Part shown: positions 1-64,000 of the stretch, in pieces | How the letters are laid out: the number at the start of each line of letters is the position of its first letter | Numbering within the stretch: the first letter of the stretch is position 1 | Source of the DNA: Actinomycetota bacterium | Lineage (GTDB): Bacteria; Actinomycetota; Aquicultoria; Aquicultorales; JAMCWL01 | Assembly (NCBI GenBank): GCA_023481285.1 | Contig: JAMCWL010000001.1 | Coordinates: forward strand, 1,539-65,538 | Direction of reading: 5' to 3' | Length of the DNA stretch: 64,000 nt | Program-made: the position numbers and the translations under genes | The notes under the pieces: model-generated | Database searches by the model: none | What the model was told of the DNA's origin: nothing | Seen by the model: the letters and a program-made list of their open reading frames with translations, nothing else

Positions 1-1
1 A

Positions 2-574
2 AATTCCTCAAGAAACAAGCAGGCCGTATCCGTTGTAAAAAAGGTCTCCAATAAAGCGGCCGACCGTGACTACACCTACGGCTTTTCTCTTAAGTACCCA
101 GATGGCTGGGGTGAGCTCGACCGGGATGCGCTCAGGCAGAAAGATCCGTTTGCGGTCGCCGGGTTTCGCAAGCTTGAAGACAAGTCAAACCCTTCTGTGA
201 TCGTTAAGATCGAGCGTGCGCAAAAAGCTACTCTCGACGGATTGATACCGGCGCTCCGCGAAAAAATGAAGTCCGAGCTTAAGGACTTTAAGGAGGAAAG
301 CAGCGGCAAGACGAAGCTGGGGAAGGCCGACGCCATCGAGATGACCTATACCTGGATGGCGGCCGCACCTGAAAAAACGGATAAAAAGAACGAAACCAGC
401 GAAGTCGGATATGGGGAGAAGAAGACCGAAAAAGCGCTTCCCCTTAAGCAGCGGATGATTATCGGCCTGAGGAACGGCTGGGCGTACTATCTCATCTCAA
501 GCGCAGAAGCGTCGGGATTTAACGAGGTTAAGGCGGAGTTTAATAAGATTATTACAACCTTTAACATGAACTAA
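2..574 (+). CDS. Partial CDS (5' end off-window); PsbP/DcrB-like (DUF1795-type) protein of unknown function
   Basis: Frame is open from the window edge to TAA 572-574; track ORF 197..574 is only its Met-initiated tail. The YTYGFSLKYPDGW-type motif is recalled from PsbP/DcrB-fold families (memory only). Confidence 0.5.
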   Translation, partial: NSSRNKQAVSVVKKVSNKAADRDYTYGFSLKYPDGWGELDRDALRQKDPFAVAGFRKLEDKSNPSVIVKIERAQKATLDGLIPALREKMKSELKDFKEESSGKTKLGKADAIEMTYTWMAAAPEKTDKKNETSEVGYGEKKTEKALPLKQRMIIGLRNGWAYYLISSAEASGFNEVKAEFNKIITTFNMN

Positions 575-615
575 GCGGTAAAGCGGTACCAAAGCGGTAC
601 CTGGTACCGTGCACG
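574..615. repeat. REP-like motif: three AGCGGTA(CC) units ending in the 15-nt palindrome CGGTACCTGGTACCG (595..609), followed by TGCAC
   Basis: Read directly. Lies immediately 3' of the RayT gene. The same palindrome recurs twice at 1327..1422 in inverted orientation relative to the GTGC/GCAC flank. Confidence 0.8.
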
Positions 616-1236
616 TTATATACCAGGCGTTTTGCTCCTAAAAAAGACAATTTCTCTCATCAACCGCTTTCTGTCCTTTCCGGGAATAACACCCTCTTCA
701 ATGTATTTGCAATATCTCAGCACTTGCACAGACGGTCGCATTCCAAGCAGACCAAGAACATGGCCGCGGTCGACAAGGCCGTGCGGTTGCTTAGGACTCC
801 TATCGAGATATGCGCTCATGCTGCACCATGGGTACTGATCGGGAGATGCGACCAGTCCGACGACTACCGGATTAAGGTGGACGTATCTTGTGGCTTCAAG
901 CAAATGGGCATCCGTTTCGATAATGCTCGCTTTATACCGTCCCTGAAAGAGATGGCCGATTCGTGTGTAAATTCGATTAAAGTACTTGGCATAGCGTAAA
1001 TTTAGAGTGTGCATTATCCGCGAGAGCGGCGCTTCATCGGTCTTTATGATGAGATGGGTGTGGTTTTTCATAAGGCAGTATGCAAGGAGCCTGAACTCGT
1101 AAAGATTCTTGCTCGCTTTGATAGTATCCAAATAAAAGAGGCGATCGTCATCGGTGAGAAAGACATCCTCTCGGTTATCTCCTCTAGTGTATGCATGGTA
1201 TATGGCCCCTTTATACTCGATCCGCGGCTTTCTCAT
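616..1236 (-). mobile_element. REP-associated tyrosine transposase (RayT; IS200/IS605 TnpA-like Y1 HUH enzyme)
   Basis: 206-aa ORF with an HUH-type motif (MKNHTHLII) and a downstream conserved Tyr region (ATRYVHLNP), typical of Y1_Tnp/COG1943. Flanked on both sides by palindromic repeats. Confidence 0.85.
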
Positions 1237-1326
1237 GATGACCCCCTATCTAAAATGCACAATTGTGCAATTACATAAATTCGATAGAGCCTCTCGAATT
1301 CCTTCAAGATACAGAAATTGACCATT

Positions 1327-1422
1327 TTACAGGTAAAATTGCTGGCAGGGGAATTGTGCGGTACCTGGTACCGGTTACAGGTAAAATTGCTGGCAGGGGA
1401 ATTGTGCGGTACCTGGTACCGG
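1327..1422. repeat. Perfect tandem duplication, 48 nt x2, each copy ending in GTGCGGTACCTGGTACCGG
   Basis: Copies 1327..1374 and 1375..1422 are identical by eye. Located between the RayT 5' region and the ppsA stop (1423). Confidence 0.9.
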
Positions 1423-3753
1423 TTATGCTACCTCCGGCGGTTTCCTCAACTGCTTCTCAAGCTTCTCAATGCGTTCGAGGCGCCTGAGAAGGATCTTCTG
1501 CTCGGCGGCGGCGACAATCTTGCGCACGGACTCGATGACGTCCGGATTTACGGAGATGGATGTGATGCCGAACTCGACGAGCATCTCCGCGATCTCGGGA
1601 TATACGGAGGGCGCCTGTCCACAAAGCGAACTAGTTACACCATGCTCCTCCGCCTTCTCGATCACGGTTTTTATCGCCATCACGACGGCCGGATTGCGCT
1701 CGTCAAACTCGGCGGCGAGCAGCTCAGAGTCCCGGTCGATTCCCAGGATGAGTTGAGTAAGGTCGTTTGAGCCGATGGAGACGCCGTCGATACCACTCCG
1801 GCAGAACTCGTCAATCAGAAAGACGTTCGACGGCACCTCGACCATCATCCAGAGCTTGAAGTCGGGCGTCGGACGCAGGGCTTCCAAGTCGAGAATCTGC
1901 CCGATCCGCGAGAGTTCGTCAAGGGTACGGACGAAAGGTATCATGAGGTGCAGGTTTTTCAGCCCCCATTCTTTCCGCACCTTTTTGAGGGCGGCGAGCT
2001 CCAGGCGAAAGAGGTCGGGCTCCTTCACGTAGCGGGAGGCTCCCCGATAGCCGATCATCGGATTACCCTCGACCGGCTCATACTTATCGCCGCCCTTAAG
2101 GTTACGGTACTCGTTCGTCTTGAAGTCCGTCGCCCGGTAGACGACCGGTCTAGGGAAGAAAGCCTGGGCGAAGGTCTTTAAGCCCGCGGCCAACTTGTCC
2201 ACAAACTCATCGCTCCTGCCGTCTTCCATCATCGCCCTGGGGTGTTCGCCAATTCCGGCGATCATGAACTCGGCCCTCAGAAGGCCCACTCCGTCGACAG
2301 GTCGAGCCGCCACCTCCTCCGCCAGCTCCGGCTCGCCAAGGTTAACGTAGATCTTGGTAGCTGTCACCGGGACAACCTCGGCGGGGGCCGGCGGCGCCAT
2401 CTTGCGCTCGATCGCCTCGGCTGCCGGAACTTTAACCTCACCGCTCATGACGAGGCCCTTTGACCCGTCAACCGTGATCAACTGGCCGTCTGACAGGGTT
2501 TTTGTCGCAGATCCCGTCCCGACGGCGCAAGGGATCCCGAGCTCCCGGGAGACGATCGCCGCGTGGGCGGTTCGTCCTCCGGTATCGGTCACGATGGCCG
2601 CGGCACGGCGCATGGCCGGGACGTAATCAGGAGAGGTCATCGTGGTGACCAATACATCGCCCTGCTTGACCTTGTCGATTTCATCGGCGCTTAAGATTAC
2701 CCTCACCGGCCCGGAGGCGACGCCGAAGGAGGCGGCAACGCCTTCGAGGAGCACCTTGCCTTCTGGAGCAGGAGCCGCCGGTTTCTCCTCCCTCACCGCC
2801 TTCTTAAGCGTGGTAACGGGCCTCGTTTGAACGAGATAAATCTTTCCGCCTGCGATCGCCCATTCGATGTCCTGAGGGAAGCGGTAGTGCTCCTCGACTT
2901 GCCGTCCCAGCTCGGCGAGCTCTTTGATCTCCCGCTCGGAGAGCTTCCGGGCCTCGCCCTCCACGGGCGGGACGTCGACGTGGCGGTTCTTTTCGTCGAC
3001 CATCGCTATCTTCCAGGTCTGCTTCGCCACTTTTACATCGATCATATCGAGGGTCTTCTTATCCACCAGGTAGCGGTCTGGGGTGATCGCGCCGGAGACG
3101 ACCGTTTCGCCGAGGCCTAGGCCCGCCTCTATTTCGATCTTCGCCTCGTCGTTCGTCACCGTATCGAGGGTGAACATGACGCCGGACTTTTCCGACTGGA
3201 CCATTATCTGGATTGGAACGGCGATGCCCACTTTAAAGTGGTCGAAACCGTGTGTGGCCCGGTAAAAGATGGCGCGCGCTTCGAAAAGGGAGGACCAGAC
3301 CGCCTGGACGGTATTGACGACGTGCTCAGCGCCGGTGACGTTGAGGAAAGTGACCTGCTGTCCGGCGAAGGAAGCAGCCGGCAGGTCCTCAGCCGTCGCC
3401 GAGGAGCGGACAGCGACGTAGATTTTCTTTCCCCTGGCGAGCCGCTCGTAGGCCGTAACGATGGCGCCCGCAATCTCGGTGGGCATCTTCGCCGTCAGGA
3501 TCGTCTCCTTGATCCGCCAGCTCGCCTCGTTAAGGGCCTTGTTGTCCTCAACGTCGAGATTTTTGAGTATCGATGCTATCTTCTCCCTGATCCCCGTCTT
3601 GCCGAGGAAGCTGAAATAGTCGCTCGATGAGACGACGAAACCCGGCGGCACGGGAAAACCGGCGTTGGCCATCTCGCCGAGATTGGCACCCTTGCCTCCC
3701 GCTTCCCTCACGTTGTCCTTGGTTATCTCGGAAAACCAGAGTATGGTGTTCAT
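1423..3753 (-). CDS. ppsA: Phosphoenolpyruvate synthase (pyruvate, water dikinase)
   Basis: 776 aa with an N-terminal ATP-grasp (GGKGANLGEM), a phosphohistidine swivel region (TGGRTAHAAIVSRELGIPCAVG) and a C-terminal PEP-utilising domain. SD AGGAGG lies 7 nt upstream of the ATG. Confidence 0.93.
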   Translation of the reverse strand: MNTILWFSEITKDNVREAGGKGANLGEMANAGFPVPPGFVVSSSDYFSFLGKTGIREKIASILKNLDVEDNKALNEASWRIKETILTAKMPTEIAGAIVTAYERLARGKKIYVAVRSSATAEDLPAASFAGQQVTFLNVTGAEHVVNTVQAVWSSLFEARAIFYRATHGFDHFKVGIAVPIQIMVQSEKSGVMFTLDTVTNDEAKIEIEAGLGLGETVVSGAITPDRYLVDKKTLDMIDVKVAKQTWKIAMVDEKNRHVDVPPVEGEARKLSEREIKELAELGRQVEEHYRFPQDIEWAIAGGKIYLVQTRPVTTLKKAVREEKPAAPAPEGKVLLEGVAASFGVASGPVRVILSADEIDKVKQGDVLVTTMTSPDYVPAMRRAAAIVTDTGGRTAHAAIVSRELGIPCAVGTGSATKTLSDGQLITVDGSKGLVMSGEVKVPAAEAIERKMAPPAPAEVVPVTATKIYVNLGEPELAEEVAARPVDGVGLLRAEFMIAGIGEHPRAMMEDGRSDEFVDKLAAGLKTFAQAFFPRPVVYRATDFKTNEYRNLKGGDKYEPVEGNPMIGYRGASRYVKEPDLFRLELAALKKVRKEWGLKNLHLMIPFVRTLDELSRIGQILDLEALRPTPDFKLWMMVEVPSNVFLIDEFCRSGIDGVSIGSNDLTQLILGIDRDSELLAAEFDERNPAVVMAIKTVIEKAEEHGVTSSLCGQAPSVYPEIAEMLVEFGITSISVNPDVIESVRKIVAAAEQKILLRRLERIEKLEKQLRKPPEVA

Positions 3754-4044
3754 GACAATACCTCCTAAAGACGTTTTTCCACGTCAAAGGGTAGGCCAAA
3801 CGGAGGGATACTCGGTTGAGGAAGCTGGCAACTTCAAGCGATAAGGTTGCTCAGCGACGGCATTCCGGTCGGGATATCGCTGTTTAAATGGGTTGGATTT
3901 GCCGTCGCTCTCTTTCCATTTATCTTGTGCGGATTGCTTCGGCCTTTGCTATACTGGATACGTGGTGGTTTTGTATAGCAGGATTTCGATAGAAAAAGTG
4001 GCGTTTGTCTGGAAAACCAGGGTAGGCGAGTGGTATCATCATCC

Positions 4045-4082
4045 AGTAGTAGTCGTCTCTATTAGTAGTAGTCGTCTCTATT
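4045..4082. repeat. Perfect tandem duplication, 19 nt x2 (AGTAGTAGTCGTCTCTATT), about 60 nt upstream of the M56 peptidase gene
   Basis: Read directly: 4045..4063 equals 4064..4082. Confidence 0.85.
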
Positions 4083-4144
4083 CAGAGCGCTTGAATTGTG
4101 AAAGCGCATAAGCTGAAGCCGATCGTTCTAACAGTGGTGGATAG

Positions 4145-5176
4145 ATGGTATTAACGGTCATCGATCGCGTCGCTCGTGCTTTCTTGGACTCTTTATACAT
4201 GTTCGCTCTGGTTGCCGTCATTATCAAGCTCTTCAGGGTCAAGAATCCTTCGATCAGAATACTCCTCTACCTCGTGGCCATCTTTCGGCCGGTCGTCCTT
4301 CTCTTTGACGGCTTTTATGTAAAAGGTCTCTCCGGCTTTATTAGGCCGCTAATACGCTTTGTCGATCCGACGGGTCTTATTACCGGGGTGCAAGAGGGAC
4401 CAACGTTTTTTTATACCGCCTTCAACGGTAATTACGCCAGCAAGATACTTGCCTTAATCATTTTGAGCGCTATTCTTCTGATCGTCTTTCATCTAGCTAA
4501 GCTGGCTCTCTTCTATTCTATGTTTAAGCGCCTTACAGCAGTGCAATCTTCAAGGCATAAAGAGCTTGAAAATATCGTTGATGAGTTGGCTCGCTTAGCT
4601 AAAACGACTAAGCCGAAGCTCCGGATCGTGGACACCCGCTATCCGACGCCCTTTACGGTCGGCTGGATCGAACCGACGATCATCGTCTCCAAAGCCTTCG
4701 CCGAAACGATCTCGACGGGGTCGATCAGGTTGGCCCTGGCCCACGAGATCTCACACGTCAAGAATGGAGATAACGCGGTCAGGTGGTTGGCCGTCGTCGG
4801 GCGGGACATCATGTTCTTCAGCCCGTTCGCCTGGCTTGCATACAAGCGAATAGAGCGGGAGATGGAGAAAGCCTGCGACAGCATGTCCGCGGAGTACGCT
4901 GGGAAAAGTTGTAAAGATGTGGCGGGTATGCTCGTTGAGGTAGCCGAGCACTATTTCAATCTCAAGGTGAAGCCCCTACCGCTCCGTTACGAAATCAGCA
5001 GCATGGCTTCTAACAGAGGTTTGTTGTCAGAGAGAATCGACTCACTGGACGGCGGCGGCATTCCGACCAAGACCTCTCTTAGGAAGAAGATCAGCATTGC
5101 CGTGGGTTGCTTGATACTATTCTTGCTCCAGATTGCTCCAGTTTTTGACATAGGCGGACGTGTGGTGGTTTTTTAG
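4145..5176 (+). CDS. Membrane metallopeptidase, M56 (BlaR1/MecR1-like) / M48 family
   Basis: 343 aa with several N-terminal TM helices and an HExxH motif (LAHEISHVKNGD). No adjacent BlaI; a BlaI-family gene lies at 11555..11905. Confidence 0.7.
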   Translation: MVLTVIDRVARAFLDSLYMFALVAVIIKLFRVKNPSIRILLYLVAIFRPVVLLFDGFYVKGLSGFIRPLIRFVDPTGLITGVQEGPTFFYTAFNGNYASKILALIILSAILLIVFHLAKLALFYSMFKRLTAVQSSRHKELENIVDELARLAKTTKPKLRIVDTRYPTPFTVGWIEPTIIVSKAFAETISTGSIRLALAHEISHVKNGDNAVRWLAVVGRDIMFFSPFAWLAYKRIEREMEKACDSMSAEYAGKSCKDVAGMLVEVAEHYFNLKVKPLPLRYEISSMASNRGLLSERIDSLDGGGIPTKTSLRKKISIAVGCLILFLLQIAPVFDIGGRVVVF

Positions 5177-5185
5177 GCCCCTCCA

Positions 5186-6574
5186 TTAGTCGGAATCAAG
5201 GGTCGGTCCTCGGCTGAAATCTAAGGTTCTTACTATCAACTTGTCGCCTATTCTCTCCAGATACGTGTCGATGAGCTTCCGGATTGATCCGCAGTACGGC
5301 TCGTAAAGCGAGTCGTTTACGGCAAGCGCCGAGTAGGCGCAGCCGCCCCCGCAGATGAACGCGAGCTCGCAGGAGCGGCACTTCTCGATGGTGGCGACGT
5401 TTCTCTTTCCCCACTGCGAAGCCTTATCTTCAAAGAGCGCGAAATCCGGACGATAACGGCCGATCGCGTAATCGGCGCTCCCCATGCACTCTGAGCAGGC
5501 GTAGATAAATCCATCCGGCCCGAATTCGAAGGCTTCAAGGTTGTTGGCCTCACAGTAAAAGAGCCAAGGCCTCCCTGACTTACCGCTCTCAACCACGGCT
5601 TTCAGGTGACTCAGCGAGCGAAACATTCCCAGATTAAAGATGCGTGCCGCTGAGGCGTCCGCTTCAAGGAGATCCATGATCGGACCGAGAAGCTCCCACT
5701 CCTCCATCAGGTATGGGTTGCCGCCTGAACGGGTGTGATCTACAACCGGCGACAGGTTGCAGGCAAAGCGCTCGCGATCTGGCCAGCCAAACTTGCCGAC
5801 CAGATGCGCCATATCTCCGAGGTAGGGCAGGTTCTGCGAATCCACGTTTATTCTCAGGTTGACCGGTATGCCCAGATCGAGGAGGAGATTGACCGACCTA
5901 ACGACCGCATTGTAGGTCCCTCCTCCGCCGGCCGTGATTCGGCGCTCGTCGTGTATCTCTTGCGGGCCGTCAAGCGTCACCTGTACCTTGAGCGAAGAAG
6001 CGAACGCCCTAAGTTCTTCCTCGAATGAGGGGCCGTTCACGCCGTTGGTCGCGATAGATACGGGAAATGCGCGCTCGGACGCCAGTTCAAGCACCCTCCT
6101 TACCGCCAGTCTGTTGCAAGGCAGCAGCGGCTCTCCGCCGAACAGGGCGATCATCTTGGGGAGATTGGATTCTCCCGAAGAGATGGAATCGATGGCGGCA
6201 AAGACGAGGTCGACGTCTTTTATGCTCATCACCGGCGACCCTTTGGCCACCCGGTCCTTCTCGAAGCAGTAGGCGCAACGGAGGTTGCAGGAGTAGGTGG
6301 GGGATATCGAAAACCTGAGCATCCGCCGCTTCGGCGCGTGCAGGCTGAGGACTTTCTCGACGATGGCCTTCTCGTCCGCTTCACTTAAGAAGAGGTGGCC
6401 CCGGGCGAGGAGCTTTTGGCGGAGCGCCGGGTCGAGCGGCCCGGCGCCCTTTCTTGATTTCAGCGCTACTCCGGTTCTCCGGTCGACGATATCGACCGCT
6501 CCGGTCAGACCGTTGACCAGGAGTGAGAAGGCCTCGGAAATCTCGTGAATGATCAGGTACCGTGAGGAGATCAT
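5186..6574 (-). CDS. Radical SAM / SPASM-domain peptide-modifying enzyme (start revised to internal Met19 of track ORF 5186..6628)
   Basis: CxxxCxxC (CNLRCAYC) and a C-terminal SPASM cysteines block (CRSCELAFICGGGC plus upstream C..G....C). From Met19 the N-terminus reads MISSRYL..FSLLVNGLTGAVDIVD, the usual start of peptide maturases. The upstream 18 aa are a hydrophobic extension overlapping a better-supported small ORF. Confidence 0.88.
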   Translation of the reverse strand: MISSRYLIIHEISEAFSLLVNGLTGAVDIVDRRTGVALKSRKGAGPLDPALRQKLLARGHLFLSEADEKAIVEKVLSLHAPKRRMLRFSISPTYSCNLRCAYCFEKDRVAKGSPVMSIKDVDLVFAAIDSISSGESNLPKMIALFGGEPLLPCNRLAVRRVLELASERAFPVSIATNGVNGPSFEEELRAFASSLKVQVTLDGPQEIHDERRITAGGGGTYNAVVRSVNLLLDLGIPVNLRINVDSQNLPYLGDMAHLVGKFGWPDRERFACNLSPVVDHTRSGGNPYLMEEWELLGPIMDLLEADASAARIFNLGMFRSLSHLKAVVESGKSGRPWLFYCEANNLEAFEFGPDGFIYACSECMGSADYAIGRYRPDFALFEDKASQWGKRNVATIEKCRSCELAFICGGGCAYSALAVNDSLYEPYCGSIRKLIDTYLERIGDKLIVRTLDFSRGPTLDSD

Positions 6575-6690
6575 CAGCTTGCCAACCAACACAAGAACCA
6601 GCAGCAAAGCGGGCCGGGTGTGTCGCATGCCTTTTCATCCTGCGCGTCCATGATGTGCCAGAGTTCGCCCTCGCCGTTCAGGGATAACAT
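6574..6690 (-). CDS. Candidate RiPP precursor peptide, 38 aa: MLSLNGEGELWHIMDAQDEKACDTPGPLCCWFLCWLAS
   Basis: Hand-translated and below the track size cutoff. SD GGAAAGGAGG lies 5 nt upstream of ATG 6690. Stop TGA 6576..6574 overlaps ATG 6574..6572 of the rSAM (TGATG). Acidic leader-like N-half, 4 Cys and 2 Trp in the last 17 aa, and mostly G/C at third codon positions. Confidence 0.45.
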   Translation of the reverse strand: MLSLNGEGELWHIMDAQDEKACDTPGPLCCWFLCWLAS

Positions 6691-7054
6691 ATCAACCTCC
6701 TTTCCTCGCTTACCATCAGGTCAATATGTTAAGAGTCGATACGGCTTGCAACTTATGGCTGCACCGGCGCTCGGCCTTGATGCATGGACTTTTGAAAGGA
6801 GTACGGACGGATCACTTCCGGTGCCGTCAAACCAACAGAGCGCTTGCTTGCTTAATTGTTTTATCGGCAGACCGTACCCAAACTTGAGAGAAAAAAAGAT
6901 CAGAGGCGGTGCTTGGTAAGTGTCGCTCCAACACATAAGCGCTTTCAATAAAGAAATAGGCACACTTATGTATTTAGAGCACGCTATCACATGCTCTAAA
7001 GGGCATACCGGCGTGCCCCTATGGACCAAGCGCCCTTTTAATGAGAGAGACGTC

Positions 7055-8077
7055 CTACTTGAAGATTTCCGGGGGTACTTCAAGGTGATCGGCGGGGGTC
7101 AATCCCTCGTTTCCGATGTAGTATACCTGCCAGACGCCGTCGACTCGCTTGGCGATAACCCCGGCGCCAAGCCGGTATTTCTTCGCATGTATCCTGGCAA
7201 AGGCCCAATCTCCTTTGATGCCCATGTAGTCGACGAGAAAGCCGTCCGCCTTCATCTCGGAGGCGATAAGATTGCTCTCTTTGAGGGTGGCGGTTATAGC
7301 TATGCGGTCCGGATCGTCGGGCACTGAGGTAACGACGCGCGCCGTTGTCGCCCAGAGATCGTCGGGGCTCTCGGGATAACTCGAGCGGAGCAGGTTCGTA
7401 CCGACCGCGACGAGCTGCCAACCACCCGCCTCGTTCTTCCTCAGGATCGCTGCGGCGCCGTCAAAATGGTCGTCGCCCAGCCCGAAGCGACTCCAATCAA
7501 GCCTCGCCCAGTCGCCGTAGACGAGCACCCGGCTGATGTGCGCGACGACCGCGTTGAGGTGGCGAGCGGGTATCATTCCCGACTTATCCTCTCGAATGGC
7601 GGCGATGATCGGCGCGTATGCCGGGTTCGCCTCGAACCCGCTGGGGCTCGGCGTCGCCTCCGTCGCCGGCTTTGGCGGCACGGGCTTCTCTTCGATCTTG
7701 GGGAGGGCCGGCTTTAGCGAGGCCGCTTTCTTGGTCGTGGTTTCCTTGGGCCGTTCCACCTTTTCGACTCTGGTGGGGGAGATCGAGAGCCTGACGGTAT
7801 TCAGGGCTTTCGAAATCACGCCCATCCCAATCCCGGCCGATGCGAGCAGGACGACGGCGAGCGCGGCGGTGGCCATCAAGCCGGCCCTTGCTCTTAACCT
7901 TCTGCGAAGCGGCGCCCTGAAAGCCATCTCCGACCCTCCCAGAATCTCGTTCCTGTAGAACTCGCCCGTCTCTTCCAGCGCTCTCTCGATCTCAGGTTCG
8001 GCCTCCACCTCATCGCTGGCGGGCATCTCATCCTCCATCAATCTCGTGAAGAGATCGATCTTCTCCTCTTTCGACAT
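7055..8077 (-). CDS. Single-pass membrane protein with acidic cytoplasmic N-terminus (anti-sigma-like topology) and an extracytoplasmic domain of unknown function
   Basis: 340 aa with a TM segment (LMATAALAVVLLASAGIGMGVI). Sits directly downstream of a sigma region-4-like gene. Hairpins at about 6955..7010 look like its terminator. Confidence 0.65.
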   Translation of the reverse strand: MSKEEKIDLFTRLMEDEMPASDEVEAEPEIERALEETGEFYRNEILGGSEMAFRAPLRRRLRARAGLMATAALAVVLLASAGIGMGVISKALNTVRLSISPTRVEKVERPKETTTKKAASLKPALPKIEEKPVPPKPATEATPSPSGFEANPAYAPIIAAIREDKSGMIPARHLNAVVAHISRVLVYGDWARLDWSRFGLGDDHFDGAAAILRKNEAGGWQLVAVGTNLLRSSYPESPDDLWATTARVVTSVPDDPDRIAITATLKESNLIASEMKADGFLVDYMGIKGDWAFARIHAKKYRLGAGVIAKRVDGVWQVYYIGNEGLTPADHLEVPPEIFK

Positions 8078-8129
8078 GTCGCGCTCCCTTAGTCCCTTAG
8101 GGGACGTTCTTTAACTAAGTAAACTAACT

Positions 8130-8477
8130 CTAAAACTCGAACTCAGGAAAGGCTTCCAATATTTTTCTCAACCTGGATAATGCCCGTGATTTATCCTTTC
8201 TGAGCTGTTCTTTTGTTATCCGGCCGCCGCTCCTCTCGACGATTTCGTCGGGTTCGACCGATTCGAAATAGAGGAGGTGAAGCAGGAGCCACGACCGGCG
8301 ATATCTCCGTCTGAGCTCCTCCATCGCCATTAGGAGGGCGCGCACTCTAACGGGGACCTCGTCCGATCGCCGGAGCGCCCTTCTAATAGGCTCCGTCTCG
8401 ATCATCAGCAGCGCATCTATCTCTTCAAGTTTTTGGCGACCGGTCTCCCGGCGGGCTGCGTCTTCTTTCTTGAGCAC
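8130..8477 (-). CDS. Small HTH protein resembling sigma-70 region 4
   Basis: 115 aa. The C-terminal half (ESVEPDEIVERSGGRITKEQLRKDKSRALSRLRKIL) looks like a region-4 HTH. Function inferred only. Confidence 0.5.
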   Translation of the reverse strand: MLKKEDAARRETGRQKLEEIDALLMIETEPIRRALRRSDEVPVRVRALLMAMEELRRRYRRSWLLLHLLYFESVEPDEIVERSGGRITKEQLRKDKSRALSRLRKILEAFPEFEF

Positions 8478-8618
8478 CGCTGAACCTCTCGCATTCTGAA
8501 ACAGCGTCCAGGCGCTTTGTCTCTACTTTAAGTTTAGCACTACGGTCGCAAAAATACGCGTGGTTGTCGGCGGTAAGTGAGTTACATCAGCTTTCGTTTA
8601 CCTCAGATGTAACGCGAT

Positions 8619-9407
8619 TCAAATCTCTTGATGCTCAAGGACATATGCGGCCGCCGCTATCATGACCACCGAGGCGGCGATGGATATGGCGATGGCCGGA
8701 TAGGTCTTCGAGAACGCCTGGCTCCCGGTGGCGATCTTAAGGGCCATGCCCGGAAGAGCGCCCGGCGAGTACTTCTCCAATCCGCGGCCGAGGCTGGCCA
8801 GTATGGAGAGGGCGAAGACCGAGAGGAGGGCCAGACCTCCAGCTCCCATCTGATGCTTGAGCAGCGCGCTGAAGAAGATCGTTATCGATAAGACCAGTAG
8901 GGCGAAGGCGGCGAATGCTAACGTTGAGAGAGCAATTGGTCGGAACGGCGCTTTATCAAAGAGCAGGATGGTGTAGAGATAGCACGCCCCAAGCCCCATG
9001 GCGCCCGAAGCGGCCAGGAGCCCAGTTTGGGAGAGGAACTTGGAGACGACGATTGAAGTGCGGGCGATCGGCTTGGTGACGACCAGCGCAAGCGTGCCGC
9101 GCGTCTTCTCCTCGGAGATCAGGCCCATGGAGGTCAGGATGAGCGCGAGAATACCGAACTGAGAGAGGTTCTTGAACCATTGGCCGTAGGCGTCGACCGC
9201 CGTCGGCTCAGGTATTTTAATCTGTCCGAAAATCTGCTGCTGGGTCTTGTCCGCTTGTATCGCGGCTTTGACCAGCGCCGGCGTGAACTTGGCCGTCACC
9301 GGGCTCAAGACGCCGAAGAAGATGAATATCAGGGGAATCACCCAGATGCGGTAGGTTCTTAAGATAGCCTTGATCTCTTTCTTAAAAAAGACGCAACCGC
9401 TTCTCAT
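8619..9407 (-). CDS. ABC-2 type transporter permease
   Basis: 262 aa, about 6 TM helices. 4-nt overlap with the upstream ATPase gene. Confidence 0.8.
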   Translation of the reverse strand: MRSGCVFFKKEIKAILRTYRIWVIPLIFIFFGVLSPVTAKFTPALVKAAIQADKTQQQIFGQIKIPEPTAVDAYGQWFKNLSQFGILALILTSMGLISEEKTRGTLALVVTKPIARTSIVVSKFLSQTGLLAASGAMGLGACYLYTILLFDKAPFRPIALSTLAFAAFALLVLSITIFFSALLKHQMGAGGLALLSVFALSILASLGRGLEKYSPGALPGMALKIATGSQAFSKTYPAIAISIAASVVMIAAAAYVLEHQEI

Positions 9408-10366
9408 TCGGCTCCCCCCAGCACTTTGGCCTTTTCGGTTTGCTTTCCATTTCGCTCCTCGACGAGGTCGACGAAGATGTCTTCGAGGGCGATCTCCTTA
9501 AGCTCCAACTTTCTCACCGGCAATCCGGCTCCCGCGACGACGCCCGCCAGCTCCATCTGGGCCGATTTGATGTCCGAGACATCGATCGTGAGCAAGCCCC
9601 CGTCACTGGCGACCGACGATACCCAGGGGACCCCTCTAAGCTTCTCCGCCAGGGGCGCTGCATCTGCATCCAGCTCAATCGAGAAGGTCGGCCTCGTATA
9701 ATTCTGCTTGATGCTTTCAAGGTCTCCTTGGATGACCAGGCGGCCCCGGTCTATTATCGCGACCGAATCGCAGACCCGCTCGACGTCGGCGAGGATATGC
9801 GTTGAGAAGAAGACCGTCTTCTTCTCGGAGAGCGAATCGATCATGTCGAGGACCTCCTTGCGCCCGATCGGGTCGAGGGCGGAGGTCGGCTCATCCAGGA
9901 AGAGGACGTCCGGGTTGTTGACGAAGGCCTGTGCGATACCGAGCCGCTGCTTCATGCCGCGGGAGAAGCCACCGATCTTCCTGTCGATTTCCGCCAGTCC
10001 GGCGGCGTCCAAAAGCGCGGCCACCCGGCTCTTAAGGTCGGCGCCCCGGAGCCCGAACATCTCTCCGGCAAAGGCGAGATACTCGCCGGCCTTCATCCAC
10101 TCGTAGAACGCCGGGACGTCCGGCAGATATCCGATTGAGCGCTTAATCGATGCCGGTTCGCCAATACCGTCACGGCCAAGGATCTTTATCCGGCCGCTCG
10201 TTGGGTGGGCGAGCCCCACGAGAATCCTGGTCGTCGTCGTTTTGCCCGCGCCGTTCGGCCCGAGGAAGCCGAAGACCGCACCCTCCGGCACGTCGATATC
10301 CAGCCCATCGAGCGCCTTAAAATCCCCGAAATTCTTGGTAAGGTTCCTGACCTCAATCGCGTTCAT
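9404..10366 (-). CDS. ABC transporter ATP-binding protein (ABC-2/DrrA-like)
   Basis: Walker A GPNGAGKTT, signature FSRGMKQRL, Walker B LFLDEPTSALD. Confidence 0.92.
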   Translation of the reverse strand: MNAIEVRNLTKNFGDFKALDGLDIDVPEGAVFGFLGPNGAGKTTTTRILVGLAHPTSGRIKILGRDGIGEPASIKRSIGYLPDVPAFYEWMKAGEYLAFAGEMFGLRGADLKSRVAALLDAAGLAEIDRKIGGFSRGMKQRLGIAQAFVNNPDVLFLDEPTSALDPIGRKEVLDMIDSLSEKKTVFFSTHILADVERVCDSVAIIDRGRLVIQGDLESIKQNYTRPTFSIELDADAAPLAEKLRGVPWVSSVASDGGLLTIDVSDIKSAQMELAGVVAGAGLPVRKLELKEIALEDIFVDLVEERNGKQTEKAKVLGGAE

Positions 10367-10613
10367 TGGGCTTCCTCCCGATCACAAAGTAGGCGACCGC
10401 TCCAAGCATGCCGGCTGGAAAAGAAGCCAGCGACGCGATGAGAATGATCACCCAGAGCACCCTGCCGCCGCGAACCTGAGCGTCAGGCTGCTTTCTAAGG
10501 CTTGCCAAGGCCGCCACGACCGCTCCCCACTGAATTACAACGAGGGGGATGACGATGGCAAGGACCTGTCCGACCGTTAGCCCGCCGACCAAAGTATCAT
10601 TCAAAAAACCCAT
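10353..10613 (-). CDS. PLDc_N-domain small membrane protein
   Basis: 86 aa, two TM helices, C-terminal AYFVIGRKP-type motif typical of PF13396. Overlaps the ABC ATPase start. Confidence 0.65.
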   Translation of the reverse strand: MGFLNDTLVGGLTVGQVLAIVIPLVVIQWGAVVAALASLRKQPDAQVRGGRVLWVIILIASLASFPAGMLGAVAYFVIGRKPNERD

Positions 10614-10703
10614 CCTATGTCTCCTTAATTGACTCCGTTTTTCTAGTTGATCGCTGCCGTCGCCACTCTTCTCTTAAGCCGAGTTTGGAGAAGGAGAGGA
10701 GCA

Positions 10704-11048
10704 TCAGGATTCCGGGGAGCCTCCTTTCACCAAGTCGTCGAGCTCCCGCGAAATGCTGAACCACGCACACGCCATTTCATTCAGTTCGTTGGCGCCTTTC
10801 GATGTGAGGTCGTAATACTTGCGGGGTGGCCCGACCGGCGATTCACGCCAGACGGAGTCTATCAATCCAGCTTTTTTCAAGCGGCCGAGCAACGGGTAGA
10901 TCGTCCCCGCGCTGATTGCCAGACCAGGACGCTCCTGTAAGCGGCTGACGATCTCAAAGCCATACATCTCGCCTCTGTTGAGAATCCCGAGGATCGCCAG
11001 TTCGAGGACGCCCTTTCTAATCTGCGATGTCCAGCTCTCTTTCTCCAC
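10704..11048 (-). CDS. PadR family transcriptional regulator
   Basis: 114 aa winged-helix (LELAILGIL..MYGFEI...GTIYPLLGRLKKAGLI). GTG start. First gene of a PadR-PLDc_N-ABC operon. Confidence 0.88.
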   Translation of the reverse strand: MEKESWTSQIRKGVLELAILGILNRGEMYGFEIVSRLQERPGLAISAGTIYPLLGRLKKAGLIDSVWRESPVGPPRKYYDLTSKGANELNEMACAWFSISRELDDLVKGGSPES

Positions 11049-11058
11049 GCGAATAGGT

Positions 11059-11096
11059 TAGCATAAGTCTATAATGCTATGCAAGATACCTGTCAA
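11059..11096 (-). promoter_or_regulatory. Candidate sigma-70-type promoter of padR (TTGACA-17-TATAGA) overlapped by the palindrome TAGCAT-N9-ATGCTA
   Basis: On the minus strand: TTGACA (11096..11091), 17-nt spacer, TATAGA (11073..11068). Inverted repeat 11059..11064 / 11074..11079 straddles the -10. GTG start is 10 nt from the palindrome. Confidence 0.5.
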
Positions 11097-11286
11097 AGAA
11101 ATATAGCGATCGGGTACTCGGCCATGTTAAGCCCGGATAGGTTGACGGTGCCTATTTTCCATGTCGAAGGGTTGAAGGCGAGCCGAAGTGGCGATGAAGT
11201 GGCGATGATTGCCAGCCGGACCGCCAGATGCTAGAATTCACTAAAGCACTAAGTGACTTTCGAGTGTCAGGGAGGAAGGCGATATC

Positions 11287-11472
11287 ATGCCATTCTTGGG
11301 TGGGCTAAACCCGGTACATCTACTCATTATTCTCGCGATCGTCCTGCTTATCTTCGGGCCAAGCAAGCTTCCGCAGCTAGGCAAATCAATCGGCGATACG
11401 ATCAAAGAGTTTAAAAAGGCATCTTCAAACGAGCCCGAGAAGATAGAGGGCAAGGAAAAGACTGAAAGCTAA
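11287..11472 (+). CDS. tatA: Twin-arginine translocase subunit TatA/E
   Basis: 61 aa; N-terminal TM then FGPSKLPQLGKSIG amphipathic motif. Confidence 0.88.
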   Translation: MPFLGGLNPVHLLIILAIVLLIFGPSKLPQLGKSIGDTIKEFKKASSNEPEKIEGKEKTES

Positions 11473-11494
11473 GGTTTTAGGCAGCGAGGCAGCC

Positions 11495-11526
11495 AGGCAG
11501 CCTCTAAGGCTGCCTTTTATTTTTTT
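11495..11526 (+). terminator. Rho-independent terminator after tatA
   Basis: Stem AGGCAGCC / GGCTGCCT, loop TCTAA, followed by TTTTATTTTTTT. Confidence 0.75.
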
Positions 11527-11554
11527 GTCGGTGAGCTAAAAAGGATAGGTACCA

Positions 11555-11905
11555 CTAGCGAAAGCGCTTTAGCAGCTCATTAACCTCTTCAGGGCTGCCT
11601 TGAAGGACGGTCTCGATAACGCCGTGTATCATAGCCTCCGCTGCATCCAGGCGGCTGATCTTGGCGCTGTAGTAGTAGGTCTTGCCGCTCTTATCCTGCT
11701 TGAGGATGCCGCGGTTGGCGAGGTTCGTCATGGTCACCATAACGGTGGTGTAGGGTAGGTACTCTTTTTTAACCAGTATCTCGTGTATCTCGCGGACCGA
11801 TATCTTGTTGCTCTTCCAGACCAGGTTCATGATGCTCGCTTCGAGCTCTGAGAACCCGTTGATGGCGATTCTCTTACTTCTTCTTCCCACGTTGTTTACC
11901 TCCAA
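11555..11905 (-). CDS. BlaI/MecI/CopY family transcriptional repressor
   Basis: 116 aa; SELEASIMNLVW...SVREIHE...YTTVMVTMTNLANRGIL pattern of penicillinase-repressor winged helix. Confidence 0.82.
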   Translation of the reverse strand: MEVNNVGRRSKRIAINGFSELEASIMNLVWKSNKISVREIHEILVKKEYLPYTTVMVTMTNLANRGILKQDKSGKTYYYSAKISRLDAAEAMIHGVIETVLQGSPEEVNELLKRFR

Positions 11906-12071
11906 TTGTTGAGTTCGATAAGGACGCGATTGCTCAAATTATACACCATGCGCTTCTACCGGGAAAACCATATCTGTTGTTTCCAGTCGGGACTAGCCCT
12001 TAACCTGGCTGTTCCACTCTCTATTGGCTTGTTATACTGATATGCACCAGGCAGGATGGAGAGGGTAATGT

Positions 12072-13775
12072 ATGGGGAAGAAGAAGCGAAAGCCAAAAGA
12101 GAAGAAGACCGTCGAACCAAAGAGACGTCCGGCTGCTGAGGAGGGCCTTACCTCCATCATCATCCCGGTACATAACCGGGTGGAGCTGACCCGACTCTGC
12201 ATAGAAGCCGTCGAGGAATGCACCCCAGAGGGCTCCTACGAGCTGATTGTCGTCGACAACGGCTCGACCGACGCCACGCCCGAGTACCTGGCCGGAACTG
12301 GCGCGCACGTAATTCGCTTCCCCGAGAACCGGGGGATCGCCGTCGCCTGGAACGCCGGTATCAGGGAGGCGAAGGGGCGGTATCTCGTCTTTTTGCACAA
12401 TGACGTCCTCGTCTCGCCCGGATGGCTCGAAGCTATCCTGAGGCCGTTCGGCGATCGCCGGGTGGCTTGCGCCTGCCCGTCCTACACCGAGTTCAACTTC
12501 GATCAAGGTTTTGCGAAGCTGGCCGCCGGCGTATCGAGGATGGCTTCCAGGCGGTGGGAGAGGAGGATCGCGCCCTTCTGCTTTGCGCTGAGCCGGAACG
12601 CCATCCATCGACTCGGCGACTTCGACGAGGCGCTTGCACATGGGCCATATGCGGACGTCGATTTCGAGTTTCGCCTTGTTGAGGCGGGGCTTCGTTCGGT
12701 GAGCGCCAACAACGCGCTCGTCCATCATTTCGGCGGCCAGACTGCGCTTAAACTTCCGGAGTTCTACGGGGAGAACGATGAGCAAAACTGGCGGTACTTG
12801 AATAAAAAATGGGGCGTTCTGCCTGCACGGCGTCTGGCGAATAACCCGGAGTTCGAGGTCAAACTGGAAGCTATGAGGAACGTAGTTTTACCTGATAAAA
12901 TACCAAATTATCGCGAACAGGGTGGACGAGGGATTATCATTTCAAGGCTGGTGCGACTTATCGCCGTCACTATTTTTTACAACGAGCGGGAAATGCTCCC
13001 CGGCTGCCTTGAAACGCTCGACGATGTTGACGAGATAGTCCTGGTCGATGGGGCTTACGCCGATTTTCCTTACGAGGTTCCCTGGTCGACGGATGGGACG
13101 CTCGAATGGATAAAGGAGCGGCAGAAGATAGATACAAGAATACGGTTGATCGAGTGCAAGACGGCCTGGGCCGACGAGGTTGAGAAGAGGAGCGCCTACT
13201 TCACCGGCGGCGAGGGAGACTGGTATCTCATCATCGACGCCGATGAACGCCTGGTCTGCGTGGACGAGAACACTATGGAAAGCCTTAAGTCTTATGTTCA
13301 GAGCTATCCGCTCGATTACTTCATGCTTGACGTCATGACCCAACCGGCCACGCCGCAAATCGAAAGGTATGGTCGCATCTTCCGGCATCTGCCCGGTCTC
13401 AGGTATGAAACGGCGCACTCCAACATAGTCGCCGATGGGAAGATGCTCTTGGCTGAGTCCCCTTCACATGGGACGGTCTCGCTTTACTCCGGGTGTCACA
13501 TCGTCCATCTTAAGAAAGCTCGCTTGTCGGAGCGCGTGGAAGAGAAGTACGATTATTATCAGAAGTTGGCGGCGAGGGAGATCGGGGCTCTTAAGAAAGA
13601 GGTCGTTGCTTGCTGGAATGACCGTTCAAAGAAGCGTGAGCATGAGGCGTTTGTTAAGATGTACAGGGCGCAACTTGCAATGCTCGGTAAGGCGGAAGCA
13701 GAGCGAATAGCTATCGATCCAGAGTATCTTTCGTTCGAAAATACCGAGGGCCGGCTTGAGCCAACCGTCGATTAG
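12072..13775 (+). CDS. Two-domain glycosyltransferase (N-terminal GT2 plus C-terminal GT2-like), paralog A
   Basis: 567 aa. N-domain SIIIPVHNR..VVDNGSTD..ENRGIAVAWNAG. C-domain IFYNERE..LVDGAYADF..IIDADERL. Confidence 0.85.
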   Translation: MGKKKRKPKEKKTVEPKRRPAAEEGLTSIIIPVHNRVELTRLCIEAVEECTPEGSYELIVVDNGSTDATPEYLAGTGAHVIRFPENRGIAVAWNAGIREAKGRYLVFLHNDVLVSPGWLEAILRPFGDRRVACACPSYTEFNFDQGFAKLAAGVSRMASRRWERRIAPFCFALSRNAIHRLGDFDEALAHGPYADVDFEFRLVEAGLRSVSANNALVHHFGGQTALKLPEFYGENDEQNWRYLNKKWGVLPARRLANNPEFEVKLEAMRNVVLPDKIPNYREQGGRGIIISRLVRLIAVTIFYNEREMLPGCLETLDDVDEIVLVDGAYADFPYEVPWSTDGTLEWIKERQKIDTRIRLIECKTAWADEVEKRSAYFTGGEGDWYLIIDADERLVCVDENTMESLKSYVQSYPLDYFMLDVMTQPATPQIERYGRIFRHLPGLRYETAHSNIVADGKMLLAESPSHGTVSLYSGCHIVHLKKARLSERVEEKYDYYQKLAAREIGALKKEVVACWNDRSKKREHEAFVKMYRAQLAMLGKAEAERIAIDPEYLSFENTEGRLEPTVD

Positions 13776-13840
13776 GTCTTCTCTACTTGGTCCAGCGCAT
13801 TATATTGATACTGACCAGATAGGACGGAGAGGGCATTTAT

Positions 13841-15535
13841 ATGGGAAAGAGCAAGCAAAAGAGAGGAGATAAAAGACCCGTTCCGCCGAGGAAGAGGCCC
13901 GTTATCGAAGCCGGTCTTACCTCCATCATCATCCCCGTGCACAACCGGGTGGAGCTGACCCGACTCTGCATTGAGACCATAAGGGAGTGCACCCCAGAGG
14001 ACTCTTACGAGCTCGTCGTGATCGACAACGGCTCGACCGACGCCACCCCCGAGTACCTGACCGGGACCGGGGCGCATGTCATCCGATTCCCCGAGAACCG
14101 GGGGATCGCCGTCGCCTGGAACGCCGGTATCAGGGAGGCGAAGGGGCGGTATCTCGTCTTTTTGCACAATGACGTCCTCGTCTCGCCCGGATGGCTCGAA
14201 GCTATCCTGAGGCCGTTCGGCGATCGCCGGGTGGCTTGTGCCTGCCCCTCTTTCATGGAGTCCCAGCTCAAGCTGGATTTCCCGAAGCTCGCGGTGGACT
14301 TCTCCCAAATACTACCCGCGTACTGGCCGGGTAGCCTGACGCCGTTTTGCTTCGCGATCAGCCGCCGAGAGATTCACCGCATCGGTCCCTTCGACGAGGC
14401 GCTGACCCAGGGTCCTTATGCGGATTACGACCTCCTGTTCAGGCTCGCCAAGGCGGACGCGCCTCCCGTGGTCGTGAGCAACGTGCTCGTCCACCACTTC
14501 TGGGGGCAGACGGCGGTCGCCATACCGGAGTTTTACGGGGAGAACGACGAGCGAGACTGGCTCTACTTCAGGAAGAAGTGGAACCTTCCTCCCATGGAGC
14601 GCAAGTCCGAGGACCCCGACTTCATCGACCGCGTGCGGGGGATGGACCGAGTCGTCGTCCCGACGGGGCCGCCCGACTACCGCGTGGAGATCGAGAAGAG
14701 GGTCGCCCCGACCAAGCCGACTCGCATCGTCGCCTGCGTCTCCTTTTACAACGATATGAAGCTTCTGCCCGGGTGCATGGAAACCCTGGACGGCGTGGAC
14801 GAAATCGTCCTTATCGACGGGGCGTACGCCGGCTTTCCCCACGAGGTCCCCTGGTCAACCGACGGATCTCTCGAATGGATCAAGGAGCTCCAGAGGGTCG
14901 ACCCCAGGATAAGGTTGATCGAGTGTGAGCGGGCTTGGGAAGACGAGGTTAAGAAGAGGAGCGCCTACTTTGCTGGCGGCGATGGAGATTGGTGTCTGGT
15001 CATCGATTCGGACGAAAGGCTCGTCGGCAACGAGGCGAACCACATGGAGAGGCTCAAGGAGTACCTGGCCGTTTACCCATTCGACTGCGTCTTGCTGGAC
15101 GTCGAGACTAGGCCCTCCACGACTCCGATGGAGAGATACGCGCGCATCTACCGCCACCTACCTGGGCTGAGATACGAGACGACGCACTTCAATGTCGTCG
15201 CCGATGGAAAGAAGGTCACACTCGACGCCATGTGGTCGGGGAGGACCGCCGTCTACCGGGGCTTGTTCATCGTCCACCTGAAGCAGGATCGGGGGTCGGC
15301 GAGGCTGGGCGACTCATGGCGCTACTACCAGGAAATGGCGATGAGGGAGGTCGAGGCCTTGAAAAGGGAGATTGTTGCTTGCTGGAGCGACCCCGACAGG
15401 CGATTCGAGCGTCTGGCGTTGGTCCAGATATATCAGACGCAGGTCAAGCTGCTCGACAAGGAGCGAGCCGAAAGAATAGCTCTCGACCCAAAGTACCTCT
15501 CTTTTCACCTTGACACTTCGGGTGGCTATGTGTAG
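13841..15535 (+). CDS. Two-domain glycosyltransferase, paralog B (tandem duplicate of 12072..13775)
   Basis: 564 aa, collinear with paralog A. Upstream leader and RBS region also duplicated. Confidence 0.85.
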   Translation: MGKSKQKRGDKRPVPPRKRPVIEAGLTSIIIPVHNRVELTRLCIETIRECTPEDSYELVVIDNGSTDATPEYLTGTGAHVIRFPENRGIAVAWNAGIREAKGRYLVFLHNDVLVSPGWLEAILRPFGDRRVACACPSFMESQLKLDFPKLAVDFSQILPAYWPGSLTPFCFAISRREIHRIGPFDEALTQGPYADYDLLFRLAKADAPPVVVSNVLVHHFWGQTAVAIPEFYGENDERDWLYFRKKWNLPPMERKSEDPDFIDRVRGMDRVVVPTGPPDYRVEIEKRVAPTKPTRIVACVSFYNDMKLLPGCMETLDGVDEIVLIDGAYAGFPHEVPWSTDGSLEWIKELQRVDPRIRLIECERAWEDEVKKRSAYFAGGDGDWCLVIDSDERLVGNEANHMERLKEYLAVYPFDCVLLDVETRPSTTPMERYARIYRHLPGLRYETTHFNVVADGKKVTLDAMWSGRTAVYRGLFIVHLKQDRGSARLGDSWRYYQEMAMREVEALKREIVACWSDPDRRFERLALVQIYQTQVKLLDKERAERIALDPKYLSFHLDTSGGYV

Positions 15536-15638
15536 TATTATTTGCAATTTACGGAAGGCAGAGCGAGTCCAAAGTAAGCTACCGCTCAAGTTAACAACGC
15601 GGTAAAACCCAGGAAGCCGAGCTATCAGATGGCCGGAC

Positions 15639-15686
15639 CCGCCTGGGTTTATTGATATAGTACCGCCTGGGTTTATTGATATAGTA
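15639..15686. repeat. Perfect tandem duplication, 24 nt x2 (CCGCCTGGGTTTATTGATATAGTA), upstream of the guaB3-like gene
   Basis: 15639..15662 equals 15663..15686, read directly. Confidence 0.9.
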
Positions 15687-15773
15687 AAAAGTTGAAAACC
15701 GGGTCGACTAGTTCTCTCTAGCCTCACTTCAACTTTTTATAACGTTTATACTATCACTCTTTTGGGAGGCGCT

Positions 15774-16931
15774 ATGGAGATAGATATCGGTCGCGGGAAG
15801 AAAGCCCGGAGAGCTTACGGCTTTGATGACATCGCAATAGTTCCCAGCAGGAGGACGCGCGATCCCGAAGATATAGACATAAGCTGGGAGATCGCCGGTT
15901 ACCCGTTCGAGCTACCTCTCATGGCTTCGGCGATGGATGGAGCGGTCGACCCGCGAATAGCTGTCGAGCTCGGAAAGCTGGGTGGAGTGGGTGTTCTGAA
16001 TCTGGAAGGATTGCAGACCCGCTATGAAGACACCCGACCGATATTCGAGAAGATCGCCTCGTTTCCTAAGGAAGAAGCGACCCGCGGTCTACAGGAGATT
16101 TATAAAAACCCCATCAAAGAAGAGCTGATACATAAGAGGGTTAGAGAGATCAAAGACGCCGGCGTGGCAGCTTGTGCCTCTCTGACGCCTCAGCGCGTTG
16201 AGCGGTACTATAAGATCGCCCTCGACGCCGGCCTTGATATGCTGGTCATTCAGGGGACCGTCGTCTCGGCGGAACACGTCAGCAAGACGGTCGAACCGCT
16301 CGATCTCAATAAGTTCATCGCCCAGGTTGGAGTACCGGTAATCGTTGGAGGGTGCGCTTCTTATGCGACGGCTCTTCACCTGATGCGCACGGGCGCCGCC
16401 GGCATCCTTGTTGGCGTCGGGCCGGGGGCCGCTTGCACGACCAGAAGGGTTCTCGGGATCGGGGTACCGCAGGCGACGGCCATCGCCGACGCGGCGGCGG
16501 CCCGGTTGAGATTTTTGGAAGAGACGGGCGACTACTGCCATGTCGTTGCGGACGGCGGTATGAGGAGCGGCGGCGACATAGCCAAAGCGATCGCTTGCGG
16601 CGCCGACGCGGTGATGATCGGCAGCCCGATCGCCCGCGCTCTGGAGGCGCCCGGACTGGGTTATCACTGGGGAATGGCCACATTCCATCCCGAGCTGCCG
16701 CGGGGTACGCGGGTAAAGACCGCGAGGCAGGTACCGCTTAAGGAGCTCTTGCTCGGTCCGGCCCACGAGAATGACGGGACGCTCAACCTCGTCGGGGCGC
16801 TTAAAACCTCCATGGCGACCTGCGGTTACGAGAATATTAAGAGTTTTCAGAAAGCGGAAGTCATAGTCGCTCCCTCCTTGCAAACTGAGGGCAAACTTCT
16901 TCAGCAAGCGCAGGGAGTTGGGATGGGATAA
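15774..16931 (+). CDS. GuaB3-type IMP dehydrogenase-related protein (no CBS insert)
   Basis: About 385 aa TIM-barrel IMPDH family (FDDIAIVPSRRT...ASAMD...GGCASY..GVGPGAACTTR). ATG 15774 preceded by GGGAGG; the track start 15762 is an upstream TTG. Confidence 0.85.
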   Translation: MEIDIGRGKKARRAYGFDDIAIVPSRRTRDPEDIDISWEIAGYPFELPLMASAMDGAVDPRIAVELGKLGGVGVLNLEGLQTRYEDTRPIFEKIASFPKEEATRGLQEIYKNPIKEELIHKRVREIKDAGVAACASLTPQRVERYYKIALDAGLDMLVIQGTVVSAEHVSKTVEPLDLNKFIAQVGVPVIVGGCASYATALHLMRTGAAGILVGVGPGAACTTRRVLGIGVPQATAIADAAAARLRFLEETGDYCHVVADGGMRSGGDIAKAIACGADAVMIGSPIARALEAPGLGYHWGMATFHPELPRGTRVKTARQVPLKELLLGPAHENDGTLNLVGALKTSMATCGYENIKSFQKAEVIVAPSLQTEGKLLQQAQGVGMG

Positions 16932-17100
16932 CTGGTCTCTTAGTCTCCTGGTCCCTTGGTCTCTTAGATATGTTATGCGCTATTGAGGCGCTATTCGCGA
17001 TGGTGATTGTCGCTTTTTAAGAGGACTTTAGCTCATAGCTCATAGCTCATAGCTCATAGCCGCTTTTATCGGTGGTCTGTAGTCTGTGGTTCTATTGGTT
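16932..17100. repeat. Composite intergenic repeat: 8-mer array (CTGGTCTC TTAGTCTC..), short core with GCGCTAT motifs, 7-mer array (AGCTCAT x4.5), second GTCT-type 8-mer array
   Basis: Read directly. Begins 1 nt after the guaB3-like stop and runs into the spurious N-terminal extension of the guaA ORF. Confidence 0.8.
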
Positions 17101-17125
17101 GAAGGCGGTATGTCGAGGACAAGAA

Positions 17126-18685
17126 ATGCCTGAAGATATCCATGCAGATGCCCAAAAAGTCCTAGTAGTCGATTTTGGCGCCCAGTACGCGCAGTTGATC
17201 GCGCGCCGCGTTCGCGAGTGCCGCGTCTACTCCGAGATTGTTCCCCACTCGATAAGCGCCGAGGAGATAGGCGCGCGCAAGCCCAGCGCACTCATTCTTT
17301 CCGGAGGGCCGATGTCCGTCTATGAAGAGGGAGCGCCTGCGTGCGATCCGAAAATATTCGAGCTCGGCGTGCCCGTTCTCGGCATCTGCTACGGTATGCA
17401 GTTGATGGCCTACGCTCTCGGCGGTGAGGTCGCGAGAACCGGCCGGCGTGAGTTTGGCCGTACCCTCATGAGATTGAATGGGGAAGCCGGCGCCGGGGGA
17501 CTCTTCGCCGAGCTACCTCTCGAGCAGACCGTCTGGATGAGTCACTCAGATGCGGTCGGTAAGGCTCCAGCCGGGTTCATGGTTAGCGCCCGCACAGAGA
17601 GCTCCCCGGTGGCGGCGATGGAGGAGAGAAAGCGCGGGCTTTACGGCGTCCAATTTCATCCGGAAGTCTTTCACACCGACTATGGCATCGAGATACTCAA
17701 GAACTTCCTCTACGAGGCGGCCGGCTGCCAGCCGACCTGGACGATGTTTTCGATAATCGAAGACGCCGTCGAGCGCGTCAGGAAGACGGTCGACGACCGG
17801 AAAGTGATCTGCGGCCTCTCCGGCGGCGTCGACTCTGCCGTCGCGGCGGCGCTCGTCCACCGGGCCATAGGCGCCAACCTGACCTGCATTTTTGTAGACC
17901 ACGGGCTCTTGCGCAAGGACGAGGCTGAGCTGGTGTTCGGCACGTTCCGCAAGCACTTTCACATCAATCTCATTCACGTCGATGCCAGCGAGCGCTTTCT
18001 TGAGAAGCTTAAGGGTGTAGTTGATCCTGAGGCCAAGCGCAAGACGATCGGGAACGAGTTCATACGCGTCTTTGAGGAAGAGGCGCTGAAGCTCGAGGGC
18101 GTGGACTTTCTCGTTCAGGGAACGCTCTATCCAGACGTCATCGAATCGGGAACCAAGGATGCGGCGAAGATAAAAACTCACCACAACGTCGGAGGTCTGC
18201 CGGAAGATATGCAATTCAAGCTGATAGAGCCACTTCGCTCGCTTTTCAAGGACGAGGTCCGGGCGGTCGGGGAAGAGCTTGGTTTACCCGAGGAGATCGT
18301 CTGGCGCCAACCTTTCCCGGGGCCAGGGCTTGCCGTCAGGATCATCGGTGAGGTAACGGCAGAACGCCTGGAAATCCTCAGAGAGGCGGATGCCATCGTC
18401 GAGGAGGAGATAAAGAGGGCGGGTCTCTACAGGGAGATATGGCAGTCGTTCGCCGTGCTCCCCTGCATCAGGAGCGTCGGTGTCATGGGCGACGCCAGGA
18501 CCTACGCCTATCCGATAGCTATTCGCGCCGTCACCAGCGAGGACGCTATGACCGCTGACTGGGCGCGTCTACCATACGAGGTGCTCGAACGCATGTCAGC
18601 AAGGATCATCAACGAAGTTGCGGGCGTGAATCGCGTCGTATACGATATAAGCTCGAAGCCACCGAGCACTATCGAGTGGGAGTAA
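17126..18685 (+). CDS. guaA: GMP synthase (glutamine-hydrolysing)
   Basis: GATase1 (GICYGMQL), ATP-PPase SGGVDS motif and a conserved C-terminal dimerisation domain ending IEWE. ATG 17126 has GAGGA 6 nt upstream. Confidence 0.93.
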
Positions 18686-18707
18686 GCGCCGTCCTAGGCT
18701 GCGCAGA

Positions 18708-18834
18708 GTATTAGAGCATTAGACATTAGAACATTAGAACTTATGAGGGTCTAGAGAGCTAAAAGACTTCCAGTCGGGCACCGGTGGCTCTAATGCGAAT
18801 CTGATGCTCTAATGTTCCAATGATCTAATGTTCC
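18708..18834. repeat. Intergenic element: CATTAGAA-type 8-mer arm (18708..18740), core (..GAGCTAAAAGACTTCCAGTCGGG..), inverted TTCTAATG-type arm (18786..18834)
   Basis: Arms are reverse complements at unit level. The core resembles AGCTAAAACCC..CCAGTTAA cores at 36862.. and 49343... Confidence 0.75.
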
Positions 18835-18859
18835 AGTAGGGTCCGCTCCGAACGGACTT

Positions 18860-18981
18860 CTGGTCTCTTAGTTTCATAGTCCCATAGTTTCTTAGTACCT
18901 TGGAAAAATGTCTTTCGTGCACCTTAAACCTGGGTACACCGATCGATGATTCACCAAGAAACCAAGAAACCAAGAAACCAG
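18860..18981. repeat. Intergenic element with TAGTTTCT-type left arm, about 50-nt core B (AAAAATGTCTTTCGTGCACCTTAAACCTGGGTACACCGATCGATGATTCA) and CAAGAAAC x3 right arm
   Basis: A near-identical element occurs in reverse orientation at 41948..42077. Confidence 0.85.
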
Positions 18982-19010
18982 TCAGATATTTTCGGGCGGG
19001 TTTTTATGTT

Positions 19011-19304
19011 ATGGAGGCCAGAATGGACAAAGAAGAGGCACTTGCCAAAATCGAGGAGCTGCGGGGGCGGGTTGACAAAATAGACAACCGCATCGTCTCC
19101 GACCTGAACGAGCGGGCGAAGATCGTCATAGATATACGCCGGATAAAAGAGGAAGCGGGTCTGTCTCTTTACGATCCGGGCCGCGAAGAGGCCATCTTCG
19201 CAAGCGTCACGCGGGCGAATGAGGGTCCTCTTTACGACGATAGTCTTCGCGACATCTACGAGTGCATCCTTCACTTTATGAGGAGTGGAGATCTCGGTGA
19301 CTGA
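19011..19304 (+). CDS. Chorismate mutase (AroQ class)
   Basis: About 97 aa; [38 protein letters not shown] pattern. The track start 18900 lies inside the repeat element and is rejected. Confidence 0.8.
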
Positions 19305-20070
19305 TCTCTTCGCACCGGAAAAGGTCGTCGTCATAGCGGGTCCCTGCGCCGTTGAAGCGCGCGAGCAGGTTATGGAAGTAGCTCGCGTCGTTTCGGAAGA
19401 GGGCGCCAAAATCTTGCGCGGTGGCGCCTACAAACCCCGTACTTCTCCCTACTCTTTTCAGGGGCTCGAAGAAGAGGGATTGAAGCTACTTGCTGAGGCG
19501 GGAGAGACGTACGGGCTGAAGACGGCGACCGAGGTGACCGACACCGAGCACGCCGAGATAGTCTTGCGCTACGTCGATATCGTTCAGATAGGCACCCGCA
19601 ACATGGCCAATTTCGCCCTTCTAAAGAAGATCGGTCGTTTAACCAGCGCCGATGGTCGGCCGGTTATCTTAAAGAGGGGTTTCTCCTCAACGATAGAGGA
19701 GTGGCTTCTCGCGTCCGAGTACATAACGGGCGCGGGCAATCCCAACGTCATACTCTGCGAGCGAGGCATACGGACCTTTGAGACGGCCACCAGGTTTACC
19801 CTCGATCTCTCGGCGATTCCTGTAGTCAAGAAGCTCTCCAGCCATCCGATAATCGTGGACGCCAGCCACTCGACGGGCAACCGCGATATGGTCATCCCGA
19901 TGAGTCGGGCGGCCATCGCCGCCGGAGCCGACGGGATTATGGTCGAAGTACATCCCAATCCCAAGAAAGCGCTCTGCGACGGGGCGCAATCACTTACTCC
20001 CGGGCAGTTCTCCCAGCTTATGGAGGAAATTCGTCCGATAGTCTCGGCTGTCCGGCGCGACCTCGGCTAG
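19285..20070 (+). CDS. 3-deoxy-7-phosphoheptulonate (DAHP) synthase, type I-beta
   Basis: 261 aa; [35 protein letters not shown] and DASHSTG motifs. Overlaps the chorismate mutase stop. An in-frame GTG at 19297 is an alternative start. Confidence 0.88.
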
Positions 20071-20152
20071 CGAAAGCCCTCCAAGAATGTCCTACTGAGT
20101 TCAATTACTTCTGATCTCGAGAAAAAGGAGTCCGCCTTCTCTTCGAGCAGGT

Positions 20153-20187
20153 TTAAGCGGTGCCTGTTAAGCGGTGCCTGGTACCGC
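20153..20187. repeat. REP-like motif: 14-nt unit TTAAGCGGTGCCTG x2, closing into the imperfect palindrome GCGGTGCCTGGTACCGC
   Basis: Read directly. Related to the RayT-flanking CGGTACCTGGTACCG. Confidence 0.7.
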
Positions 20188-20438
20188 TAACTTTATCTAC
20201 CTGCGGTTTTTGTTAAAAAAAGGGCATTTTCTTGCTCCCTCCGCACCTATTTTAGATTGAGGGCTGACGAGTCTTTTTAAGATTAACGTCCAGCCGTCCG
20301 CGAATCCGCAAAGTGACGCCGGCTACTTTCGATTACTTCAATTCAACGGAACCTACATAGCCAAGAAAGATTCGTCGCATTGGGTAAATTGTCGTGGCCA
20401 CGTTAAAACTATGCGATAAATTGGCGAGGGTTTTTCTT

Positions 20439-21602
20439 ATGTCCAGGAAGATCGTCGTGCTTGGCGGAGGGGTTGGCGGACTCGTCGTTGCAAACAGGCT
20501 TCGAGTACTAAAGGACGTCGAAGTCACCCTTGTCGACAAGAAACAAGAGCATCTCTTCTATCCCTCTTTGCTCTGGCTTATGATAGGCAAGCGGAAGCCG
20601 GACGAGATACGTCGCGACCTCGGCGTGCTTGAAAGAAAAGGCGTCTGCGTGCTCTCCGGCGAGGTGACGGGGATAAATCCGGATGACAAATCCGTCACCG
20701 TTGGAGACGAGAAGCTACCTTACGACTATCTGATCGTCGCCCTCGGAGCCGATCTTGTACCGGAGCGGGTGCCGGGGCTTTCGGAAGACGCCTTCAACCT
20801 TTATGAACTTGAAAGCGTCAAGCGGCTCAGGTATGCCCTGGAGGGTTTTCCGGGCGGGAAGGTGGTTGTGCTCATCTCCAGCACGCCGTTCAAGTGTCCG
20901 GCCGCGCCTTACGAGGCCGCCTTGCTGGTCGAGCACTTCTTCCACACGAGAGGCAAAAGGGGCAAGATCGACCTCGAGGTCATAACGCCGGAGCCGCTGC
21001 CGATGCCTACCGCCGGACCTTCCGCTGGGACGGCAATGACGGTCTTGCTCGCACTGCGCGGCATCGCCTTTATTGGAAGCACCGCGGTCAAAGAGGTCGA
21101 TGTCTCGAACAGCGAGCTTATTTTCAATGACGGCCAGAAGCGACTATTCGATCTTCTGATCACCGTCCCTCCGCACCAGGCTCCACAAGTCGTCGCCGAA
21201 TCGCCGCTTGCGGGTAGCGCCGGATGGATCCCCGTAGATCCAAAGACGCTGGCCACACCATACGACGGTGTTTATGCGCTGGGGGACGTAACGACGGTTC
21301 CTCTGCCCGGACGCTATAAGTCCGATCAGCCGCTGAATCTCCCCAAGGCGGGAGTCTTCGCTCACCACCAAGCGGACGTTGTCGCCCATAACATCGCCAC
21401 TGAAATCAAGGGGCGAGGTGGTTTGCGGGCGTTCGACGGCCATGGGTGGTGCATTATTGAGGCCGGTTACGGCAGGGCCGCTGCGGCGAGCGGAAATTTC
21501 TATGCGACGCCAACTCCAGCCGTTCGCTTCAAGGGGCCGGGCCTTGTCCTCCATTGGGAGAAGGTGCTTTTCGAGAAGTACTGGCTACGGCGCTGGTTTT
21601 AG
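20439..21602 (+). CDS. FAD-dependent pyridine-nucleotide-disulfide oxidoreductase, sulfide:quinone oxidoreductase-like
   Basis: MSRKIVVLGGGVGGL Rossmann start, FKCPAAPYE motif, GDV..VPLP. The exact substrate is inferred. Confidence 0.7.
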   Translation: MSRKIVVLGGGVGGLVVANRLRVLKDVEVTLVDKKQEHLFYPSLLWLMIGKRKPDEIRRDLGVLERKGVCVLSGEVTGINPDDKSVTVGDEKLPYDYLIVALGADLVPERVPGLSEDAFNLYELESVKRLRYALEGFPGGKVVVLISSTPFKCPAAPYEAALLVEHFFHTRGKRGKIDLEVITPEPLPMPTAGPSAGTAMTVLLALRGIAFIGSTAVKEVDVSNSELIFNDGQKRLFDLLITVPPHQAPQVVAESPLAGSAGWIPVDPKTLATPYDGVYALGDVTTVPLPGRYKSDQPLNLPKAGVFAHHQADVVAHNIATEIKGRGGLRAFDGHGWCIIEAGYGRAAAASGNFYATPTPAVRFKGPGLVLHWEKVLFEKYWLRRWF

Positions 21603-21615
21603 GGCTTGGAAGCGG

Positions 21616-22122
21616 TCATGAAACCCTGCGCTCTCTCCGCGCGAAGCGACGCCGGTCGCTCTCTATTACTTTAAGCGCCGCCTCCCGGTCCATCCAACCC
21701 TCGACTGTAACCTCTTTCGCCTCGAGGCTCTTGTATATCTCGAAGAAAGTGGCGATTTCGTTCAGAAGGTGGGGCGGCACCTCGTCGATGTCGTCGACGT
21801 AGTTCCAGAGCGGGTCGCCGACCGGCACACAGAGGATTTTGTAGTCGAGACCCTTTTCATCCTCCATCTTGAAGAGGCCCACCGGCTTCGATTCGATGTA
21901 GCAGCCTGGAAAAGTCGGCTCCGCGACGAGGACGAGCGCATCGAGTGCGTCGCCGTCTTCGGAAAACGTCTCTGGGATAAAGCCGTAATCCGCCGGGTAG
22001 TGGACGGAAGAGAAGAGCATCCGATCATACCTGAACCGGTTCAGCGACGGGTCCCATTCGTACTTGTTCCGGCTGCCCGTTGGAATCTCAATGATGACGG
22101 GGATGCTGAAAAGCTCGCGCAC
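21616..22122 (-). CDS. ppa: Inorganic pyrophosphatase (family I)
   Basis: 168 aa; IEIPTGSRNKYE, YPADYGFIP, DGDALD motifs. Confidence 0.92.
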   Translation of the reverse strand: MRELFSIPVIIEIPTGSRNKYEWDPSLNRFRYDRMLFSSVHYPADYGFIPETFSEDGDALDALVLVAEPTFPGCYIESKPVGLFKMEDEKGLDYKILCVPVGDPLWNYVDDIDEVPPHLLNEIATFFEIYKSLEAKEVTVEGWMDREAALKVIESDRRRFARRERRVS

Positions 22123-22400
22123 ACCAACCCTTTCTCAGCGCTGTTGTACCCATGTGGCTTACTTCTTGTATAGGCAATTTGTAAAAAGTTTCTTAAAATT
22201 GGCCTTCGACAACCTCCGGTCGGTCATCTGACGGTCCGCAATGCGCTCTATCGCTCCAGTTGGAAAGGGTCATTCTGCTTGCTCGGACTCTGTAACAGCA
22301 AGTTTTACATACTACCGGCCTTGACCTATATTTAAACTCGTGCGATCTTCCTAAAGACCGCGGAAGAGCCTGCCGACAAGAGTGGTGGAGACAGGAAAAA

Positions 22401-22610
22401 GTGGCCGTTCAAAAATATAAGTGCCCGACTTGCGGAGCTGAAGACGTTGTATCGCTTGGGGCTTGTAGAATCTGCCTGAAAAGCGTCTGTCTGCGTTGCG
22501 GGACGAAACAGACGACCTTGACGGGCATCATCGTAACCCACTCCTCTTGCTTTAACGAGCACCCCGAATTCGTCAGGTCGCACTTCAAGCTCTTTAAGTT
22601 CAAAACCTGA
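22401..22610 (+). CDS. Small zinc-ribbon protein, unknown function
   Basis: 69 aa; CPTC..(13)..CRIC..CLRC cysteine pairs. Weak RBS. Confidence 0.4.
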   Translation: MAVQKYKCPTCGAEDVVSLGACRICLKSVCLRCGTKQTTLTGIIVTHSSCFNEHPEFVRSHFKLFKFKT

Positions 22611-22751
22611 GTTGTTTGTAGCAGAGTAATGGATCAGTGATCAATAAGATCATGCGCTTACAAGCCCCAATGTTAAGGTGGCTGATTAAGCGCCGATTAA
22701 CCGGTATTTTGTCTTTCCCGTGTCTTTCCCGAGTACGGGACTACCCATATA

Positions 22752-25652
22752 ATGAAATTTATGAATCTACTCGCGAACCTCAATCCCGTTCAGCAAGAAG
22801 CGGTGACGCACGTCGGGGGGCCTCTCCTCATCCTCGCCGGGGCCGGAAGCGGTAAGACCAGAATTTTAACTCACAGGATCGCTTATTTAATTGGCGAGCT
22901 GGGCGTCGACCCATTCGAAATCCTGGCGATCACCTTCACCAACAAGGCGGCCGACGAGATGAAAAACCGGATTGAGGCTCTGGTAGGCCCGGTTTCTAGG
23001 CGGATGTGGGTCTCAACTTTCCACTCGGCATGCGTGCGCATCCTCCGGCGGGAGATAGAGAGGCTCGGTTATACCCGTCGCTTCACAATTTACGATGAGA
23101 GCGACCGGAAACGGCTGATCTCCTCCTGCCTTGGCGATCTCGACGTCGATCCGAAGCGCTTTCCCGCGTCGAAGGTGATGGTGGCGATCTCGAACGCCAA
23201 GAATCATCTTATCGACGCGGAGACCTACTCTGAAAGCGTGCGGACCTATCAGGAGCGAACGTTCGCCGAAGTATACCAGCTCTATCAGGAGAGGCTCTAC
23301 AAGAACAACGCGCTCGATTTTGACGATCTCATCATGGTGAGCGTCAACCTTTTTACGCTTTTCGCAAGCGTTCGCGAGGCTTACCAGGAGATGTTCAAGT
23401 ATATTCTGGTTGACGAGTACCAGGATACCAACGAGGCGCAGTACAGCCTGATCAATTTACTCGCCGCCAAGCATCGCAATCTCTGTGTTGTTGGGGATGA
23501 CGACCAGTGTTTACCAGCTGGGACTTTGGTTTCTACCGATAAAGGTGATGTGCCAATTGAAAAAATTGAGAAAGGCCAGAATGTTTTAACGGCGGTTGGA
23601 AGAGGCGGAGTATCTGTCAGTAAAGTAACTAACGTTTCTAAGACAACCAAAACAGCAAGACATATTACGTTTATAACAAAATCGGGCGCTAGAGTTACGG
23701 CAACCGATAACCACAAGATGTTTGCTCTAGTTCCCCAAAAATCAAATCGTGAGCACCATTACGTTTATTTAATGCACAAGCAAGAATTAGGCTGGAGAAT
23801 TGGAGTTACCAATGACCTTGAGTTTTGTCATCGAGCATATGCTCCTAAGTCGAAGAACTTATTGAAAAACCCTCAGTTATTGCATTTGCTAAGCTTAGAA
23901 ACTAGCGACGAAAATACGTGCCGAGAAATTGAGGCTCTTGGTTTCAAGCTAGAGAAAGCAAAAAAAGGTAAGAGGTTGAGAGTTACAAGCACCGATATAA
24001 AAAAACTTGAAGAAATCGCTTATGAAGTAGCAGAAAAAACGGATGCTTTACCTGAGCTTAATTTCAAGCTAGGAATTTTTAATCGACAAAGCTTGCCGGC
24101 CTTAATTATGCCAGCCGGTAATGTAAAAGAAGGCTTTTGGTTGCCAATATCGAGAAACGATCAAATTTTTTATGACGAAGTGGTTGAGATTGAAGAAGAG
24201 ATCAAAAGCGAACCAGTATATGATTTAGAGGTCGAGCGAACCCATAACTTTATTGCAAATGGAGTAGTGGTTCATAACTCGATCTATAAATTCCGTGGGG
24301 CAGATATCCGCAATATCCTCAATTTCGAGGAGGATTACCCGGACGCGAAGGTGATCAAGCTCGAGCAGAACTACCGCTCGACTAAGACGATCCTGGAAGC
24401 GGCGAACCGGATCGTCGCCAACAACAGGGGCCGCAAGGAGAAAAGCCTGTGGACCGCGAATGACGATGGCGAACCGGCCGTCCGCTTTGAAGGGGAGAAT
24501 GAGCACGAAGAGGCGACGTTCGTGGTGACCGAGATAGAGTCACTTGTGCGAAACGGGCGGACCTACAACGACATGGCCGTCTTTTACCGCACCAACGCCC
24601 AGTCGCGCGTCTTTGAGGAGATTTTGCTCCGGTACGGCGTGCCCTACCGTGTCATCGGGAGCTTGCGCTTCTACGAGCGCCAGGAGATAAAGGATATCCT
24701 CGCCTACTTGAGGGTGGTCGTCAACCCGGCCGATTCCGTCTCGATAAGGCGAATTATCAACGTGCCAAAGCGGGGCCTCGGCAAGGCTGCTGTGGCCTGG
24801 GTCGATAACTTTGCGGTCAAGGAGAAGGTGGATTTCTGGTCGGCGCTACGAAGAGTGGATGAGATTGTCCAGCTCACCCCGGTGGCCCGTAAGGCGGTCG
24901 CTTCCTTTGTCTCGCTCATCGACGGGCTGCGCGCGTTGCTGGAGGGCGACGGGGTAAACATCGAAGAGTTCATGCGCTCGCTTATCGACCGGACCGCCTA
25001 CGTGGCCGCGCTCGAGGAGGAGCGGACGGTTGAGTCGCAGAGCCGGGTGGAGAACGTTCAGGAGCTTGTCTCGGTCGTCCAGGAGTTCGAGCGAGAAGGA
25101 GAGAGGACGCTCGATGAGTTTCTGGCCGAGGTCTCTCTTATCAGCGATATAGACGAGCTTCCGGAGGAAGAGAATGCCGTCACTTTGATGACGCTTCATA
25201 ATGCGAAGGGCCTCGAATTTCCGGTCGTCTTCATCGCCGGCATGGAGGATGGCGTCTTTCCCCATATTCGATCGGTGACCGACATGGACGAGTTGGAGGA
25301 GGAGCGCCGCCTCTGCTACGTCGGCATCACCAGGGCCCAAAAGAGGCTCTATCTGACAAACGCCCTGTCTCGCAACTTATGGGGCGGTACCAGTTGGAAT
25401 ACTCCGTCGCGCTTTCTGAGGGAAATCCCGGAAGAACTCACAACCAGGTGCGAGCGGAAGGTTGATGCTAAGGCTATACCCAAGGTTGATCTCGATTACG
25501 AAGTTGGAGACCGGATCAAGCACCCCCAGTTTGGAGAGGGTTTGGTCACCGCCGTCAGCTCTCCCGGACAGATCACCGTCCTCTTCTCGGAAGGCGAAAA
25601 GACGCTTCACCTCAGCTACGCACCCCTGGAGAAACTAGAGACCAGAAAGTAG
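22752..25652 (+). CDS. pcrA: ATP-dependent DNA helicase PcrA/UvrD, interrupted by an intein
   Basis: Motif I AGAGSGKT, II VDEYQDT, III split as VVGDDDQ | SIYKFRGAD, V/VI (LMTLHNAKGLEF, VGITRA). 966 aa, of which 257 are intein. Confidence 0.93.
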   Translation: MKFMNLLANLNPVQQEAVTHVGGPLLILAGAGSGKTRILTHRIAYLIGELGVDPFEILAITFTNKAADEMKNRIEALVGPVSRRMWVSTFHSACVRILRREIERLGYTRRFTIYDESDRKRLISSCLGDLDVDPKRFPASKVMVAISNAKNHLIDAETYSESVRTYQERTFAEVYQLYQERLYKNNALDFDDLIMVSVNLFTLFASVREAYQEMFKYILVDEYQDTNEAQYSLINLLAAKHRNLCVVGDDDQCLPAGTLVSTDKGDVPIEKIEKGQNVLTAVGRGGVSVSKVTNVSKTTKTARHITFITKSGARVTATDNHKMFALVPQKSNREHHYVYLMHKQELGWRIGVTNDLEFCHRAYAPKSKNLLKNPQLLHLLSLETSDENTCREIEALGFKLEKAKKGKRLRVTSTDIKKLEEIAYEVAEKTDALPELNFKLGIFNRQSLPALIMPAGNVKEGFWLPISRNDQIFYDEVVEIEEEIKSEPVYDLEVERTHNFIANGVVVHNSIYKFRGADIRNILNFEEDYPDAKVIKLEQNYRSTKTILEAANRIVANNRGRKEKSLWTANDDGEPAVRFEGENEHEEATFVVTEIESLVRNGRTYNDMAVFYRTNAQSRVFEEILLRYGVPYRVIGSLRFYERQEIKDILAYLRVVVNPADSVSIRRIINVPKRGLGKAAVAWVDNFAVKEKVDFWSALRRVDEIVQLTPVARKAVASFVSLIDGLRALLEGDGVNIEEFMRSLIDRTAYVAALEEERTVESQSRVENVQELVSVVQEFEREGERTLDEFLAEVSLISDIDELPEEENAVTLMTLHNAKGLEFPVVFIAGMEDGVFPHIRSVTDMDELEEERRLCYVGITRAQKRLYLTNALSRNLWGGTSWNTPSRFLREIPEELTTRCERKVDAKAIPKVDLDYEVGDRIKHPQFGEGLVTAVSSPGQITVLFSEGEKTLHLSYAPLEKLETRK
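23508..24278 (+). other. Intein (257 aa) inserted in helicase motif III of PcrA
   Basis: Starts CLPAGTLV (block A). TATDNHKMF (block B, TxxH). Ends VYDLEVERTHNFIANGVVVHN followed by +1 Ser. No LAGLIDADG/HNH motifs recognised. Segment is visibly AT-rich versus the flanks. Confidence 0.85.
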
Positions 25653-25725
25653 AAACTGGATAAGCAGGTAAGTCTTTTCGAGTCTCTAGAGGGCCGAAGG
25701 CCCGTTCGAGTCTCGAGTTTCTAGT
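25629..25725. repeat. GAAACTAG/GTAGAAAC-type units at the pcrA 3' end with partially complementary units (GTCTCTAG, AGTTTCTA) downstream, flanking hairpin GGGCCGAAGGCCC
   Basis: Read directly. The last 8 codons of pcrA (LEKLETRK) lie in the left arm. Confidence 0.5.
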
Positions 25726-25750
25726 ATGGCCTCTACCTGCCGGTTTATCG

Positions 25751-25771
25751 GGAAATCGATTTCCTTTTTTA
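25751..25771 (+). terminator. Possible weak intrinsic terminator downstream of pcrA
   Basis: Palindrome GGAAATCGATTTCC followed by TTTTTT. The stem is short and AT-rich. Confidence 0.35.
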
Positions 25772-25849
25772 TCTTGTCTTAGACGGCACTCATCGAAAAT
25801 CGAAGCTAGAAATTCGAACTCCGAGGACCTACTTGCGAACCAAGCCCCA

Positions 25850-25877
25850 ACTGATAACCGATAACTGATAACTGACA
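25850..25877. repeat. 7-mer tandem array ACTGATA/ACCGATA x4
   Basis: Read directly. Confidence 0.7.
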
Positions 25878-26128
25878 TCCGAGAACTGAGGGGAAACGAA
25901 GAGGAGCTTTCCAGTTTCGCAAAGCTATAAAGGCCCATGTTAAGAGAGTGCCAAGTTTAGTCCCTGCGGTATTGGGTAGCTGTATCAAGGTTACCGAATG
26001 GGGTTTAAAAGATGTCCTTATTCAGCCGTACGGCCGCATTCTCGATAATGCAGGCTTGAGGTCCTGTGAAATAGTGAGGGATCGTACATAGGCTGCGGTA
26101 ACCCTGCAAACTGAAAGGAGGAATATCG

Positions 26129-27655
26129 ATGATATGCCATATAAAGAGGGGTATTGTAGCTGCCATTTTGGCGCTGGTGCTTGTCTTCAGCGCTGTCGTC
26201 CCTACACTGGCGTCAAGCCACCGTGAGGCACCGCAGATAGCCAACAACCCGGTCGCCGACAATACAGACCTCTACGTCTTTCGGAGCCCAGATCGGCCTG
26301 ACTCTGTGAGCATAATCGCCAACTATTTCCCATTCGAAAATCCGGCGAACGGCCCTTTGTTCTATAAGTTCGCCGACAATGTCCGCTACACGATCACCGT
26401 CTTCAACAACAAAGGCGATACCATAGTCTACGAGTTCAAATTTACCACGAAGATAAGGGACGACGGTACCTTTCGATACAACAAAGATAATGGGCGCATA
26501 GACTCTCTAACCGCGAAGGCGTTCAACATCCGGCAGACCTACACCGTCACCCGGACCAGGAAAGGCTCGAGCACCACATTGGGAACCGATCTCCCGACCC
26601 CTCCGGTCAACATCGGGCCTAAATCCACGCCCAACTATGAGTCGTTGGCAAGCCAGGCGATATCCGGTCTGGACGATAACATCAAGGCCTTTGCGGGCCA
26701 GCGGGACGACCCCTACTTTGCCAACGATGGGGCCTTTTACGATCTGCTCAACACGCCTATTCCGCCCGGGAGCAAGGGGCCGGGCACAGACGCCTATGCC
26801 GGTTTCAATGTCCAAACGATCGCTTTGCAAGTGCCTATTACACAGCTCGTAGAGTCTCCAAACGGCATCATTCCGAGTAACCCATCCGATCCAAACGCTG
26901 TGATAGGTGTTTTTGCAAGCGCTGAGTTGCAAAGCGGCACGATACCCTCCAGTTCCGGTAAGGACTCGGCTAAGAATGGCAAAGTTAGCGGAAGCTGGTT
27001 ATCGAGCCTGTTAAAGCCCATCTTCGGAAGACCGCGCGGTACTACAACTACCACTACTACGACTACGACGACAACCCCGGGCGGTGCGAGTTTTACGCAG
27101 GTCTCTCGCGTGGGCCAACCGCTCGTCAATGCGTTGATCCTTCCGCTCAAGAATAAGGATCGTTGGAACCAGAGCAATCCACGGGACGACAGCCAGTTCA
27201 ACAATTCTTATCGAAACCCATTGCCGGCCGACTATCTCAAAACGTTTATAGGCATTACGCCGCCTTCTATGCCCCGCACCGATCTTACCAAGATCCTACT
27301 TGAAGGCTTCTCGCTAAACCAGGTGGGCGTTAACTTCTCGAACCAGGGTGGCGGTCCTAAGCAGGCCGACCTGATTAGGTTGAATGTTGCGGTTCCTCCA
27401 AAGAAGCCGACGGATCCAGGCTTCAATCGACTGGGCCTCTTCCGCGGCGATCTCGCGGGCTTTCCGAACGGGCGGCGGCTGGAGGATGACGTCATGGACA
27501 TCATGATGCAGATATTCGCAGGAGCAACTCCTTTCTCCTCCGACCTTAACGTGCCGCCCAACAGCACGCTCAGCGACGGCGTCGATGGGAACGACGTGCC
27601 CTTCCTAAGCAGTTTTCCGTATGTTGGAACGCCGCGCCCTGCCTTCGGAGGGTAA
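26129..27655 (+). CDS. Secreted DUF4331-family protein, paralog A (contains a Thr12 run)
   Basis: Signal peptide then SSHREAPQIANNPVADNTDLYVF, the hallmark N-terminus recalled for DUF4331. AGGAGG 8 nt upstream of the ATG. Confidence 0.85.
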   Translation: MICHIKRGIVAAILALVLVFSAVVPTLASSHREAPQIANNPVADNTDLYVFRSPDRPDSVSIIANYFPFENPANGPLFYKFADNVRYTITVFNNKGDTIVYEFKFTTKIRDDGTFRYNKDNGRIDSLTAKAFNIRQTYTVTRTRKGSSTTLGTDLPTPPVNIGPKSTPNYESLASQAISGLDDNIKAFAGQRDDPYFANDGAFYDLLNTPIPPGSKGPGTDAYAGFNVQTIALQVPITQLVESPNGIIPSNPSDPNAVIGVFASAELQSGTIPSSSGKDSAKNGKVSGSWLSSLLKPIFGRPRGTTTTTTTTTTTTPGGASFTQVSRVGQPLVNALILPLKNKDRWNQSNPRDDSQFNNSYRNPLPADYLKTFIGITPPSMPRTDLTKILLEGFSLNQVGVNFSNQGGGPKQADLIRLNVAVPPKKPTDPGFNRLGLFRGDLAGFPNGRRLEDDVMDIMMQIFAGATPFSSDLNVPPNSTLSDGVDGNDVPFLSSFPYVGTPRPAFGG

Positions 27656-27986
27656 TTCCTGAGATTCGGTCCGCCGAGATCCTTGTGGATGTGAGCTAAA
27701 AAGAGCGGTCGCCGGGAAAACCGACCGCTCTCTCACTAAAGAGCGGTAAGGATATTACCAGACCCCGGATAAGACAACCCGTACGAAGACCCCTGAATCC
27801 GGAGAGACGTGTAGCGTGTTTATTTACCGTACCAGTGGGTAGCTGCATGACGTTGCGCGTCGGCATTAAAGGCGTCGGCATTGAAAACAAGTTGGAGCTC
27901 GAAGTGCAAATTTGGCCACTTGTTTATTGATGCAAGCGCCATCCGACTCAAAGACTGTTTTGCAAGTATATTCGCGAGGGAGTGAG

Positions 27987-29414
27987 ATGCACGTGAGGAT
28001 GATGAGGAAAAGTGCAAGGAGGGGGATCGTGGCCGCGCTGATAGCGTCAAGCCTAATTGTCGGCGGCGTCGCTCCCGTTTGGGCGTCAAGCCACCGCGAA
28101 GCGCCACGCGTGGCCGAGGACCCCGCCGCCGACAATACCGACCTTTATGTCTTTCGCAGTCCCGACAACCCGGATATGGTGAGTATTATCGCCAACTTTG
28201 TTCCGTTCGAGAATCCCGCCAACGGTCCTCTCTTCTACAAATTCAGCGATGACGCCCTCTATCAGATCACCGTCTTCAACAACAAAGGCGATACCATAGT
28301 CTACGAGTTCAAATTTACCACGAAGATAAGGGACGACCACACATTTCGCTACAACAAGGACAATGGGCGCATAGACTCTCTAACCGCTAAGGCGTTCAAC
28401 AACCGGCAACTCTACACCGTCACCCGGCTTAAAAACGGCCAGGACAGCGTGTTGGGAACCGATCTCCCGACCCCTCCGGTCAACATCGGGCCTAAATCCA
28501 CGCCCAACTATGAGTCGTTGGCAAGCCAGGCGATATCCGGTCTGGACGATAACATCAAGGCCTTTGCGGGCCAGCGGGACGACCCCTACTTTGCCAACGA
28601 TGGGGCCTTTTACGATCTGCTCAACACGCCTATTCCGCCCGGGAGCAAGGGGCCGGGCACAGACGCCTATGCCGGTTTCAATGTCCAAACGATCGCCATC
28701 CAGGTTCCCATCACACAGTTGGTGCAATCACAAAACGGCGTAATTCCGACGAATCCGTCTGATCCGAACTCGGTCATCGGTGTTTTTGCAAGTGCCAGCC
28801 GGCCGCGGACGCGAGAGCTCAAGCCCGGCAACGGCGCTACGAACTCGGGTGACAATATTCAGATCTCAAGAGTTGGCCAACCGCTCGTCAATGCGTTGAT
28901 CATTCCTCTCAAGGATAAAGATCGTTGGAACCAGAGCAACGCGCTGGATGACGGCCAGTTCAACATCTTCTACCGCAACCCGCTGCCGGCCGATTATGTC
29001 AAAACGTTTCTTGGTGTGGATACGCCTTCCATGCCCCGGAACGACCTGACCAAAATCTTGCTCGAAGGTTTCTCGCTTAACCAGGTCGGGATTAACTTCT
29101 CAAACCGAGGGCCCGGTCCTAAGCAGGCCGACCTGATTAGGTTGAATGTTGCGGTTCCTCCAAAGAAGCCGACGGATCCAGGCTTCAATCGACTGGGCCT
29201 CTTCCGCGGCGATCTCGCGGGCTTTCCGAACGGGCGGCGGCCTCAGGACGACGTCATGGACATCATGATGCAGATATTCGCAGGAGCAACTCCTTTCTCC
29301 TCCGACCTTAACGTGCCGCCCAACAGCATGCTCAGCGACGGCGTCGATGGGAATGATCTGCCTTTCCTGGACACCTTCCCGTTTCTCGGAACGCCGCACC
29401 CGGGAGCCTCATAA
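27987..29414 (+). CDS. Secreted DUF4331-family protein, paralog B
   Basis: Start moved to ATG 27987 (MHVRMMRKSARRG.. signal peptide, GAGGGAG upstream). Collinear with paralog A. Confidence 0.85.
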   Translation: MHVRMMRKSARRGIVAALIASSLIVGGVAPVWASSHREAPRVAEDPAADNTDLYVFRSPDNPDMVSIIANFVPFENPANGPLFYKFSDDALYQITVFNNKGDTIVYEFKFTTKIRDDHTFRYNKDNGRIDSLTAKAFNNRQLYTVTRLKNGQDSVLGTDLPTPPVNIGPKSTPNYESLASQAISGLDDNIKAFAGQRDDPYFANDGAFYDLLNTPIPPGSKGPGTDAYAGFNVQTIAIQVPITQLVQSQNGVIPTNPSDPNSVIGVFASASRPRTRELKPGNGATNSGDNIQISRVGQPLVNALIIPLKDKDRWNQSNALDDGQFNIFYRNPLPADYVKTFLGVDTPSMPRNDLTKILLEGFSLNQVGINFSNRGPGPKQADLIRLNVAVPPKKPTDPGFNRLGLFRGDLAGFPNGRRPQDDVMDIMMQIFAGATPFSSDLNVPPNSMLSDGVDGNDLPFLDTFPFLGTPHPGAS

Positions 29415-29437
29415 CGGAACCAAAACGGAACCAAAAC
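29413..29437. repeat. Perfect tandem duplication, 11 nt x2 (+3): AACGGAACCAA, beginning inside the paralog B stop codon
   Basis: 29413..29423 equals 29424..29434. Confidence 0.8.
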
Positions 29438-29476
29438 CTCGCTCATCTTGGGCTTTCAGGTTAAAATCGACTAATT

Positions 29477-30292
29477 ATGAGAGTATTCATATTTACGAGC
29501 GGCGCGCCCGGCGAGGATTCGGCAAAGACCGGACCCTTTTGGAAGGAGTTCGACGATCGCTACGCCGATAAGTTCATCCGACACCTTACCGACAATCCGG
29601 ATGTCTGCACGGGCTGCGGTAAGGCATGCAACCACTGCCGGGCCGGTTATAAACTCGACTACGCCGACCGGATAGCGGGAACGCACGTTCATCCGGACAA
29701 GCTTCTTGCTTTTGTGGACGATCCTTATAAATATCTGCCGAAGGTTGTTCGTTCGCACGATGTAACGCTGGCCATCAATATCCACCAGGACTTACTTCTG
29801 GAGATCCCCGAGCTGGCTGCCCGCGCCGGCTCAAAGGCCTTGATCGTGCCGGTCGAGGATCCCGATTGGCTTGATCGCTGGCTCAGAGAGGAGCTGGCCG
29901 ATATCTGCAAAGAAAAGGGTCTGGAATTCGCCGCACCGAAGCCATTCTGCTCGCTCGACGAAGGAGAAGGCAAGATTATCGACGAGTTCATAGAGGAGTT
30001 CAGGATGGGTAAGCCTAAGCTTGAGCTTAAGATAAAGGATGGTATCGTGAGGTCGGCCAGGGTGTTGAGGAGCGCTCCTTGCGGGGATACTTACTTCGTC
30101 GCTCACAACATCGTCGGTGTTCCGGTGGGCGAGGAGCTTATGCATAGAGCGGCGAAGTACTGGCACAGTTATCCCTGTATAGCGTCGATGAAAATGGACC
30201 CGGAATTCCAGGACACCATTCTCCACCGGGCCGGCCACATACTTTATGAGGTCGTTGACCGGGCGGTGCGTGCCGCTGGCAAAGGTTCTTAG
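29477..30292 (+). CDS. Cys-rich protein, possibly DUF166/PF02593-like; function unknown
   Basis: 271 aa; CTGCGKACNHC cluster, APCGDTYF, HSYPCIAS. Family assignment is from memory and weak. Confidence 0.7.
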   Translation: MRVFIFTSGAPGEDSAKTGPFWKEFDDRYADKFIRHLTDNPDVCTGCGKACNHCRAGYKLDYADRIAGTHVHPDKLLAFVDDPYKYLPKVVRSHDVTLAINIHQDLLLEIPELAARAGSKALIVPVEDPDWLDRWLREELADICKEKGLEFAAPKPFCSLDEGEGKIIDEFIEEFRMGKPKLELKIKDGIVRSARVLRSAPCGDTYFVAHNIVGVPVGEELMHRAAKYWHSYPCIASMKMDPEFQDTILHRAGHILYEVVDRAVRAAGKGS

Positions 30293-30393
30293 CCCCTCGA
30301 TTGAGGAGTCTGAAAGAATCTTTGCCAGCCGCACGCTAGCATTAGAGCGTCGGAGCGTTCGAACATTCTGATCCGATGAAATCGTACGTTGAA

Positions 30394-30633
30394 TTAACGG
30401 CCGTCAGCGCGTTCCTTTCGGATCAAAACGATGGCGAGGGCTGCCAACGCGGCGATCATAGCGAGCAGTAGAAATTTGAACAGGGCGGCCATCCCGGCCA
30501 GCAGAACCACGGCCAGCGCCACCGGAACGGTCCCCAGAATAAGCCTTTTGTCTCGCACTACCCGCATGGCCAGGGTGGCGCCGAAGAGAAGCGCGATGAC
30601 GATGACCGGTAGCAGAAGAGCCTTTACTATCAT
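30394..30633 (-). CDS. Small membrane protein (79 aa, 3 TM), unknown function
   Basis: Internal ATG 30633 preceded by GAGGAG. The longer track ORF (to 31011) overlaps the opposite-strand gene and is rejected. Confidence 0.5.
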   Translation of the reverse strand: MIVKALLLPVIVIALLFGATLAMRVVRDKRLILGTVPVALAVVLLAGMAALFKFLLLAMIAALAALAIVLIRKERADGR

Positions 30634-30789
30634 CCCATCTCCTCTTTTCTGATGAGAGAATAGCACAGATTCTGGGAAAAGACCCACTATCATCGATATG
30701 ATATGCTTGGGGGGCAATCGTACGACTCTTAAGGCAATTTGTGCTCGGGTGACGGTTGAATCGAAGAGGTCATAGACCGACCGGACCTC

Positions 30790-30827
30790 CCGACAGGGGT
30801 AATATAGACCGACAGGGGTAATATAGA
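30790..30827. repeat. Perfect tandem duplication, 19 nt x2 (CCGACAGGGGTAATATAGA), 29 nt upstream of the MetE-like gene
   Basis: 30790..30808 equals 30809..30827. Confidence 0.9.
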
Positions 30828-30855
30828 GGTTGATCGACTGGCATATGGAGGATGG

Positions 30856-31923
30856 ATGGCTTTTGAAGCAAAATGTTTGCCGACCGCTATAGGCAGTCTC
30901 CCTCACACGGGCGTCGACCACGCGACAAGGGTAATCTTTAAGAACTTTCTGGAGCTGCCGTTCTGGCCACAGATGCCGAACGCTTCGTTCCGGGAGAACA
31001 TGTACGTCCAATTCATCGAGGGACTGCCCGGCGTGGTCGTTGATGAAGAAAATGAGAAAGTCTACTTCGACACCTCTCAGGATATCGCATCCGCGCTTGA
31101 AAAGCTGTACGAGGCGTATCTTGTCGGTGATCTGGAGCGATTTGCCTTGAACAAGGGGAGCGCCAGAGGATTATATGCCTTCCTTGATGTGCTTGAGACC
31201 GGATCGACTCCTGAGATTCAAGCGGTGAAGGGCCAAATCACCGGACCGATAAGCCTGGGGCTCGCCGTCACGGATGAGAACCGCCGGCCGAGCCTCTACA
31301 ACGACGTCATAAGGGACGCTACCATCAAGTTCCTCTCGATGAACATCAAGTGGCAGGAGAGCGTTCTGAGGGCCGCCAGGCCTGAGGCGCAGACGCTGAT
31401 ATTCATCGACGAGCCGTACTTGGTCTCTTACGGCTCGGCGTATATCAGTCTTTCCCGGGACGACGCGATAGGATACCTCGATGAGTTGATCTCCTCAGCC
31501 GAAAGTCCGGTTGGGATCCATTGCTGCGGAAATACCGACTGGAGCATTCTGACGGATACAAAAGTGGATATCATAAGCTTCGACTCTTACGATTATGCTC
31601 AAAGCCTCGCTCTCTACGCGGACCAGATCGAAGAATTCCTTGATCGCGGCGGGATCCTGGCCTGGGGTGCGGTGCCGTCGGGACTGCCAACGCCCGATCA
31701 GGTTGAGAACGAAACCGTGGACGGCCTCGTTCGGAAGCTCGAAGATTCGATGGAGCTTCTGGTTGAGAAAAGGATCGATAAGGAAATCCTCGTTCACCAG
31801 GCCCTCATTACGCCAAGTTGCGGAACGGCGGCGATGACTCAGGAGAACGCCGAGCTAGCATTTGCTTACACAAGAGCCGTTTCAGATAGCATGCGGGAAA
31901 GGTATTTCAAAATTAGCGATTAG
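30856..31923 (+). CDS. Cobalamin-independent methionine synthase (MetE) catalytic-domain family protein
   Basis: 355 aa; TAIGSLPH, KGQITGPIS, IDEPYL, Zn-ligand-like IHCCGN and ITPSCG. Confidence 0.65.
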   Translation: MAFEAKCLPTAIGSLPHTGVDHATRVIFKNFLELPFWPQMPNASFRENMYVQFIEGLPGVVVDEENEKVYFDTSQDIASALEKLYEAYLVGDLERFALNKGSARGLYAFLDVLETGSTPEIQAVKGQITGPISLGLAVTDENRRPSLYNDVIRDATIKFLSMNIKWQESVLRAARPEAQTLIFIDEPYLVSYGSAYISLSRDDAIGYLDELISSAESPVGIHCCGNTDWSILTDTKVDIISFDSYDYAQSLALYADQIEEFLDRGGILAWGAVPSGLPTPDQVENETVDGLVRKLEDSMELLVEKRIDKEILVHQALITPSCGTAAMTQENAELAFAYTRAVSDSMRERYFKISD

Positions 31924-31988
31924 CCGTTGGCAATGAGCAATGAGCGCAGGGCCTTCATTTAGGGAGGCCTTTTTTCGGACCTGATAAA

Positions 31989-32177
31989 TCAAGGCCCCAT
32001 AAGCTTGCCGATTACTGACGCAAGGGCGCTAACAATCAGGATAAGCCCGAAGATGGCCGCTAAGCAGATCGTCGTTATCCCGAGCACCAGGTAGAGCCTT
32101 TCTTTATCTTCGAAGCCCCTGCCCGTCCCAAAAAAATTAACAATTAGATTAAGGGGATTTTGCTTTACTTTCCCCAC
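31989..32177 (-). CDS. Small membrane protein, unknown function
   Basis: 62 aa with one C-terminal TM helix. No homology recognised. Confidence 0.35.
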   Translation of the reverse strand: MGKVKQNPLNLIVNFFGTGRGFEDKERLYLVLGITTICLAAIFGLILIVSALASVIGKLMGP

Positions 32178-32398
32178 GATGGCGCTCCTTCCAGAGTCCA
32201 GCGTCTGCTTTTTTAAGCGTATTGGTTGGGCGGCGGGCAGTCAAGCCGAGTGCGGGCGACAGCCGAGTGCGGGCGAAGGCTCAGGTTCGCCGGTCCACGT
32301 TTGTCGATTTCGGCATCGTCGATGAGATCAGCCGGGAGAACGTGGCCGTTTTTCTAAAGTGGCCCGGATTGGGAAATAGAAGACGAGCGGGAGAGCGT

Positions 32399-32698
32399 AT
32401 GAAAAGAGGCGGCGGCAAGGAAGTTGAGATAAGCGTCGATTTAAGCGCCATCGAGGCGGTCTACTCCAATGCCGTCCACATCGTGCACAGCCCCTTTGAT
32501 TTTGTCTTCAATTTTGTGCAGGTGAGCCCACCAAAGGGCAAACTTGTCGCCAAAGTCATCCTCAGTCCTCAGCACGCCAAGTCGTTCGTGGAAGCCCTCA
32601 AGGAGAACATCGCCAAATACGAAGCCCAGTACGGCCTGATCAACATCTCCAAGGAGATGAAGGAGGAGCGTCCCTTCGGCTTCGTCAAAGAGGGCTAA
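32399..32698 (+). CDS. DUF3467-family protein
   Basis: 99 aa from ATG 32399 (GGGAGAG upstream). YSNAVHIVHSPFDFVFNF motif. The longer track ORF start is rejected. Confidence 0.6.
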   Translation: MKRGGGKEVEISVDLSAIEAVYSNAVHIVHSPFDFVFNFVQVSPPKGKLVAKVILSPQHAKSFVEALKENIAKYEAQYGLINISKEMKEERPFGFVKEG

Positions 32699-32833
32699 AG
32701 AAGGACCGGGTCGTGTATAAACCGGTGCTTTAATAGACCGCCGACCGCGGACACCGCCATTAATCGACTGACGACCGCCGACCGCCGATACATATTGTGG
32801 TTAACCGCATATACCTGCCTCGTCGCTACCGCT

Positions 32834-33030
32834 CTTGTTTCTTAGTTTCTTAGTTTCTTGGAACCTCCGGGTGACTATTGGAGGCGCTATAAACGACCGC
32901 CGTCGGCCGTCCGCCGTCCGCCGCTATAAAGCTTGGATATATGAGGCGCTATTCGCGTTGGATGAGGTTGCCAAGAAACCATGAAACCAAGAAACCAGGA
33001 AACCAAGAAACCAGGAAACCCGGACGGCGA
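32834..33030. repeat. Core-A composite element: GTTTCTTA/G 8-mer left arm, about 110-nt core with three GCGCTAT/CCGCTAT motifs and a CCGNCCG run, AAGAAACC-type right arm, GC-rich outer motif
   Basis: Core almost identical to 52171..52272 and similar to 47986..48075. Additional CCGACCG heptamers at 32738..32790 and their complements at 33160..33195. Confidence 0.85.
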
Positions 33031-33153
33031 ACGTTATAACGACGGCCTCTCCTTAAAACCTAGCGCTTGCTCGAACGCATACGCCGCATTCAAAATAATC
33101 CCCTCGCCGAATGTCGGGCCGATGATCTGCAAGCCCACCGGCTGCCCGTACAT
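33031..33153 (-). pseudogene. Duplicated fragment of the gatA 3' end (last about 38 codons plus stop)
   Basis: 33032..33142 is the exact reverse complement of 41829..41939 (111/111 by eye), with similarity continuing to about 33149. Sits between the ligase stop and the core-A element. Confidence 0.85.
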
Positions 33154-33204
33154 AGCGGCGGTCTGTGATCGTCGGTCGGTGGTCGGGCGGTTCACGAACC
33201 GCCC

Positions 33205-34959
33205 CTACGCCGCAACTTTTCTGAGCCTTGACTCGTACATTTCAATTATTTCTTCTTCCGTCGTCGCGTCTTCGGGGGCTTTGTCCTCGCGGTACCTGCC
33301 GGTGAACCTGGGAAAGCGGATGGCGAGGCCGCTCCCTTCACGGAAACGGTTGTATCCGCAGGTGTGGATGGGGCTAAGAGTGATCTCGGCGCCGATTATC
33401 TCGAGGACGAGAGAGGGTTCGAACCAAACGTCAGGACGTTCCTTGGCGTCCACCCTCGGACTTACATGTTCGAGAACGTAAGGGCTCAACCGGCCCGGCA
33501 ATTCGGCCAGGTCTTTATCGGTAAGCCCGGCCCCCAGCTTGGTCACCGACTTAAAGGTGTCTGTTTTATCATCGTAGCAAGCCATCAGGAGCGAGCCGTA
33601 AACCCCCGCCCGCCTCCCCCGGCCATAGTAGCCGCCGACCACGACCAGGTCCGCTGTATCGGTCATCTCGCTCCTGTACTCGCGCTTGTACTTGATCCAG
33701 AGCCACCCTCTGGCGCCCGCCCGGTAGATGGATTCACTCCCCGTTGATTTGGCGACGACTCCCTCGCAGCCTTCCTCAACGGCCTTCTCAAAGAAGCTTT
33801 CGAGCTCGTCGGTGCCCCTTACGATCTTGTTCTGCGCCAAGTTGACGGCGTCTCCGATGCGGAGCGAGCGCGCCAACGCTTCCCTTCGCTCGGGATAGGG
33901 CTCGCCGGTGTAATCGCGACCCTCGGCGTAGAGGCAGTCAAAAAAGAAGACGGAGGCCGGCAGCTCCTTGGCCGCCTCCGCTACGCCGTACTTCCGCCGC
34001 CTGCGCATCAGCTCCTGAAACGGGCGCATGTCTCCCGTTGCGGGGTTCATCGCAACTATTTCGGCTTCAAGAATTGCGGCCGTCGCCGCTATCGAATTCC
34101 TCGCGAGCGCCACCACGTCTGGAAACTGGCCTGTGATGTTCTCCAGGCGGCGAGAGAAGAGCATTATTCGCTTGCCGTTCTTATGCACCTGAACCCGTTC
34201 GCCGTCGTACTTGTACTCGGCTACAAACTCCGCGCCCAGCTTCTCCGCCGCTTCTTCCGGCGCGTGGACCCGCTCGGCCAACATGGGCCTGATGGGCTTT
34301 CCCAGCTCTATGTGAAAATCTCTAATCTTTGAAACCCCTTTGGTTGCCAGGGCGGAGGCAACCTCTCCCAGGTCCGAGGTTATGTTATACGCCCTCTCGA
34401 TAAGCGGGCGCGCTTCGGGACCCTCACCGTACGTAAGCGCCAAGGCGTCGAGCATCGTCATGTCGGCGACGCCCAAACGTAGCTTGCCGGTCACTATGCG
34501 CACTATATATTTGGCCTCGGTAGGCGTGGCGTTTGAGAGCAATGAGGCCAGAAGCTTAACCTTCTTTTCGGCGCTGCCCGGTCCGGCGGTGTGCGCCACC
34601 TCGTCGAGAACCTTGTAGACGCGGTCGACGGTCAATGGCTTTTTCCTCTCCGGTGCCGCTCGCTCAAGCTCAAGACTGGCGGTCAGGCCGAGGTCCCCCG
34701 TCTTGCGAAGGTCTCTGTTGATCTCTTCGTCGGTGAGCCCGGTCGCGATCGAGACCGATTTAACGGCCATCTTCTCCGCCATGCCGATTTCTATGCCGGC
34801 GAAGTCCGGGTAGAGCTTGCCCTGGGTAAGGTAGACAATCTTTGGCAGGTCCCTGGCGGGCGTGGACTTGACAAGATCAACGAGGTACTTGGTCATCTCA
34901 ATTCGCTTGCTGGTCTTTTCGATCCTCTGGTAAGCGTCGGCCAGGATGCTGAAGTCCAC
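33205..34959 (-). CDS. ATP-dependent DNA ligase (three-domain Lig1/archaeal-type)
   Basis: 584 aa; adenylation motif I EYKYDGERVQ, DBD plus NTase plus OB order. GGAGGA upstream of a GTG start. Confidence 0.9.
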   Translation of the reverse strand: MDFSILADAYQRIEKTSKRIEMTKYLVDLVKSTPARDLPKIVYLTQGKLYPDFAGIEIGMAEKMAVKSVSIATGLTDEEINRDLRKTGDLGLTASLELERAAPERKKPLTVDRVYKVLDEVAHTAGPGSAEKKVKLLASLLSNATPTEAKYIVRIVTGKLRLGVADMTMLDALALTYGEGPEARPLIERAYNITSDLGEVASALATKGVSKIRDFHIELGKPIRPMLAERVHAPEEAAEKLGAEFVAEYKYDGERVQVHKNGKRIMLFSRRLENITGQFPDVVALARNSIAATAAILEAEIVAMNPATGDMRPFQELMRRRRKYGVAEAAKELPASVFFFDCLYAEGRDYTGEPYPERREALARSLRIGDAVNLAQNKIVRGTDELESFFEKAVEEGCEGVVAKSTGSESIYRAGARGWLWIKYKREYRSEMTDTADLVVVGGYYGRGRRAGVYGSLLMACYDDKTDTFKSVTKLGAGLTDKDLAELPGRLSPYVLEHVSPRVDAKERPDVWFEPSLVLEIIGAEITLSPIHTCGYNRFREGSGLAIRFPRFTGRYREDKAPEDATTEEEIIEMYESRLRKVAA

Positions 34960-35151
34960 GCATTCCTCCTTGCTGCTACGCTCTTATACCCATTCAGGCG
35001 GTATTAGCAGGTGGCAAGGGTAAGATCTGGATTCGGTGACCTTGACGAAGAGCGGTATACGGCTTCAAGGTGACAACCGACGCTTTTAGTCTTGACGCTC
35101 GGTCTCTTTTGTTATTCATTAAAACTAGAGATTTCCTAACTGAGAGAGAAA

Positions 35152-36138
35152 ATGCATACCTCAAAGAGGCTGGCGATAATCGCATTGGCCTGGCTTTCCG
35201 CCTTTGCCGTCACCGATTTCCGTGCCGCTTCGAAGGAAGGACCCTACATGCCTAATCGCAGGGAAGAAAGACCTTTCCTTCGCCACCGGCTCGGAGAGTC
35301 GGTAACCGTGGAAACAAAGGCCGGCGCTGCAAAATTGGTACCAATAAATAGTATAGGGGCGGCGGGGGGAGCGGCACCCGGCCAGGCATGGCTACCACCA
35401 ACCACAGGAATTGAGGCGTACCGCGAACGTTTTGAGACGCCCGAGCGTCGCGTCGCCTCGCGGGTGGTTAAGCCGCCTCCTCCTCCACCACCTCCGCCTC
35501 CACCGCCGCCGCAGCCGTTACCCTTTGCACCGGTGCCGGTCGAGAAGATTACGAGCGGCGCTCCTGGAAAGAAGCGCGCGGCACTCACTTTTGACGTCGA
35601 GAAAGACGCCGGCGCCGTCTCGCAAATCCTTGCTGCACTGAAGGGAGCGAATGTTAAGGCCACATTCTTTGTCACCGGCTCGTGGGGTGCGGCATATCCA
35701 GAGCTTTTAAAGCAAATAGCCGCCGAAGGACACGAAATAGCGAACCACAGCTATAACCACCCAATGTTCACGCGCCTTCCAGACGAGGGGGTCTTCTTCG
35801 AGCTAACGGCGACCGAGTCACAGATATATGCGGTAACTCAGCGCCCGCCGGCAAGGTTTTTCAGGCCACCGTATGGAAATCACGACGACAGGATTCTCAA
35901 CCTCGCCGCCTCTAAAGGGTTCAAGACGGTTGTTTGGAACAACGATCCCTCAGATTGGAAGCCCTGGCAGACTTCGGAGAACGTCTTCGCGCTCGTTACA
36001 ATGTACGTGGCCGACGGTGACATCATCTTGCTCCATTCAAGCAGCCAGGCGACGGGGGGAGCGCTTCCGGGCATTCTCGAAAGCCTTAAGTCCATGGGCA
36101 TCCGCCAGGTTACCGTCTCCGAGCTTCTGGTCCCTTAA
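35152..36138 (+). CDS. Secreted polysaccharide deacetylase (NodB homology) with a Pro14 linker
   Basis: Signal peptide, PPPPPPPPPPPPPP, then LTFDVEKD..FFVTG..GHEIANHSYNHP..RPPYG. Confidence 0.85.
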   Translation: MHTSKRLAIIALAWLSAFAVTDFRAASKEGPYMPNRREERPFLRHRLGESVTVETKAGAAKLVPINSIGAAGGAAPGQAWLPPTTGIEAYRERFETPERRVASRVVKPPPPPPPPPPPPPQPLPFAPVPVEKITSGAPGKKRAALTFDVEKDAGAVSQILAALKGANVKATFFVTGSWGAAYPELLKQIAAEGHEIANHSYNHPMFTRLPDEGVFFELTATESQIYAVTQRPPARFFRPPYGNHDDRILNLAASKGFKTVVWNNDPSDWKPWQTSENVFALVTMYVADGDIILLHSSSQATGGALPGILESLKSMGIRQVTVSELLVP

Positions 36139-36152
36139 TCCCTTGCCAATTG

Positions 36153-36815
36153 CTAGAATGTGAATGCGCTCGGGCAGACGGCATTCACCATGCAGATAGA
36201 GCACTTTGGTTTGCGAGCCACGCAGATTTCTCGGCCGAACTCGATTAGCGCAAGGTGAGCGGCCAGCCTCATCTCCGGCGGCACGGCCGACTCGAGTGCG
36301 GCCCTGACCTCCTCATAACGAGCTTCTTTTCCAACCGCGTGCCAGCGTTCGGCTATTCGAAAGATATGGACGTCCACCGGCAGAACGGCTTTTCTGGCGA
36401 CGAAGGATAGGACGACATCGGCCGTTTTTGGACCGACCCCGGGGAGAGCCATCAACCGGACGCGCGCCTCTTGCTCGGGCAGTTCAAGGACGGCCGTCAG
36501 ATCGCCCCCATAAAGCTCGAGGACCGAGAGGGCTATCGCTTTGATCTTCGGCGCCTTCGAGCGGTAAAGGCCAGCGGGTTTGATGAGCTCGGCTATCGCA
36601 TCCTCATCAGCTCTGGCGAGCGCCGTCGGGTTGATCCCCAACCCTTTTTTAAGATGAAGAAAGGCCCTCCTGGTTCCCCGGCGCTCCGTCTTCTGGGAGA
36701 GAACCGTCGAGATGAGAACCTCGAAGGGCGTCATCCCTTCCGACCAGAGATGGGGCTCGAACTCGCTTACGACGACCTCAACCATATCGCGAACTTCACC
36801 GGGCGCTTTTATCAT
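36153..36815 (-). CDS. nth: Endonuclease III (HhH-GPD DNA glycosylase with 4Fe-4S)
   Basis: LPGVGPKTAD HhH motif and C-terminal C-x6-C-x2-C-x5-C (CVARKPKCSICMVNAVC). Confidence 0.88.
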   Translation of the reverse strand: MIKAPGEVRDMVEVVVSEFEPHLWSEGMTPFEVLISTVLSQKTERRGTRRAFLHLKKGLGINPTALARADEDAIAELIKPAGLYRSKAPKIKAIALSVLELYGGDLTAVLELPEQEARVRLMALPGVGPKTADVVLSFVARKAVLPVDVHIFRIAERWHAVGKEARYEEVRAALESAVPPEMRLAAHLALIEFGREICVARKPKCSICMVNAVCPSAFTF

Positions 36816-36840
36816 GGGAAGAATTATATACGACTACTTT

Positions 36841-38996
<2,156 letters not shown>

Positions 38997-39060
38997 TTGA
39001 GGAACAGATAGCGGACGACCGGGATGGCGACCTCCACGTTCCGAATCCGTGCCGGCCGGC

Positions 39061-39094
39061 CCATGATTCAGCGAGCACGCTCGCTGAATCATGG
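39061..39094. repeat. 34-nt perfect palindrome CCATGATTCAGCGAGC-AC-GCTCGCTGAATCATGG
   Basis: Read directly. Lies between ligA and a diverged copy of the ligA 3' end. Confidence 0.85.
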
Positions 39095-39169
39095 AGTTGG
39101 GCATAAAGGTACTGACCGAGCGAGTTCTTCCGCCTGGCTCGTATAAGCTAAGTCCCTTGGAGCTTGCAG

Positions 39170-39985
39170 ATGGAACATAATTCTAGTCCTGACCCGGAGC
39201 CCCCCAGGGAGCCGGCGCCGCCCGGTGAATCGGCCTGGGAGAAGGCAGAGCGCGCGGAAGAGGAGGAGAAATACGGCCCTGGTGGTGTGCGCCGGGTTCC
39301 CTGGGGAATAGGCGACGCGATAATTGCACTCGTCATAGCCTTCATCGTTCTCATAATAGTCTCCATCCTCTTCGGCGTCAGCTCGCAGGCTCGCGTAGTG
39401 ACGCGCTTCGCGCCGGTCATAGGCTCAGTAGTCGGCTACGCCATCTTTGTCGTGGTCGTCTGGATGATTGCCATCCGAATTCGCGGCGGAACGCCGAGCA
39501 ACCTCGGCTTCAACAAGTTCTCAGTGCCCTCCGCCATCTTCCAGGCGGTAATCTGGTGGATAATCACGAGGGTCTTGACCGCCCTTTACTTTGTAACCGC
39601 GTCGCGTCTTGGGGTGAGGCTGCCGGTACAACAGGCCGAGCGGATCGTCCGCCTCTTCGGAAGGGGATTCCTCGGACTCATTCTGGCCTTGATCGTCGCC
39701 GTCATTATTGCGCCCTTAGTCGAAGAGCTTCTTTTCAGGGGCTTCGTCTATTCAGCGTTTCGCCAGTCGGTCGGGGTGGGATGGGCGATACTCATAAACG
39801 GCCTCCTCTTCGCTCTCGTCCACGCGGATCCCTTTCTATTCGTTCCCCTGGCCATCATCGGCTTCGCTCTCGCCTGGCTCTACGAGAGGAGCAACTCGCT
39901 CGGCCCGCCGATCTTTCTGCACGCCCTCAATAACCTCATTTCGATTGTCGCCCTGTACGTTGCTGCCGGAGGAATCAGCGGGTGA
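39170..39985 (+). CDS. CPBP family intramembrane glutamic endopeptidase (CAAX protease-like)
   Basis: EELLFRG, FALVH and HALNN motifs in a polytopic membrane protein. Confidence 0.8.
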   Translation: MEHNSSPDPEPPREPAPPGESAWEKAERAEEEEKYGPGGVRRVPWGIGDAIIALVIAFIVLIIVSILFGVSSQARVVTRFAPVIGSVVGYAIFVVVVWMIAIRIRGGTPSNLGFNKFSVPSAIFQAVIWWIITRVLTALYFVTASRLGVRLPVQQAERIVRLFGRGFLGLILALIVAVIIAPLVEELLFRGFVYSAFRQSVGVGWAILINGLLFALVHADPFLFVPLAIIGFALAWLYERSNSLGPPIFLHALNNLISIVALYVAAGGISG

Positions 39986-40179
39986 AGGCGCATCCCGCGC
40001 CACTGCCATGTCCTTTTCCGGCGCTCTACCCGCTCTTTTGTGAGTCGGTCCTTTTCTGTATACTCATTGGTGTTGTATTGGCGGTTGCCGGGAAACTCCC
40101 CGGCGTCTTTGTTTAAACCACCTGGGGCCGCTGTGGGTAATGTAAGTTCAATATTCAGTTCGCAAGATGAGGTTTTTCT

Positions 40180-40482
40180 ATGGCCATCAGCATAAAAGAC
40201 GTCGAGCACATCGCCTGGCTGGCGCGCCTCGCACTCACTCACGAGGAGAAGGAGAAGTTCGCGGGCCAGCTCTCGAACATACTGGAGCACGCCGGGAAGA
40301 TATCCGAGCTGAACCTGAAAAATGTTGCTCCTACTTCGCACGCCGTGCCGGTCAGCAACGTCTTTCGGGATGACGTTTCCGGGCCGTGTCTCGAGCAAGA
40401 TGAAGCTCTGGCCAACGCGCCGAAGCGCGAAGACGGCGGGTTCGTCGTGCCGAAGATCGTGGGAGAGCCGGCGGCGATGTAA
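40180..40482 (+). CDS. gatC: Asp/Glu-tRNA amidotransferase subunit C
   Basis: 100 aa; VEHIAWLARLALTHEEKEKF..L..IL pattern. Followed by gatA 3 nt later. Confidence 0.9.
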   Translation: MAISIKDVEHIAWLARLALTHEEKEKFAGQLSNILEHAGKISELNLKNVAPTSHAVPVSNVFRDDVSGPCLEQDEALANAPKREDGGFVVPKIVGEPAAM

Positions 40483-40485
40483 TTT

Positions 40486-41937
40486 ATGACTCTATACAAT
40501 CAAACCATTGCCGAACTTCATAAGAAGCTGGTCGCTCGCGAGGTCTCCTCGGAAGAGATAACGCGCGACGTTCTCGAACGCGTAAAAGATGTCGAGCAAG
40601 AGCTAAAAGCCTACCTTACGCTAACTGAGGAAGCGGCTTTGGCGGCAGCGCGCACAGTTGACGCAAAGATTGCAGCGGGAGAGAAGATAGGGCCGCTGGC
40701 CGGTATTCCCGTCGCCGTCAAAGATGTCATGTCGACGAAGGGCGTCAGGACGACCTGCGCTTCGAAGATACTCGAAAACTACGTCCCGGTCTATACCGCG
40801 ACGGCGGTGAAAAAGCTCCTCGGTGACGGCGCCGTCATGATCGGTAAGACCAACATGGATGAGTTTGCCATGGGCTCGTCAACCGAGAATTCCGGCTTCA
40901 ATCCGACGATGAACCCCTGGGATATTGAAAGGGTGCCCGGCGGCTCTTCGGGAGGCTCTGCCGCTGCTGTGGCCGCGGGGGAGGCGATCTACGCACTTGG
41001 ATCGGATACCGGAGGGTCGATCCGCCAGCCCGCGGCGCTTTGCGGCGTCGTCGGGATGAAGCCCACCTATGGCCTGGTAAGCCGGTACGGTCTTGTTGCC
41101 TTCGCTTCCTCTTTGGACCAGATCGGGCCGTTTACAAAGGATGTGACGGACTGCGCGATCGTTTTGAAGGCGCTCGTCGGCCATGACCCCGCCGACTCTA
41201 CATCCCTCGAGTATGAGGCCGAGGAGTATGTCGAGGCCCTGCAGAGAGATGTTAAAGGCATGAGGTTCGGCGTTCCGAAAGAGTTTATGGAGGAAGGCGT
41301 CGAGCCAGGTGTCAAGCAGCGTTTCGAAGAGGCCATCGAACTCTTCGCCAAGCTCGGGGTCGAAGTCGACGAGACGACGCTGCCCCACGTCGATTACGCC
41401 CTGAGCGCTTACTATATCATCGCGCCAGCGGAGGCCTCGTCGAACCTCGCCCGCTTTGACGGCGTTCGCTACGGCCTCAGGGTCGAAGGCGAGGATATGA
41501 TCGACACCTATATGAAGACGCGGGCCGCCGGCTTCGGCGATGAGGTGAAGCGGCGCATTATGCTCGGAACGTATGCGCTCTCCGCGGGCTACTACGAGGC
41601 CTACTATGGCCAGGCTCAAAAGGTCAGAACCCTGGTCGCTCAGGACTTCGAGGAGGCCTTCAAAAAGTTCGACGGGATAATCTCGCCGACCTCGCCGACG
41701 GTCGCCTTCAAGATCGGAGAGAAGGTGGCCGACCCGCTGGCGATGTACCTGTCGGACATCTTCACGATCCCCGTGAACCTGGGAGGATTTCCGGGCATTT
41801 CGGTACCGTGCGGGCTGTCGGACGGGCTGCCGGTGGGCTTGCAGATCATCGGCCCGACATTCGGCGAGGGGATTATTTTGAATGCGGCGTATGCGTTCGA
41901 GCAAGCGCTAGGTTTTAAGGAGAGGCCGTCGTTATAA
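40486..41937 (+). CDS. gatA: Asp/Glu-tRNA amidotransferase subunit A
   Basis: Amidase signature [12 protein letters not shown], 483 aa. Confidence 0.93.
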
Positions 41938-42132
41938 CGACCGCTGGCTTGGTTTCCTGGTTTCTTGGTGGATCATCGAGCGGTGTACCAGGTTTAAGGT
42001 GCACGTAAGACATTCTGCCAAGGTTCTAAGAAACTAAGAAACTAAGAAACTAAGAAACTATGAAACTAGGAAACAAGAGCGTAAGCGACAAGGCAGGTAT
42101 ATGTGATCTATACCGTCGGCGGTCGGCGGTCG
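41938..42132. repeat. Core-B composite element (reverse orientation) inside the gatA-gatB intergenic region, with GGTTTCYT left arm, AAGAAACT x6 right arm and GGCGGTC outer heptamers
   Basis: The reverse complement of 41948..42077 aligns with 18860..18981. Confidence 0.85.
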
Positions 42133-42148
42133 GAAATTTGAGGTAACC

Positions 42149-43600
42149 ATGGAATACGAAGCAGTCATAGGTCTTGAAATACATGTAGAACTCTTGACCG
42201 AAAGCAAGATGTTCTGCGACTCGACGACACGGTTTGGAGAGGAGCCGAACACCCAGGTTTGCCCGGTCTGCCTGGGTATGCCCGGAACCCTTCCCGTCAT
42301 CAATAAGAAGGCGATCGAGCAGACGGTAAAGACGGGGCTGGCTCTCAACTGCGACATCGCTCTCTTCAGCCAGTTTCACCGGAAGAACTACTTCTATCCA
42401 GACATGCCCAAAAACTACCAGATCTCACAGTACGACCTGCCACTGGCAAGCGGGGGCTACGTCGAAGTCGAGATGGAGGAGGAAGGCTACACCACCACCG
42501 TCGGCATCACTCGCGTTCACCTGGAGGAGGACACCGGCAAGCTCGTCCACGTCGGGGGCGCCGGCCGGATCGCCGGGGCCGAGTATTCGCTCGTCGACTT
42601 TAACCGGGCGGGCGTCCCGCTGATGGAGATCGTCACCGAGCCGGACATGCGCATTCCGGTCGAGGCGAAGGCCTTCGCTCAGAAGCTCCGGGCGATCATC
42701 CAATCCCTCGGCGTCTCGGACGTCTCGATGGAGAAGGGCTCGATGAGACTGGATGTCAACTGCTCGGTCAGGCCGAAGGGCGTGGAAGAGTTCGGCGTAA
42801 AGACGGAAATAAAAAACCTGAACTCCTTCCGCTCGCTCGAACGGGGCCTGGCCTACGAAATAAAGCGCCAGATCGAGGCGGTGGAAGCCGGCGAAGAAAT
42901 CGTCCAGGAGACGAGGCACTGGGATGAGACGACCGGGCGGACGTCAACCCTGAGAACCAAAGAGTACGCACACGACTACCGGTACTTCCCGGACCCGGAC
43001 CTCGTGCCGATGGAGCTCGATCCCGCCTGGATCGAGGAGATTACGTCCACCTTGCCGGAGCTCCCCGATGAGAGGAGGAGACGATTCATGGAGGAGTACG
43101 GGCTTCCCAGCCATGACGCCACGCTTCTCACCGCAACCAAGGCGAGCGCGGACTTCTATGAGGAGGCGGTCTCTCTGGGGGCGAACGCGAAGAATGTCTC
43201 CAACTGGATGATCGTCGAGCTTGCCAGCTATTTGAACGCCGAAAATCTCGAGATAGACGAGTGCGCCGTCACCCCGAGGCACATCGCGGAGCTCGTTAAG
43301 ATGATCGACGCGGGAACGATTTCGGGAAAGATCGCCAAGGATATCTTCGGGGAGATGTTCGAGACGGGCAAGCTCCCGAGCATCATCGTCGAGGAGAGGG
43401 GTCTTATCCAGATAAGCGACGAGTCGGAGATCGCCGCAATCGTCGAAGCTGTGATCGAAGAGAATCCAAAGTCGGTAGAGGATTATCGTGGGGGGAAACA
43501 GCAAGCGCTCGGATTCCTGGTTGGGCAGGTGATGCGCCTCACGAAGGGCCGTGCCAACCCGGCGCTCGTGAATAAGCTTCTCAAAGAGAAGCTGTCCTAG
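42149..43600 (+). CDS. gatB: Asp/Glu-tRNA amidotransferase subunit B
   Basis: [15 protein letters not shown] start, CPVCLGMPG, 483 aa. Confidence 0.93.
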
Positions 43601-43816
43601 CTCACACTTGGATGGTTTATGCACCTTAGAGCAGTATTGTTTGTCCGCCGATGACCATATAGGGGATTTTCCGGTTGGCAAGAGCCCTCGCGATTTTGGA
43701 GAGTAGTTGCTCAAACACTGTTCAATGCTTTCGCAATCTTGATGTCCAGAAGAGGAATTACGCGATCGGCGGCTGGGCTTTTAATCTTGGATAATCATCT
43801 TCGGGAAGAAAAAATT

Positions 43817-44281
43817 ATGACCCCGACGTTCGTTTCTGAATCGGTCGAAATCCACGCCAGACCTCAGGTTGTCTGGCTGGTCTTTTCGGAGATCGATAAG
43901 TGGCCGGCGTGGAATCCCATCTGCGTCGAGGCCATCTCGCTTGACGAGGAGCCCTGGCGCGCCGAGGGACGCTTCGATTTTACTCTCGCGACCGAGGAGC
44001 GCACCTACGCGTTGACGGCCAAAGTCGTCCAGGCGATACCGGGAAGGATGGTTCGCTGGCTTTGCGGTTGGCGTGGAATGGCCGGCGACTTCGAGTTCTC
44101 CTTCGAGCCTTTCGACGGCAGAACGAGGGTGAGCGCGAGCGAACAGCGTTCCGGATTCGTATCATCCTTTCTTAGGCTCGGCATCCCGCCGTACCAGGCC
44201 GAGAAGCTCCTGAGGGTGTGGCTGGAGTCGCTGGGCAGAGAAGCCGAGCGCAGGGCGAGGGAGCTAAGAGAGGTCGTCTAG
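43817..44281 (+). CDS. SRPBCC (START/Bet v1-like) family protein
   Basis: About 154 aa from ATG 43817; VEIHARPQVVWLVFSEIDKWPAWNP pattern. Confidence 0.65.
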   Translation: MTPTFVSESVEIHARPQVVWLVFSEIDKWPAWNPICVEAISLDEEPWRAEGRFDFTLATEERTYALTAKVVQAIPGRMVRWLCGWRGMAGDFEFSFEPFDGRTRVSASEQRSGFVSSFLRLGIPPYQAEKLLRVWLESLGREAERRARELREVV

Positions 44282-44413
44282 AGACTCCAATTCTTTCCCG
44301 AGCGGCCACGCGACCGTCTCCATCTTTTTCTACGGCTACCTGGCTTGGCTGGCGGCGACCCGTCTCAAACTTCAATAAACGCTAAAGTTATACATCCTAC
44401 AGGCCGATAGGTC

Positions 44414-44442
44414 AGATTATCGGATGGTTAGATTATCGGATG
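44414..44442. repeat. Direct repeat AGATTATCGGATG x2 (period 16)
   Basis: Read directly in the long leader region upstream of 44795. Confidence 0.7.
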
Positions 44443-44668
44443 CCTGGAATCCATAGTCAAAGAACTCCGCACTCGCGTCGAAAGGCTCTCTTCGGATCGG
44501 CGCATTGCGGTCTCTAACAAGCACACCAAAGTGCTGGAATTATCGGGATAGGGCTTGTTTGCACAATCTAGAAGAGATCATTCCCAATCCTGGCAGGTTG
44601 CCTCTTGATGCCTCACCGATCCAACACGCTCAGCAACTAAGCAAGCATACATACTGTAGGATAGGTGT

Positions 44669-44707
44669 CGCCGGTTCAGCTTGGCGCCGTTCAGCTTGGC
44701 GCCGTTC
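44669..44707. repeat. Tandem repeat CGCCGTTCAGCTTGG x2.5
   Basis: Read directly, about 90 nt upstream of the homocitrate-synthase-like gene. Confidence 0.8.
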
Positions 44708-44794
44708 TTTACTAAAGGCGGCCATTTCCCATACAATATACGCTACGGTTCGGCATGGCTTCCGAACTGGAAAACCGCTTGAGGAGGTATCGAA

Positions 44795-46009
44795 GTGCCC
44801 AACACCGGCGAGCTTAAAAGCTTTTTACTCAAAGGTGGGCTAAAGCCCGCCCAGGTCAGAATAGACGATACGACGCTCCGGGATGGAGAGCAGACGGCGG
44901 GCGTCGTCTTTTCAAACCATGAGAAGATGAGGATAGCCCAGCTTCTTGAGGCGGTCGGCGTTCACCAGATAGAGGTGGGCATCCCGGCGATGGGAGGCGA
45001 CGAGAAGGCGACTATCAAAAGGATCGTCGATCTTGACCTCAACACGAGCATCTTGGCCTGGAACCGGGCGGTGACCGATGATATCCAGCACTCGATCGAT
45101 ACGGGCGTCGACACGGTCGCCATATCGATCGCCGTCTCGGACATCCACATCGAGCACAAGCTTAAGAAGAGCCGCCAGTGGGTCATCGACCAGATCAAGA
45201 AGTGCGTCGATTTCGCGAAGGCGAATAATCTCTACGTCTCCGTAAACGGCGAGGATGCTTCGCGGGCGGACATCGAGTACCTCGTGCGCTTCGTGCTTGC
45301 GGCTAAAGAGTCGGGCGCGGACCGCTTCCGCTTCTGCGACACCATCGGCATCCTCGATCCCTTCCAGACCTACAACGCCATCAAGACGCTCATCGAGCAG
45401 ACCGGGCTTGAGGTGGAGATGCACACGCACGACGACTTTGGTATGGCGACCGCCAACGCCATCGCCGGCGTCAAAGCCGGGGCGTCTTGGGTCAACACGA
45501 CCGTCAACGGCCTGGGGGAGCGGGCGGGGAACGCGGCACTCGAGGAGGTCGTCATGGCCATGAAGTACATCGGCGGTCTCGATGTCGGCATAAAAACCGA
45601 GATGTTCAGGGAACTTTCCGAGTACGTCGCCGGTGCTTCCGCCCGGACGATTCCGATCTGGAAATCGATCGTCGGCACCAATGTCTTCGCTCACGAAAGC
45701 GGCATTCACGCGGATGGCATTCTCAAGAATCCCCTAACTTATGAGGTCTTCACCCCGGAAGAGGTCGGTCTTGAGCGCCAACTGGTGATCGGCAAACACT
45801 CCGGCACCCACTCCATCGTCTGCAAGTTCAAGGAGTACGGCATTGAGCTTGGTGAGGACGAGGCGCGGGACATCTTGTCTCAGGTGAGGAAGCTTTCGGT
45901 CGAGCTTAAAAGGGCTCTTTTTGATAAAGAGCTCATGTTCATATATAAAGACTATTGCAAAGGGAGAGATCAACTCGGTGGGCAAGACGCTGGCGGAGAA
46001 GATTCTTAG
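44795..46009 (+). CDS. Homocitrate synthase / 2-isopropylmalate synthase family (short, NifV/AksA/Re-citrate-synthase-like)
   Basis: DTTLRDGEQ, HTHDDFGMATAN. No LeuA regulatory domain. GTG start with GAGGAGG. Confidence 0.85.
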   Translation: MPNTGELKSFLLKGGLKPAQVRIDDTTLRDGEQTAGVVFSNHEKMRIAQLLEAVGVHQIEVGIPAMGGDEKATIKRIVDLDLNTSILAWNRAVTDDIQHSIDTGVDTVAISIAVSDIHIEHKLKKSRQWVIDQIKKCVDFAKANNLYVSVNGEDASRADIEYLVRFVLAAKESGADRFRFCDTIGILDPFQTYNAIKTLIEQTGLEVEMHTHDDFGMATANAIAGVKAGASWVNTTVNGLGERAGNAALEEVVMAMKYIGGLDVGIKTEMFRELSEYVAGASARTIPIWKSIVGTNVFAHESGIHADGILKNPLTYEVFTPEEVGLERQLVIGKHSGTHSIVCKFKEYGIELGEDEARDILSQVRKLSVELKRALFDKELMFIYKDYCKGRDQLGGQDAGGEDS

Positions 46010-47231
46010 CGACCGAAGCGGCGCCGATGCCCGTGCCGGAGATATAGTCGTCGCCGAGGTCGACGCGGCCCTTGTCCAGGATGGAACGGGACCGCTCGCC
46101 GTCGAAGAGCTCCGAAGAATCGGGATGGAGCGGGCGGCGAAGCCCGAGCGCACCATCCTTTTTATCGACCACGCGGCGCCCAGCCCCCGGAAGGAGCTAT
46201 CGAACGCTCACAAGACCTTGCGCGAGTTCGCCGCCAAGACCGGGGCCATACTTTCCGAAGTCAACGAGGGCGTCTGCCACCAGCGGATGGTCGAATCATA
46301 CGCCCGCCCCGGTGACGTTATAATCGGAGCCGATTCTCATACCTGCACTTCTGGGGCGGTCGGGGCGTTCGCCACCGGCATGGGCTCGACCGACGTGGCG
46401 CTTGGCATCGCTTCCGGTAAGACCTGGCTCAAGGTCCCGGAGACCTTTCTCATCAAGGCGACGGGTAAGTTTCAAAAAGGGGTCTACTCGAAGGATCTGA
46501 TACTTCACCTCATCGGCCTTATCGGAGCCGATGGCGCCACCTACAAGGCCTTGGAGTTCGCGGGGGACGCGGTTGAGGCCATGTCCATGTCGGAGAGATT
46601 TACGCTCTCCAACATGGCGGTCGAGGCGGGCGCCAAGACGGGGATTTGCGCGTCCGACGCCACCACCAGGGCGTATTTGGAATCGGTCGGCCGTGGATCG
46701 GATTGGAAACCTCTGGAGGCGGACGCGGATGCGGTCTACGAGAGAGTCGTCGAGGCCGATCTTTCGAAATTGGAGCCGACGGTCTCGAAGCCACATACGG
46801 TCGACAACACGGCCACCATTTCCGAAGTCGTGGGGACCAAAGTCGACCAGGTCTTCATCGGCACCTGCACCAACGGTCGCCTGGATGATCTGCGCGTTGC
46901 AGCATCGATCCTTAAGGGGAAGAAGCGCGCTTCCGGCACCAGGCTTCTCGTCTGCCCGGCCTCCAAGGGCGTCTATCTCGACGCACTCGCCGAAGGAATC
47001 ATCGCCACCCTGGTTGAGGCAGGAGCGGCCGTCGTCAACCCGGGCTGCGGGGCGTGCGTCGGCGTTCACGCCGGCATCCTCGGCGACGGGGAGGTCTGCC
47101 TGGCGACCCAGAACCGGAACTTCAAGGGCCGGATGGGAAACCCGGAAGGGTTCATATATCTCTCGTCGCCTGCCATAGCGGCGGCTTCAGCTATAGAAGG
47201 TGTTATCGCTGATCCACGGGACTATCTGTAA
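45978..47231 (+). CDS. Aconitase-family dehydratase, large subunit (homoaconitase/3-isopropylmalate dehydratase type)
   Basis: KTLAEKIL start typical of LeuC/HacA; GADSHT and CTNGR motifs. Start placed at GTG 45978 (GGGAGAG upstream). Confidence 0.85.
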   Translation: MGKTLAEKILSDRSGADARAGDIVVAEVDAALVQDGTGPLAVEELRRIGMERAAKPERTILFIDHAAPSPRKELSNAHKTLREFAAKTGAILSEVNEGVCHQRMVESYARPGDVIIGADSHTCTSGAVGAFATGMGSTDVALGIASGKTWLKVPETFLIKATGKFQKGVYSKDLILHLIGLIGADGATYKALEFAGDAVEAMSMSERFTLSNMAVEAGAKTGICASDATTRAYLESVGRGSDWKPLEADADAVYERVVEADLSKLEPTVSKPHTVDNTATISEVVGTKVDQVFIGTCTNGRLDDLRVAASILKGKKRASGTRLLVCPASKGVYLDALAEGIIATLVEAGAAVVNPGCGACVGVHAGILGDGEVCLATQNRNFKGRMGNPEGFIYLSSPAIAAASAIEGVIADPRDYL

Positions 47232-47395
47232 CGTCCGCCGCCTAGTTTCCTAGTTTCCTGGTTTCTTGGTTTCTTGGCAACCACATCCAACGCGAATAGC
47301 GTCTCCAACAAGCACCCGGAGATTCCAAGAAACTAAGAAACTAGTAAACTAAGAAACTAAGAAACTAAGAAACTAAGAAACCAGAACGGCGGTCG
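47232..47395. repeat. Short core-A element (reverse orientation) between large- and small-subunit genes: CGTCCGCC, TAGTTTCC/TGGTTTCT arm, 49-nt core, AAGAAACT x7 arm, GGCGGTCG
   Basis: The reverse complement of the core (..TTGGAGACGCTATTCGCGTTGGATGTGGTTGCC) equals the long core A with the segment between its two GAGGCGCTAT motifs missing. Confidence 0.85.
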
Positions 47396-47416
47396 AAAAT
47401 ATAATTAGGAGCAGTA

Positions 47417-47914
47417 ATGTTATTTAAAGGTAAAGCCTGGAAATTTGGTGATGACATCTCGACCGATCATATCGCGCCCGGTAGGTTGTTTCACCTGCGT
47501 ACGAACCTGCCGGAGCTTGCCAAGCATGTTCTGGAGGATGCCGACCCCGAGTTTGCTTCCAAGGTTCAACCGGGTGATTTCGTCGTCGGGGGGCGCAACT
47601 TCGGTCTTGGCTCGAGCCGGGAGCACGCGCCTCGCATCATCAAGCTCGCAGGCGTTGGCGCCGTCCTGGCCAAGAGCTTCGCGCGTATCTTCTACCGGAA
47701 CGCGATCAACATCGGTCTGCCGGTGCTCACCTGCGACACGGATCAGATCGACGCCGGCGACGAGCTTGAGGTCGATATCTCAAGGGGCGAGGTCAAAAAT
47801 CTCACCAAGGGGATATCCATCAAGACGACCGCTCTGCCGGACGTGATGATCAAGATATTGAACGACGGCGGCATCGTCGAGCACTTTAAGAAGCATAAGG
47901 GTTTTGCCCTGTAG
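47417..47914 (+). CDS. Aconitase-family dehydratase, small subunit (LeuD/HacB-like)
   Basis: 165 aa; [30 protein letters not shown]. Confidence 0.88.
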
Positions 47915-47920
47915 GATTGA

Positions 47921-48192
47921 CCGCGGATCGCCGACCGCCGTCCGCCGCTAAGGGCGGCTATGAGCTAAAGGCACACGCGTGGATGTTGGAGGCGCTATAA
48001 ACGACCGACGACCGATGACTGCCGCTATAAAGCTTGGATGTGTGAGGCGCTATTGGGGCGATGGATGGGGTTGCCAGGAAACCAAGAAACCACGAAACCA
48101 AGAAACCAAGAAACCAAGAAACCACGAAACCAGGAAACCAAGAAACCAGGAAACCAAGAAACCAAGAAACCAAGAAACCAGGACGGCGGACG
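47921..48192. repeat. Core-A element with an expanded one-sided arm: CCGNCCG heptamers, core A, then about 13 units of GAAACCAA/GAAACCAG/GAAACCAC (48076..48181), GGACGGCGGACG
   Basis: Read directly. No matching GGTTTCTT arm on the left side of this copy. Confidence 0.85.
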
Positions 48193-48197
48193 TTTAG

Positions 48198-49271
48198 ATG
48201 GAGGTCAAATTGGCTTATAACATCACCCTAATCCCAGGTGACGGCACAGGGCCTGAACTATCGGATGCTATGCGCCGGGTGGTCGAGGCGACCGGCGTTG
48301 CCATCGAGTGGGAGGTCGTCGAGGCGGGCGCCGACGTCATGGACAAGCACGGTACCCCTCTCCCGGACACCGTTTTGGAATCGATCAAGAGAAACAAGGT
48401 GGCGATCAAGGGTCCGATCACGACGCCTGTGGGGAGTGGCTTTCGTAGCGTCAATGTGGCGCTCCGCAAAGAGCTCGACCTCTACGCCTGCCTGCGTCCG
48501 GCGTTTACCCTGAAGGGGGTTAAAAGCCGTTACGAGGACATCGATCTGGTCATCGTCAGGGAGAACACCGAGGACCTCTATGCCGGCATTGAGTTTGAGA
48601 AGGGAAGCGGCGCCGCCGAGCGCCTGATCGGCTTTCTCTACGAGGAGGGCGCCATCGTCAGGTCCGACTCGGGCATAAGCATCAAGCCCATATCGGTCAC
48701 CGCAACCGAGCGCATCGTTCGCTGGGCGTTCGAGTATGCTAGGCGCGAGGAGCGCAGGAAGGTCACCGCCGTTCACAAGGCGAACATCATGAAATTCTCC
48801 GACGGGCTCTTCCTCGAGACCGCCCGCCGGGTGGCCGAAGATTATCCGGATATAGAATTTGAGGACCGCATCGTCGACAACATGTGCATGCAGCTCGTTC
48901 AGAAGCCGGAGCTCTACGACATTCTCGTCTGTCCCAATCTCTACGGGGACATCCTCTCCGACCTCTGCGCGGGCCTGGTAGGGGGCCTTGGTGTGGCGCC
49001 GGGCGCCAACATCGGCGACGAGGCGGCCGTCTTCGAGCCGGTCCACGGGAGCGCCCCCAAGTACGCGGGCTTAAACAGAGTGAACCCGACGGCCCTCGTC
49101 CTATCGAGCGTCCTCATGCTAAAGCACATCGGCGAGCGCGAAGCCGCCGACAGGATCTTCAACGCCACCGCGGCGGTTATCGCGGAGGGCAAGGACGTCA
49201 CCTATGACCTGGGCGGGACGGCCGGCACCAGAGAGATGGCGGAAGCGATAATAAAGAAGATCGGTGATTAA
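48198..49271 (+). CDS. Isocitrate/homoisocitrate/isopropylmalate dehydrogenase family (beta-decarboxylating)
   Basis: 357 aa; [29 protein letters not shown]. Substrate not assignable by eye. Confidence 0.88.
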
Positions 49272-49301
49272 CCGCCTTACATCCCTGCTCGATCAACACA
49301 G

Positions 49302-49457
49302 GTGCCTTTAGCTTTGAGCCATGAGCCATGAGCCATGAGCTTTGAGCTAAAACCCAACGCTTGGATGCGCCCAGTTAATGCATGACCGATGACCGAAGGG
49401 ATTGTACGTTAGGTTCTAGCTCACGGCTCACGGCTCATAGCTCAAAGCTGAAAGCAC
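49302..49457. repeat. Long hairpin element: 40-nt arms of AGCCATG/AGCTTTG 7-mers (49302..49341 vs 49418..49457) around core C
   Basis: The reverse complement of the right arm matches the left arm at 35/40 positions. All 5 differences are transitions. Confidence 0.85.
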
Positions 49458-49642
49458 TCGCTTTCACGCGTAGGTGGATGCAAAGCGGTTAAGCACGCGG
49501 CCGATTTGATGTATAATCCCAACGAGGCGCCCGGATGGTTCCTGGACGGTATGGCGTGGCAACCTCCATACGTTGCATCCATAAGTCGCCAGGCTGTCCG
49601 CAAGACGGGCATCTGTTTAATCCAAAATCAGGGGGGATTTCT

Positions 49643-50608
49643 ATGTCTAGGCGAACCGTGGCCGTTCTCATCGTCCTGGCGATGGTTGGGACGGTCGCAT
49701 TCGCGCTTGCCGGCTGCGCGAGGAAGCCGGCCGGACCCACGAAGGTGCGAATCGGGACGGTGCCGACGGAGGACGCCCTGCCGCTCTTCGTCGCCGTCGA
49801 AAAGGGTTATTTCAAGAAGAAGGGCTTGGACGTCACGATCGAAACTTTCCCGAGCGCTCAGGAGAGGGACGCCGCACTCCAGGCGGGCAAGATAGACGGC
49901 TTTATGGGAGATTTGCTCGCGGCCGCCATGCTTGAAAACGGCGGCGTCGACGTCTCGGTCGTCTCAATTATGATGGGCGCGACGCCCCAGGAAGGGCGCT
50001 TTGCCATCCTGGTCCCCGGCAACTCGCCGATCAAAGGAATCGCCCAGCTCAGGAACGTCCCGGTCGCCATTTCGAAAGATACCGTCATCGAGTACGTGAC
50101 GGACGAGCTCCTCAAGGAGTACGGCCTGAAGGGTAGCGAGATCAAGAAGGTCGAGGTCAAGAAGATTCCGATCCGCCAGGAGATGCTCGTCGCGGGTCAG
50201 CTCCAGGCGGCGACGCTCCCCGATCCGTTCGCCGCCGTCGCCGAAAAGCGCGGCGCGCGGGTCATCGTCGATGATACGAGAGGGGCCAATCTCTCGCAGA
50301 CGGTCCTTCTCTTCAGGAAGGACTTCGTCGACAAGGACGGGGAGGTTGTGACCGCCTTCCTCGAGGCGCAGAACGAGGGCGTCAAAGCGATCAAGGACAA
50401 TCCGGCTGCTTTCCAACCCCTTCTCATCCAGAAGGCGCGGATCCCGACCATCATCGCCAGGACTTACCTGGTCGGCAAGTATCCGGCCGTCCAGGTTCCC
50501 AAGAAGGCCGACGTCGATCGGGTTCTCAAGTGGATGAGTGCGAAGAAGCTCATCAAGGGCGACGTCACCTACGAAAGAGTGGTCGATCAGGAGGTTCAGC
50601 CCAAGTAG
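49643..50608 (+). CDS. ABC transporter substrate-binding lipoprotein, NMT1/SsuA/TauA-like (NitT/TauT family)
   Basis: Lipobox LAGC after the signal peptide from ATG 49643. Periplasmic binding fold pattern. Confidence 0.8.
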   Translation: MSRRTVAVLIVLAMVGTVAFALAGCARKPAGPTKVRIGTVPTEDALPLFVAVEKGYFKKKGLDVTIETFPSAQERDAALQAGKIDGFMGDLLAAAMLENGGVDVSVVSIMMGATPQEGRFAILVPGNSPIKGIAQLRNVPVAISKDTVIEYVTDELLKEYGLKGSEIKKVEVKKIPIRQEMLVAGQLQAATLPDPFAAVAEKRGARVIVDDTRGANLSQTVLLFRKDFVDKDGEVVTAFLEAQNEGVKAIKDNPAAFQPLLIQKARIPTIIARTYLVGKYPAVQVPKKADVDRVLKWMSAKKLIKGDVTYERVVDQEVQPK

Positions 50609-51369
50609 TGCCTTTCGTCAGGCTGGACGAAGTATCAGTCACCTATAAAGGTCATGGCGGCGAGGTGGAGGCGCTCTCCAGCGTCTCCCTGGCCGCCGAA
50701 AAAGGCGAAGCGTGGGCGGTCATCGGTCCGTCCGGGTGCGGTAAGAGTACGCTTCTCTACGCCCTCGCCGGTCTTGTCCCGCCGACCACCGGTTCCATTT
50801 TTATCGGCGGAGAGCGGCTCCTGGGGGAGCGGCGGGAGACCTCCATAATCTTGCAGGATTACGGCCTCTTTCCCTGGAAGACGGTGTATGAGAACGCCGC
50901 TCTCGGACTCAAGATCAGACACTATTCAAGAGAAGAGGTCGCGAGAAAAACCAGGGATATCCTGATCGACCTGCGCTTGCTTGATTTTAAGAACCGCTTT
51001 CCTTCGCAACTATCCGGTGGTATGCGCCAGCGGGTGGCCCTGGCGCGTTCGCTCACGCTCGATCCCGATCTCCTCTTGATGGACGAGCCGTTTTCGTCAC
51101 TCGATGCGCTGACCAGGGAGGAGCTCCAGAACAACTTGCTGGAAGTCCGGCAGGCGGATGGTTTGACCACCTTCCTGGTTACCCACAGCATCGAAGAGGC
51201 GGTCTTCCTCGGGCGGAAGATTCTCGTTTTGACGAGCCGTCCGGGCAAGATCGCCGAAATCGTCGACAATCCCGGCATGGGCGCTCTCGACTACCGCAAC
51301 CGGCCGGAGTTTCACGAGGTCTGCTCCCACCTGCGCCATCTTCTCAGGAAGGGCAATGGCGATGGATAA
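50608..51369 (+). CDS. ABC transporter ATP-binding protein (SsuB/TauB-like)
   Basis: Walker A GPSGCGKST, LSGGMRQRV, LLMDEPFSSLD. GTG start overlaps the preceding stop (TAGTG). Confidence 0.9.
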   Translation: MPFVRLDEVSVTYKGHGGEVEALSSVSLAAEKGEAWAVIGPSGCGKSTLLYALAGLVPPTTGSIFIGGERLLGERRETSIILQDYGLFPWKTVYENAALGLKIRHYSREEVARKTRDILIDLRLLDFKNRFPSQLSGGMRQRVALARSLTLDPDLLLMDEPFSSLDALTREELQNNLLEVRQADGLTTFLVTHSIEEAVFLGRKILVLTSRPGKIAEIVDNPGMGALDYRNRPEFHEVCSHLRHLLRKGNGDG

Positions 51370-52105
51370 GCGGCGCATCTTGAGTTACTTATCGACCATC
51401 GCCGCGATGCTCCTTGCCTGGCAAGGGGCGTCGATGGTCGTCCGCTCTGCCGCACTCCCGGCCCCCTTATCGGTCATGTCAAGCTTCGCCGAGCTGATGA
51501 GGGGAGAGCTTCTCAAGCACTTCTTGATCAGCTTTTATCGGGTTGCGGTGAGCATCATCCTGAGCGTCTCCCTGGCGGTCCCGCTGGGGCTCGTCCTCGG
51601 CAGGGAAGAGAAGCTCGATCGCTTCTTCGCGCCCTTCATCTTTCTGACCTACCCCATCCCGAAGATAGTCTTTCTCCCGGTGATCCTGCTTCTTCTGGGG
51701 ATTGGAAACTTGTCAAAGATAACCCTCATCGTCTTGATCATCTTCTTCCAGATTCTGGTCACGACGCGGGACGCCGCCCGTGCAATCCCGGCGCAGTCCA
51801 TTCTTTCGGTCCGCTCGCTCGGGGCTGGATGGCGGCAGGTCTACCGCCATGTCGTCTTTCCTGCCTGCCTCCCGGATATCTTCACGGCTCTCAGGATCAG
51901 CGTCGGGACGGCGATCGCCGTTCTCTTCCTCGCCGAATCCTACGCGACCGAGGAGGGGCTCGGCTATTTTATCATGGACGCCTGGACCCGTATCAACTAC
52001 CCCGAGATGTTCGGCGGCATTACGGCGATGGCGCTGATGGGAGCAGTGGTCTATGAAGCCCTAGAGGCGTTGGAACGCCGCTTCTGCGCCTGGACGAGGA
52101 ACTAG
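51356..52105 (+). CDS. ABC transporter permease (BPD_transp_1, SsuC/TauC-like)
   Basis: 249 aa polytopic. Overlaps the ATPase gene by 14 nt. Confidence 0.85.
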   Translation: MAMDKRRILSYLSTIAAMLLAWQGASMVVRSAALPAPLSVMSSFAELMRGELLKHFLISFYRVAVSIILSVSLAVPLGLVLGREEKLDRFFAPFIFLTYPIPKIVFLPVILLLLGIGNLSKITLIVLIIFFQILVTTRDAARAIPAQSILSVRSLGAGWRQVYRHVVFPACLPDIFTALRISVGTAIAVLFLAESYATEEGLGYFIMDAWTRINYPEMFGGITAMALMGAVVYEALEALERRFCAWTRN

Positions 52106-52328
52106 TCTCTTGGTCTCCTAGTACCTTGGTACCTTGGTATCTTGGTTTCTTGGAATCTTGGAATCTCTGGGTGCTTATTGGAGGCGCTATAAACGACCGC
52201 CGTCGGCCGTCCGCCGTCCGCCGCTATAAAGCTTGGATATATGAGGCGCTATTCGCGGCGGATGGGGTTGCCAAGAAACCAAGAAACCAGGAAACCAGGA
52301 AACCAGGAGGGCGGCGGTCGTCGGTCGC
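52103..52328. repeat. Core-A composite element with a long mixed left arm (TAGTCTCT..TTGGTACC..TTGGTTTC..TTGGAATC), core A, AAGAAACC/AGGAAACC right arm and GGCGGTCG outer motif
   Basis: Fills the entire gap between the convergent permease and S8 genes. Confidence 0.85.
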
Positions 52329-55300
52329 TAATACGGCATCACCCACCTCGTGGCTGCATTGTTCCAGTAGGGGGTGAAGTAGACCATGACCGGATTGCCG
52401 AGCTTGACGCCGTTTGACTGGAATATCCAGATGCCGGTAAACCCCCAGCCGTAGTCGTAGACGGCGGCGGCATCTTCCTTGCGGTCGCCGTTGAAGTCAC
52501 CGGGGATGAAGGTGGATCTTGCGTAATTCCAGTAAGGAGAGGCGTAAATGAACTGTGGATAGGCAAAGGCGTTTTTCCCCGGTAGACCGGTTGCTCTGAA
52601 GGTGAATACCCCGGTTGAGGTGCCGCCATAATTATAGAAGGCGATGATGTCCGTCAGTCCGTCTCCATCCACATCTCCGGTCAAGAAGGAGGTCGAGGGA
52701 TAGTACCAGTGGTTGGAGATGAAGGAGAGCTCCGGGTACTTCAGTGAGCCGTCCGAGTTTAATTCAAAGACCCAGAGGCCGGTCGTCGACCCCCCGTAGT
52801 CGTATGCCGCAACGACTTTGGATTGCGTCCCGCTTTTTGTGGATAGGAGCCTCGTTCTACCCCAATCCCAGTAGGGAGAGAAGAAGACCAGCCTTGGGTA
52901 TCTGAAGGTGCCATCGGGGTTCTGCTCGAAAACGAATACCCCGGTTGAGGTGCCTCCGTAGGTATAAAAAGCGAATAATTCGTCTTTGCCGTCCCCGTTA
53001 AAATCACCGGCGGTAAGCTTGGTGTTATCCCAGGACCAGTGCGGGGAGTAGAAGACCTGAACCGGCCCGCTGAAGCTGCTCCCGGTTGATCTCCATAACC
53101 AGAGGGCTGAAGTGGGCCCCCCGTAGTTATAGAGGGCGAGCACGTCGGCTTTTCCATCCCCGTTGAAATCGCCGGATACCGGCTTCGCCCGGGAAGCGTC
53201 GAAGTAGCCCCGACCGCTTGTCCACCACATACCGGGGGCGAAGGTCAGTCCCAGCGGGGTGTAAAAGCTGCCGACCGTCTTGAATGCCCATGCACCGGCC
53301 GTCGCCCCGCCATAGCTGTAGAAGGCTATGGCATCCGATCGGGCGTCACCGGTCACGTCGTTTACCACTACACCGGTGGCCGAAGCAGTATTCGAGTAAT
53401 CGGAGTTGTTCCCGGCGGCGTCATAAGCCCTCACCCGGTAGTAGACGACGCTCGTGCCCGGGGCATCGGTGAAGCTTGTAGCGACCGTCATACTGATTTG
53501 GCCCCAGTTGACCAGGTCGAAACTCCTTTCCACCTTGTAGCCGGCGACGCCGATATTGTCCGTCGAGGCGCCCCATGAGAGATTAAAGTAGGCCCCGGAG
53601 CGGGTGACGGTAAGGCTTGGAGGGGCGCTCGGAGGGGTGACGTCCGGCACGAACCCGGAAGCGACATTTGAGTAGCCGGAATAGTTGCCGGCCGAGTCGT
53701 AAGCTCTCACCCTGTAGTACCAGGTTCTGTTCTGGTCGGCCGGGGCTATCTGGTCCGAGTAGCCGGCCGCCGGGGGATTGCCCGTCACGATCCCCCTAAT
53801 TACCCAGCCGGTCGAGCCGTCCGCACTCCTGTCAATCTCGTAACCGGAGACACCGACCGGTCCGGTCGAAGCGGTCCACGAGAGATTGAGATTGCCACCC
53901 GAAAGGCTGACGGCGAGGTTCGCCGGGCTGGTGGGCGGTGTTGTAGATGTGAAGTCGAAAGCGTCGACGGAGACGCTGTAGCCGCTTGAAGATGGGTTTT
54001 TACTGCCCGTTACAGTTATCTGTAACGTATGAGATACCTGTAACGTATGAGATACGGCAGGCAGGCCTGAGGCTTGAAAAGCCAGCGACTGCCATCTGTT
54101 TTGCGAAGAGTAAAGATCAACGTTTCCCTGAGAAATCCCGTCGAGAGTGACGCTTACTATGCCCTGAGAGGGCGACTTGAGGGCTACCCAATTCACCGTC
54201 GATCCCGAGAAAGCGAGAGTCGCCGTCGCGCCGGTCGAGGCCGATGTATTATATGTGCCTCCACTTGCTCCGCCGTTTGATATAGCGCTCCAGTTGCCGC
54301 TGTACGTTATCCCGGACCAGCTCTCCTCAACCGATCCCATAGGTGTCGAGACGGCTCCGTCGGCGTTGACCCTTCCATAGCCGTAGTAAACGTCCCAGCC
54401 GGTGGTTCCCATATCGACGGCGGTCTCCATGACCAGGCGAGCGATCTGGTCGCCCGTCTTCGAGGGATATTTCGAGGCGGCGAGAGCCGCCACGCCCGAT
54501 GCGAAGGGCGTCGACATCGACGTTCCGTCGGCCCACGCATAGTTATTCTGCGGGTAGGTGCTCAGGATATTTACGCCGGGGGCGGCCAGATCGATCGACT
54601 GGCCGTAGTTCGAGAAAGAAGCCCTGCTTTCGGTGCCACCGCTCAGTTGAGTGGCGGCGACGCCGACGGCGCCGGGGCTTCCCGCTGGATAAAGAGTTAT
54701 ATCCGCCCCGTCATTGCCGGCCGCCGCAATAACGGCCGCCCCTTTTCCCCTCGCGTAAATGACCGCGTTGTCGATGGTCGTGGATTGGCCGGGCCCGCCG
54801 AGGCTCAAGTTGATGACTTTGGCCCCGTTGTCCGCGGCATACTGGATGGCGCTGGCTATGTCGCTGTCGTAACCGCTCCCGCTGGCGTCGAGTGCCTTGA
54901 TCGCCAGGATTCTCGAGTTCCAGGCGACGCCCGCCACGCCTATCCCATTGTTGGTGGCCGCGGCGGCGATGCCCGAGACGTGGGTTCCGTGGCCATGGTC
55001 GTCCATGGGTTCGTAATTGCCGGCTATGTAGTTATAGCCCTTTATAACCTTCATACCCAGCGGGAGGTCGGGGTGGTTGTAGTCGACGCCCGTGTCGATG
55101 ACGGCTATCGTGACTCCGTCCCCGAGCGCCGAGTTCCAGGCCGCCTCGCAACCGATGCGCGGAGGACCCCACTGGTATCCGTAGTAGGGGTCGTTCGGGA
55201 CCGCAATCGCAGACCGTATGTAGTTAAGCTCAGCGTACTCGACTTTTGGATTGGACTTGAGAAGCTCGACCGCCGCTTCGGGAGTCGTACTCCCGGGGAT

Positions 55301-55579
55301 TTTCACCACCCGGACGTCCGACACCGGTATCTGCTTGACCTGGGAGGCGCCCACCTGCGCTATCTCCGTGCGCGCTTCGGCGTCACCGACGTTCGCCTTG
55401 AACTTAACGAGTATTTGATCGGGGGCTCGCTTAGGCCCGTTAACTCCGAGCCTTTTGACGCTCAAATGGCGTTTGCTCGGAGGGCTTTCAGCCGATACCA
55501 CCTTGAAGGAAGCGAATGAGAAGAGCAAGAGGAGCGTGAGGAGCAGGGCGAGCAGTAGACTTACGGGCCTACTTCTCAT
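52328..55579 (-). CDS. Secreted subtilisin-like serine protease (S8) with I9 propeptide, beta-sandwich domain, two Fn3-like domains and a six-blade FG-GAP-like C-terminal module
   Basis: Signal peptide. Triad motifs VIDTGVD, HGTHVSG, GTSMSTP. Six repeats built on GDFNGDGxxD..YxYGG..W.F..SPYW. Confidence 0.9.
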   Translation of the reverse strand: MRSRPVSLLLALLLTLLLLFSFASFKVVSAESPPSKRHLSVKRLGVNGPKRAPDQILVKFKANVGDAEARTEIAQVGASQVKQIPVSDVRVVKIPGSTTPEAAVELLKSNPKVEYAELNYIRSAIAVPNDPYYGYQWGPPRIGCEAAWNSALGDGVTIAVIDTGVDYNHPDLPLGMKVIKGYNYIAGNYEPMDDHGHGTHVSGIAAAATNNGIGVAGVAWNSRILAIKALDASGSGYDSDIASAIQYAADNGAKVINLSLGGPGQSTTIDNAVIYARGKGAAVIAAAGNDGADITLYPAGSPGAVGVAATQLSGGTESRASFSNYGQSIDLAAPGVNILSTYPQNNYAWADGTSMSTPFASGVAALAASKYPSKTGDQIARLVMETAVDMGTTGWDVYYGYGRVNADGAVSTPMGSVEESWSGITYSGNWSAISNGGASGGTYNTSASTGATATLAFSGSTVNWVALKSPSQGIVSVTLDGISQGNVDLYSSQNRWQSLAFQASGLPAVSHTLQVSHTLQITVTGSKNPSSSGYSVSVDAFDFTSTTPPTSPANLAVSLSGGNLNLSWTASTGPVGVSGYEIDRSADGSTGWVIRGIVTGNPPAAGYSDQIAPADQNRTWYYRVRAYDSAGNYSGYSNVASGFVPDVTPPSAPPSLTVTRSGAYFNLSWGASTDNIGVAGYKVERSFDLVNWGQISMTVATSFTDAPGTSVVYYRVRAYDAAGNNSDYSNTASATGVVVNDVTGDARSDAIAFYSYGGATAGAWAFKTVGSFYTPLGLTFAPGMWWTSGRGYFDASRAKPVSGDFNGDGKADVLALYNYGGPTSALWLWRSTGSSFSGPVQVFYSPHWSWDNTKLTAGDFNGDGKDELFAFYTYGGTSTGVFVFEQNPDGTFRYPRLVFFSPYWDWGRTRLLSTKSGTQSKVVAAYDYGGSTTGLWVFELNSDGSLKYPELSFISNHWYYPSTSFLTGDVDGDGLTDIIAFYNYGGTSTGVFTFRATGLPGKNAFAYPQFIYASPYWNYARSTFIPGDFNGDRKEDAAAVYDYGWGFTGIWIFQSNGVKLGNPVMVYFTPYWNNAATRWVMPY
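54020..54055. repeat. Perfect in-frame 18-nt tandem duplication inside the S8 gene (encodes VSHTLQ VSHTLQ)
   Basis: CTGTAACGTATGAGATAC x2 on the plus strand. Confidence 0.9.
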
Positions 55580-56058
55580 TTAGGAATACACCTCTCGCAG
55601 GGGGCCGTTCCAAAGACAAATAAGCCGGAAGTTGGTCCGTAGAAGCACGCCGGCGGCCCGCCCTTATTTTGCGTCCAATGCTCGAAAGTTTTGTGAAGCG
55701 GCCGGTGTAGCGGTCGGACATAGCGGGCTCCTAGAGTCAGACCAAACCCTGGAGAGTTATTCCCAATCTTTGTGTATGACTAAACAGTCTTGTAATTTCT
55801 AATCACTTTCTATAGAGTCATTCTCTTATCAAGCCCTTAAGTTATGGAATGCACCGAAATGGCTGTAGAGGTTGGTTGTCCATCGCATTTATGATTGCCG
55901 GCGTCATTTGTACGAGGCGTTTGGGCATCAACCACCTGTAGTTTCCTATAGTTTGTGGATTTGCTATAAAAGAGTTATTGCGGTATTGGGTTTCGCTGAT
56001 TCTGCTTTGTTGGTGGGCCTTCTGGCTCCGAGCGACCGGTTGACGGCTCAAAAGGAGG

Positions 56059-57654
56059 ATGTTCATGAAGTTGTTGAGATTATCTTTAGCATCCGCTCTT
56101 CTACTCACCAGCGCTCTTCTTCAGGCGGGTGACGCAGGAGCTACGCTCTATACGGTGGACAGCCAGCTAAAGCCGAAAGCCGCCGTTTCGGCGGCCAAAA
56201 TCGACGGTTTCATCAGGTACAAGAAGGCCGATAGCCCTCTCATCGGGCTCGGGCAAGCCTGGGTGGACGCGGGCAACAAGTATGATGTAAACGCGGTCTA
56301 CCTTTTTTCGCACGCCATTCTTGAGTCGGGCTGGGGAACGAGCCAGATAGCGACGGACAAGAAGAACATCTACGGCTATGGTGCCTACGACCGAGATCCT
56401 TACGGGTACGCGATGGCTTTTAACAGCTTCCAGGAGTGCATCGACTACGTCACCGGAAAGATCAACGCGAATTATCTTACTCCGGGAGGCGCTTACTATA
56501 ACGGGGCGACCTTGCGGGGAATGAACGTCAGATATGCGACCGATCCCAACTGGGGAAGCAAGATCGCCGGGATCATGAATCTCTTTGCCGATCCAATCGG
56601 CGCCTATCCGGCCGCGGTGCCGCCGAGCGGTTTCCCGGGCATCGCCTCTTCGGATGCGGTCGCGGTCTACAACTACGGCAGCGGCACTTCTGCCATCTGG
56701 AATTTCAGAACGGTCAGCGGACGGCAAGGGCTTACCCTGGCGCCTTATGTGGCCTGGCTTAGCGGTCCCCAGGGGCTGGATCCGGTATTCGTCAAATTCG
56801 TTACCGGCGATTTTAATGGCGACGGGGTAACGGACCTTATCGGCCTCTATGATTACGGCGGGCAGGTGGCGGCTTTCTGGCTTTGGAAGGGCAAATCAAA
56901 TGGAGCGCTCGAAAATCCGGTCAAGGTATTTTACATGCCGAGCTGGGAGGTCTCGCAGACCAAGCTGGTCTCCGGCGACTTTGACGGCGACGGCAAGAAC
57001 GAAGTCATGGCGTTTTATAGCTACGGGGGAACCAAGGTTGGCGTCTATCTCTTTAAAATGAACGCGAGCGGCGTCTTCGACAACCCCCGTCAAATCTTCT
57101 ACTCCCCTTACTGGGATTGGGGGCGGACGACGCTGCTTTCAATGAAAGCCGGCTCCCGCGCCGACGTGGTCGCCGCCTACAACTACGGCGGGACGGAGAT
57201 GGGGCTCTGGCAGTTCGGCCTTGACGCCAATGGCAATCTCATCTATCCGCAGCGGGTTTTCTACTCGCCTTACTGGGACTACAGCCGGTCGACCTTCCTT
57301 GCCGGTGATGTAAACGGAGACGGCTATGGGGATATCGTCGCCGTTTACAACTACGGCGGGACGAGCACCGGCGTCTTCACCTTTTACCGGACCGACGCCA
57401 CCGGTGCGAGCTACAGCTACCCCCGCATGGCCTTCCACTCACCATACTGGGCTTATGCGAGATCGAGCTTCCTCGCCGGGGACTTCAACCGTGATGGAGC
57501 CTCCGACCTCCTCGCTTTCTATGACTATGGTGGGGGGAGGACGGCCGCCTGGCTCTTCGGCGCCGACGGGTCGAGCCTTCGCTATCCGTCAATGATCTAC
57601 GAGACCCCCTTCTGGGACAATGCCAGAACGACCTGGTTAAAAAGTAGCAATTAG
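56059..57654 (+). CDS. Secreted peptidoglycan hydrolase (glucosaminidase/GH73-type domain) fused to the same six-blade FG-GAP-like module
   Basis: Signal peptide. HAILESGWG..YGYGAYD..YATDPNWG. C-terminal about 335 aa collinear with the S8 C-terminus. AGGAGG 7 nt upstream. Confidence 0.88.
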   Translation: MFMKLLRLSLASALLLTSALLQAGDAGATLYTVDSQLKPKAAVSAAKIDGFIRYKKADSPLIGLGQAWVDAGNKYDVNAVYLFSHAILESGWGTSQIATDKKNIYGYGAYDRDPYGYAMAFNSFQECIDYVTGKINANYLTPGGAYYNGATLRGMNVRYATDPNWGSKIAGIMNLFADPIGAYPAAVPPSGFPGIASSDAVAVYNYGSGTSAIWNFRTVSGRQGLTLAPYVAWLSGPQGLDPVFVKFVTGDFNGDGVTDLIGLYDYGGQVAAFWLWKGKSNGALENPVKVFYMPSWEVSQTKLVSGDFDGDGKNEVMAFYSYGGTKVGVYLFKMNASGVFDNPRQIFYSPYWDWGRTTLLSMKAGSRADVVAAYNYGGTEMGLWQFGLDANGNLIYPQRVFYSPYWDYSRSTFLAGDVNGDGYGDIVAVYNYGGTSTGVFTFYRTDATGASYSYPRMAFHSPYWAYARSSFLAGDFNRDGASDLLAFYDYGGGRTAAWLFGADGSSLRYPSMIYETPFWDNARTTWLKSSN

Positions 57655-57685
57655 CAGTTATTAGCAATTAGCAATTAGCTGATTG
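57646..57685. repeat. AGCAATT-type 7-mer array containing the stop codon of the preceding gene
   Basis: AGCAATT AGCAGTT ATT AGCAATT AGCAATT AGCTGATT. The TAG stop is at 57652..57654. Confidence 0.75.
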
Positions 57686-57758
57686 GCAAAGGCTGTATAT
57701 CGCTGTTTGGGGTATCAAGAAAGAGATCTTTTATTGCTGCCAGAGACCATCTGGGGTC

Positions 57759-58109
57759 GTGATGGAGCTAACGAACACCATAGTACGCTATGCCGACTTG
57801 TTATCAGTCGCTCTTGCGCTGTTCGGTGTTTTTGTAGTTACGGTCGCAGGTCTGCAAGCGCTCTTCCGCTATATCCAGCAGCTAGTTTCCAGCATTACAG
57901 GAGCTCGCGAAGTTGGTTACGAGTACATCAGGCAGTACTTCGGCTTAAAAATACTGCTTGGCTTGGAGTTTTTCGTAGCGGCCGACATTGTGCGCACGAT
58001 AGTAACCCCCAGCTTCTCCGAGCTCGGCAAGCTCGCCGCCATAGTGTCCATAAGGATCGCGCTAAGCTACTTCCTCGGACGTGAGATCAAGGGCTTAGGT
58101 AAAGGGTAA
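57759..58109 (+). CDS. DUF1622-family membrane protein
   Basis: 116 aa; GLEFFVAADIVRTI motif. Confidence 0.7.
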   Translation: MMELTNTIVRYADLLSVALALFGVFVVTVAGLQALFRYIQQLVSSITGAREVGYEYIRQYFGLKILLGLEFFVAADIVRTIVTPSFSELGKLAAIVSIRIALSYFLGREIKGLGKG

Positions 58110-58255
58110 GTTACCATGAGCTTTTTTGCAGGTCATGGCGGCATCCTGGCAATGGGATGAAGAATAATTAAGAAGCTGTTGACACGGAGTATGGCTTGGT
58201 GTTAAAGTCGACAAATCCTATAGAAATTACCGTATTATGAGCCAGGAATTCTAAA

Positions 58256-58699
58256 ATGAGGCTATCCACAAAAGGCGAATACGCAACAAGAGCGGTCCTT
58301 TATCTATCGCGGCGACATGGGACGGGAACCGTTCAGATTAATGAGATCGCCCATAACGAGGGCATTCCCACGAAGTATCTCGAGCAGATATTGCTTACCC
58401 TTAAGAACGCGGGGCTTCTAATAAGCAAGAAGGGCGTCAAGGGAGGATACTACCTGGCTCGTCCACCTGAAGAGATAACCGTCGGCGAGGTCGTCCGAGT
58501 TATGGACGGCCCCTTGGCCCCGATTCGATGTGCGAGCGAAAAATTCTATGAGCGATGTTCCCTTGAGCCTAGTTGTGGGCTGAGAGGCCTCTGGCTCGAG
58601 GTACGGGGTGCGATATCCGGCATCCTCGACAACCGTACCTTCGGGGACCTTTGCAAGAGCATTGACCAGCATCAGAGGGAACCCATGTATTACATATGA
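58256..58699 (+). CDS. Rrf2 family transcriptional regulator (IscR/CymR-like)
   Basis: MRLSTKGEYATRA start, wHTH, three spaced Cys (C..C.....C) in the C-terminal half. Confidence 0.88.
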   Translation: MRLSTKGEYATRAVLYLSRRHGTGTVQINEIAHNEGIPTKYLEQILLTLKNAGLLISKKGVKGGYYLARPPEEITVGEVVRVMDGPLAPIRCASEKFYERCSLEPSCGLRGLWLEVRGAISGILDNRTFGDLCKSIDQHQREPMYYI

Positions 58700-58729
58700 T
58701 GTCCTGCAGGATAGTTAAAGGATTGGACG

Positions 58730-58894
58730 ATGGGCAAGAGCAATAAAATCGGAGCCGAGAACGTGAAAGCGCTAATGGAAATCGCCTCGGCGATCAAGAG
58801 TATGAATCACGGGTCAATCGAGATCATAGTTCAGGATTTCAAGATCATACAGATCAATAAGACGGACAAGATTAGGTTGGACAAGAAAAGCTGA
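58730..58894 (+). CDS. YezD (DUF2292) family small protein, 54 aa
   Basis: Hand-translated and below the track cutoff: MGKSNKIGAENVKALMEIASAIKSMNHGSIEIIVQDFKIIQINKTDKIRLDKKS. HGS-I-V-QD-K..QI..T.KIRL pattern. AAGGA upstream. Confidence 0.65.
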   Translation: MGKSNKIGAENVKALMEIASAIKSMNHGSIEIIVQDFKIIQINKTDKIRLDKKS

Positions 58895-58954
58895 CTGGTA
58901 AGACCAGAGGCCCTGAAGTGCCGGGGCCTCACTTATTATACGCGAGGAGAGAAA

Positions 58955-59296
58955 GTGGAGCAGGTAAGGAAAGCAAGACTCTTAGTCTTGGGGGGCGTGG
59001 AGGCGGTCGCCTACAAGGAGATCGCTCGCGATATCTCGATATCTCATTTCGTGCATAACAGGCGATTCAGGAAGGCGCATGTAGGCTCTTATGACGCCGT
59101 GGTCTGCCTGACAAGCGAAGTTTCTCATCCGATGGTGAACGGCATTAAACGGGTGTGTAAACGCTACGGGATTCCAATCTATTACATCAGGACCTCCAGC
59201 GGAACGCACTTCAAGTGCGCGCTCGAGAAGATCTGCGGCGACCTCTGCCCCAACCGTAAAACCGCCGGCCGGACCGGACGTAGCCGGGAGCACTAG
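58955..59296 (+). CDS. DUF2325-like protein
   Basis: 113 aa; YDAVVCLTSEVSHPMVNGIKRVCKRYGIPIYYIRTSS pattern. Family assignment from memory. Confidence 0.55.
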   Translation: MEQVRKARLLVLGGVEAVAYKEIARDISISHFVHNRRFRKAHVGSYDAVVCLTSEVSHPMVNGIKRVCKRYGIPIYYIRTSSGTHFKCALEKICGDLCPNRKTAGRTGRSREH

Positions 59297-59416
59297 CCGG
59301 GCGTATCTGGACGTGGCGACTCGTTATCAGCTTAAGGTCGCCCGGACCCACGCCTATAATCTGCAACAAAACCTGCGGGCCAAGTAGAGCGTGCTTTGTT
59401 ATGCTAATATTCAGTT

Positions 59417-59800
59417 ATGCGAGAAGAAGCGACATGGTGGCTTAGGGCCAGCGACAGGGATAAGCAAGCGGCGGAGAAACTTCTAAACTGGGACCTCTTC
59501 GAGAGTTCGGCTTTTCACGCCCAGCAATCCGCCGAGAAGGCGTTAAAAGCTTTACTAATCAGATACGGTCGAGAGGCGCGCACTCATTCATGCGTTAGCA
59601 TACTGAAGCTGCTGAAGATGGAGGGGCTGGATGTCTCATCGGTGGAGCTTTCTGCTAAAAGGCTCGACAGCCACTATATACAATCGAGATATCCCAATGG
59701 AGCCGGTGGTCCGCCGGAAGACCTATATTCAAAAGAAATCGCCGAGGAAGCAATGGAATGTCTAGGCCGGATTCTGAGTTTAGTGCATCAAAATATTTAG
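59417..59800 (+). CDS. HEPN domain protein (toxin-like partner of MNT)
   Basis: 127 aa; FHAQQSAEKALKALL and LDSHYIQSRYPNG motifs of PF05168-type HEPN. Confidence 0.75.
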   Translation: MREEATWWLRASDRDKQAAEKLLNWDLFESSAFHAQQSAEKALKALLIRYGREARTHSCVSILKLLKMEGLDVSSVELSAKRLDSHYIQSRYPNGAGGPPEDLYSKEIAEEAMECLGRILSLVHQNI

Positions 59801-60186
59801 ATCAAGCGCTTATTAATTCATTTCTTGATAATCTTGAGCAGCGCATTAAGGTAAAGGCCTTGATCGTTTTCGGCTCTAGAGCAAAAGGCGACGCCCTTTT
59901 AACAAGCGATTACGATATCGCAGTAGTCTCGGACGATTTCAAGGGTATGAAAAGGTTCGAGCGAACCTATTTATTGCTCGATGTCTGGGCCGCCGATCTT
60001 GCTTTGGAAGCCGTCGCCTATACAGAAGAGGAATTTATGAAAGCGACGGGCATGTTGGTGTGGGACATCTTGGAAGACGGAGTAGCTTTCAAAGACAAAG
60101 GGGTCTTCCGAGAGCGGAAAAAGCTCCATGACGATCTTAAGGCGGCCGGCAAACTTAAGAAAGTCGAAGGCGGCTGGGCGTTTTAA
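59758..60186 (+). CDS. Minimal nucleotidyltransferase (MNT) domain protein
   Basis: 142 aa; FGSRAKGD..SDYDIAV (GS-x10-DxD pattern). 43-nt overlap with the HEPN gene. Confidence 0.75.
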   Translation: MSRPDSEFSASKYLDQALINSFLDNLEQRIKVKALIVFGSRAKGDALLTSDYDIAVVSDDFKGMKRFERTYLLLDVWAADLALEAVAYTEEEFMKATGMLVWDILEDGVAFKDKGVFRERKKLHDDLKAAGKLKKVEGGWAF

Positions 60187-61600
60187 CCCGTGGTACCCCC
60201 GTTGAGGCCTCTTCAAACCACGACAGCTTCTCTCTCAAGCGCACCACCTCTCCGATGACGATCACCGCCGGCGGTTCTATGGCGCTCTCTTTGGCTTGCT
60301 CGGCGATGTCTCCTACCATGCTGACCAGGGTCTTTTGCTCCGGCGTCGAGCCCTTTTCGATCACGGCGGCCGGGGTCCCTTCGGGGAGGCCGCTCTCTAT
60401 AAGCTTTCGGGTTATTGCTTCGAGGTTTCGGATGCCCATCAGGATGACGATGGTCCCGTTCAAGTCGGCGAGCGCCTTCCAGTCGACGTCGCTTTTCGCC
60501 GGGTCCTCGTGGCCGGTCACGAAGGTGACGGTCGAGGTCACGCCTCGCTTCGTCACCGGTATTCCCGCGTAGGCCGGGACGGCGTGGGCGGAGGAGACGC
60601 CGGGGACGAGTTCGAAGGGAATTTCATTCTCGGCTATGGCGAGCGCCTCGTCGCCGCCACGTCCGAAGATGCAGGGGTCTCCGCCTTTAAGGCGGGCCAC
60701 CACTTTGCCCTCGCGCGCTTTTGAGACGAGGAGCTCGTTGATCTCTTCCTGACTGATGGAATGGCGGCCGCTAGACTTACCGACGTAGATCAGCTCGGCC
60801 TCCGGCTTGGCGTATGAAAGAAGCTCTTCGCTTACCAGGCGGTCGTAGATAACGACGTCCGCCTCGCGAATGCATTCCATTCCTTTGAGCGTTATTAGCT
60901 TTGGGTCGCCTGGACCCGCGCCTATCAAGTAAACTTTTCCCTCTAGGGGACGTAGTTTCCTGTATTGACTCACTTTTGCTTCATATTCACATAGGAAACT
61001 TAGGAAACTACGTCCCCCAAGTTCTCTAATGAGAGTAGGGGTGTCCAGTTCGAGGAGCTTGGCCAAAACCTCCCGTCTTGCAACGCCATCCTTGTATTCT
61101 CGAATGACCTTCTCCCTGATCTTTTTAAGTAAGGACAGGTACTCTGCGTATTCGGTTCCGTATCCGTCTTCCAGCTCGCCCCTTATCTTCCGGGCCAACA
61201 GCGGATAGCTTCCGCTCGTAGAAACGCCGATGACGAGATCTCCTCTCTTTACCACCGAAGGTACGACGAAAGTGCATAGCTCCGGCCGGTCGGCAACGTT
61301 GATCAAAACGCCTCTGTCGGTCGCTTCTTCGTAGACCTGATGGTTGACCTCGGGATCGTCCGACGCGGCAAAAGCCAGGAAAGTCCCGCTCAGATCCGCA
61401 TAAGCGTACTCCCGTTCCAGGTGCTCGACTTTTCTAGAGATAGCTAGATCTCTGAGGCGGGCGGTAATTTTAGGGCTCACCACTTTGATCTTCGCCCCGA
61501 ATTCCAGAAGCGTCAGGACTTTACGCTCGGCAACGCCGCCCCCGCCGATCACGACGCAGGGCTTTCCTTCCAGCCGAAGATTGACAGGATAAAAAGCCAT
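60155..61600 (-). CDS. cysG: Siroheme synthase-like fusion: precorrin-2 dehydrogenase/ferrochelatase N-domain plus uroporphyrinogen-III C-methyltransferase C-domain
   Basis: N-term VVIGGGGVAERK Rossmann. C-term VYLIGAGPGDP..GKS..RLKGGDP. Start set to Met19 (MAFYPVNL). 3' end overlaps the convergent MNT gene by about 32 nt. Confidence 0.85.
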   Translation of the reverse strand: MAFYPVNLRLEGKPCVVIGGGGVAERKVLTLLEFGAKIKVVSPKITARLRDLAISRKVEHLEREYAYADLSGTFLAFAASDDPEVNHQVYEEATDRGVLINVADRPELCTFVVPSVVKRGDLVIGVSTSGSYPLLARKIRGELEDGYGTEYAEYLSLLKKIREKVIREYKDGVARREVLAKLLELDTPTLIRELGGRSFLSFLCEYEAKVSQYRKLRPLEGKVYLIGAGPGDPKLITLKGMECIREADVVIYDRLVSEELLSYAKPEAELIYVGKSSGRHSISQEEINELLVSKAREGKVVARLKGGDPCIFGRGGDEALAIAENEIPFELVPGVSSAHAVPAYAGIPVTKRGVTSTVTFVTGHEDPAKSDVDWKALADLNGTIVILMGIRNLEAITRKLIESGLPEGTPAAVIEKGSTPEQKTLVSMVGDIAEQAKESAIEPPAVIVIGEVVRLREKLSWFEEASTGVPRVKTPSRLRLS

Positions 61601-61688
61601 TTCACGCCCTTCTGCTAAACTTTCCAACTTCCGCTTGACATAGGGAGCTTGCAACTACATTATAATAACTATATTTCCGATTGGGTAT

Positions 61689-62576
61689 ATGCGTTTTCAT
61701 CGAGAGGAAAATGTGAACGCCATCGACTACGCGGCCCTCAAGCAGGGGGGGATAATCAAGCAGAAGCAGCCTGACCTCTTCTCGGTGAGGATCCGCATCC
61801 TCGTCGGGAACATCGCTGCCGATGATCTGGCGGCCCTCGCAGAGCTCGCGAAGAAGTACGGGCGTGGGACGCTCCATCTCACCATGCGCCAGTGCATCGA
61901 AATTCCGTACGTTCACTTTGACGACCTCCATGCGATTCAGCGGGAGCTCAATGAGCTTGGCTTCAAGCTGGGCGCCTGCGGGCCTCGCGTGCGGGTCATT
62001 ACCGCCTGCCAAGGGAGAACGCTCTGCCCGCACGCGCTCGGCGACACCGCGAAGCTCGCGACCGCTCTCGACGAACAATATTACGCCCGCGGTCCCCTGC
62101 CTCACAAGTTTAAGATGGCGGTAACCGGTTGCCCCAATGCCTGCATAAAGCCGCAAGAAAATGATGTCGGCTTTGTAGCCGCAGTCGAGCCGGGGCTGAA
62201 CGAGGGGGAGTGCATTAGCTGTGGACTATGCGCTGAGATCTGCCCGGCGGGTGCGATCACCATGGAGGGCGATTTACCGGTCATAGATCGCGCGAAGTGC
62301 AGTCGCGATGGGAAGTGCATCCAGTCCTGCCCAACCGGCGCGCTTTACGTAGACAGGCAGGGCTGGCAGGTCTATGCGGGCGGCAAGTTTGGCCGGTATC
62401 CACAGCTCGGCATGCTTCTCACGGAGTTCGTGAGCGATGAGGACGCTGTTTTGCTCATCGGTCGAGTGCTTAACGTCTATGAAGAGCTGGCGAACCAGCG
62501 GGAGAGGCTGGGCGATCTCATCAACCGGATGGGGCTCGAATCCTTCAAGGAGGCGATAGACGGTGTCCGGGCATGA
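61689..62576 (+). CDS. Small sulfite/nitrite-reductase-family hemoprotein with inserted 2x[4Fe-4S] ferredoxin domain (AsrC/Dsr-like)
   Basis: NIR_SIR ferredoxin-like half-domain. Siroheme-cluster cysteines (ACQGRTLCP ... VTGCPNAC). CISCGLCAEICP and CSRDGKCIQSCP. An in-frame GTG at 61713 with GAGGA upstream is an alternative start. Confidence 0.8.
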   Translation: MRFHREENVNAIDYAALKQGGIIKQKQPDLFSVRIRILVGNIAADDLAALAELAKKYGRGTLHLTMRQCIEIPYVHFDDLHAIQRELNELGFKLGACGPRVRVITACQGRTLCPHALGDTAKLATALDEQYYARGPLPHKFKMAVTGCPNACIKPQENDVGFVAAVEPGLNEGECISCGLCAEICPAGAITMEGDLPVIDRAKCSRDGKCIQSCPTGALYVDRQGWQVYAGGKFGRYPQLGMLLTEFVSDEDAVLLIGRVLNVYEELANQRERLGDLINRMGLESFKEAIDGVRA

Positions 62577-62787
62577 GCTGGACCTGAGGGGAATCGTCTG
62601 CCCGATAAACTTCGTCAAGACGAAGCTCAAGCTCGAAGAGCTCGCCAGCGGAGAGGAGCTGGTCGTCCTGCTCGATCCGGGGGAGCCGATCGAGAACGTC
62701 CCTCGCAGCGCCAGGGATGAGGGGCACAAGGTGCTTTCGCTCGAGCGCGAAGGCGATTACTACCGCGTGGTCGTCAAGAAAGGTTAG
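62563..62787 (+). CDS. TusA/SirA-like sulfur carrier protein
   Basis: 74 aa; LDLRGIVCPINFVKTK with the conserved Cys-Pro. Confidence 0.8.
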   Translation: MSGHELDLRGIVCPINFVKTKLKLEELASGEELVVLLDPGEPIENVPRSARDEGHKVLSLEREGDYYRVVVKKG

Positions 62788-62794
62788 TTGGCCA

Positions 62795-64000
62795 ATGGCT
62801 TTTGATCCGAAGGATATCGAGACGCAAATCGTCGAAGCCGACGTCTTGATCATCGGGGGCGGCACCGCCGGTTGCCTGGCCGCCGTCGAAGCGCGGGAAA
62901 AGGACCCTCGCCTTAAGGTGGTCATCGTCGAGAAGGCGCATATCGACCGCTCCGGTTGTCTCGCGGCAGGCATGAACGCGATAAACGCCTACCTTCACCC
63001 TGGTGAGACGCCGGAGAGCTTTACGGCGCACGTCCGCGCGGACGCGCTCGGACTTATCCGGGAGGATGTCGTGCTGGCCTCAGCGCGGGAGATCAACACG
63101 GCGGTCGCCCGGGTAGAGTCCTGGGGTCTCCCGATCCTTAAAGATGGAAACGGCAATTACGCGGCGCGCGGCCGCTGGAACATCAAGATCAACGGCGAGC
63201 GCCTGAAGCCCATCATCGCCGATGCGGCCCGCCGGGCGGGCGCCGATATCTATAACCGCGTGAACGTAACGGATCTCTTGATATACGAAGGTCGGGTGAT
63301 CGGAGCGGTGGGCTTTGGGGTTCGCGACGGGGCTTTCTACGTCTTCCTGGCCAAATCGACGATCGTCGCGACGGGGGGCACCGCCGGCTTATATCGACCT
63401 AATAATCCAGGGAGCGCCCACCACAAGATGTGGTACCCGCCTTTCAACGCCGGGGCCGGCTACGCCATCGGCATCCGCGCCGGCGTCGAGATGACCTCAT
63501 TCGAGATGCGCTTCATCGCACTTCGCACCAAGGATGCGATAGCACCGACTGGCACGCTCGCTCTCGGTTTCGGGGCGCCGCAGGTCAATGCGAAGGGCGA
63601 GCGCTTTATGCAGACGCGCTTCGGTCACGCCGGCGGCGACGGGGCGGCGACTCCGCTGCGGGTCTACGGACCGACGCTCGAGCTCAAGGAGGGGCGAGGC
63701 CCCTGCTATCTCGATACCCGAGGCCTGAGCGCCGAGGACGTCCACCGACTCAAAGCTTCTTATCTCGACATGTACCCGGGGATCGTTCTCTACTGGGCGG
63801 CGAACGGCATCGATCCGTCAAAGGAGCCGGTCGAAATCTGCGGGACGGAGCCGTACGTCATGGGCGGTCACTGCCAGGCCGGTTACTGGATAGACCCGGA
63901 TCGCTCTACGACGCTTCCGGGACTTTTTGCGGCGGGAGACGTCGCCGGAGGGAATCCCTACAAGTTCGTCTCCGGCGCCTGGGCGGAGGGGATCATCGCC
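62795..64000 (+). CDS. aprA: Partial CDS (3' end off-window): adenylylsulfate reductase alpha-subunit-like FAD flavoprotein
   Basis: Hand-translated; not in the track because it is open-ended. DVLIIGGGTAGC, RSGCLAAGMNAINAY, FEMRFIALRTKD, EPYVMGGH, AAGDVAGG. Resembles AprA within the fumarate-reductase flavoprotein superfamily. No aprB seen upstream. Confidence 0.65.
   Translation, partial: MAFDPKDIETQIVEADVLIIGGGTAGCLAAVEAREKDPRLKVVIVEKAHIDRSGCLAAGMNAINAYLHPGETPESFTAHVRADALGLIREDVVLASAREINTAVARVESWGLPILKDGNGNYAARGRWNIKINGERLKPIIADAARRAGADIYNRVNVTDLLIYEGRVIGAVGFGVRDGAFYVFLAKSTIVATGGTAGLYRPNNPGSAHHKMWYPPFNAGAGYAIGIRAGVEMTSFEMRFIALRTKDAIAPTGTLALGFGAPQVNAKGERFMQTRFGHAGGDGAATPLRVYGPTLELKEGRGPCYLDTRGLSAEDVHRLKASYLDMYPGIVLYWAANGIDPSKEPVEICGTEPYVMGGHCQAGYWIDPDRSTTLPGLFAAGDVAGGNPYKFVSGAWAEGIIA

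Follow-up and report, generated by a model that had tools for sequence, protein, structure and literature searches.

Among known systems, the one closest to the locus analysed here is the CteB/CteA pair of Clostridium thermocellum, the system of thermocellin, a SCIFF-type ranthipeptide, whose maturase CteB combines an RRE at its N-terminus with the radical SAM core and a complete SPASM domain. In CteB, auxiliary cluster I has three protein Cys ligands and a site open for a substrate Cys (PDB 5WGG/5WHY). SPASM enzymes of similar fold carry out C-C, C-O, epimerisation and oxidation chemistry, so the fold alone does not fix the reaction. We analysed a 64,000-nucleotide stretch of contig JAMCWL010000001.1 from an Actinomycetota bacterium, hereafter the window, in which a first-pass annotation had proposed a candidate new RiPP. 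Our verdict from the sequence comparisons is that the locus appears to represent a genuine and new RiPP family, though one whose general kind is known, set in an unusual regulatory and protease context. To the explanation as a whole, a two-gene RiPP cassette with thioether chemistry and an M56 protease as third component, we assign a probability of about 60%. The precursor gene and its parts are as follows.

6696..6705, minus strand: Shine-Dalgarno sequence GGAAAGGAGG, read directly, with the 5-nt spacer TTGAT before the peptide ATG (6690..6688).
6574..6690, minus strand: candidate precursor peptide gene, 38 codons plus TGA, encoding MLSLNGEGELWHIMDAQDEKACDTPGPLCCWFLCWLAS, from the ORF translation and the homologous upstream ORFs.
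6610..6690, minus strand: putative leader, residues 1-27, MLSLNGEGELWHIMDAQDEKACDTPGP, with the family motif M-x-S-[ILV]-N-x4-L-W from the logo.
6577..6609, minus strand: putative core LCCWFLCWLAS (residues 28-38), in which W-x-[WIL]-C-W comes after the invariant Cys-Cys pair.

The leader/core boundary would lie at residues 27/28. Direct reading bore out the strong ribosome-binding site, its spacing, the 38-codon minus-strand frame and the presence of four Cys and two Trp among the final 17 residues of the peptide, all of which had been claimed at first pass. The ORF was also correctly described as unannotated, the NCBI record having at this place just a 480-aa "radical SAM protein" (MCL5290908.1), and the exact peptide sequence was found only among unnamed Logan gene calls. 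A 14-nt inverted repeat (6685-6698 / 6718-6731) spans the ribosome-binding site and start codon region and could, from its position, occlude both; its folding energy is unexceptional (z = -1.17). An Rfam scan of positions 5000-7300 gave no significant match, a search for sigma-70-like promoters in the window clade gave none either, and when the upstream regions of the window and of its relatives L001 and L002 were compared, the ribosome-binding site was the sole conserved motif.

In 81 of 87 related loci the gene of the homologous enzyme is immediately preceded by a small ORF that has the leader and core motifs of the window peptide, as had been anticipated for a genuine precursor; 77 unique peptides were obtained in total. 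Within the logo of this family the L-W of the leader is invariant, while N is kept in 74/77 and S in 67/77 sequences; in the core, CC occurs in 77/77, P at -2 in 59/77, W at +2 in 63/77 and C at +5 in 60/77, giving the usual pattern P-x-CC-W-x-[WIL]-C. The proposed Cys/Trp core therefore stood in part: the Cys-Cys pair is invariant, and Trp is frequent yet dispensable, since the acidobacterial branch has CC-L-N-I-K, a core without any aromatic residue. CCITVE, likewise devoid of aromatics, and CCIQI also occur. Outside the core, the leader motif S-x-N-x4-LW is a further conserved element. The peptides encoded upstream of the enzymes of L001 and L002 end in ACCWYICWGWCH. Of 69 unique homologous peptide ORFs, nearly all have an AGGAGG-type site before them, codon position 3 is 4-6 times as variable as positions 1 and 2, and pN/pS is ~0.14, which indicates that the peptide ORFs are under purifying selection.

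The adjacent peptide is absent at four to six homologous loci (among them L003, L005, L132 and L207), and that of L003 is probably encoded in trans, as L209 from the same sample. Searching from peptide to enzyme recovered the same module at L208, and a search from a further enzyme homologue (P0053) recovered it at L211. From the scan of genome contigs with the enzyme only L004-L006 were counted in the family; the patterns of that scan were generic SPASM motifs, and L007-L083, distant SCIFF-like maturases, were left out. On this conservation we take the 38-codon ORF to be a real, conserved small-peptide gene, and its product is very probably the substrate modified by the adjacent radical SAM enzyme. 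Three features define the passage from one gene to the other.

6572..6576, minus strand: TGATG stop/start overlap from the peptide gene to the radical SAM gene, read directly and the same in L001 and L002.
6575..6628, minus strand: MRHTRPALLLVLVLVGKL, a spurious N-terminal extension of 18 codons that reads the peptide gene in its other frame and is unconserved in homologues.
5186..6574, minus strand: predicted radical SAM/SPASM peptide maturase, 462 aa from Met19, from NCBIfam and Pfam scans, alignment, the AF2 model and the match to CteB.

The mechanically called ORF of the enzyme runs for 480 aa (5186..6628, minus strand), and the ATG at 6574..6572 is its Met19. The first-pass annotation had read the peptide TGA (6576..6574) as overlapping this ATG, and the two indeed have the A at 6574 in common; the 18 preceding residues are, as it had stated, simply the alternative frame of the 3' end of the peptide gene. 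In most loci, the distance between the peptide stop and the enzyme start amounts to -1 to 28 nt. In an alignment of 24 sequences, all 23 homologues begin at the Met19 position, and the homologous enzymes are 451-469 aa long with 31-69% identity. We also looked for the reverse pattern, an extension kept in frame with no small ORF before it, and found the extension unconserved and the upstream ORF conserved. The enzyme start is, on this alignment evidence, Met19 and not the annotated upstream Met, in agreement with the first-pass proposal. It could be argued instead that the small ORF arose by chance in GC-rich DNA and that translation of the enzyme begins at ATG 6628 as in the NCBI record, given that the 480-aa frame is open from there and so annotated, and that short ORFs commonly arise by chance (for the first 14 kb, 147 overlapping ORFs of 30 aa or more were counted). 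This is extremely improbable: the homologues do not share the extension, selection acts on the peptide frame, and the peptide family with its ribosome-binding sites precedes nearly every homologous enzyme, observations by which we regard the chance reading as effectively refuted. The public record would accordingly need a correction of its start site, since entry MCL5290908.1 gives the enzyme 18 residues too many and the peptide gene is missed.

Within the enzyme, counted from Met19, three regions could be delimited.

6320..6574, minus strand: N-terminal domain, residues 1-85, RRE-like, with three strands and three helices in the AF2 model.
6266..6289, minus strand: CNLRCAYC, residues 96-103, the CxxxCxxC motif of the SAM-binding [4Fe-4S] cluster, with C96, C100 and C103 invariant in the alignment.
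5291..5554, minus strand: SPASM domain with seven invariant Cys, TIGR04085 49.3 bits against a cutoff of 27.

The AF2 model (pLDDT 89.7) places the strands of the N-terminal domain at residues 7-11, 16-21 and 27-31 and its helices at 32-39, 49-58 and 65-78; a scan of the enzyme with PqqD/RRE HMMs gave no match, and the likeness to an RRE comes from the model. The CxxxCxxC motif and the full SPASM block had been recognised at first pass and were found at residues 96-103 and 399-412, the latter being CRSCELAFICGGGC, that is, C-x2-C-x5-C-x3-C. The complete seven-Cys motif C-x9-15-G-x4-C ... C-x2-C-x5-C-x3-C ... C is present, its Cys (C341, C360, C399, C402, C408, C412 and C428) are invariant across the 24 sequences, and the domain is predicted from this pattern to bind two auxiliary clusters. 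Profile-HMM classification, which had been suggested as a check, placed the enzyme among radical SAM/SPASM peptide maturases, with Pfam PF04055 at 52 bits against a cutoff of 29.5 in addition to the TIGR04085 score, and its top NCBIfam matches are RiPP maturases throughout. Even with the highest-ranking named families (CefB, TIGR04463, ryptide and PapB), the scores stay far short of the respective cutoffs, which leaves the enzyme without a named family. A Foldseek comparison of the model gave CteB as the best structural match over the full length (E = 5e-21, TM 0.64-0.71, 461-482 columns), followed by anSME and SuiB. By class and predicted fold, the enzyme can be regarded as established as a radical SAM/SPASM RiPP maturase.

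As to the reaction, thioether crosslinks from the Cys-Cys pair are our best guess by analogy, because the predicted fold is closest to CteB and the same seven-Cys SPASM pattern is present. The restriction of the SPASM region to seven conserved Cys matches the three-ligand auxiliary cluster I of CteB, with one Cys only before the G-x4-C element, where anSME has additional Cys, and the pair, as the sole invariant core feature of the 77 peptides, is consistent with Cys-centred chemistry. Against thioethers, only about four of the six residues near the catalytic site of CteB have an identical or similar counterpart (F, F, A, T, S, E versus F, F, T, S, H, Q), and no member tested reached the cutoff of a thioether-maturase family HMM. 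A genuine precursor/maturase pair might thus carry out another chemistry, such as a Trp/Phe C-C or ether crosslink of the cyclophane, streptide or darobactin kind, epimerisation, or an anSME-like conversion of Cys to formylglycine. The Trp-rich core, in which W comes straight after CC in 63 of 77 peptides, would suit such a reaction, as would the appearance of ryptide, DynA and YhhB, which make no thioethers, among the top NCBIfam matches, the next structural ranks of anSME and SuiB, and the two of six CteB catalytic-site residues that clearly differ. We nevertheless find these other chemistries unlikely, since aromatic residues are not family-wide (CCLNIK, CCITVE, CCIQI) while CC is, the SPASM pattern is of the CteB-like seven-Cys type and not the fully ligated anSME type, and CteB is clearly the best match among solved structures by both structure and sequence. 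A cyclophane as the family-wide chemistry was rejected, some branches being without aromatic residues.

With thioether formation as the preferred reaction, the 38-aa precursor would be translated from its own strong ribosome-binding site and the maturase, from Met19, by coupling at TGATG. The RRE-like domain would bind the conserved leader S-x-N-x4-L-W, and the enzyme would act on the core at the invariant Cys-Cys pair, where, as in CteB, a substrate Cys would coordinate auxiliary cluster I at its vacant position. Most likely the peptide would thereby acquire one or two internal thioether bridges of sactionine or ranthionine type (-2 Da each), with acceptors lying within about five hydrophobic residues after the pair. 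The M56 protease, conserved as a third partner in the family, would most likely remove the leader at the membrane, or sense the mature hydrophobic peptide and pass the signal to a BlaI-type repressor. The crosslink that the enzyme would install on the vicinal pair may be unprecedented, and, if this chemistry is new, it would be of direct interest to enzymology. The protease and the candidate regulator lie at the following positions.

4145..5176, plus strand: M56/M48 (BlaR1-like) integral-membrane zinc protease gene, 343 aa, HEISH, PF05569 84 bits against a cutoff of 31.
11555..11905, minus strand: BlaI/MecI-family repressor gene, PF03965 81 bits, ~5 kb upstream of the locus and on its strand.

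The M56 neighbour had no place in the first-pass annotation; in relatives it is usually accompanied by a BlaI-like repressor. The window M56 gene is convergent with the radical SAM gene, ending 9 nt from it, and its product contains no penicillin-binding sensor domain and no Pfam domain after residue 248. An M56 gene adjoins the peptide/radical SAM locus in L001-L003 as well. Among 53 loci with enough flanking sequence, M56 is encoded co-directionally upstream in 41 and the full BlaI-M56-peptide-rSAM order occurs in 39, the M56 proteins of relatives measuring 349-362 aa. Divergence of the radical SAM enzymes and of the M56 proteins is correlated (Spearman 0.94, n = 43). In the window clade, unlike most relatives, no BlaI-like gene directly precedes M56. 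The gene at 11555..11905 is a possible regulator of the locus; the nearest Penicillinase_R gene of the window lies ~6 kb from the M56 gene, and no inverted repeat was found upstream of the window BlaI-like gene. Since M56 is convergent here and the nearest BlaI 5 kb off, regulation by BlaI is unsupported for the window locus. Branches that lack M56 have a different, Rce1-like membrane protease plus exporters: in place of M56 and BlaI, the acidobacterial branch and others encode a B12-rSAM, a CAAX-type protease and exporters of the MFS or ABC kind. Acidobacterial relatives carry ABC-2 exporters. The ABC-2 transporter and PadR genes of the window (8619..11048) were considered as cluster members and left out, as they are unconserved in L001/L002.

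The same gene order invites the idea that the mature peptide serves the BlaR1-like/BlaI-like pair specifically, as its signal or cofactor, and is not an exported product of the antibiotic type. The peptide, as a ligand or membrane partner, would activate the sensor-less M56 protein, which would cleave BlaI and de-repress the operon, producing autoinduction or a circuit for envelope or redox stress. Such a role would fit the persistence of the BlaI-M56-peptide-rSAM order down to ~33% enzyme identity, the absence of an exporter gene from these modules and M56 proteins without a known sensor domain. Members of the P0054 clade have a palindrome, TAATATTA-N5-TAATATCA, ahead of blaI, and a TGnTATAAT promoter situated 59 nt before the peptide gene is overlapped by related half-sites; however, the operator-like half-sites are spaced by N5 in one case and N8 in the other, and the two sites may therefore not bind the same protein. 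The window clade, moreover, has M56 but no adjacent BlaI, and the branches with a B12-rSAM, a CAAX-type protease and exporters resemble a classical biosynthetic cluster, so that we hold the signalling role to be doubtful. Similarly tentative is the broader proposal that these peptides make up a new class of RiPPs and that a BlaR1-type M56 protease lacking a sensor domain processes or senses their crosslinked hydrophobic core. If true, M56/M48 enzymes would gain their first example of a RiPP leader peptidase, or else the orphan BlaR1/BlaI-like pairs, which form a large group, their first natural peptide ligand. M56 and M48 are missing from the leader peptidases in a 2023 review of RiPP proteases (PMC10885120).

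Scans of family peptides against NCBIfam (8, then 4 sequences) gave no relevant match, the single hit having E 0.17, and a Pfam scan of the window peptide returned nothing. A peptide-profile search of a database of 5.8 billion proteins retrieved 13 called homologues only, all unnamed. Across enzymes and peptides, no NCBIfam or Pfam cutoff was reached besides those of the generic radical SAM and SPASM domains. No description of the family was found in the searchable literature, although it may appear in a supplementary dataset of the radical SAM compendium. The original suggestion of a candidate new RiPP is thereby strengthened, the peptide family being conserved and matching no named family. 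The radical SAM RiPPs would gain an unnamed, apparently undescribed precursor/maturase family of at least 77 distinct peptides and more than 100 loci, hosted by Actinomycetota (Aquicultor-like), Acidobacteria and other mostly uncultured anaerobes. Its simple signature, leader S-x-N-x4-LW and core P-x-CC-W, is usable for annotation and heterologous expression, and the BlaI-M56-peptide-rSAM order offers a testable candidate answer to what sensor-less BlaR1-like proteases sense or act on.

Set beside known systems, the enzyme resembles CteB most closely. It shares the radical SAM core, the full SPASM domain and the seven-Cys SPASM pattern of CteB (PDB 5WGG, 5WHY), which is its best sequence match among solved structures (72 bits), its N-terminal domain is modelled as similar to the RRE, and in both cases a Cys-containing precursor is encoded beside the enzyme. 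Identity to CteB is, however, only ~21%, the SCIFF maturase model TIGR03974 gives the window enzyme 79 bits against a cutoff of 425, and the window peptide, with its CC pair, Trp-rich hydrophobic core and different leader, is unrelated to the six-Cys-in-45 precursors of SCIFF, whose loci are without an M56/BlaI partner. Among curated families, every member tested scored highest against the CefB "Cys-every-fifth" family (NF038107) and TIGR04463 (rSAM_vs_C_rich), aligning over the full length, and both of these act on short Cys-rich peptides; the Cys spacing of those peptides differs, and the scores stay low for CefB (118.7 bits for the window enzyme and 175.9 for the best family member, cutoff 600) and for TIGR04463 (109 and 163 bits, cutoff 525). 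With the sacti- and ranthipeptide maturases (AlbA, SkfB, PapB, QhpD) the enzyme has in common a leader-guided SPASM enzyme and Cys-containing cores, PapB being among its top matches (98 bits) and SkfB among its PDB matches, but all scores lie below the family cutoffs, and the topology predicted here, adjacent CC donors with acceptors 3-5 residues away, would be unusual. Of the maturases of cyclophanes (3-CyFE/triceptides: YhhB, FxsB, GrrM), YhhB gave 74 bits against a cutoff of 445 and FxsB 50 against 370, and the conserved aromatic-x-x motif of triceptides is missing from the acidobacterial CCLNIK and the CCITVE cores. The neighbouring protease recalls BlaR1/BlaI (MecR1/MecI) in its M56 zinc-protease membrane domain with HExxH and in the Penicillinase_R-family repressor gene directly upstream of M56 in most relatives; it differs in having no C-terminal penicillin-binding sensor (343-362 aa in total), and the pair flanks the peptide and radical SAM genes in place of a beta-lactamase or PBP2a target gene. 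Finally, the association of an integral-membrane protease with a small modified Cys-containing peptide is reminiscent of EpeP (M50, epipeptide), Ste24 (M48), Rce1 and MroQ (CAAX-type), and Rce1-like proteases occupy the equivalent position in the sister branches of this family.

Direct re-reading of the window matched exactly the ribosome-binding site, small ORF, stop-start overlap and radical SAM motifs described in the first-pass annotation, which had seen in them a candidate new RiPP.

6705..6696, minus strand: ribosome-binding site GGAAAGGAGG, followed by TTGAT and the ATG at 6690 (direct reading)
6690..6574, minus strand: 38-codon peptide ORF encoding MLSLNGEGELWHIMDAQDEKACDTPGPLCCWFLCWLAS (direct reading)

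The TGA of the peptide ORF overlaps the ATG at 6574 as TGATG, and this ATG is codon 19 (Met19) of a 480-aa ORF (5186..6628) whose radical SAM (rSAM) product carries the motifs CNLRCAYC and CRSCELAFICGGGC. At this locus the NCBI record covers only the 480-aa 'radical SAM protein' (MCL5290908.1), and the exact peptide sequence was present in the database search only as unnamed Logan gene calls. Part of the ribosome-binding site, together with the start codon of the peptide, could be covered by pairing of a 14-nt inverted repeat (TAACATATTGACCT / AGGTTGATATGTTA, minus strand, 6685..6731); the fold (-14.5 kcal/mol, z = -1.17) was not significant.

As anticipated in the first-pass annotation, a small Cys-rich ORF is kept immediately upstream of homologous enzymes. 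Two homologous loci with enzymes 61-63% identical to that of the window (L001 and L002) carry a 43-codon ORF with the same TGATG end (MISLNSEKDLWH...ACCWYICWGWCH), and equivalent small ORFs lie beside enzymes at 32-44% identity (L004, L006 and L084-L087). Metagenome contigs scanned with a DNA pattern for the enzyme motif CE-x8-F-x-PDG-xx-Y-x-C yielded 120 further loci. Among the 87 loci that include the enzyme N-terminus with 200 bp or more of upstream sequence, 81 contained a small ORF matching [SAT]-[LIVM]-x-x3-5-[LIM]W...CC directly upstream of the enzyme, most often spaced -1 to 28 nt from its start. In two of the six exceptions (L112 and L177), the peptide has 74 aa and another leader, and its C-terminus still reads ...SCC[IV]TVE. 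A third exception, L003, has the M56 protease and rSAM genes without the peptide. L209, from the same sample (SRR36271374), carries a stand-alone homologous peptide gene (MVSLNDELWFDESGEGTVFDRSAIGPLCCWYLCWW; …GPLCCWYLCWW) adjoining tsaD, a gene that borders the cluster of L001 and L002 too. A rearrangement has therefore probably left L003 with its precursor encoded in trans.

These loci yielded 69 unique peptide ORFs, and almost every one has an AGGAGG-like ribosome-binding site in front of it. For the 41 unique DNA sequences of the largest clade, pN/pS was 0.14 for both leader and core, and heterozygosity reached 0.32-0.48 at codon position 3 versus 0.08-0.12 at positions 1 and 2. The module was also found again starting from either partner, namely, a called peptide (P0131, leading to locus L208) and an enzyme homologue (P0053, leading to locus L211 on a 4.66-Mb contig). 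The annotated start implies a long enzyme and a small ORF arising by chance, a reading at odds with the conserved upstream ORFs, their selection and ribosome-binding sites, and the recovery of the module in L208 and L211; it is therefore effectively excluded. The small ORF is a gene.

The Met19 start proposed for the enzyme was borne out by its homologues, of which the database search returned more than 120 (31-69% identity), nearly all 445-475 aa long. Nearly all of 24 aligned sequences begin at the equivalent of Met19 or within a few residues of it, with the pattern M-x-x-S-K-Y, and none of the homologues in this alignment has a counterpart of the 18-aa N-terminal extension. The same alignment shows invariant cluster cysteines (C96, C100 and C103) and exactly seven invariant SPASM cysteines (C341, C360, C399, C402, C408, C412 and C428). 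In an AlphaFold2 model (pLDDT 89.7), an N-terminal domain with three strands and three helices precedes the radical SAM barrel, after which comes the SPASM domain. Judged by NCBIfam profiles, the enzyme falls among the radical SAM/SPASM peptide maturases, as initially proposed, with the generic SPASM model above cutoff (49 bits vs 27). It belongs to no named family there, since CefB (119/600), TIGR04463 (109/525), ryptide (100/600), PapB (98/340) and the SCIFF maturase (79/425) were all far under cutoff; none of six more distant members of the enzyme family reached a cutoff either.

Across 77 unique peptides, the leader always has L-W and the core always C-C, with strong preferences for N (74/77), S (67/77), P at -2 (59/77), W at +2 (63/77) and C at +5 (60/77). 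The cores vary by clade as follows.

Window clade: GPLCCWFLCWLAS
Aquicultor-type clade: ASCCWxxxCW
Large subsurface clade, Lys-rich leader: MKSINKTKNLWNKD...SPMCCWVWCFWW
GC-rich clade, two units: GPDCCWFICDLCCWVKC
Variants with three CC units: CCFQLGSCCLQTCADCCFQF
Acidobacterial clade, without any Trp: A-CC-[LF]-N-I-[KQ]-[IV]

Given this variation and the Trp-free acidobacterial cores, the predicted modified unit is a Cys-Cys pair with a few following, mostly hydrophobic residues, Trp being common and dispensable. Of the Cys/Trp core originally emphasized, the Cys part thus holds throughout the family and the weight on Trp does not. Aromatic cyclophane formation was also considered as the shared reaction, and the Trp-free cores count against it.

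Beyond the original observation, the strongest result is a conserved neighbor of the peptide-rSAM pair, an M56 protease gene, which the first-pass annotation does not mention. The window has the following genes for BlaR1-like and BlaI-like proteins.

4145..5176, plus strand: M56/M48 (BlaR1-like) membrane zinc protease, 343 aa (PF05569, 84 bits; HEISH)
11555..11905: nearest BlaI-like gene to the locus

The M56 gene is convergent with the rSAM gene, their ends lying 9 nt apart, and no sensor domain was found in its product; no link of the BlaI-like gene to the locus was found. Shortly before the M56 gene, a 19-bp unit occurs twice in perfect tandem (4045..4082). L001-L003 have M56 immediately upstream in the same orientation, and L084-L087, L208 and L211 share the arrangement Penicillinase_R (BlaI-like), M56, peptide, rSAM. 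Overall, M56 directly precedes the peptide-rSAM pair in 41 of the 53 loci having at least 2.6 kb upstream, together with BlaI in 39 of those 41. Identity to the L087 references correlates closely between rSAM and M56 (Spearman 0.94, n = 43), and the genes are therefore inherited as a module. Such an association would also suit a peptide acting as signal or cofactor of the BlaR1/BlaI-like pair instead of an exported natural product, a somewhat unlikely reading that overlaps the main one.

Seven acidobacterial loci (L098, L116, L121, L158, L178, L200 and L202) are free of M56 and BlaI. In acidobacterial loci, the SPASM enzyme is followed by a B12-binding rSAM and then by a Rce1-like CAAX protease and an MFS exporter, or alternatively by an ABC ATPase and an ABC-2 permease; L144, from an M56/BlaI-free branch, also has the Rce1-like protease. 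With M56 in most loci and Rce1-like proteases in M56-free branches, most branches combine the peptide and rSAM genes with one for a membrane-embedded protease. M48, M56 and CAAX proteases are all missing from a 2023 review of RiPP leader peptidases (PMC10885120).

In the Lys-rich-leader clade (L088-L204), 19/40 loci have a conserved palindrome (TAATATTA-N5-TAATATCA) upstream of blaI, and 19/54 have a conserved GTATTAATCTGnTATAATATTA element with an extended -10 box 59 nt before the peptide gene begins. The two may represent operator and promoter, which suggests a dedicated, possibly repressor-controlled promoter. No such elements were found in the window clade.

Upstream of the peptide, the window contains the following genes.

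7055..8077, minus strand: 340-aa protein with one predicted transmembrane segment and no Pfam match, directly upstream of the peptide
8130..8477, minus strand: 115-aa Arg-rich protein, helical by eye, without Pfam match, also directly upstream of the peptide
8619..9407, minus strand: ABC-2 permease
9404..10366, minus strand: ABC ATPase
within 8619..11048, minus strand: 86-aa ORF
10704..11048, minus strand: PadR regulator, same strand as the peptide

The 115-aa protein, which by eye we take to resemble sigma-factor region 4, could form an anti-sigma/sigma-like pair with the 340-aa protein; both genes are absent from L001 and L002. The 8619..11048 group could be an exporter or immunity unit, but the closest relatives do not conserve it. 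Between the 340-aa gene and the peptide gene lies a perfect 9-bp inverted repeat without a T-run (TTTAGAGCA-N10-TGCTCTAAA, 6973..7000), ~55 nt past the stop of the former and ~285 nt ahead of the start of the latter; L001 and L002 do not share this repeat. Elsewhere, tandem paralogous family-2 glycosyltransferase genes of ~565 aa (12072..13775 and 13841..15535, both plus strand) have nearly identical N-terminal halves, and a perfect tandem duplication (15639..15686, 24-bp unit x2) follows the second. Between an IS200-like Y1 transposase gene (616..1236, minus strand; PF01797, 52 bits) and a PEP-synthase-like gene (1423..3753), a 48-bp unit is perfectly duplicated in tandem (1327..1425, 2.1 copies).

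The analysis establishes that the peptide gene is real, corrects the start of the enzyme, assigns its class and fold, and shows a conserved module; peptide and enzyme very probably form a genuine precursor-maturase pair. The complete explanation that we favor, a peptide-rSAM cassette with thioether chemistry and a role for M56, has a probability of roughly 0.6. Under this explanation, an RRE-like domain would bind the S-x-N-x4-LW leader, a core cysteine would ligate auxiliary cluster I, and the 5'-deoxyadenosyl radical would take a hydrogen from a nearby residue, yielding thioethers at -2 Da each. M56 would then remove the leader at the membrane, or sense the product and cleave BlaI.

Leader-guided rSAM/SPASM RiPPs are a well-known general kind, and new rSAM RiPP families appear in the literature regularly, so that the peptide alone is of moderate interest; the link to orphan BlaR1-like proteases and a possible new chemistry on the Cys-Cys pair add to it. 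Neither enzyme nor peptide family is represented in NCBIfam release 20 or Pfam, database members are all unnamed, and no description was found in the literature searched, although supplementary tables of large rSAM surveys may contain one. What sets the family apart is its vicinal Cys-Cys core, together with the conserved leader and the association with BlaI/M56.

Among known structures, the thioether-forming SCIFF maturase CteB (PDB 5WGG/5WHY) was the top Foldseek match over the full length of the window enzyme (E = 5e-21, TM 0.64-0.71), followed by anSME, SuiB, TigE and ChlB, and was again the best match by sequence. At the equivalents of the CteB catalytic-site residues (F104, F145, A175, T200, S361 and E362), agreement is only partial, as might be expected under another SPASM chemistry, which we consider unlikely. 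By analogy with CteB, a thioether is the tentative product, at slightly less than even odds. In residue-level alignments, the window enzyme shares with CteB a single Cys before the G-x4-C element, whereas anSME has additional cysteines there. Grove et al. (2017) reportedly showed that, in the CteB-type arrangement, auxiliary cluster I keeps an open site to which a substrate cysteine binds.

Follow-up and report, generated by a model that had tools for sequence, protein, structure and literature searches.

Results

Genes and intergenic elements of the locus

The DNA analysed here, referred to below as the window, is a stretch of 64 kb from a short-read MAG. It carries a gatC-gatA-gatB cluster with a repeat element, E3, standing between gatA and gatB (Table 1). 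The product of gatA is on record at NCBI as protein MCL5290940.1 of an Actinomycetota MAG, which also holds MCL5290934.1. It belongs to the equivalog TIGR00132 (645.7 bits against a cutoff of 481) and matches the Pfam Amidase profile over residues 24-464 of 483. The genes in 33205-41937 encode the ligase, a deacetylase, an HhH-GPD glycosylase, LigA, an Rce1-like protein, GatC and GatA. A DUF3467 gene was also noted beyond element E2, on the side opposite the ligase. For gatA, gatB, the long DUF3467 ORF and the small ORFs, no exact-protein record was found in the contig index.

Table 1. Coordinates of the genes, repeat elements and duplicated segments discussed in the text
Feature	Position in window	Strand	Description
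E1	18858-18981		core B, inverted
Left outer heptamer arrays of the E2 region, (GACCGCC)n	32735..32790		predicted pairing partner of 33155-33190
E2	32808..33031		core A; far-side module 32808-32837, T-arm octamers 32833-32861, core A 32862-32970, C-arm octamers 32971-33020, outer GC-rich terminal motif 33021-33031(-33035)
gatA' fragment	33032..33142	-	exact 111-nt inverted copy of the gatA 3' end; CGTT at 33032-33035 also equals the repeat-family terminal consensus
39-codon ORF	33034..33153	-	MYGQPVGLQ...PSL-stop; ATG at 33153
Inner junction zone	33143..33151	-	mismatch at 33143, then 8 bases in common with gatA 41820-41827
Spacer between gatA' and ligase stop	33152..33204	.	degenerate GGCGGTC-type heptamer array and GCTAT, then GGGCGGTTC/GAACCGCCC hairpin
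ATP-dependent DNA ligase gene	33205..34959	-	584 aa, full length; profile match
gatA	40486..41937	+	483 aa; gatC-gatA-[E3]-gatB cluster; TIGR00132 equivalog
Source segment	41820..41939	+	intact gatA 3' end; stop codon 41935-41937 and next two bases
E3	41940..42133		core B; between gatA and gatB; outer motif 41940-41950, C-arm 41951-41969, core B ~41970-42017, T-arm 42018-42078, far-side module 42074-42103, GGCGGTC heptamers 42115-42133
gatB	42149..43600	+	profile match
E4	47232-47390		core A with internal deletion, inverted
E5	47919-48194		core A, single arm only, 13.4 units
E6	52104-52330		core A

Six intergenic elements, E1 to E6, are dispersed over the 64-kb window, and both copies of the gatA tail described below adjoin members of this family. 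The elements are 120-280 bp in size and are composed of repeat units of 7-8 bp. Their layout runs from an outer GC-rich heptamer-type motif (CGNCCGCC) through a C-arm of tandem GGTTTCYT octamers, a core and a T-arm of tandem CTAAGAAA octamers to outer GGCGGTC heptamers. The two arms are mutually complementary and vary from 2.5 to 13.4 tandem octamers (AAGAAACY), and the cores, A or B, are interchangeable. As in MITEs and foldback elements, terminal inverted repeats are present, formed by the outer CGNCCGCC/GGCGGNCG motifs together with the inverted octamer arrays, and there are multiple dispersed copies. The octamer pattern was matched 43 times in the window against 0.31 expected and the heptamer pattern 15 times against 0.47 expected, and the elements were predicted to fold far better than shuffled controls (RNA fold z-scores -5.1 and -4.1). 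According to self-BLAST, family copies differ from each other by 9-17%, with identities of 91% for E2/E6, 88% for E1/E3 and 83% for E2/E5.

Elements were found inside essential operons, namely between gatA and gatB and on both flanks of an aconitase-small-subunit-like gene, and both E3 and E4 start right at the stop codon of the upstream gene (T/AACG...). The six pairs of element ends showed no consistent direct repeat that could represent a target-site duplication. Profile scans detected no DDE transposase, reverse transcriptase or site-specific recombinase encoded in the window. The Pfam scans covered 40 window ORFs, including all those of at least 240 aa except 7055-8077 and 30856-31923, and these two gave no reverse-transcriptase match in NCBIfam. 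No transposase within the window could be assigned to the family. The sole Y1 (RAYT-like) ORF, located at 616-1236, scored 72.6 bits on NF047646 (cutoff 80) and 52 bits on Pfam Y1_Tnp, and is flanked by unrelated GCGGTACCTGGTACCG palindromes rather than by E-element arms; on this ground we rejected the identification of the elements as RAYT-mobilised REPINs.

The octamer pattern was absent from 81 fetched loci, mostly gatA neighbourhoods, and the neighbourhoods of 80 gatA relatives contained no counterpart of the elements. The best gatA matches among the fetched loci came from three Poribacteria MAGs (60-63%), where the octamer pattern was likewise absent. A 26-mer of the gatA copy and a 20-mer of core A retrieved nothing from the JGI metagenome contigs, and two core patterns retrieved nothing from IMG/VR. 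A partial search of E2 against plasmids returned matches to the low-complexity arm or the GC array only, and a partial search of E3 against phages returned none. The translated element matched only unrelated (GAAACCAA)n arrays among the proteins predicted on low-GC ENA contigs. Neither a tRNA nor a tmRNA attachment site was found. Membership of a known RNA family was rejected on an Rfam search that produced no match at the gathering threshold and only chance-level hairpin matches at E<1.

An inverted copy of the gatA 3' end

The edge of E2, 8.7 kb from gatA, is occupied by a fragment of that gene, here designated gatA'. A preliminary description of this DNA, made from the sequence alone, had reported an exact inverted copy of 111 nt, and ungapped comparison bore this out: 33032-33142 is the exact reverse complement of 41829-41939, with a longest identical run of 111 nt that comprises the last 35 gatA codons, the TAA stop codon and CG. 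The same description held that the similarity continues for about 7 nt, which agrees with a single mismatch at 33143 (CAG in the copy and CTG in gatA, sense orientation) followed by 8 matching bases, GCCCGT and AC, for an identity of ~119/120 over 33032-33151. This terminal zone is either the end of a 120-nt copy that acquired one substitution after the event or a junction microhomology of 6-8 nt. A repeat finder, which included the neighbouring arm, reported the inverted pair as 33002-33149 and 41822-41969, with arms of 148 nt and 95% complementarity; E2 and E3 are themselves inverted relative to each other. A chance origin of the 111-nt match is excluded.

Only 37 of the 483 gatA codons are present in the fragment, which is thus truncated and unable to encode GatA. 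The C-terminus of GatA (PSL-stop) aligns codon for codon with that of the nearest relative (PKL-stop), and because of this alignment we read gatA as the donor and 33032-33151 as the derived fragment. In a self-BLAST of the whole 64-kb window, gatA' was the only gene-derived duplicate to adjoin an element, and the remaining long duplicate pairs were two pairs of tandem paralogues; further gene 3'-end fragments beside the arms, for which the preliminary description had proposed a search, were not encountered in the window.

The fragment appears to be recent and much younger than the repeat elements, because it is exact over 111 nt (119/120 overall) and the family copies diverge by 9-17%. At a divergence of 10%, the probability of at most one mismatch in 120 positions is 4.6e-5. 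The zero divergence originally ascribed to the copy applies to the exact 111 nt and fails at the mismatch that precedes the last 8 matching bases; its very recent origin stands.

The nearest relative (L083) possesses a ligase 78% identical to that of the window within the same gene neighbourhood, and has neither the elements nor gatA'. Downstream of its ligase lie 177 nt of unrelated sequence and no gatA fragment, which marks the fragment as derived. In L083 the ligase is followed downstream by HhH-GPD and ABC1 genes. The gatA' locus, which we call site L, coincides with a break in synteny between the window and L083. The gatCAB genes are colinear in the window and in this relative, and the rearrangements between the two do not involve gatA. 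An outgroup (L087) was too rearranged to polarise the rearrangement at site L.

Support for the junctions from other assemblies

Chimeric assembly had been raised as a concern for this region, and an independent Logan assembly supports the inner junction. Contig L001, from run SRR22746125, is equal to window positions 33113-40875 with 0 mismatches and carries the ligase, the spacer and 30 nt of the copy. Its start lies exactly 30 nt into the repeat, where a k=31 de Bruijn graph must branch if the repeat is a true one, and therefore reads of SRR22746125 connect the ligase spacer with gatA sequence in inverted form. The inner junction and the duplication are real. On the other side, contig L082 (SRR10267473; on record for three samples) is 100% identical to window positions 29299-32905. 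One Logan contig stops in core A, at 32905, and the other starts within the repeat, at 33113, which leaves the outer junction at 33031/33032 outside their cover. The orientation of the 8.7-kb block is not securely determined in a short-read MAG, because the inverted repeat is perfect and k-mer or short-read assembly cannot tell the two orientations apart; contig L001 falls entirely within the block.

Anatomy of the junctions

The gatA segment meets the element at the identical terminal nucleotide in both loci. Four of the six element ends terminate in ...GGCG[G/A][A/T]CGTT, and two of these, the left end of E4 and the right end of E5, are unrelated to gatA. Since CGTT also occurs at ends without gatA, the CGTT at 33032-33035 is therefore taken as the terminus of the element, acting as microhomology. 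The part derived from gatA would then measure 107-116 nt, with a putative 4-nt microhomology at the outer junction. The breakpoint, earlier placed at the repeat arm, falls instead at the outermost terminus of the element (...GGCGRWCGTT), 11 nt beyond the octamer arm. Candidate microhomologies are thus CGTT at the outer junction and GCCCGT/AC at the inner junction, the latter after one mismatch.

As first described, a GC-rich motif followed by the same arm is present in both places. The 11-nt GC-rich motifs of E2 and E3 differ, with only 5/11 positions matching, and the next 19 nt of the arm are identical between the two. The terminal motif of E2, CGGACGGCGAACGTT, is identical to that of E5 at 13/15 positions and unlike that of E3, AAGCCAGCGGTCGTT, so this end belongs to E2 itself and does not stem from E3. 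The stretch of 19 arm bases common to both recurs in E5 and E6; it is a family-level similarity and lies outside the duplication. Beyond the arms the cores differ, as had been noted: core B, of ~48 nt, lies at gatA and core A, of 109 nt, at the copy.

On the ligase side, the array in the spacer at 33152-33190 resembles the array within core A by local alignment. In the predicted fold, the heptamer array at 33155-33190 pairs with heptamers at 32765-32790 across E2, and because the heptamer DNA beyond gatA' finds its partner there, the fragment is predicted to interrupt, and to sit within, the outer GC-rich arm of E2. Heptamer-arm DNA with a predicted pairing partner in the opposite outer arm flanks gatA' on both sides.

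The loci of E2 and E3 also share sequence on their far sides, a similarity that the preliminary description had missed. After the T-arm, a module of 30 nt, CAAGAGCG..AGCGACRAGGCAGGTATATG (its end also given as CAAGAGCG..GGCAGGTATATG), is identical between the two at 27/30 positions (90%) and is followed in both by GGCGGTCGGCGGTCG or GGCGGTC heptamers. It was found at these two sites only and is absent from the other four elements in the window. The module was compared with the gatA-gatB spacer of L083, as possible native sequence upstream of gatB, and no significant similarity was seen. Either E2 and E3 are sisters within a single subfamily, or both derive from an older duplication of one module whose interior was exchanged afterwards. 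An identity of 90% corresponds to ordinary divergence between elements, against 99-100% for gatA'. The contrast of 1/120 with 3/30 differences (p=0.025) suggests that the gatA part has either a younger history or a history of homogenisation.

Coding and regulatory potential

The 39-codon ORF that starts at the ATG at 33153 is present as described. No GGAGG-like (Shine-Dalgarno) sequence was seen upstream of this ATG and a protein look-up in the contig index found no record of the product, and the ORF is probably meaningless. The fragment lies 53 nt downstream of the TAG stop codon of the ligase gene, whose strand and reading frame it shares; that it follows the ligase in frame behind one TAG codon is unremarkable by chance. 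A scan of 32.5-33.4 kb found nothing resembling a promoter, and the two weak terminator-like sites that it gave are no more than expected by chance. We consider gatA' to be a dead gene fragment, probably without a function of its own. Should transcription read through from the DUF3467 gene across E2, the product would include an RNA antisense to the gatA 3' end over 111 nt without a mismatch.

Discussion

Origin of the inverted fragment

We tentatively propose, with slightly less than even confidence, that gatA' arose in one recent template switch, or templated repair patch, anchored on repeats and taking place between the sister foldback-like elements E2 and E3. Replication would have stalled, or a break would have occurred, at the hairpin-prone C-arm end of E2. 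The free 3' end, which is the terminus of E2 itself (...GGCGAACGTT), would then have paired with the equivalent terminus of E3, with the homologous arms aligning the two elements and the shared CGTT permitting re-annealing. From E3, synthesis would have proceeded outward along the antisense strand of gatA over ~111-116 nt, after which the new strand would have returned to site L and been joined at the GCCCGT/AC microhomology inside the outer heptamer arm of E2. The steps, their direction and the pre-event sequence are all read from the anatomy of the junctions. The observations from which they start are the identity of the two segments, their boundaries, the terminus that belongs to E2 itself, the microhomologies, the restriction to this lineage and the independent support for the inner junction.

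This proposal involves the fewest events. It explains why both copies are bounded at the same nucleotide, why E2 retains its own motif and core but has an interrupted outer arm, and why each junction carries a candidate microhomology. It also accounts for the near-zero divergence and for the absence of the fragment from L083. The alignment of E2 with E3 would be possible because the shared arms and the far-side module supply homology, and the tandem-repeat terminal inverted repeats of foldback elements are documented hotspots of ectopic recombination (PMC3169594). Of the arm-mediated ectopic recombination or template switching suggested in the preliminary description, the class of mechanism thus remains the best explanation; its arm-level details do not, as the terminus of the element rather than the octamer arm is involved. 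Counting against a template switch is the restriction of the far-side module to E2 and E3 among the six elements, which could mean that a module of gatA and E3 was duplicated. Furthermore, this is a single event of its kind in 64 kb and offers no pattern to generalise.

Such a module duplication, which we regard as unlikely, would have been older and would have carried the whole of ~41820-42133 (the gatA 3' end, E3 and the sequence upstream of gatB) in inverted form to site L. The interior, from outer motif to core, would later have been replaced by a core-A element, with continuing gene conversion from gatA keeping the 120-nt gatA part identical while the 30-nt part drifted. It would account for the fact that both flanks of the element are common to the two loci, gatA at 119/120 and the 30-nt module at 27/30 followed by GGCGGTCGGCGGTCG, and that the module occurs nowhere else in the window, including the other four elements. 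Three processes are required, however: the duplication, a precise replacement of outer motif, arm and core, and the conversion. At the gatA-side boundary of the replacement only CGTT is shared, too little for homologous exchange, and a module identity of 90%, being ordinary for divergence between elements, may simply reflect a subfamily module. The heterogeneity between 1/120 and 3/30 reaches no more than p=0.025.

A by-product of inversion is, in our estimation, improbable. An inversion with one breakpoint, staggered or replicative, at the end of gatA and the other at the edge of E2 would have duplicated ~120 nt in inverted form at both ends of 33152-41819, and the segment would later have flipped back, once or repeatedly, by homologous recombination. 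Perfect inverted repeats do bracket the 8.7-kb segment exactly, and since the repeat holds the 3' end and the stop codon, gatA would, judging from the sequence, be full length in either orientation, the two orientations being indistinguishable to k-mer assembly. In addition, synteny with L083 breaks at site L, and the gene order of one genome would be turned into that of the other by two nested inversions with this site in common. Against this, at least two events are needed to reach the present orientation with gatCAB colinear as in L083, and there is no site-specific recombinase in or beside the segment; the rearrangements relative to L083 do not involve gatA, and L087 is too rearranged for polarisation. 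A programmed invertible segment of the Hin, Fim or shufflon type was rejected, with no recombinase among the genes of 33205-41937.

We see only a slim chance that the elements themselves acted, whether an E element transposed away from gatA with 116-120 nt of flank, in a one-ended or read-through manner, or two independent insertions at the same target came to end two pre-existing copies of the gatA tail. The boundary does coincide precisely with the terminus of the element in both loci, and the start of E3 and E4 at an upstream stop codon hints at a target preference; the inner boundary in gatA also falls, as read from the sequence, at CGGACGG, which is identical to the outer motif of the family. 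However, neither the terminal motif nor the core of E2 is the one found in E3, which means that E2 did not arise as a transposed copy of that element. The window holds no further captured fragment, and a target-site duplication was not detected. A transposase could not be assigned, the Y1 (RAYT-like) ORF at 616-1236 having its own unrelated GCGGTACCTGGTACCG palindromes, and the version with a common target would still need a separate duplication event. The earlier suggestion that an element mobilises flanking host sequence is therefore weakly supported, given that the motif and core of E2 are not those of E3 and that the 64 kb hold neither another captured fragment nor a transposase or reverse transcriptase nearby.

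We attach little credence to a broader proposal, in which the two inverted copies of 111-120 nt serve as recombination handles, rendering the 8.7-kb block (ligase, deacetylase, nth-like, ligA, rce1-like, gatC and the body of gatA) invertible, and the repeat family may actively capture and reshuffle the ends of host genes. If the block were invertible, gatA would be intact either way, and would be linked to gatB in one orientation and separated from it in the other. An artefact of assembly or library, in which the MAG contig contains a chimeric inverted join, is highly improbable: the MAG is built from short reads, the repeats break the Logan assemblies on both sides and the outer junction has no independent confirmation, but the SRR22746125 unitig runs with 0 mismatches from the ligase through the spacer into 30 nt of the copy and ends at the k=31 branch point, the SRR10267473 contig on the other side is 100% identical to the window, and one boundary falls at an element terminus and the other at a microhomology, both of them structured positions.

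Comparison with known systems

Template switching is known at inverted repeats and quasipalindromes, as are templated insertions of the FoSTeS/MMBIR type and homology-facilitated illegitimate recombination in bacteria. The gatA' locus shares with template switching and FoSTeS/MMBIR a short ectopic stretch copied beside a shared repeat, the inversion, a candidate microhomology of a few bases at each junction and near-zero divergence. It differs in that the mechanism is deduced here from the anatomy of the junctions, and in that the anchoring repeats constitute a new element family. We conclude that gatA' is a real and recent inverted fragment bordering a repeat element; it adds a further example to a known type of event and is a fairly ordinary scar. 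It provides a dated, nucleotide-resolved case of hairpin-forming intergenic repeats driving illegitimate copying and rearrangement in uncultivated Actinomycetota.

The TR/VR pair of a DGR also comprises a copy of a gene 3' end of ~110-130 nt located a few kb away and followed by a GC-rich motif that differs between the copies (IMH / IMH*). In contrast, gatA' is inverted, its source is a housekeeping gene and no reverse transcriptase is encoded in the window. The copies show one difference only (A in the copy, T in gatA) and no adenine-specific pattern, and this identification was rejected.

The repeat family is the more unusual object, with no counterpart in the searches made (Rfam, JGI, IMG/VR, partial plasmid and phage searches and gatA relatives), and we know of no bacterial intergenic repeat that has tandem-octamer arms and swappable cores. 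Iterated arrays of 7-8 bp are bound by ribbon-helix-helix partition or repressor proteins (ParG/parH, omega heptads), and the E elements resemble these sites in having tandem 7-8-bp units in direct and inverted arrays. A (GAAACCAT)n array, similar to the E-element array, is located upstream of parA on plasmid p1 of Nitrosomonas eutropha. The resemblance is one of unit sequence and period only, the E elements being chromosomal, within operons and without a partition gene, and may be taken as a lead only. Like REP, BIME and REPIN sequences, CGTC-tagged REPs (PMC3733652), MITEs (Correia, ERIC) and the modular BOX, the elements are small, non-coding, hairpin-forming, multicopy and modular, and they lie within operons directly after stop codons, but differ from all of them in sequence and in the build of their arms.

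In structure, the E elements resemble most closely the eukaryotic Foldback/Tm1 transposons. The FB-type transposons and Tm1 of Meloidogyne have composite terminal inverted repeats with variable numbers of short tandem repeats and are hotspots of recombination and rearrangement (PMC3169594). Common to both groups are multi-domain inverted arms, arm lengths that vary between ends and between copies, and heterogeneous centres (PMC3169594). The Foldback/Tm1 transposons are nevertheless eukaryotic, with units of 13-31 bp, kilobase sizes, target-site duplications and MULE- or P-type transposases (PMC3169594), whereas the E elements are bacterial, with 7-8-bp units, a size of 120-280 bp and neither a target-site duplication nor a transposase found. 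If the elements prove to be mobile or bound by protein, they would represent a bacterial analogue of eukaryotic foldback elements.

Gene order and reading frame at the gatA' junction

The counterpart of window region 33205-36815 in L083, the closest relative, lies at 7432-12588 of that locus, and the gene orders of the two differ. The HhH-GPD glycosylase gene is located between the deacetylase gene and ligA in the window but downstream of the ligase gene in L083, and the ABC1 kinase and MFS genes of L083 are absent from the region in the window. The two orders would be interconvertible by two nested inversions that share the site formed by gatA', the inverted copy of the gatA 3' end, and the adjoining repeat element E2.

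gatA' and the upstream ligase gene share a reading frame (33034-33207, minus strand), in which they are separated by the ligase TAG stop and 17 sense codons; read-through of this TAG into gatA' would give 56 extra residues. The shared frame is probably a coincidence. At gatA itself, the final codons and the first bases of E3, the element between gatA and gatB, form a perfect 14-nt palindrome (GTCGTTA/TAACGAC, in 41925-41945) with the stop codon at its centre. The ends of both E3 and E4 overlap the TAA stop of the upstream gene, as T/AACG.

Core A and other short-array elements

Within core A of the E elements (intergenic repeats with GC-rich heptamer ends, inverted octamer arms and a core A or B) lie a direct repeat, GGAGGCGCTAT...GAGGCGCTAT, and a CCGNCCG heptamer array with GCTATAAA on either side. 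The E4 core is a short form without the interior of about 60 nt, which looks like a deletion or insertion of this stretch between the direct repeats.

Further intergenic elements of the same design, built from different units, are present in the window (see table). Their units are 7-8-mers in inverted or single arrays, e.g. TGGTCTCT/TAGCTCA, ATTAGAAC/GTTCTAAT, AACTGAT, AGCTATC, TGAGCCA/GCTCACG and TAGCAAT. The core GCTAAAACCCAA..GGA.GCG.CCAGTTAA is common to 36841-36895 and 49323-49378, and GAGGCGCTATTCGCG is common to 16980-17005 and core A. Short-array elements of modular build seem to form an entire system in this genome.

Other genes in the window

The palindrome GCGGTACCTGGTACCG occurs on both flanks of a RAYT-like gene (573-610 and 1327-1425), and on one side of the gene a 48-nt sequence is duplicated in tandem without a mismatch. 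The palindrome is found a fourth time at 20171-20187 (region 20153-20187). The two tandem paralogue pairs encode DUF4331 proteins (86-87% DNA identity) and family-2 glycosyltransferases (77-91%).

Positions of repeat cores, short-array elements and genes in the window
Feature	Position	Strand	Evidence
Core A, full	32862-32970; 52160-52270; 47975-48073		
Core A, short form (E4)	47278-47326		
Further short-array elements	16933-17060; 18705-18836; 25849-25889; 36841-36895; 49310-49455; 57645-57679		
RAYT-like Y1 transposase gene	616-1236	-	Pfam Y1_Tnp, 52 bits; NCBIfam REP_Tyr_transpos, 72.6 bits (slightly below the cutoff of 80)
UvrD/REP-type helicase gene with intein inside	22752-25652	+	Pfam Intein_splicing, residues 267-509
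Tandem paralogue pairs (DUF4331; family-2 glycosyltransferases)	26129-29414; 12072-15535		

Similar arrays outside the window

Two ENA metagenome contigs, L085 (400-520) and L086 (380-505), contain (GAAACCAA)n arrays followed by a common motif, CCCCTCAACATACCGACTC. Both are of low GC, and translation of their called genes with the bacterial code does not give the recorded products; their arrays appear unrelated to the elements of the window.

On plasmid p1 of Nitrosomonas eutropha C91 (NC_008341.1), about 10 tandem GAAACCAT octamers (1500-1575) lie immediately upstream of parA and are probably a partition site or operator of the plasmid. This unit is almost identical to the C-arm octamer (GGTTTCYT, in tandem) of the E elements, which raises the possibility that arrays of this type are iterons bound by a protein.

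Follow-up and report, generated by a model that had tools for sequence, protein, structure and literature searches.

Short tandem arrays and the elements built from them

The window, i.e., the whole 64-kb stretch of DNA that was analysed, belongs to a metagenome-assembled genome (MAG) of an Actinomycetota bacterium near Candidatus Aquicultor, and short tandem repeats lie between many of its housekeeping genes. The arrays were located with TRF and with a separate scan of our own, an array being defined as at least three units of period 7 or 8 with at most one mismatch between adjacent units. This gave 20 strict arrays, reproducing the positions listed in an earlier note on the same DNA, all of them within the non-coding 18% of the window, with none in coding DNA and none in 20 shuffled controls. 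Twelve of the 49 intergenic gaps carry arrays, in keeping with the "at least a dozen" first reported; ten of the 12 are co-directional or convergent, and one array sits in a divergent promoter gap. The longest array has 107 nt, and at least five unrelated unit sequences are present together within these 64 kb. The triple ARGAAACY x3 was counted 16 times (0 expected) and GAGGCGCTAT eight times (0.21 expected), while the overall density of 0.31 arrays per kb compares with 0.034 per kb in 827 kb around the leuD genes of relatives. All 20 arrays fall under the definition of long simple-sequence repeats (head-to-tail units of 5–11 nt, beyond chance length, enriched outside coding DNA). They are not CRISPR, as had been recognised from the start: the 7–8-nt units are contiguous and lack spacers, whereas CRISPR has 24–48-nt repeats with unique spacers of similar length.

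The arrays are parts of larger elements composed of GC-rich end motifs, a 7–8-nt tandem arm, a core of 50–110 nt and a reverse-complement arm. The short end motifs are CGNCCGCCG and its complement; together with the arms they form terminal inverted repeats that pair in the folds and are visible in alignments, and the proposed outer inverted pair, CGNCCGCCG...CGGCGGNCG, does base-pair in the predicted fold. One end motif starts with CGTC. The elements are found in either orientation, and their modularity is apparent throughout, with arms, cores and GC-rich outer modules joined differently from copy to copy.

Core A is represented by three full copies, a deletion derivative and a partial copy. 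The three full copies previously assigned to 32862-32972, 47986-48075 and 52171-52272 were all found, and the regions 32840-33005 and 52140-52305 are 92% identical. The first is part of a composite element in a convergent gap (32740..33035, +), with CCGNCCG heptamers (32740-32790), an outer module (32790-32832) and the end motif CGGACGGCGAACG on the outside, and a left arm (32833-32862), the core (32862-32972) and a right arm of 6.2 units (32971-33020) inside. Next to it, on the minus strand (33036..33185), lies a captured pseudo-fragment of the gatA 3' end, then a core A piece, CGACCGACGATCACAGACCGCCGCTAT. The second full copy, between leuD and leuB (47915..48195, +), has GC-rich heptamers (47919-47947), the core (47986-48075), a right arm of 13.4 units (~48074-48183) and the end CGGCGGACG, and is without a left arm. 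The third occupies the entire gap between two convergent stop codons (52103..52327, +): its left arm (52103-52166), which is degenerate, shares bases with the TAG stop, and is followed by core A (~52167-52270 within this element), a right arm of 4.8 units (~52269-52308) and a GC-rich end (52309-52327) adjoining the stop of a subtilase gene.

The short core A element lies between leuC and leuD (47232..47395, −), with CGTCCGCCGCC immediately 3' of the TAA stop, a left arm (47241-47279), the inverted derivative core (47278-47326), a right arm of 6.9 units (47325-47384) and the end CGGCGGTCG. Its core proved to be, as claimed, an exact deletion between two GAG(G/A)CGCTAT direct repeats, and its orientation is opposite to that of all three full copies. 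The leuD gene (47417-47914), encoding the small dehydratase subunit, is bracketed by two copies, the second with its right arm only, as the earlier note had described.

A second core, B, is found in two copies (18857-18985 and 41946-42080) in opposite orientations and 89% identical. The copy between gatA and gatB (41938..42135, +) has a CGACCGC end motif immediately 3' of the TAA stop, a left arm (41946-41971), core B (41972-42023), a right arm (CTAAGAAA)x6.8 (42024-42079), an inverted outer module (42085-42112) and CCGTCGG heptamers (42113-42135), after which comes the gatB ribosome-binding site (RBS) GAGG. The inverted copy (18857..18985, −) comprises a degenerate left arm (18860-18906), core B (18907-18952) and a right arm (CCAAGAAA)x3.5 (18953-18981). 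An element of the CATTAGAA family with GC-rich outer motifs is found after guaA (18686..18856), with a left arm (18705-18740), a core (18741-18798) and a right arm TCTAATGN (18799-18835). The gap between the IMPDH-like gene and guaA holds a chimeric element (16932..17065) that begins at the base after the stop codon and in which a left 8-mer arm of the GGTCTCTT type (16932-16967) is followed by the right-hand portion of core A, GCGCTATTGAGGCGCTATTCGCG (16968-17003), and then by TAGCTCA x4.6 as a 7-mer array (17029-17060).

The 7-mer family has a core of its own, C, present at 36841-36895 and 49324-49378 with 80% identity. The element between leuB and an ABC binding-protein gene (49305..49460) has a left arm AGCYWTG x5.7 (49310-49349), core C (49350-49417) and a right arm (49418-49455), with an identical higher-order unit pattern in both arms. 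The other occurrence (36841..36895, +) is a one-armed AGCTATC x3.7 array with core C-like sequence in a divergent gap. Further one-armed arrays start at 25849, 57645 and 11479. The first is a heptamer array of AACTGAT, equal to TAACTGA (25849..25889, +), after uvrD and with a DUF4331 gene 240 nt downstream; its unit is identical to that described in PMC4679880. The second, TAGCAAT x4.6 (57645..57679, +), has a glucosaminidase-domain gene on one side and a DUF1622 gene on the other. The third, AGGCAGCC x3 (11478..11502), is a short array flanked by minus-strand genes; it is the weakest member and perhaps unrelated. The flanking gene identities originally given for the IMPDH-like/guaA, guaA/chorismate mutase, gatA/gatB and leuB/ABC binding-protein gaps were all borne out.

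A search with Rfam gave no match over the window at gathering score, which rules out a known RNA family; at E <= 1 only miRNA-precursor models appeared, far below threshold (33 vs 97 bits), and these are generic long-hairpin noise.

Insertion into operon junctions and reshuffling of parts

The elements start 0–1 nt 3' of a stop codon and leave the RBS of the next gene intact. In four relatives with LeuD proteins 90–92% identical (loci L105, L106, L115 and L116), the leuC-leuD-leuB gaps measure 8–24 nt, as opposed to 185 and 283 nt in the window, so that the orthologous junctions are empty and insertion between cistrons, the reading proposed earlier, is upheld. Because these junctions in the closest relatives are compact, we regard the elements as lineage-specific insertions, and their entry into compact operon junctions is shown to postdate the split from the nearest sequenced relatives. 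Both dispersed copies and empty sites in relatives, as expected of MITEs, are thus found. The stop and RBS sequence of the relatives, TTTAGCTGGAGGTC, recurs to the right of the window insertion as TTTAGATGGAGGTC, with a second stop pentamer, TGTAG, on the left. No clean target-site duplication of fixed length was seen at the two sites that can be compared: leuD/leuB gives TGTAG...TTTAG, and leuC/leuD a weak 9-nt resemblance at best.

Beyond the window, the cores had no match in ~1.7 Mb of fetched loci or in the phage and plasmid collections, and a 20-mer of core A had none in JGI metagenomes. A LeuD-based metagenome scan retrieved relatives at 86% identity or less only, and a contig scan with (ARGAAACY)x3 returned coding repeats and Chloroflexota arrays among the matches listed.

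Parts have been reshuffled among the copies, as shown by the core deletion between 10-nt direct repeats, by chimeric arms and by the gatA fragment carried along. The fragment in 33036..33185 corresponds, in reverse complement, to the final 116 nt of gatA, stop codon included, with 115 of 116 positions identical, and the full duplication extends over 148 nt (33002-33149, the reverse complement of 41822-41969, 95% identical); the arms thus recombine ectopically, a gatA 3' fragment and an arm having been duplicated at another element. Shared arms would offer homology for ectopic template switching, which would explain the mosaicism. Since boundaries are unstable and modules vary by copy, the elements may have spread mainly by recombination rather than transposition. 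No transposase, RAYT or PF05635 gene was found among the genes of the window. Arm length would change through replication slippage, as suggested by the one-sided 13-unit arm and by analogous repeats that vary in copy number among strains of Ca. Aquicultor secundus: where LeuD is identical, these strains have units of 45, 24 and 47 nt in 1–3 copies at matching junctions.

Comparison with known repeats and with PF05635 cassettes

In our view the elements are probably lineage-specific, selfish, mosaic, hairpin-forming intergenic repeats of the MITE/BIME kind, whose arms grow by slippage. Selfish intergenic repeats occur in other bacteria, and those of the window form an unusual variant of them, built like the intervening sequences (IVS) found inside some rRNA genes. 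To call them far more elaborate than anything known would be too strong, given the precedents of the mosaic repeats BIME and BOX, the heptamer arrays STRR, TAACTGA and GGGNATC, and the stem of the Coxiella 23S IVS with its heptamers.

RNase III cleaves the hairpins of Correia transcripts, and BOX elements have a variable number of internal tandem modules. Like the window elements, the MITEs Correia/NEMIS (Neisseria), BOX (Streptococcus pneumoniae) and BrickBuilt (Porphyromonas gingivalis) are small, non-coding, dispersed and strictly intergenic, with inverted ends, and BrickBuilt also has a variable number of internal tandem modules (PMC4596501). In Correia, BOX and BrickBuilt, however, inverted repeats of unique sequence enclose a tandem module of 23–45 nt, whereas in the window microsatellites make up the inverted repeats and it is the core that is unique. 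A transposase-bearing relative sharing the ends was not seen among the window genes, and PF05635 cassettes with like arms are found in other phyla only.

REP, BIME and REPIN sequences, including the GTAG- and CGTC-tagged ones, resemble the window elements in lying in intergenic gaps just 3' of coding regions, mostly co-directional or convergent, and REP/BIME likewise have hairpin units in inverted pairs and mosaic combinations of modules (PMC3733652). A REP, on the other hand, is a single 20–40-bp palindrome with an 8–9-bp stem, a 4–5-nt loop and a defined head and tail, whereas here tandem 7–8-mer arms pair across a 50–110-nt core, and no REP-associated RAYT gene exists within the 64-kb window. 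A CGTC-tagged REP is ruled out by the definition of that family, the end motif CGTCCGCCG alone forming no hairpin.

The MIRUs of Mycobacterium are actinobacterial tandem units between operon cistrons with copy numbers polymorphic among strains, but they are direct repeats of 40–100 nt, often with small overlapping ORFs, and lack inverted arms and separate cores; the most MIRU-like repeats are the 45–47-nt units of Ca. Aquicultor secundus. Nitrosomonas eutropha and Tunicatimonas pelagia have plasmids with perfect (GAAACCAT)x11 and x4 arrays beside parA, and these octamer iterons were the sole matches in the phage and plasmid collections, where no related element was found. They are perfect single direct repeats without inverted partner, core or dispersal among housekeeping operons, and the GAAACCAT octamer is only a minor variant within the window arms. 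Also similar are the heptamer repeats STRR (cyanobacteria), TAACTGA (Beggiatoaceae, Cyanobacteria, Bacteroidetes) and GGGNATC (Xanthomonas, Nostoc), which have two to dozens of 7-nt units, are non-coding, lie near stop or start codons, prefer gaps between aligned ORFs and vary in copy number (PMC4679880, PMC4692102). Published accounts present them as plain arrays, and do not mention a conserved, dispersed core that has an array on one side, the reverse complement of that array on the other, and end motifs.

Inverted tandem arrays are also found around genes of the PF05635 family, whose proteins are four-helix bundles similar to bAvd, and bAvd binds nucleic acid. In other phyla, as in loci L128, L011 and L040, and in IMG/VR loci, PF05635 genes lie between inverted 6–8-nt tandem arrays; in L128 the array-flanked gene directly follows leuD, and in L011 the cassette arms are built of the window's own CCAAGAAACC and CCAGGAAAC units. 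Flanks are reverse-complementary in 32 of 48 PF05635 genes, strict tandem arrays are about ten times denser beside these genes than farther off in the same loci, and 39 of the 43 associated arrays have period 7. One PF05635 protein is 74–91% identical across Zixibacteria, Nitrospirota, Nitrospinota and Deltaproteobacteria. The parent of the window elements was perhaps a cassette with such a gene (that of the 23S-rRNA intervening-sequence protein) between like arms, and these flanking arrays may be a target of the four-helix-bundle protein encoded between them.

The IVS of 23S rRNA in Coxiella burnetii and Leptospira, with an S23p/PF05635 ORF, offer a parallel, since they too are selfish inserts in a transcribed region with a long stem from inverted arms. 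In Coxiella, as in the window, an arm with tandem heptamers forms the stem; this 23S IVS has a 28-bp stem and strain-variable heptamer repeats and is excised by RNase III (PMC4990558), and the Coxiella heptamers are the only precedent for PF05635-type cassettes with repeat arms in the searchable literature. The IVS interrupt a 23S rRNA helix and carry the ORF, whereas the window elements have none and occupy intergenic gaps of mRNA; the window has no rRNA, the elements lying between protein genes, and the arms are longer than those of the PF05635/IVS cassettes, with extra GC-rich flanking modules. A profile search of the six-frame translation gave no PF05635 remnant in the window (best E = 7.8), and the window cores resemble nothing in all the fetched loci and cassettes. 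We propose tentatively, and as less likely than not, that the window elements are gene-less miniatures of widespread mobile hairpin cassettes, spread across phyla and having a PF05635 gene between inverted 7–8-nt arrays, a class that would include the rRNA intervening sequences, and that many bacterial intergenic heptamer and octamer repeats, such as STRR-like and Chloroflexota arrays, are footprints of such cassettes.

Predicted hairpins, unit variation and what the elements mean

Of the three roles that the earlier note had left side by side, mobile MITE-like DNA is favoured here as the origin and RNA hairpins as its likely consequence, with protein-binding arrays persisting as a live minority view. 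The two-armed copies fold far better than shuffled sequences (z = -9.7, -6.2 and -3.6), with -65 kcal/mol and z = -9.7 for the RNA of 47232..47395 and z = -6.2 for 52103..52327; the one-armed copy with 13.4 units (47915..48195) folds no better than its shuffles (z = 0.09). If transcribed, the two-armed copies would give near-perfect stems of 20–45 bp, and the transcripts probably contain RNase III-type stems. Such stems could be RNase III targets or pause/terminator hairpins lacking a U tract, and processing or pausing at them would uncouple cistrons that are probably translationally coupled in relatives. Intrinsic terminators are ruled out by the absence of a U tract after every stem. The better-folding strand varies by copy independently of core orientation, so that selection on a specific RNA strand is unsupported; the lack of a consistently favoured strand agrees better with randomly oriented insertion than with selection on mRNA.

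These observations bear on the proposal, made likewise for REP/BIME, that the host selected the elements as cis-regulatory RNA, i.e., as intercistronic terminators, attenuators, stabilisers or processing sites that balance the expression of neighbouring cistrons against each other. Hairpin terminators without a U tract have been reported from Actinobacteria, the stability of the stems is very high, and the elements follow stop codons directly and precede an intact RBS in gaps that are co-directional or convergent in ten of 12 cases. We nevertheless consider this explanation unlikely, as the closest relatives do with 8–24-nt junctions, neither orientation nor better-folding strand follows the direction of transcription consistently, the copy that lacks a second arm fails to fold, changes in the left arms are uncompensated, the U tract is missing and a divergent promoter gap also contains an array.

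Covariation of the arms was judged by comparing units, the copies being few and the arms not alignable unit for unit. The right-arm units (n = 37) are strikingly uniform, with the consensus GAAAC-Y-A-N, positions 1–5 and 7 (GAAAC.A) invariant and variation at 6 and 8 only, whereas the left arms are degenerate (20/75 cells, vs 0/111 in the right arms; p = 2e-9), and unit changes occur in one arm without compensation in the other. This right-arm uniformity with uncompensated changes is not predicted by neutral selfish DNA. Deamination of the Dcm type (CCWGG) as the source of variation at positions 6 and 8 found no support: the predicted changes match, but CCWGG is undepleted in the window (O/E 0.94–1.05).

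Invariance of GAAAC.A in 37 units would suit iterons, in which the 7–8-bp units, e.g. (AAGAAACC)n, are cooperative sites for a DNA- or RNA-binding protein acting, as at the partition or operator sites of plasmids, in chromosome organisation, in regulation or on behalf of the element itself. The ribbon-helix-helix proteins omega (pSM19035) and ParG (TP228), which bind 7- and 8-bp iteron arrays, direct or inverted, provide precedents, and the perfect GAAACCAT arrays beside parA on two plasmids and the likeness of PF05635 proteins to the nucleic-acid-binding bAvd point the same way. As double-stranded DNA sites, however, the two arms are equivalent, yet only the left ones are degenerate; the five or more unrelated units in 64 kb would require several binding proteins, no candidate gene for one is linked to any window element, and recent slippage is equally able to give uniformity. 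On balance we find this quite unlikely.

The arm conserved is always the mRNA-sense GAAAC arm, and the purine-rich right arm exceeds the left at gatB (6.8 vs 2.5 units), leuD (6.9 vs 4.6) and leuB (13.4 vs 0), leaving unpaired A-rich RNA 5' of the RBS. A role as translation enhancers or ribosome standby sites, with unpaired (GAAACYAN)n recruiting ribosomes or an RNA-binding protein, could be read from this, as proposed for the TAACTGA repeats of Beggiatoaceae (PMC4679880), but is improbable: long right arms are also found where the downstream gene is convergent and there is no start to serve (32971-33020, ~52269-52308), the informative cases are only three, good Shine-Dalgarno sites are already there, and cores, end motifs and inverted left arms are left unexplained. 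An artefact of assembly or binning is hardly credible, even though the sequence comes from a MAG and the length of tandem arrays, and with it the exact number of units, can be misjudged in short-read assembly, since the arrays (<=107 nt) are under typical read length, boundaries at stop codons and RBS are precise with flanking genes intact, independent assemblies from several phyla show like architecture, and related repeats recur in separate samples with the same unit-number variants.

Read as selfish mobile repeats, the elements split the compact and probably translationally coupled leuCDB, gatCAB and guaB/guaA operons without destroying them, a natural experiment for which nearly identical genomes free of the inserts are at hand for comparison. 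Their inverted repeats are fast-evolving microsatellites, so that slippage, hairpin formation and ectopic recombination are coupled in one small unit, and the arms supply ready markers for telling strains of an uncultured lineage apart. Should the link to PF05635 cassettes prove true, it would join rRNA intervening sequences, the abundant "four helix bundle protein" genes without assigned function and the intergenic heptamer repeats, until now treated apart, and the mobility and function of the PF05635 family would become testable.

Architecture and placement of the elements

Direct reading of the sequence bears out the description of 47232-48192 in the earlier note. In the leuC/leuD gap, the leuC stop codon is followed by CGTCCGCCGCC, four to five GGTTTCYT-type units, a 49-nt core, seven AAGAAACT units, CGGCGGTCG and the leuD ribosome-binding site (RBS). 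The leuD/leuB gap runs from the leuD stop codon through GC-rich CCGNCCG heptamers, a 90-nt core holding two GAGGCGCTAT motifs, 13.4 CCARGAAA units and CGGCGGACG to the leuB RBS. Modules were delimited by self-comparison and alignment of the window, giving three full copies of core A (32862-32972, 47986-48075 and 52171-52272), two copies of core B (41972-42023 and, inverted, 18907-18952; 89% identity across 109 nt), and core C, which belongs to the 7-mer (AGCYWTG) arms (49350-49417, partial at 36867-36895). Arms included, identity between the core A copies at 32840-33005 and 52140-52305 is 92%. The short form of core A at 47278-47326, said in the earlier note to lack exactly one segment, does align as an exact deletion between the direct repeats TTGGAG(G/A)CGCTAT, and its orientation, which had been overlooked, is opposite to that of the full copies. 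An extra module, CCGACCGCCGACCGCCGA...ATATACCTGCC.TGTCGCT, flanks the left arm on its outer side at 32772-32832 and appears inverted beyond the right arm at 42085-42135; at 16932-17065 a chimeric element combines half of core A with an 8-mer arm and a 7-mer array. Since modules are thus shared, inverted and recombined, the family is truly modular, as had been proposed, with cores, arms and outer module combined differently, and complete elements can point either way with respect to their neighbouring genes.

Under strict criteria (three or more units of period 7 or 8, no more than one mismatch between neighbouring units), a scan found 20 arrays in the window, all of them in the 18% that is non-coding, and none in 20 shuffles. 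Tandem Repeats Finder likewise recovers the dozen or so sites noticed initially, and Pfam confirms the gene neighbours then named (IMPDH-like/guaA, guaA/chorismate mutase, gatA/gatB, leuC/leuD/leuB, ABC transporter). Twelve of the 49 gaps are occupied, eight between co-directional genes on the plus strand, one on the minus strand, two convergent and one divergent. The triple unit (ARGAAACY x3) was counted 16 times where 0 were expected, and GAGGCGCTAT eight times (expected 0.21). The density of 7/8-mer arrays is 0.31 per kb in the window and ten times lower (0.034 per kb) in the leuD neighbourhoods of relatives, 827 kb in all.

The window also holds a TAACTGA-type heptamer array at 25849-25889 (AACTGAT AACCGAT AACTGAT AACTGAC...), whose unit is exactly that of the intergenic repeat reported in Beggiatoaceae, Cyanobacteria and Bacteroidetes (PMC4679880), here in an actinobacterial MAG. 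Other gaps carry short tandem duplications with periods of 15-48 nt and about two copies, mostly 100% identical (1327-1425, 4045-4082, 15639-15686, 30790-30827, 44410-44442 and 44669-44707). At the gene level there are two tandem duplications (12072-15535 and 26129-29414), the duplicated family-2 glycosyltransferase genes being 78-92% identical in stretches and the duplicated DUF4331 genes 85-87%, and an intein splicing domain (residues 267-509) within a UvrD-like helicase gene (22752-25652). Overlapping HEPN-domain and nucleotidyltransferase genes at 59417-60186 form what we take to be a typical toxin-antitoxin arrangement.

Insertion and exchange between elements

LeuD of the window shares 85-92% identity with proteins from Candidatus Aquicultor and other Aquicultorales. 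In four relatives with 90-92% identical LeuD (loci L105, L106, L115 and L116), both the leuC-leuD and leuD-leuB gaps measure 8-24 nt, compared with 185 and 283 nt in the window, and the relatives' stop codon overlaps the RBS or adjoins it directly. The comparison of orthologous gaps, suggested in the earlier note, therefore finds elements in the window and compact junctions in these relatives. On the right-hand side of the leuD/leuB element the window reads TTTAGATGGAGGTC, which lines up with the stop and RBS of the relatives, TTTAGCTGGAGGTC; on its left-hand side leuD ends in a second stop-containing pentamer, TGTAG. The pattern resembles a short duplication that left both stop and RBS intact, but the leuC/leuD site, the other comparable junction, has only a weak 9-nt resemblance, so that target-site duplication is at best tentative. 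Junctions are expanded as well in more distant relatives (L107, L117, Ca. Aquicultor secundus), where the filling sequence is unrelated, and six contigs of Ca. A. secundus from different samples with identical LeuD (L109-L114) carry 45-, 24- and 47-nt units in one to three copies at the leuC/leuD and leuD/leuB junctions (9640-9980 and 10535-10660). Given these expansions and the copy variation, the leuC/leuD/leuB junctions are recurrent landing or expansion sites within the clade. The 45- and 24-nt units are inverted to each other (GTCATTCTGAA / TTCAGAATGAC).

Exchange between elements is seen at 33002-33149, the reverse complement of 41822-41969 (148 nt, 95% identity). This duplication takes in the last 116 nt of gatA with the stop (115/116 identical), together with the end motif and 2.5 units of the arm. 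It ends where the cores diverge, and the far side of the gatA fragment adjoins a piece of core A (…GACCGCCGCTAT). It sits among element modules downstream of an ATP-dependent DNA ligase gene. The inverted copy of a gene end together with an arm shows that the gatA fragment moved into another element and that one of its junctions is the shared arm. The duplication is direct evidence for exchange between ectopic copies, or template switching, mediated by the arms; the same process would yield mosaic elements. Sequence comparison thus establishes insertion, dispersal, both orientations and reshuffling of the elements.

Arm variation, folding and possible functions

Cut in register, 37 right-arm units (arms within 18953-52308) read GAAAC-Y-A-N, positions 1-5 and 7 being invariant save one base, with the remaining variation at positions 6 (C/T) and 8 (A 21, G 12, T 2, C 2). 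In the 25 left-arm units (within 16932-52166, taken in reverse complement) degeneracy falls on positions 2-4 (GAGAC, GGGAC, GGTAC, GATAC, GATTC), with 20 of 75 cells changed versus 0 of 111 on the right (Fisher p = 2e-9). What the asymmetry tracks is the direction of the genome or of transcription rather than how an element is oriented: in the inverted core B copy, too, the degenerate arm is the upstream one. Recent slippage limited to the downstream arm would homogenise its units; alternatively, the GAAAC sequence may be under selection. Dcm-type deamination predicts exactly the position 6 and 8 changes, but CCWGG sites show no depletion in the window, and this cause is not supported.

Elements with two arms fold strongly: 47232-47400 reaches -65 kcal/mol against a shuffle mean of -31 kcal/mol (z = -9.7), followed by 52100-52335 (z = -6.2) and 32760-33040 (z = -3.6), with the one-armed 47915-48197 at z = 0.09. 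Fold energies of the two strands, computed for nine elements, differ by up to 16 kcal/mol, and the favoured strand matches neither transcription direction across the nine nor core orientation in the core A elements. None of the stems has a U tract 3' of it, and no Rfam family matches the elements.

These data make a regulatory role selected by the host improbable, since the relatives' junctions are compact, the strand preference of the folds is inconsistent, one copy lacks a second arm, and left-arm changes disrupt pairing with no compensating change in the partner arm. We consider protein binding by the arrays somewhat less probable still. In its favour are the invariance of GAAAC.A in right-arm units and the perfect (GAAACCAT)n arrays that adjoin parA on two plasmids; against a single binding protein stand the left/right asymmetry of the arms and the presence, within 64 kb, of at least five families of unit. 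The plasmid arrays are (GAAACCAT)x11 on Nitrosomonas eutropha C91 plasmid p1 (NC_008341.1; L243:2494-2585) and (GAAACCAT)x4 followed by (TAACCCAT)x10 on a Tunicatimonas pelagia plasmid (L244:2500-2632). They are probably partition or operator iterons, so octamer arrays of this type can be iterons; the GAAACCAT octamer is a minor variant in the window arms.

Related arrays, PF05635 cassettes and known repeat families

Scanning the genome collection with the triple unit gave many chance matches in coding repeats and, among the matches listed, a clear excess of Chloroflexota/Anaerolineae MAGs. In Chloroflexota MAGs, CAGGAAAC, TAGGAAAC, ACTGATCT, GGGGATT and CCCTAAC arrays lie directly 3' of stop codons and face their complements, often nested. 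One such MAG, JBDRGC01, contributed ten loci (L008, L017, L022, L026, L045, L060, L062, L074, L103 and L104), and the pre-selected sample of these and other Chloroflexota loci has 1.3 arrays per kb (94 in 71 kb). No gene of the 23S rRNA intervening-sequence protein family PF05635, a bAvd-like four-helix bundle, was found in those loci.

Such a gene does occur directly 3' of leuD (E = 1e-39) in L128, a probable Zixibacteria locus with 74% identical LeuD, where it (1779-2210) is flanked by (TTCAAGGG)x3 and (CCCTTGAA)x3-4. PF05635 genes also adjoin arrays in L011 (Ca. Edwardsbacteria; 690-1200), whose arms TTGGTATCCTTGTATCTTGG... and CCAAGAAACCAAGATACCAGGAAACTAGGAAAC are of the window's own unit family, and in L040 (Chloroflexota; 2420-3090). 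With 45 IMG/VR loci (L198-L242) added to these three, 32 of 48 have reverse-complementary flanks at z of at least 5. Their arms are tandem 6-8-mers, by inspection with a different unit in each cassette. Strict arrays number 43 in 18 kb within 180 nt of the gene versus 23 in 97 kb further off (about ten times denser), and 39 of the 43 have period 7. One PF05635 protein is 74-91% identical across several phyla, as would be expected of a mobile gene; several of the genes have in-frame stops. The window holds no PF05635 gene or remnant, and its cores match none of the fetched loci. In the Coxiella intervening sequence a PF05635-type ORF is combined with a 28-bp terminal stem, GACAGAT heptamers number two or three according to strain, and RNase III performs the excision (PMC4990558); this is the sole precedent we found, in an incomplete coverage of the literature, for a link between PF05635 and heptamer arrays. 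A broader connection of PF05635 genes with inverted arrays of heptamers is compatible with the data.

The window elements share the arm-stem-heptamer design of the Coxiella sequence but lie in mRNA gaps and have no ORF. They resemble REP/BIME in location and mosaicism but do not fit the definition of a REP unit. With STRR, TAACTGA and GGGNATC repeats they share a microsatellite nature, to which they add paired arms, cores and end motifs, and with BOX and BrickBuilt modularity, although here the repeat sits in the arms and is not internal.

On the most economical account the elements are selfish DNA, mosaic repeats of MITE/BIME type that form hairpins. Arm length would arise from slippage, the arms would serve as recombination homology, and transcribed stems may undergo RNase III-type processing, by analogy with intervening sequences and with Correia elements.
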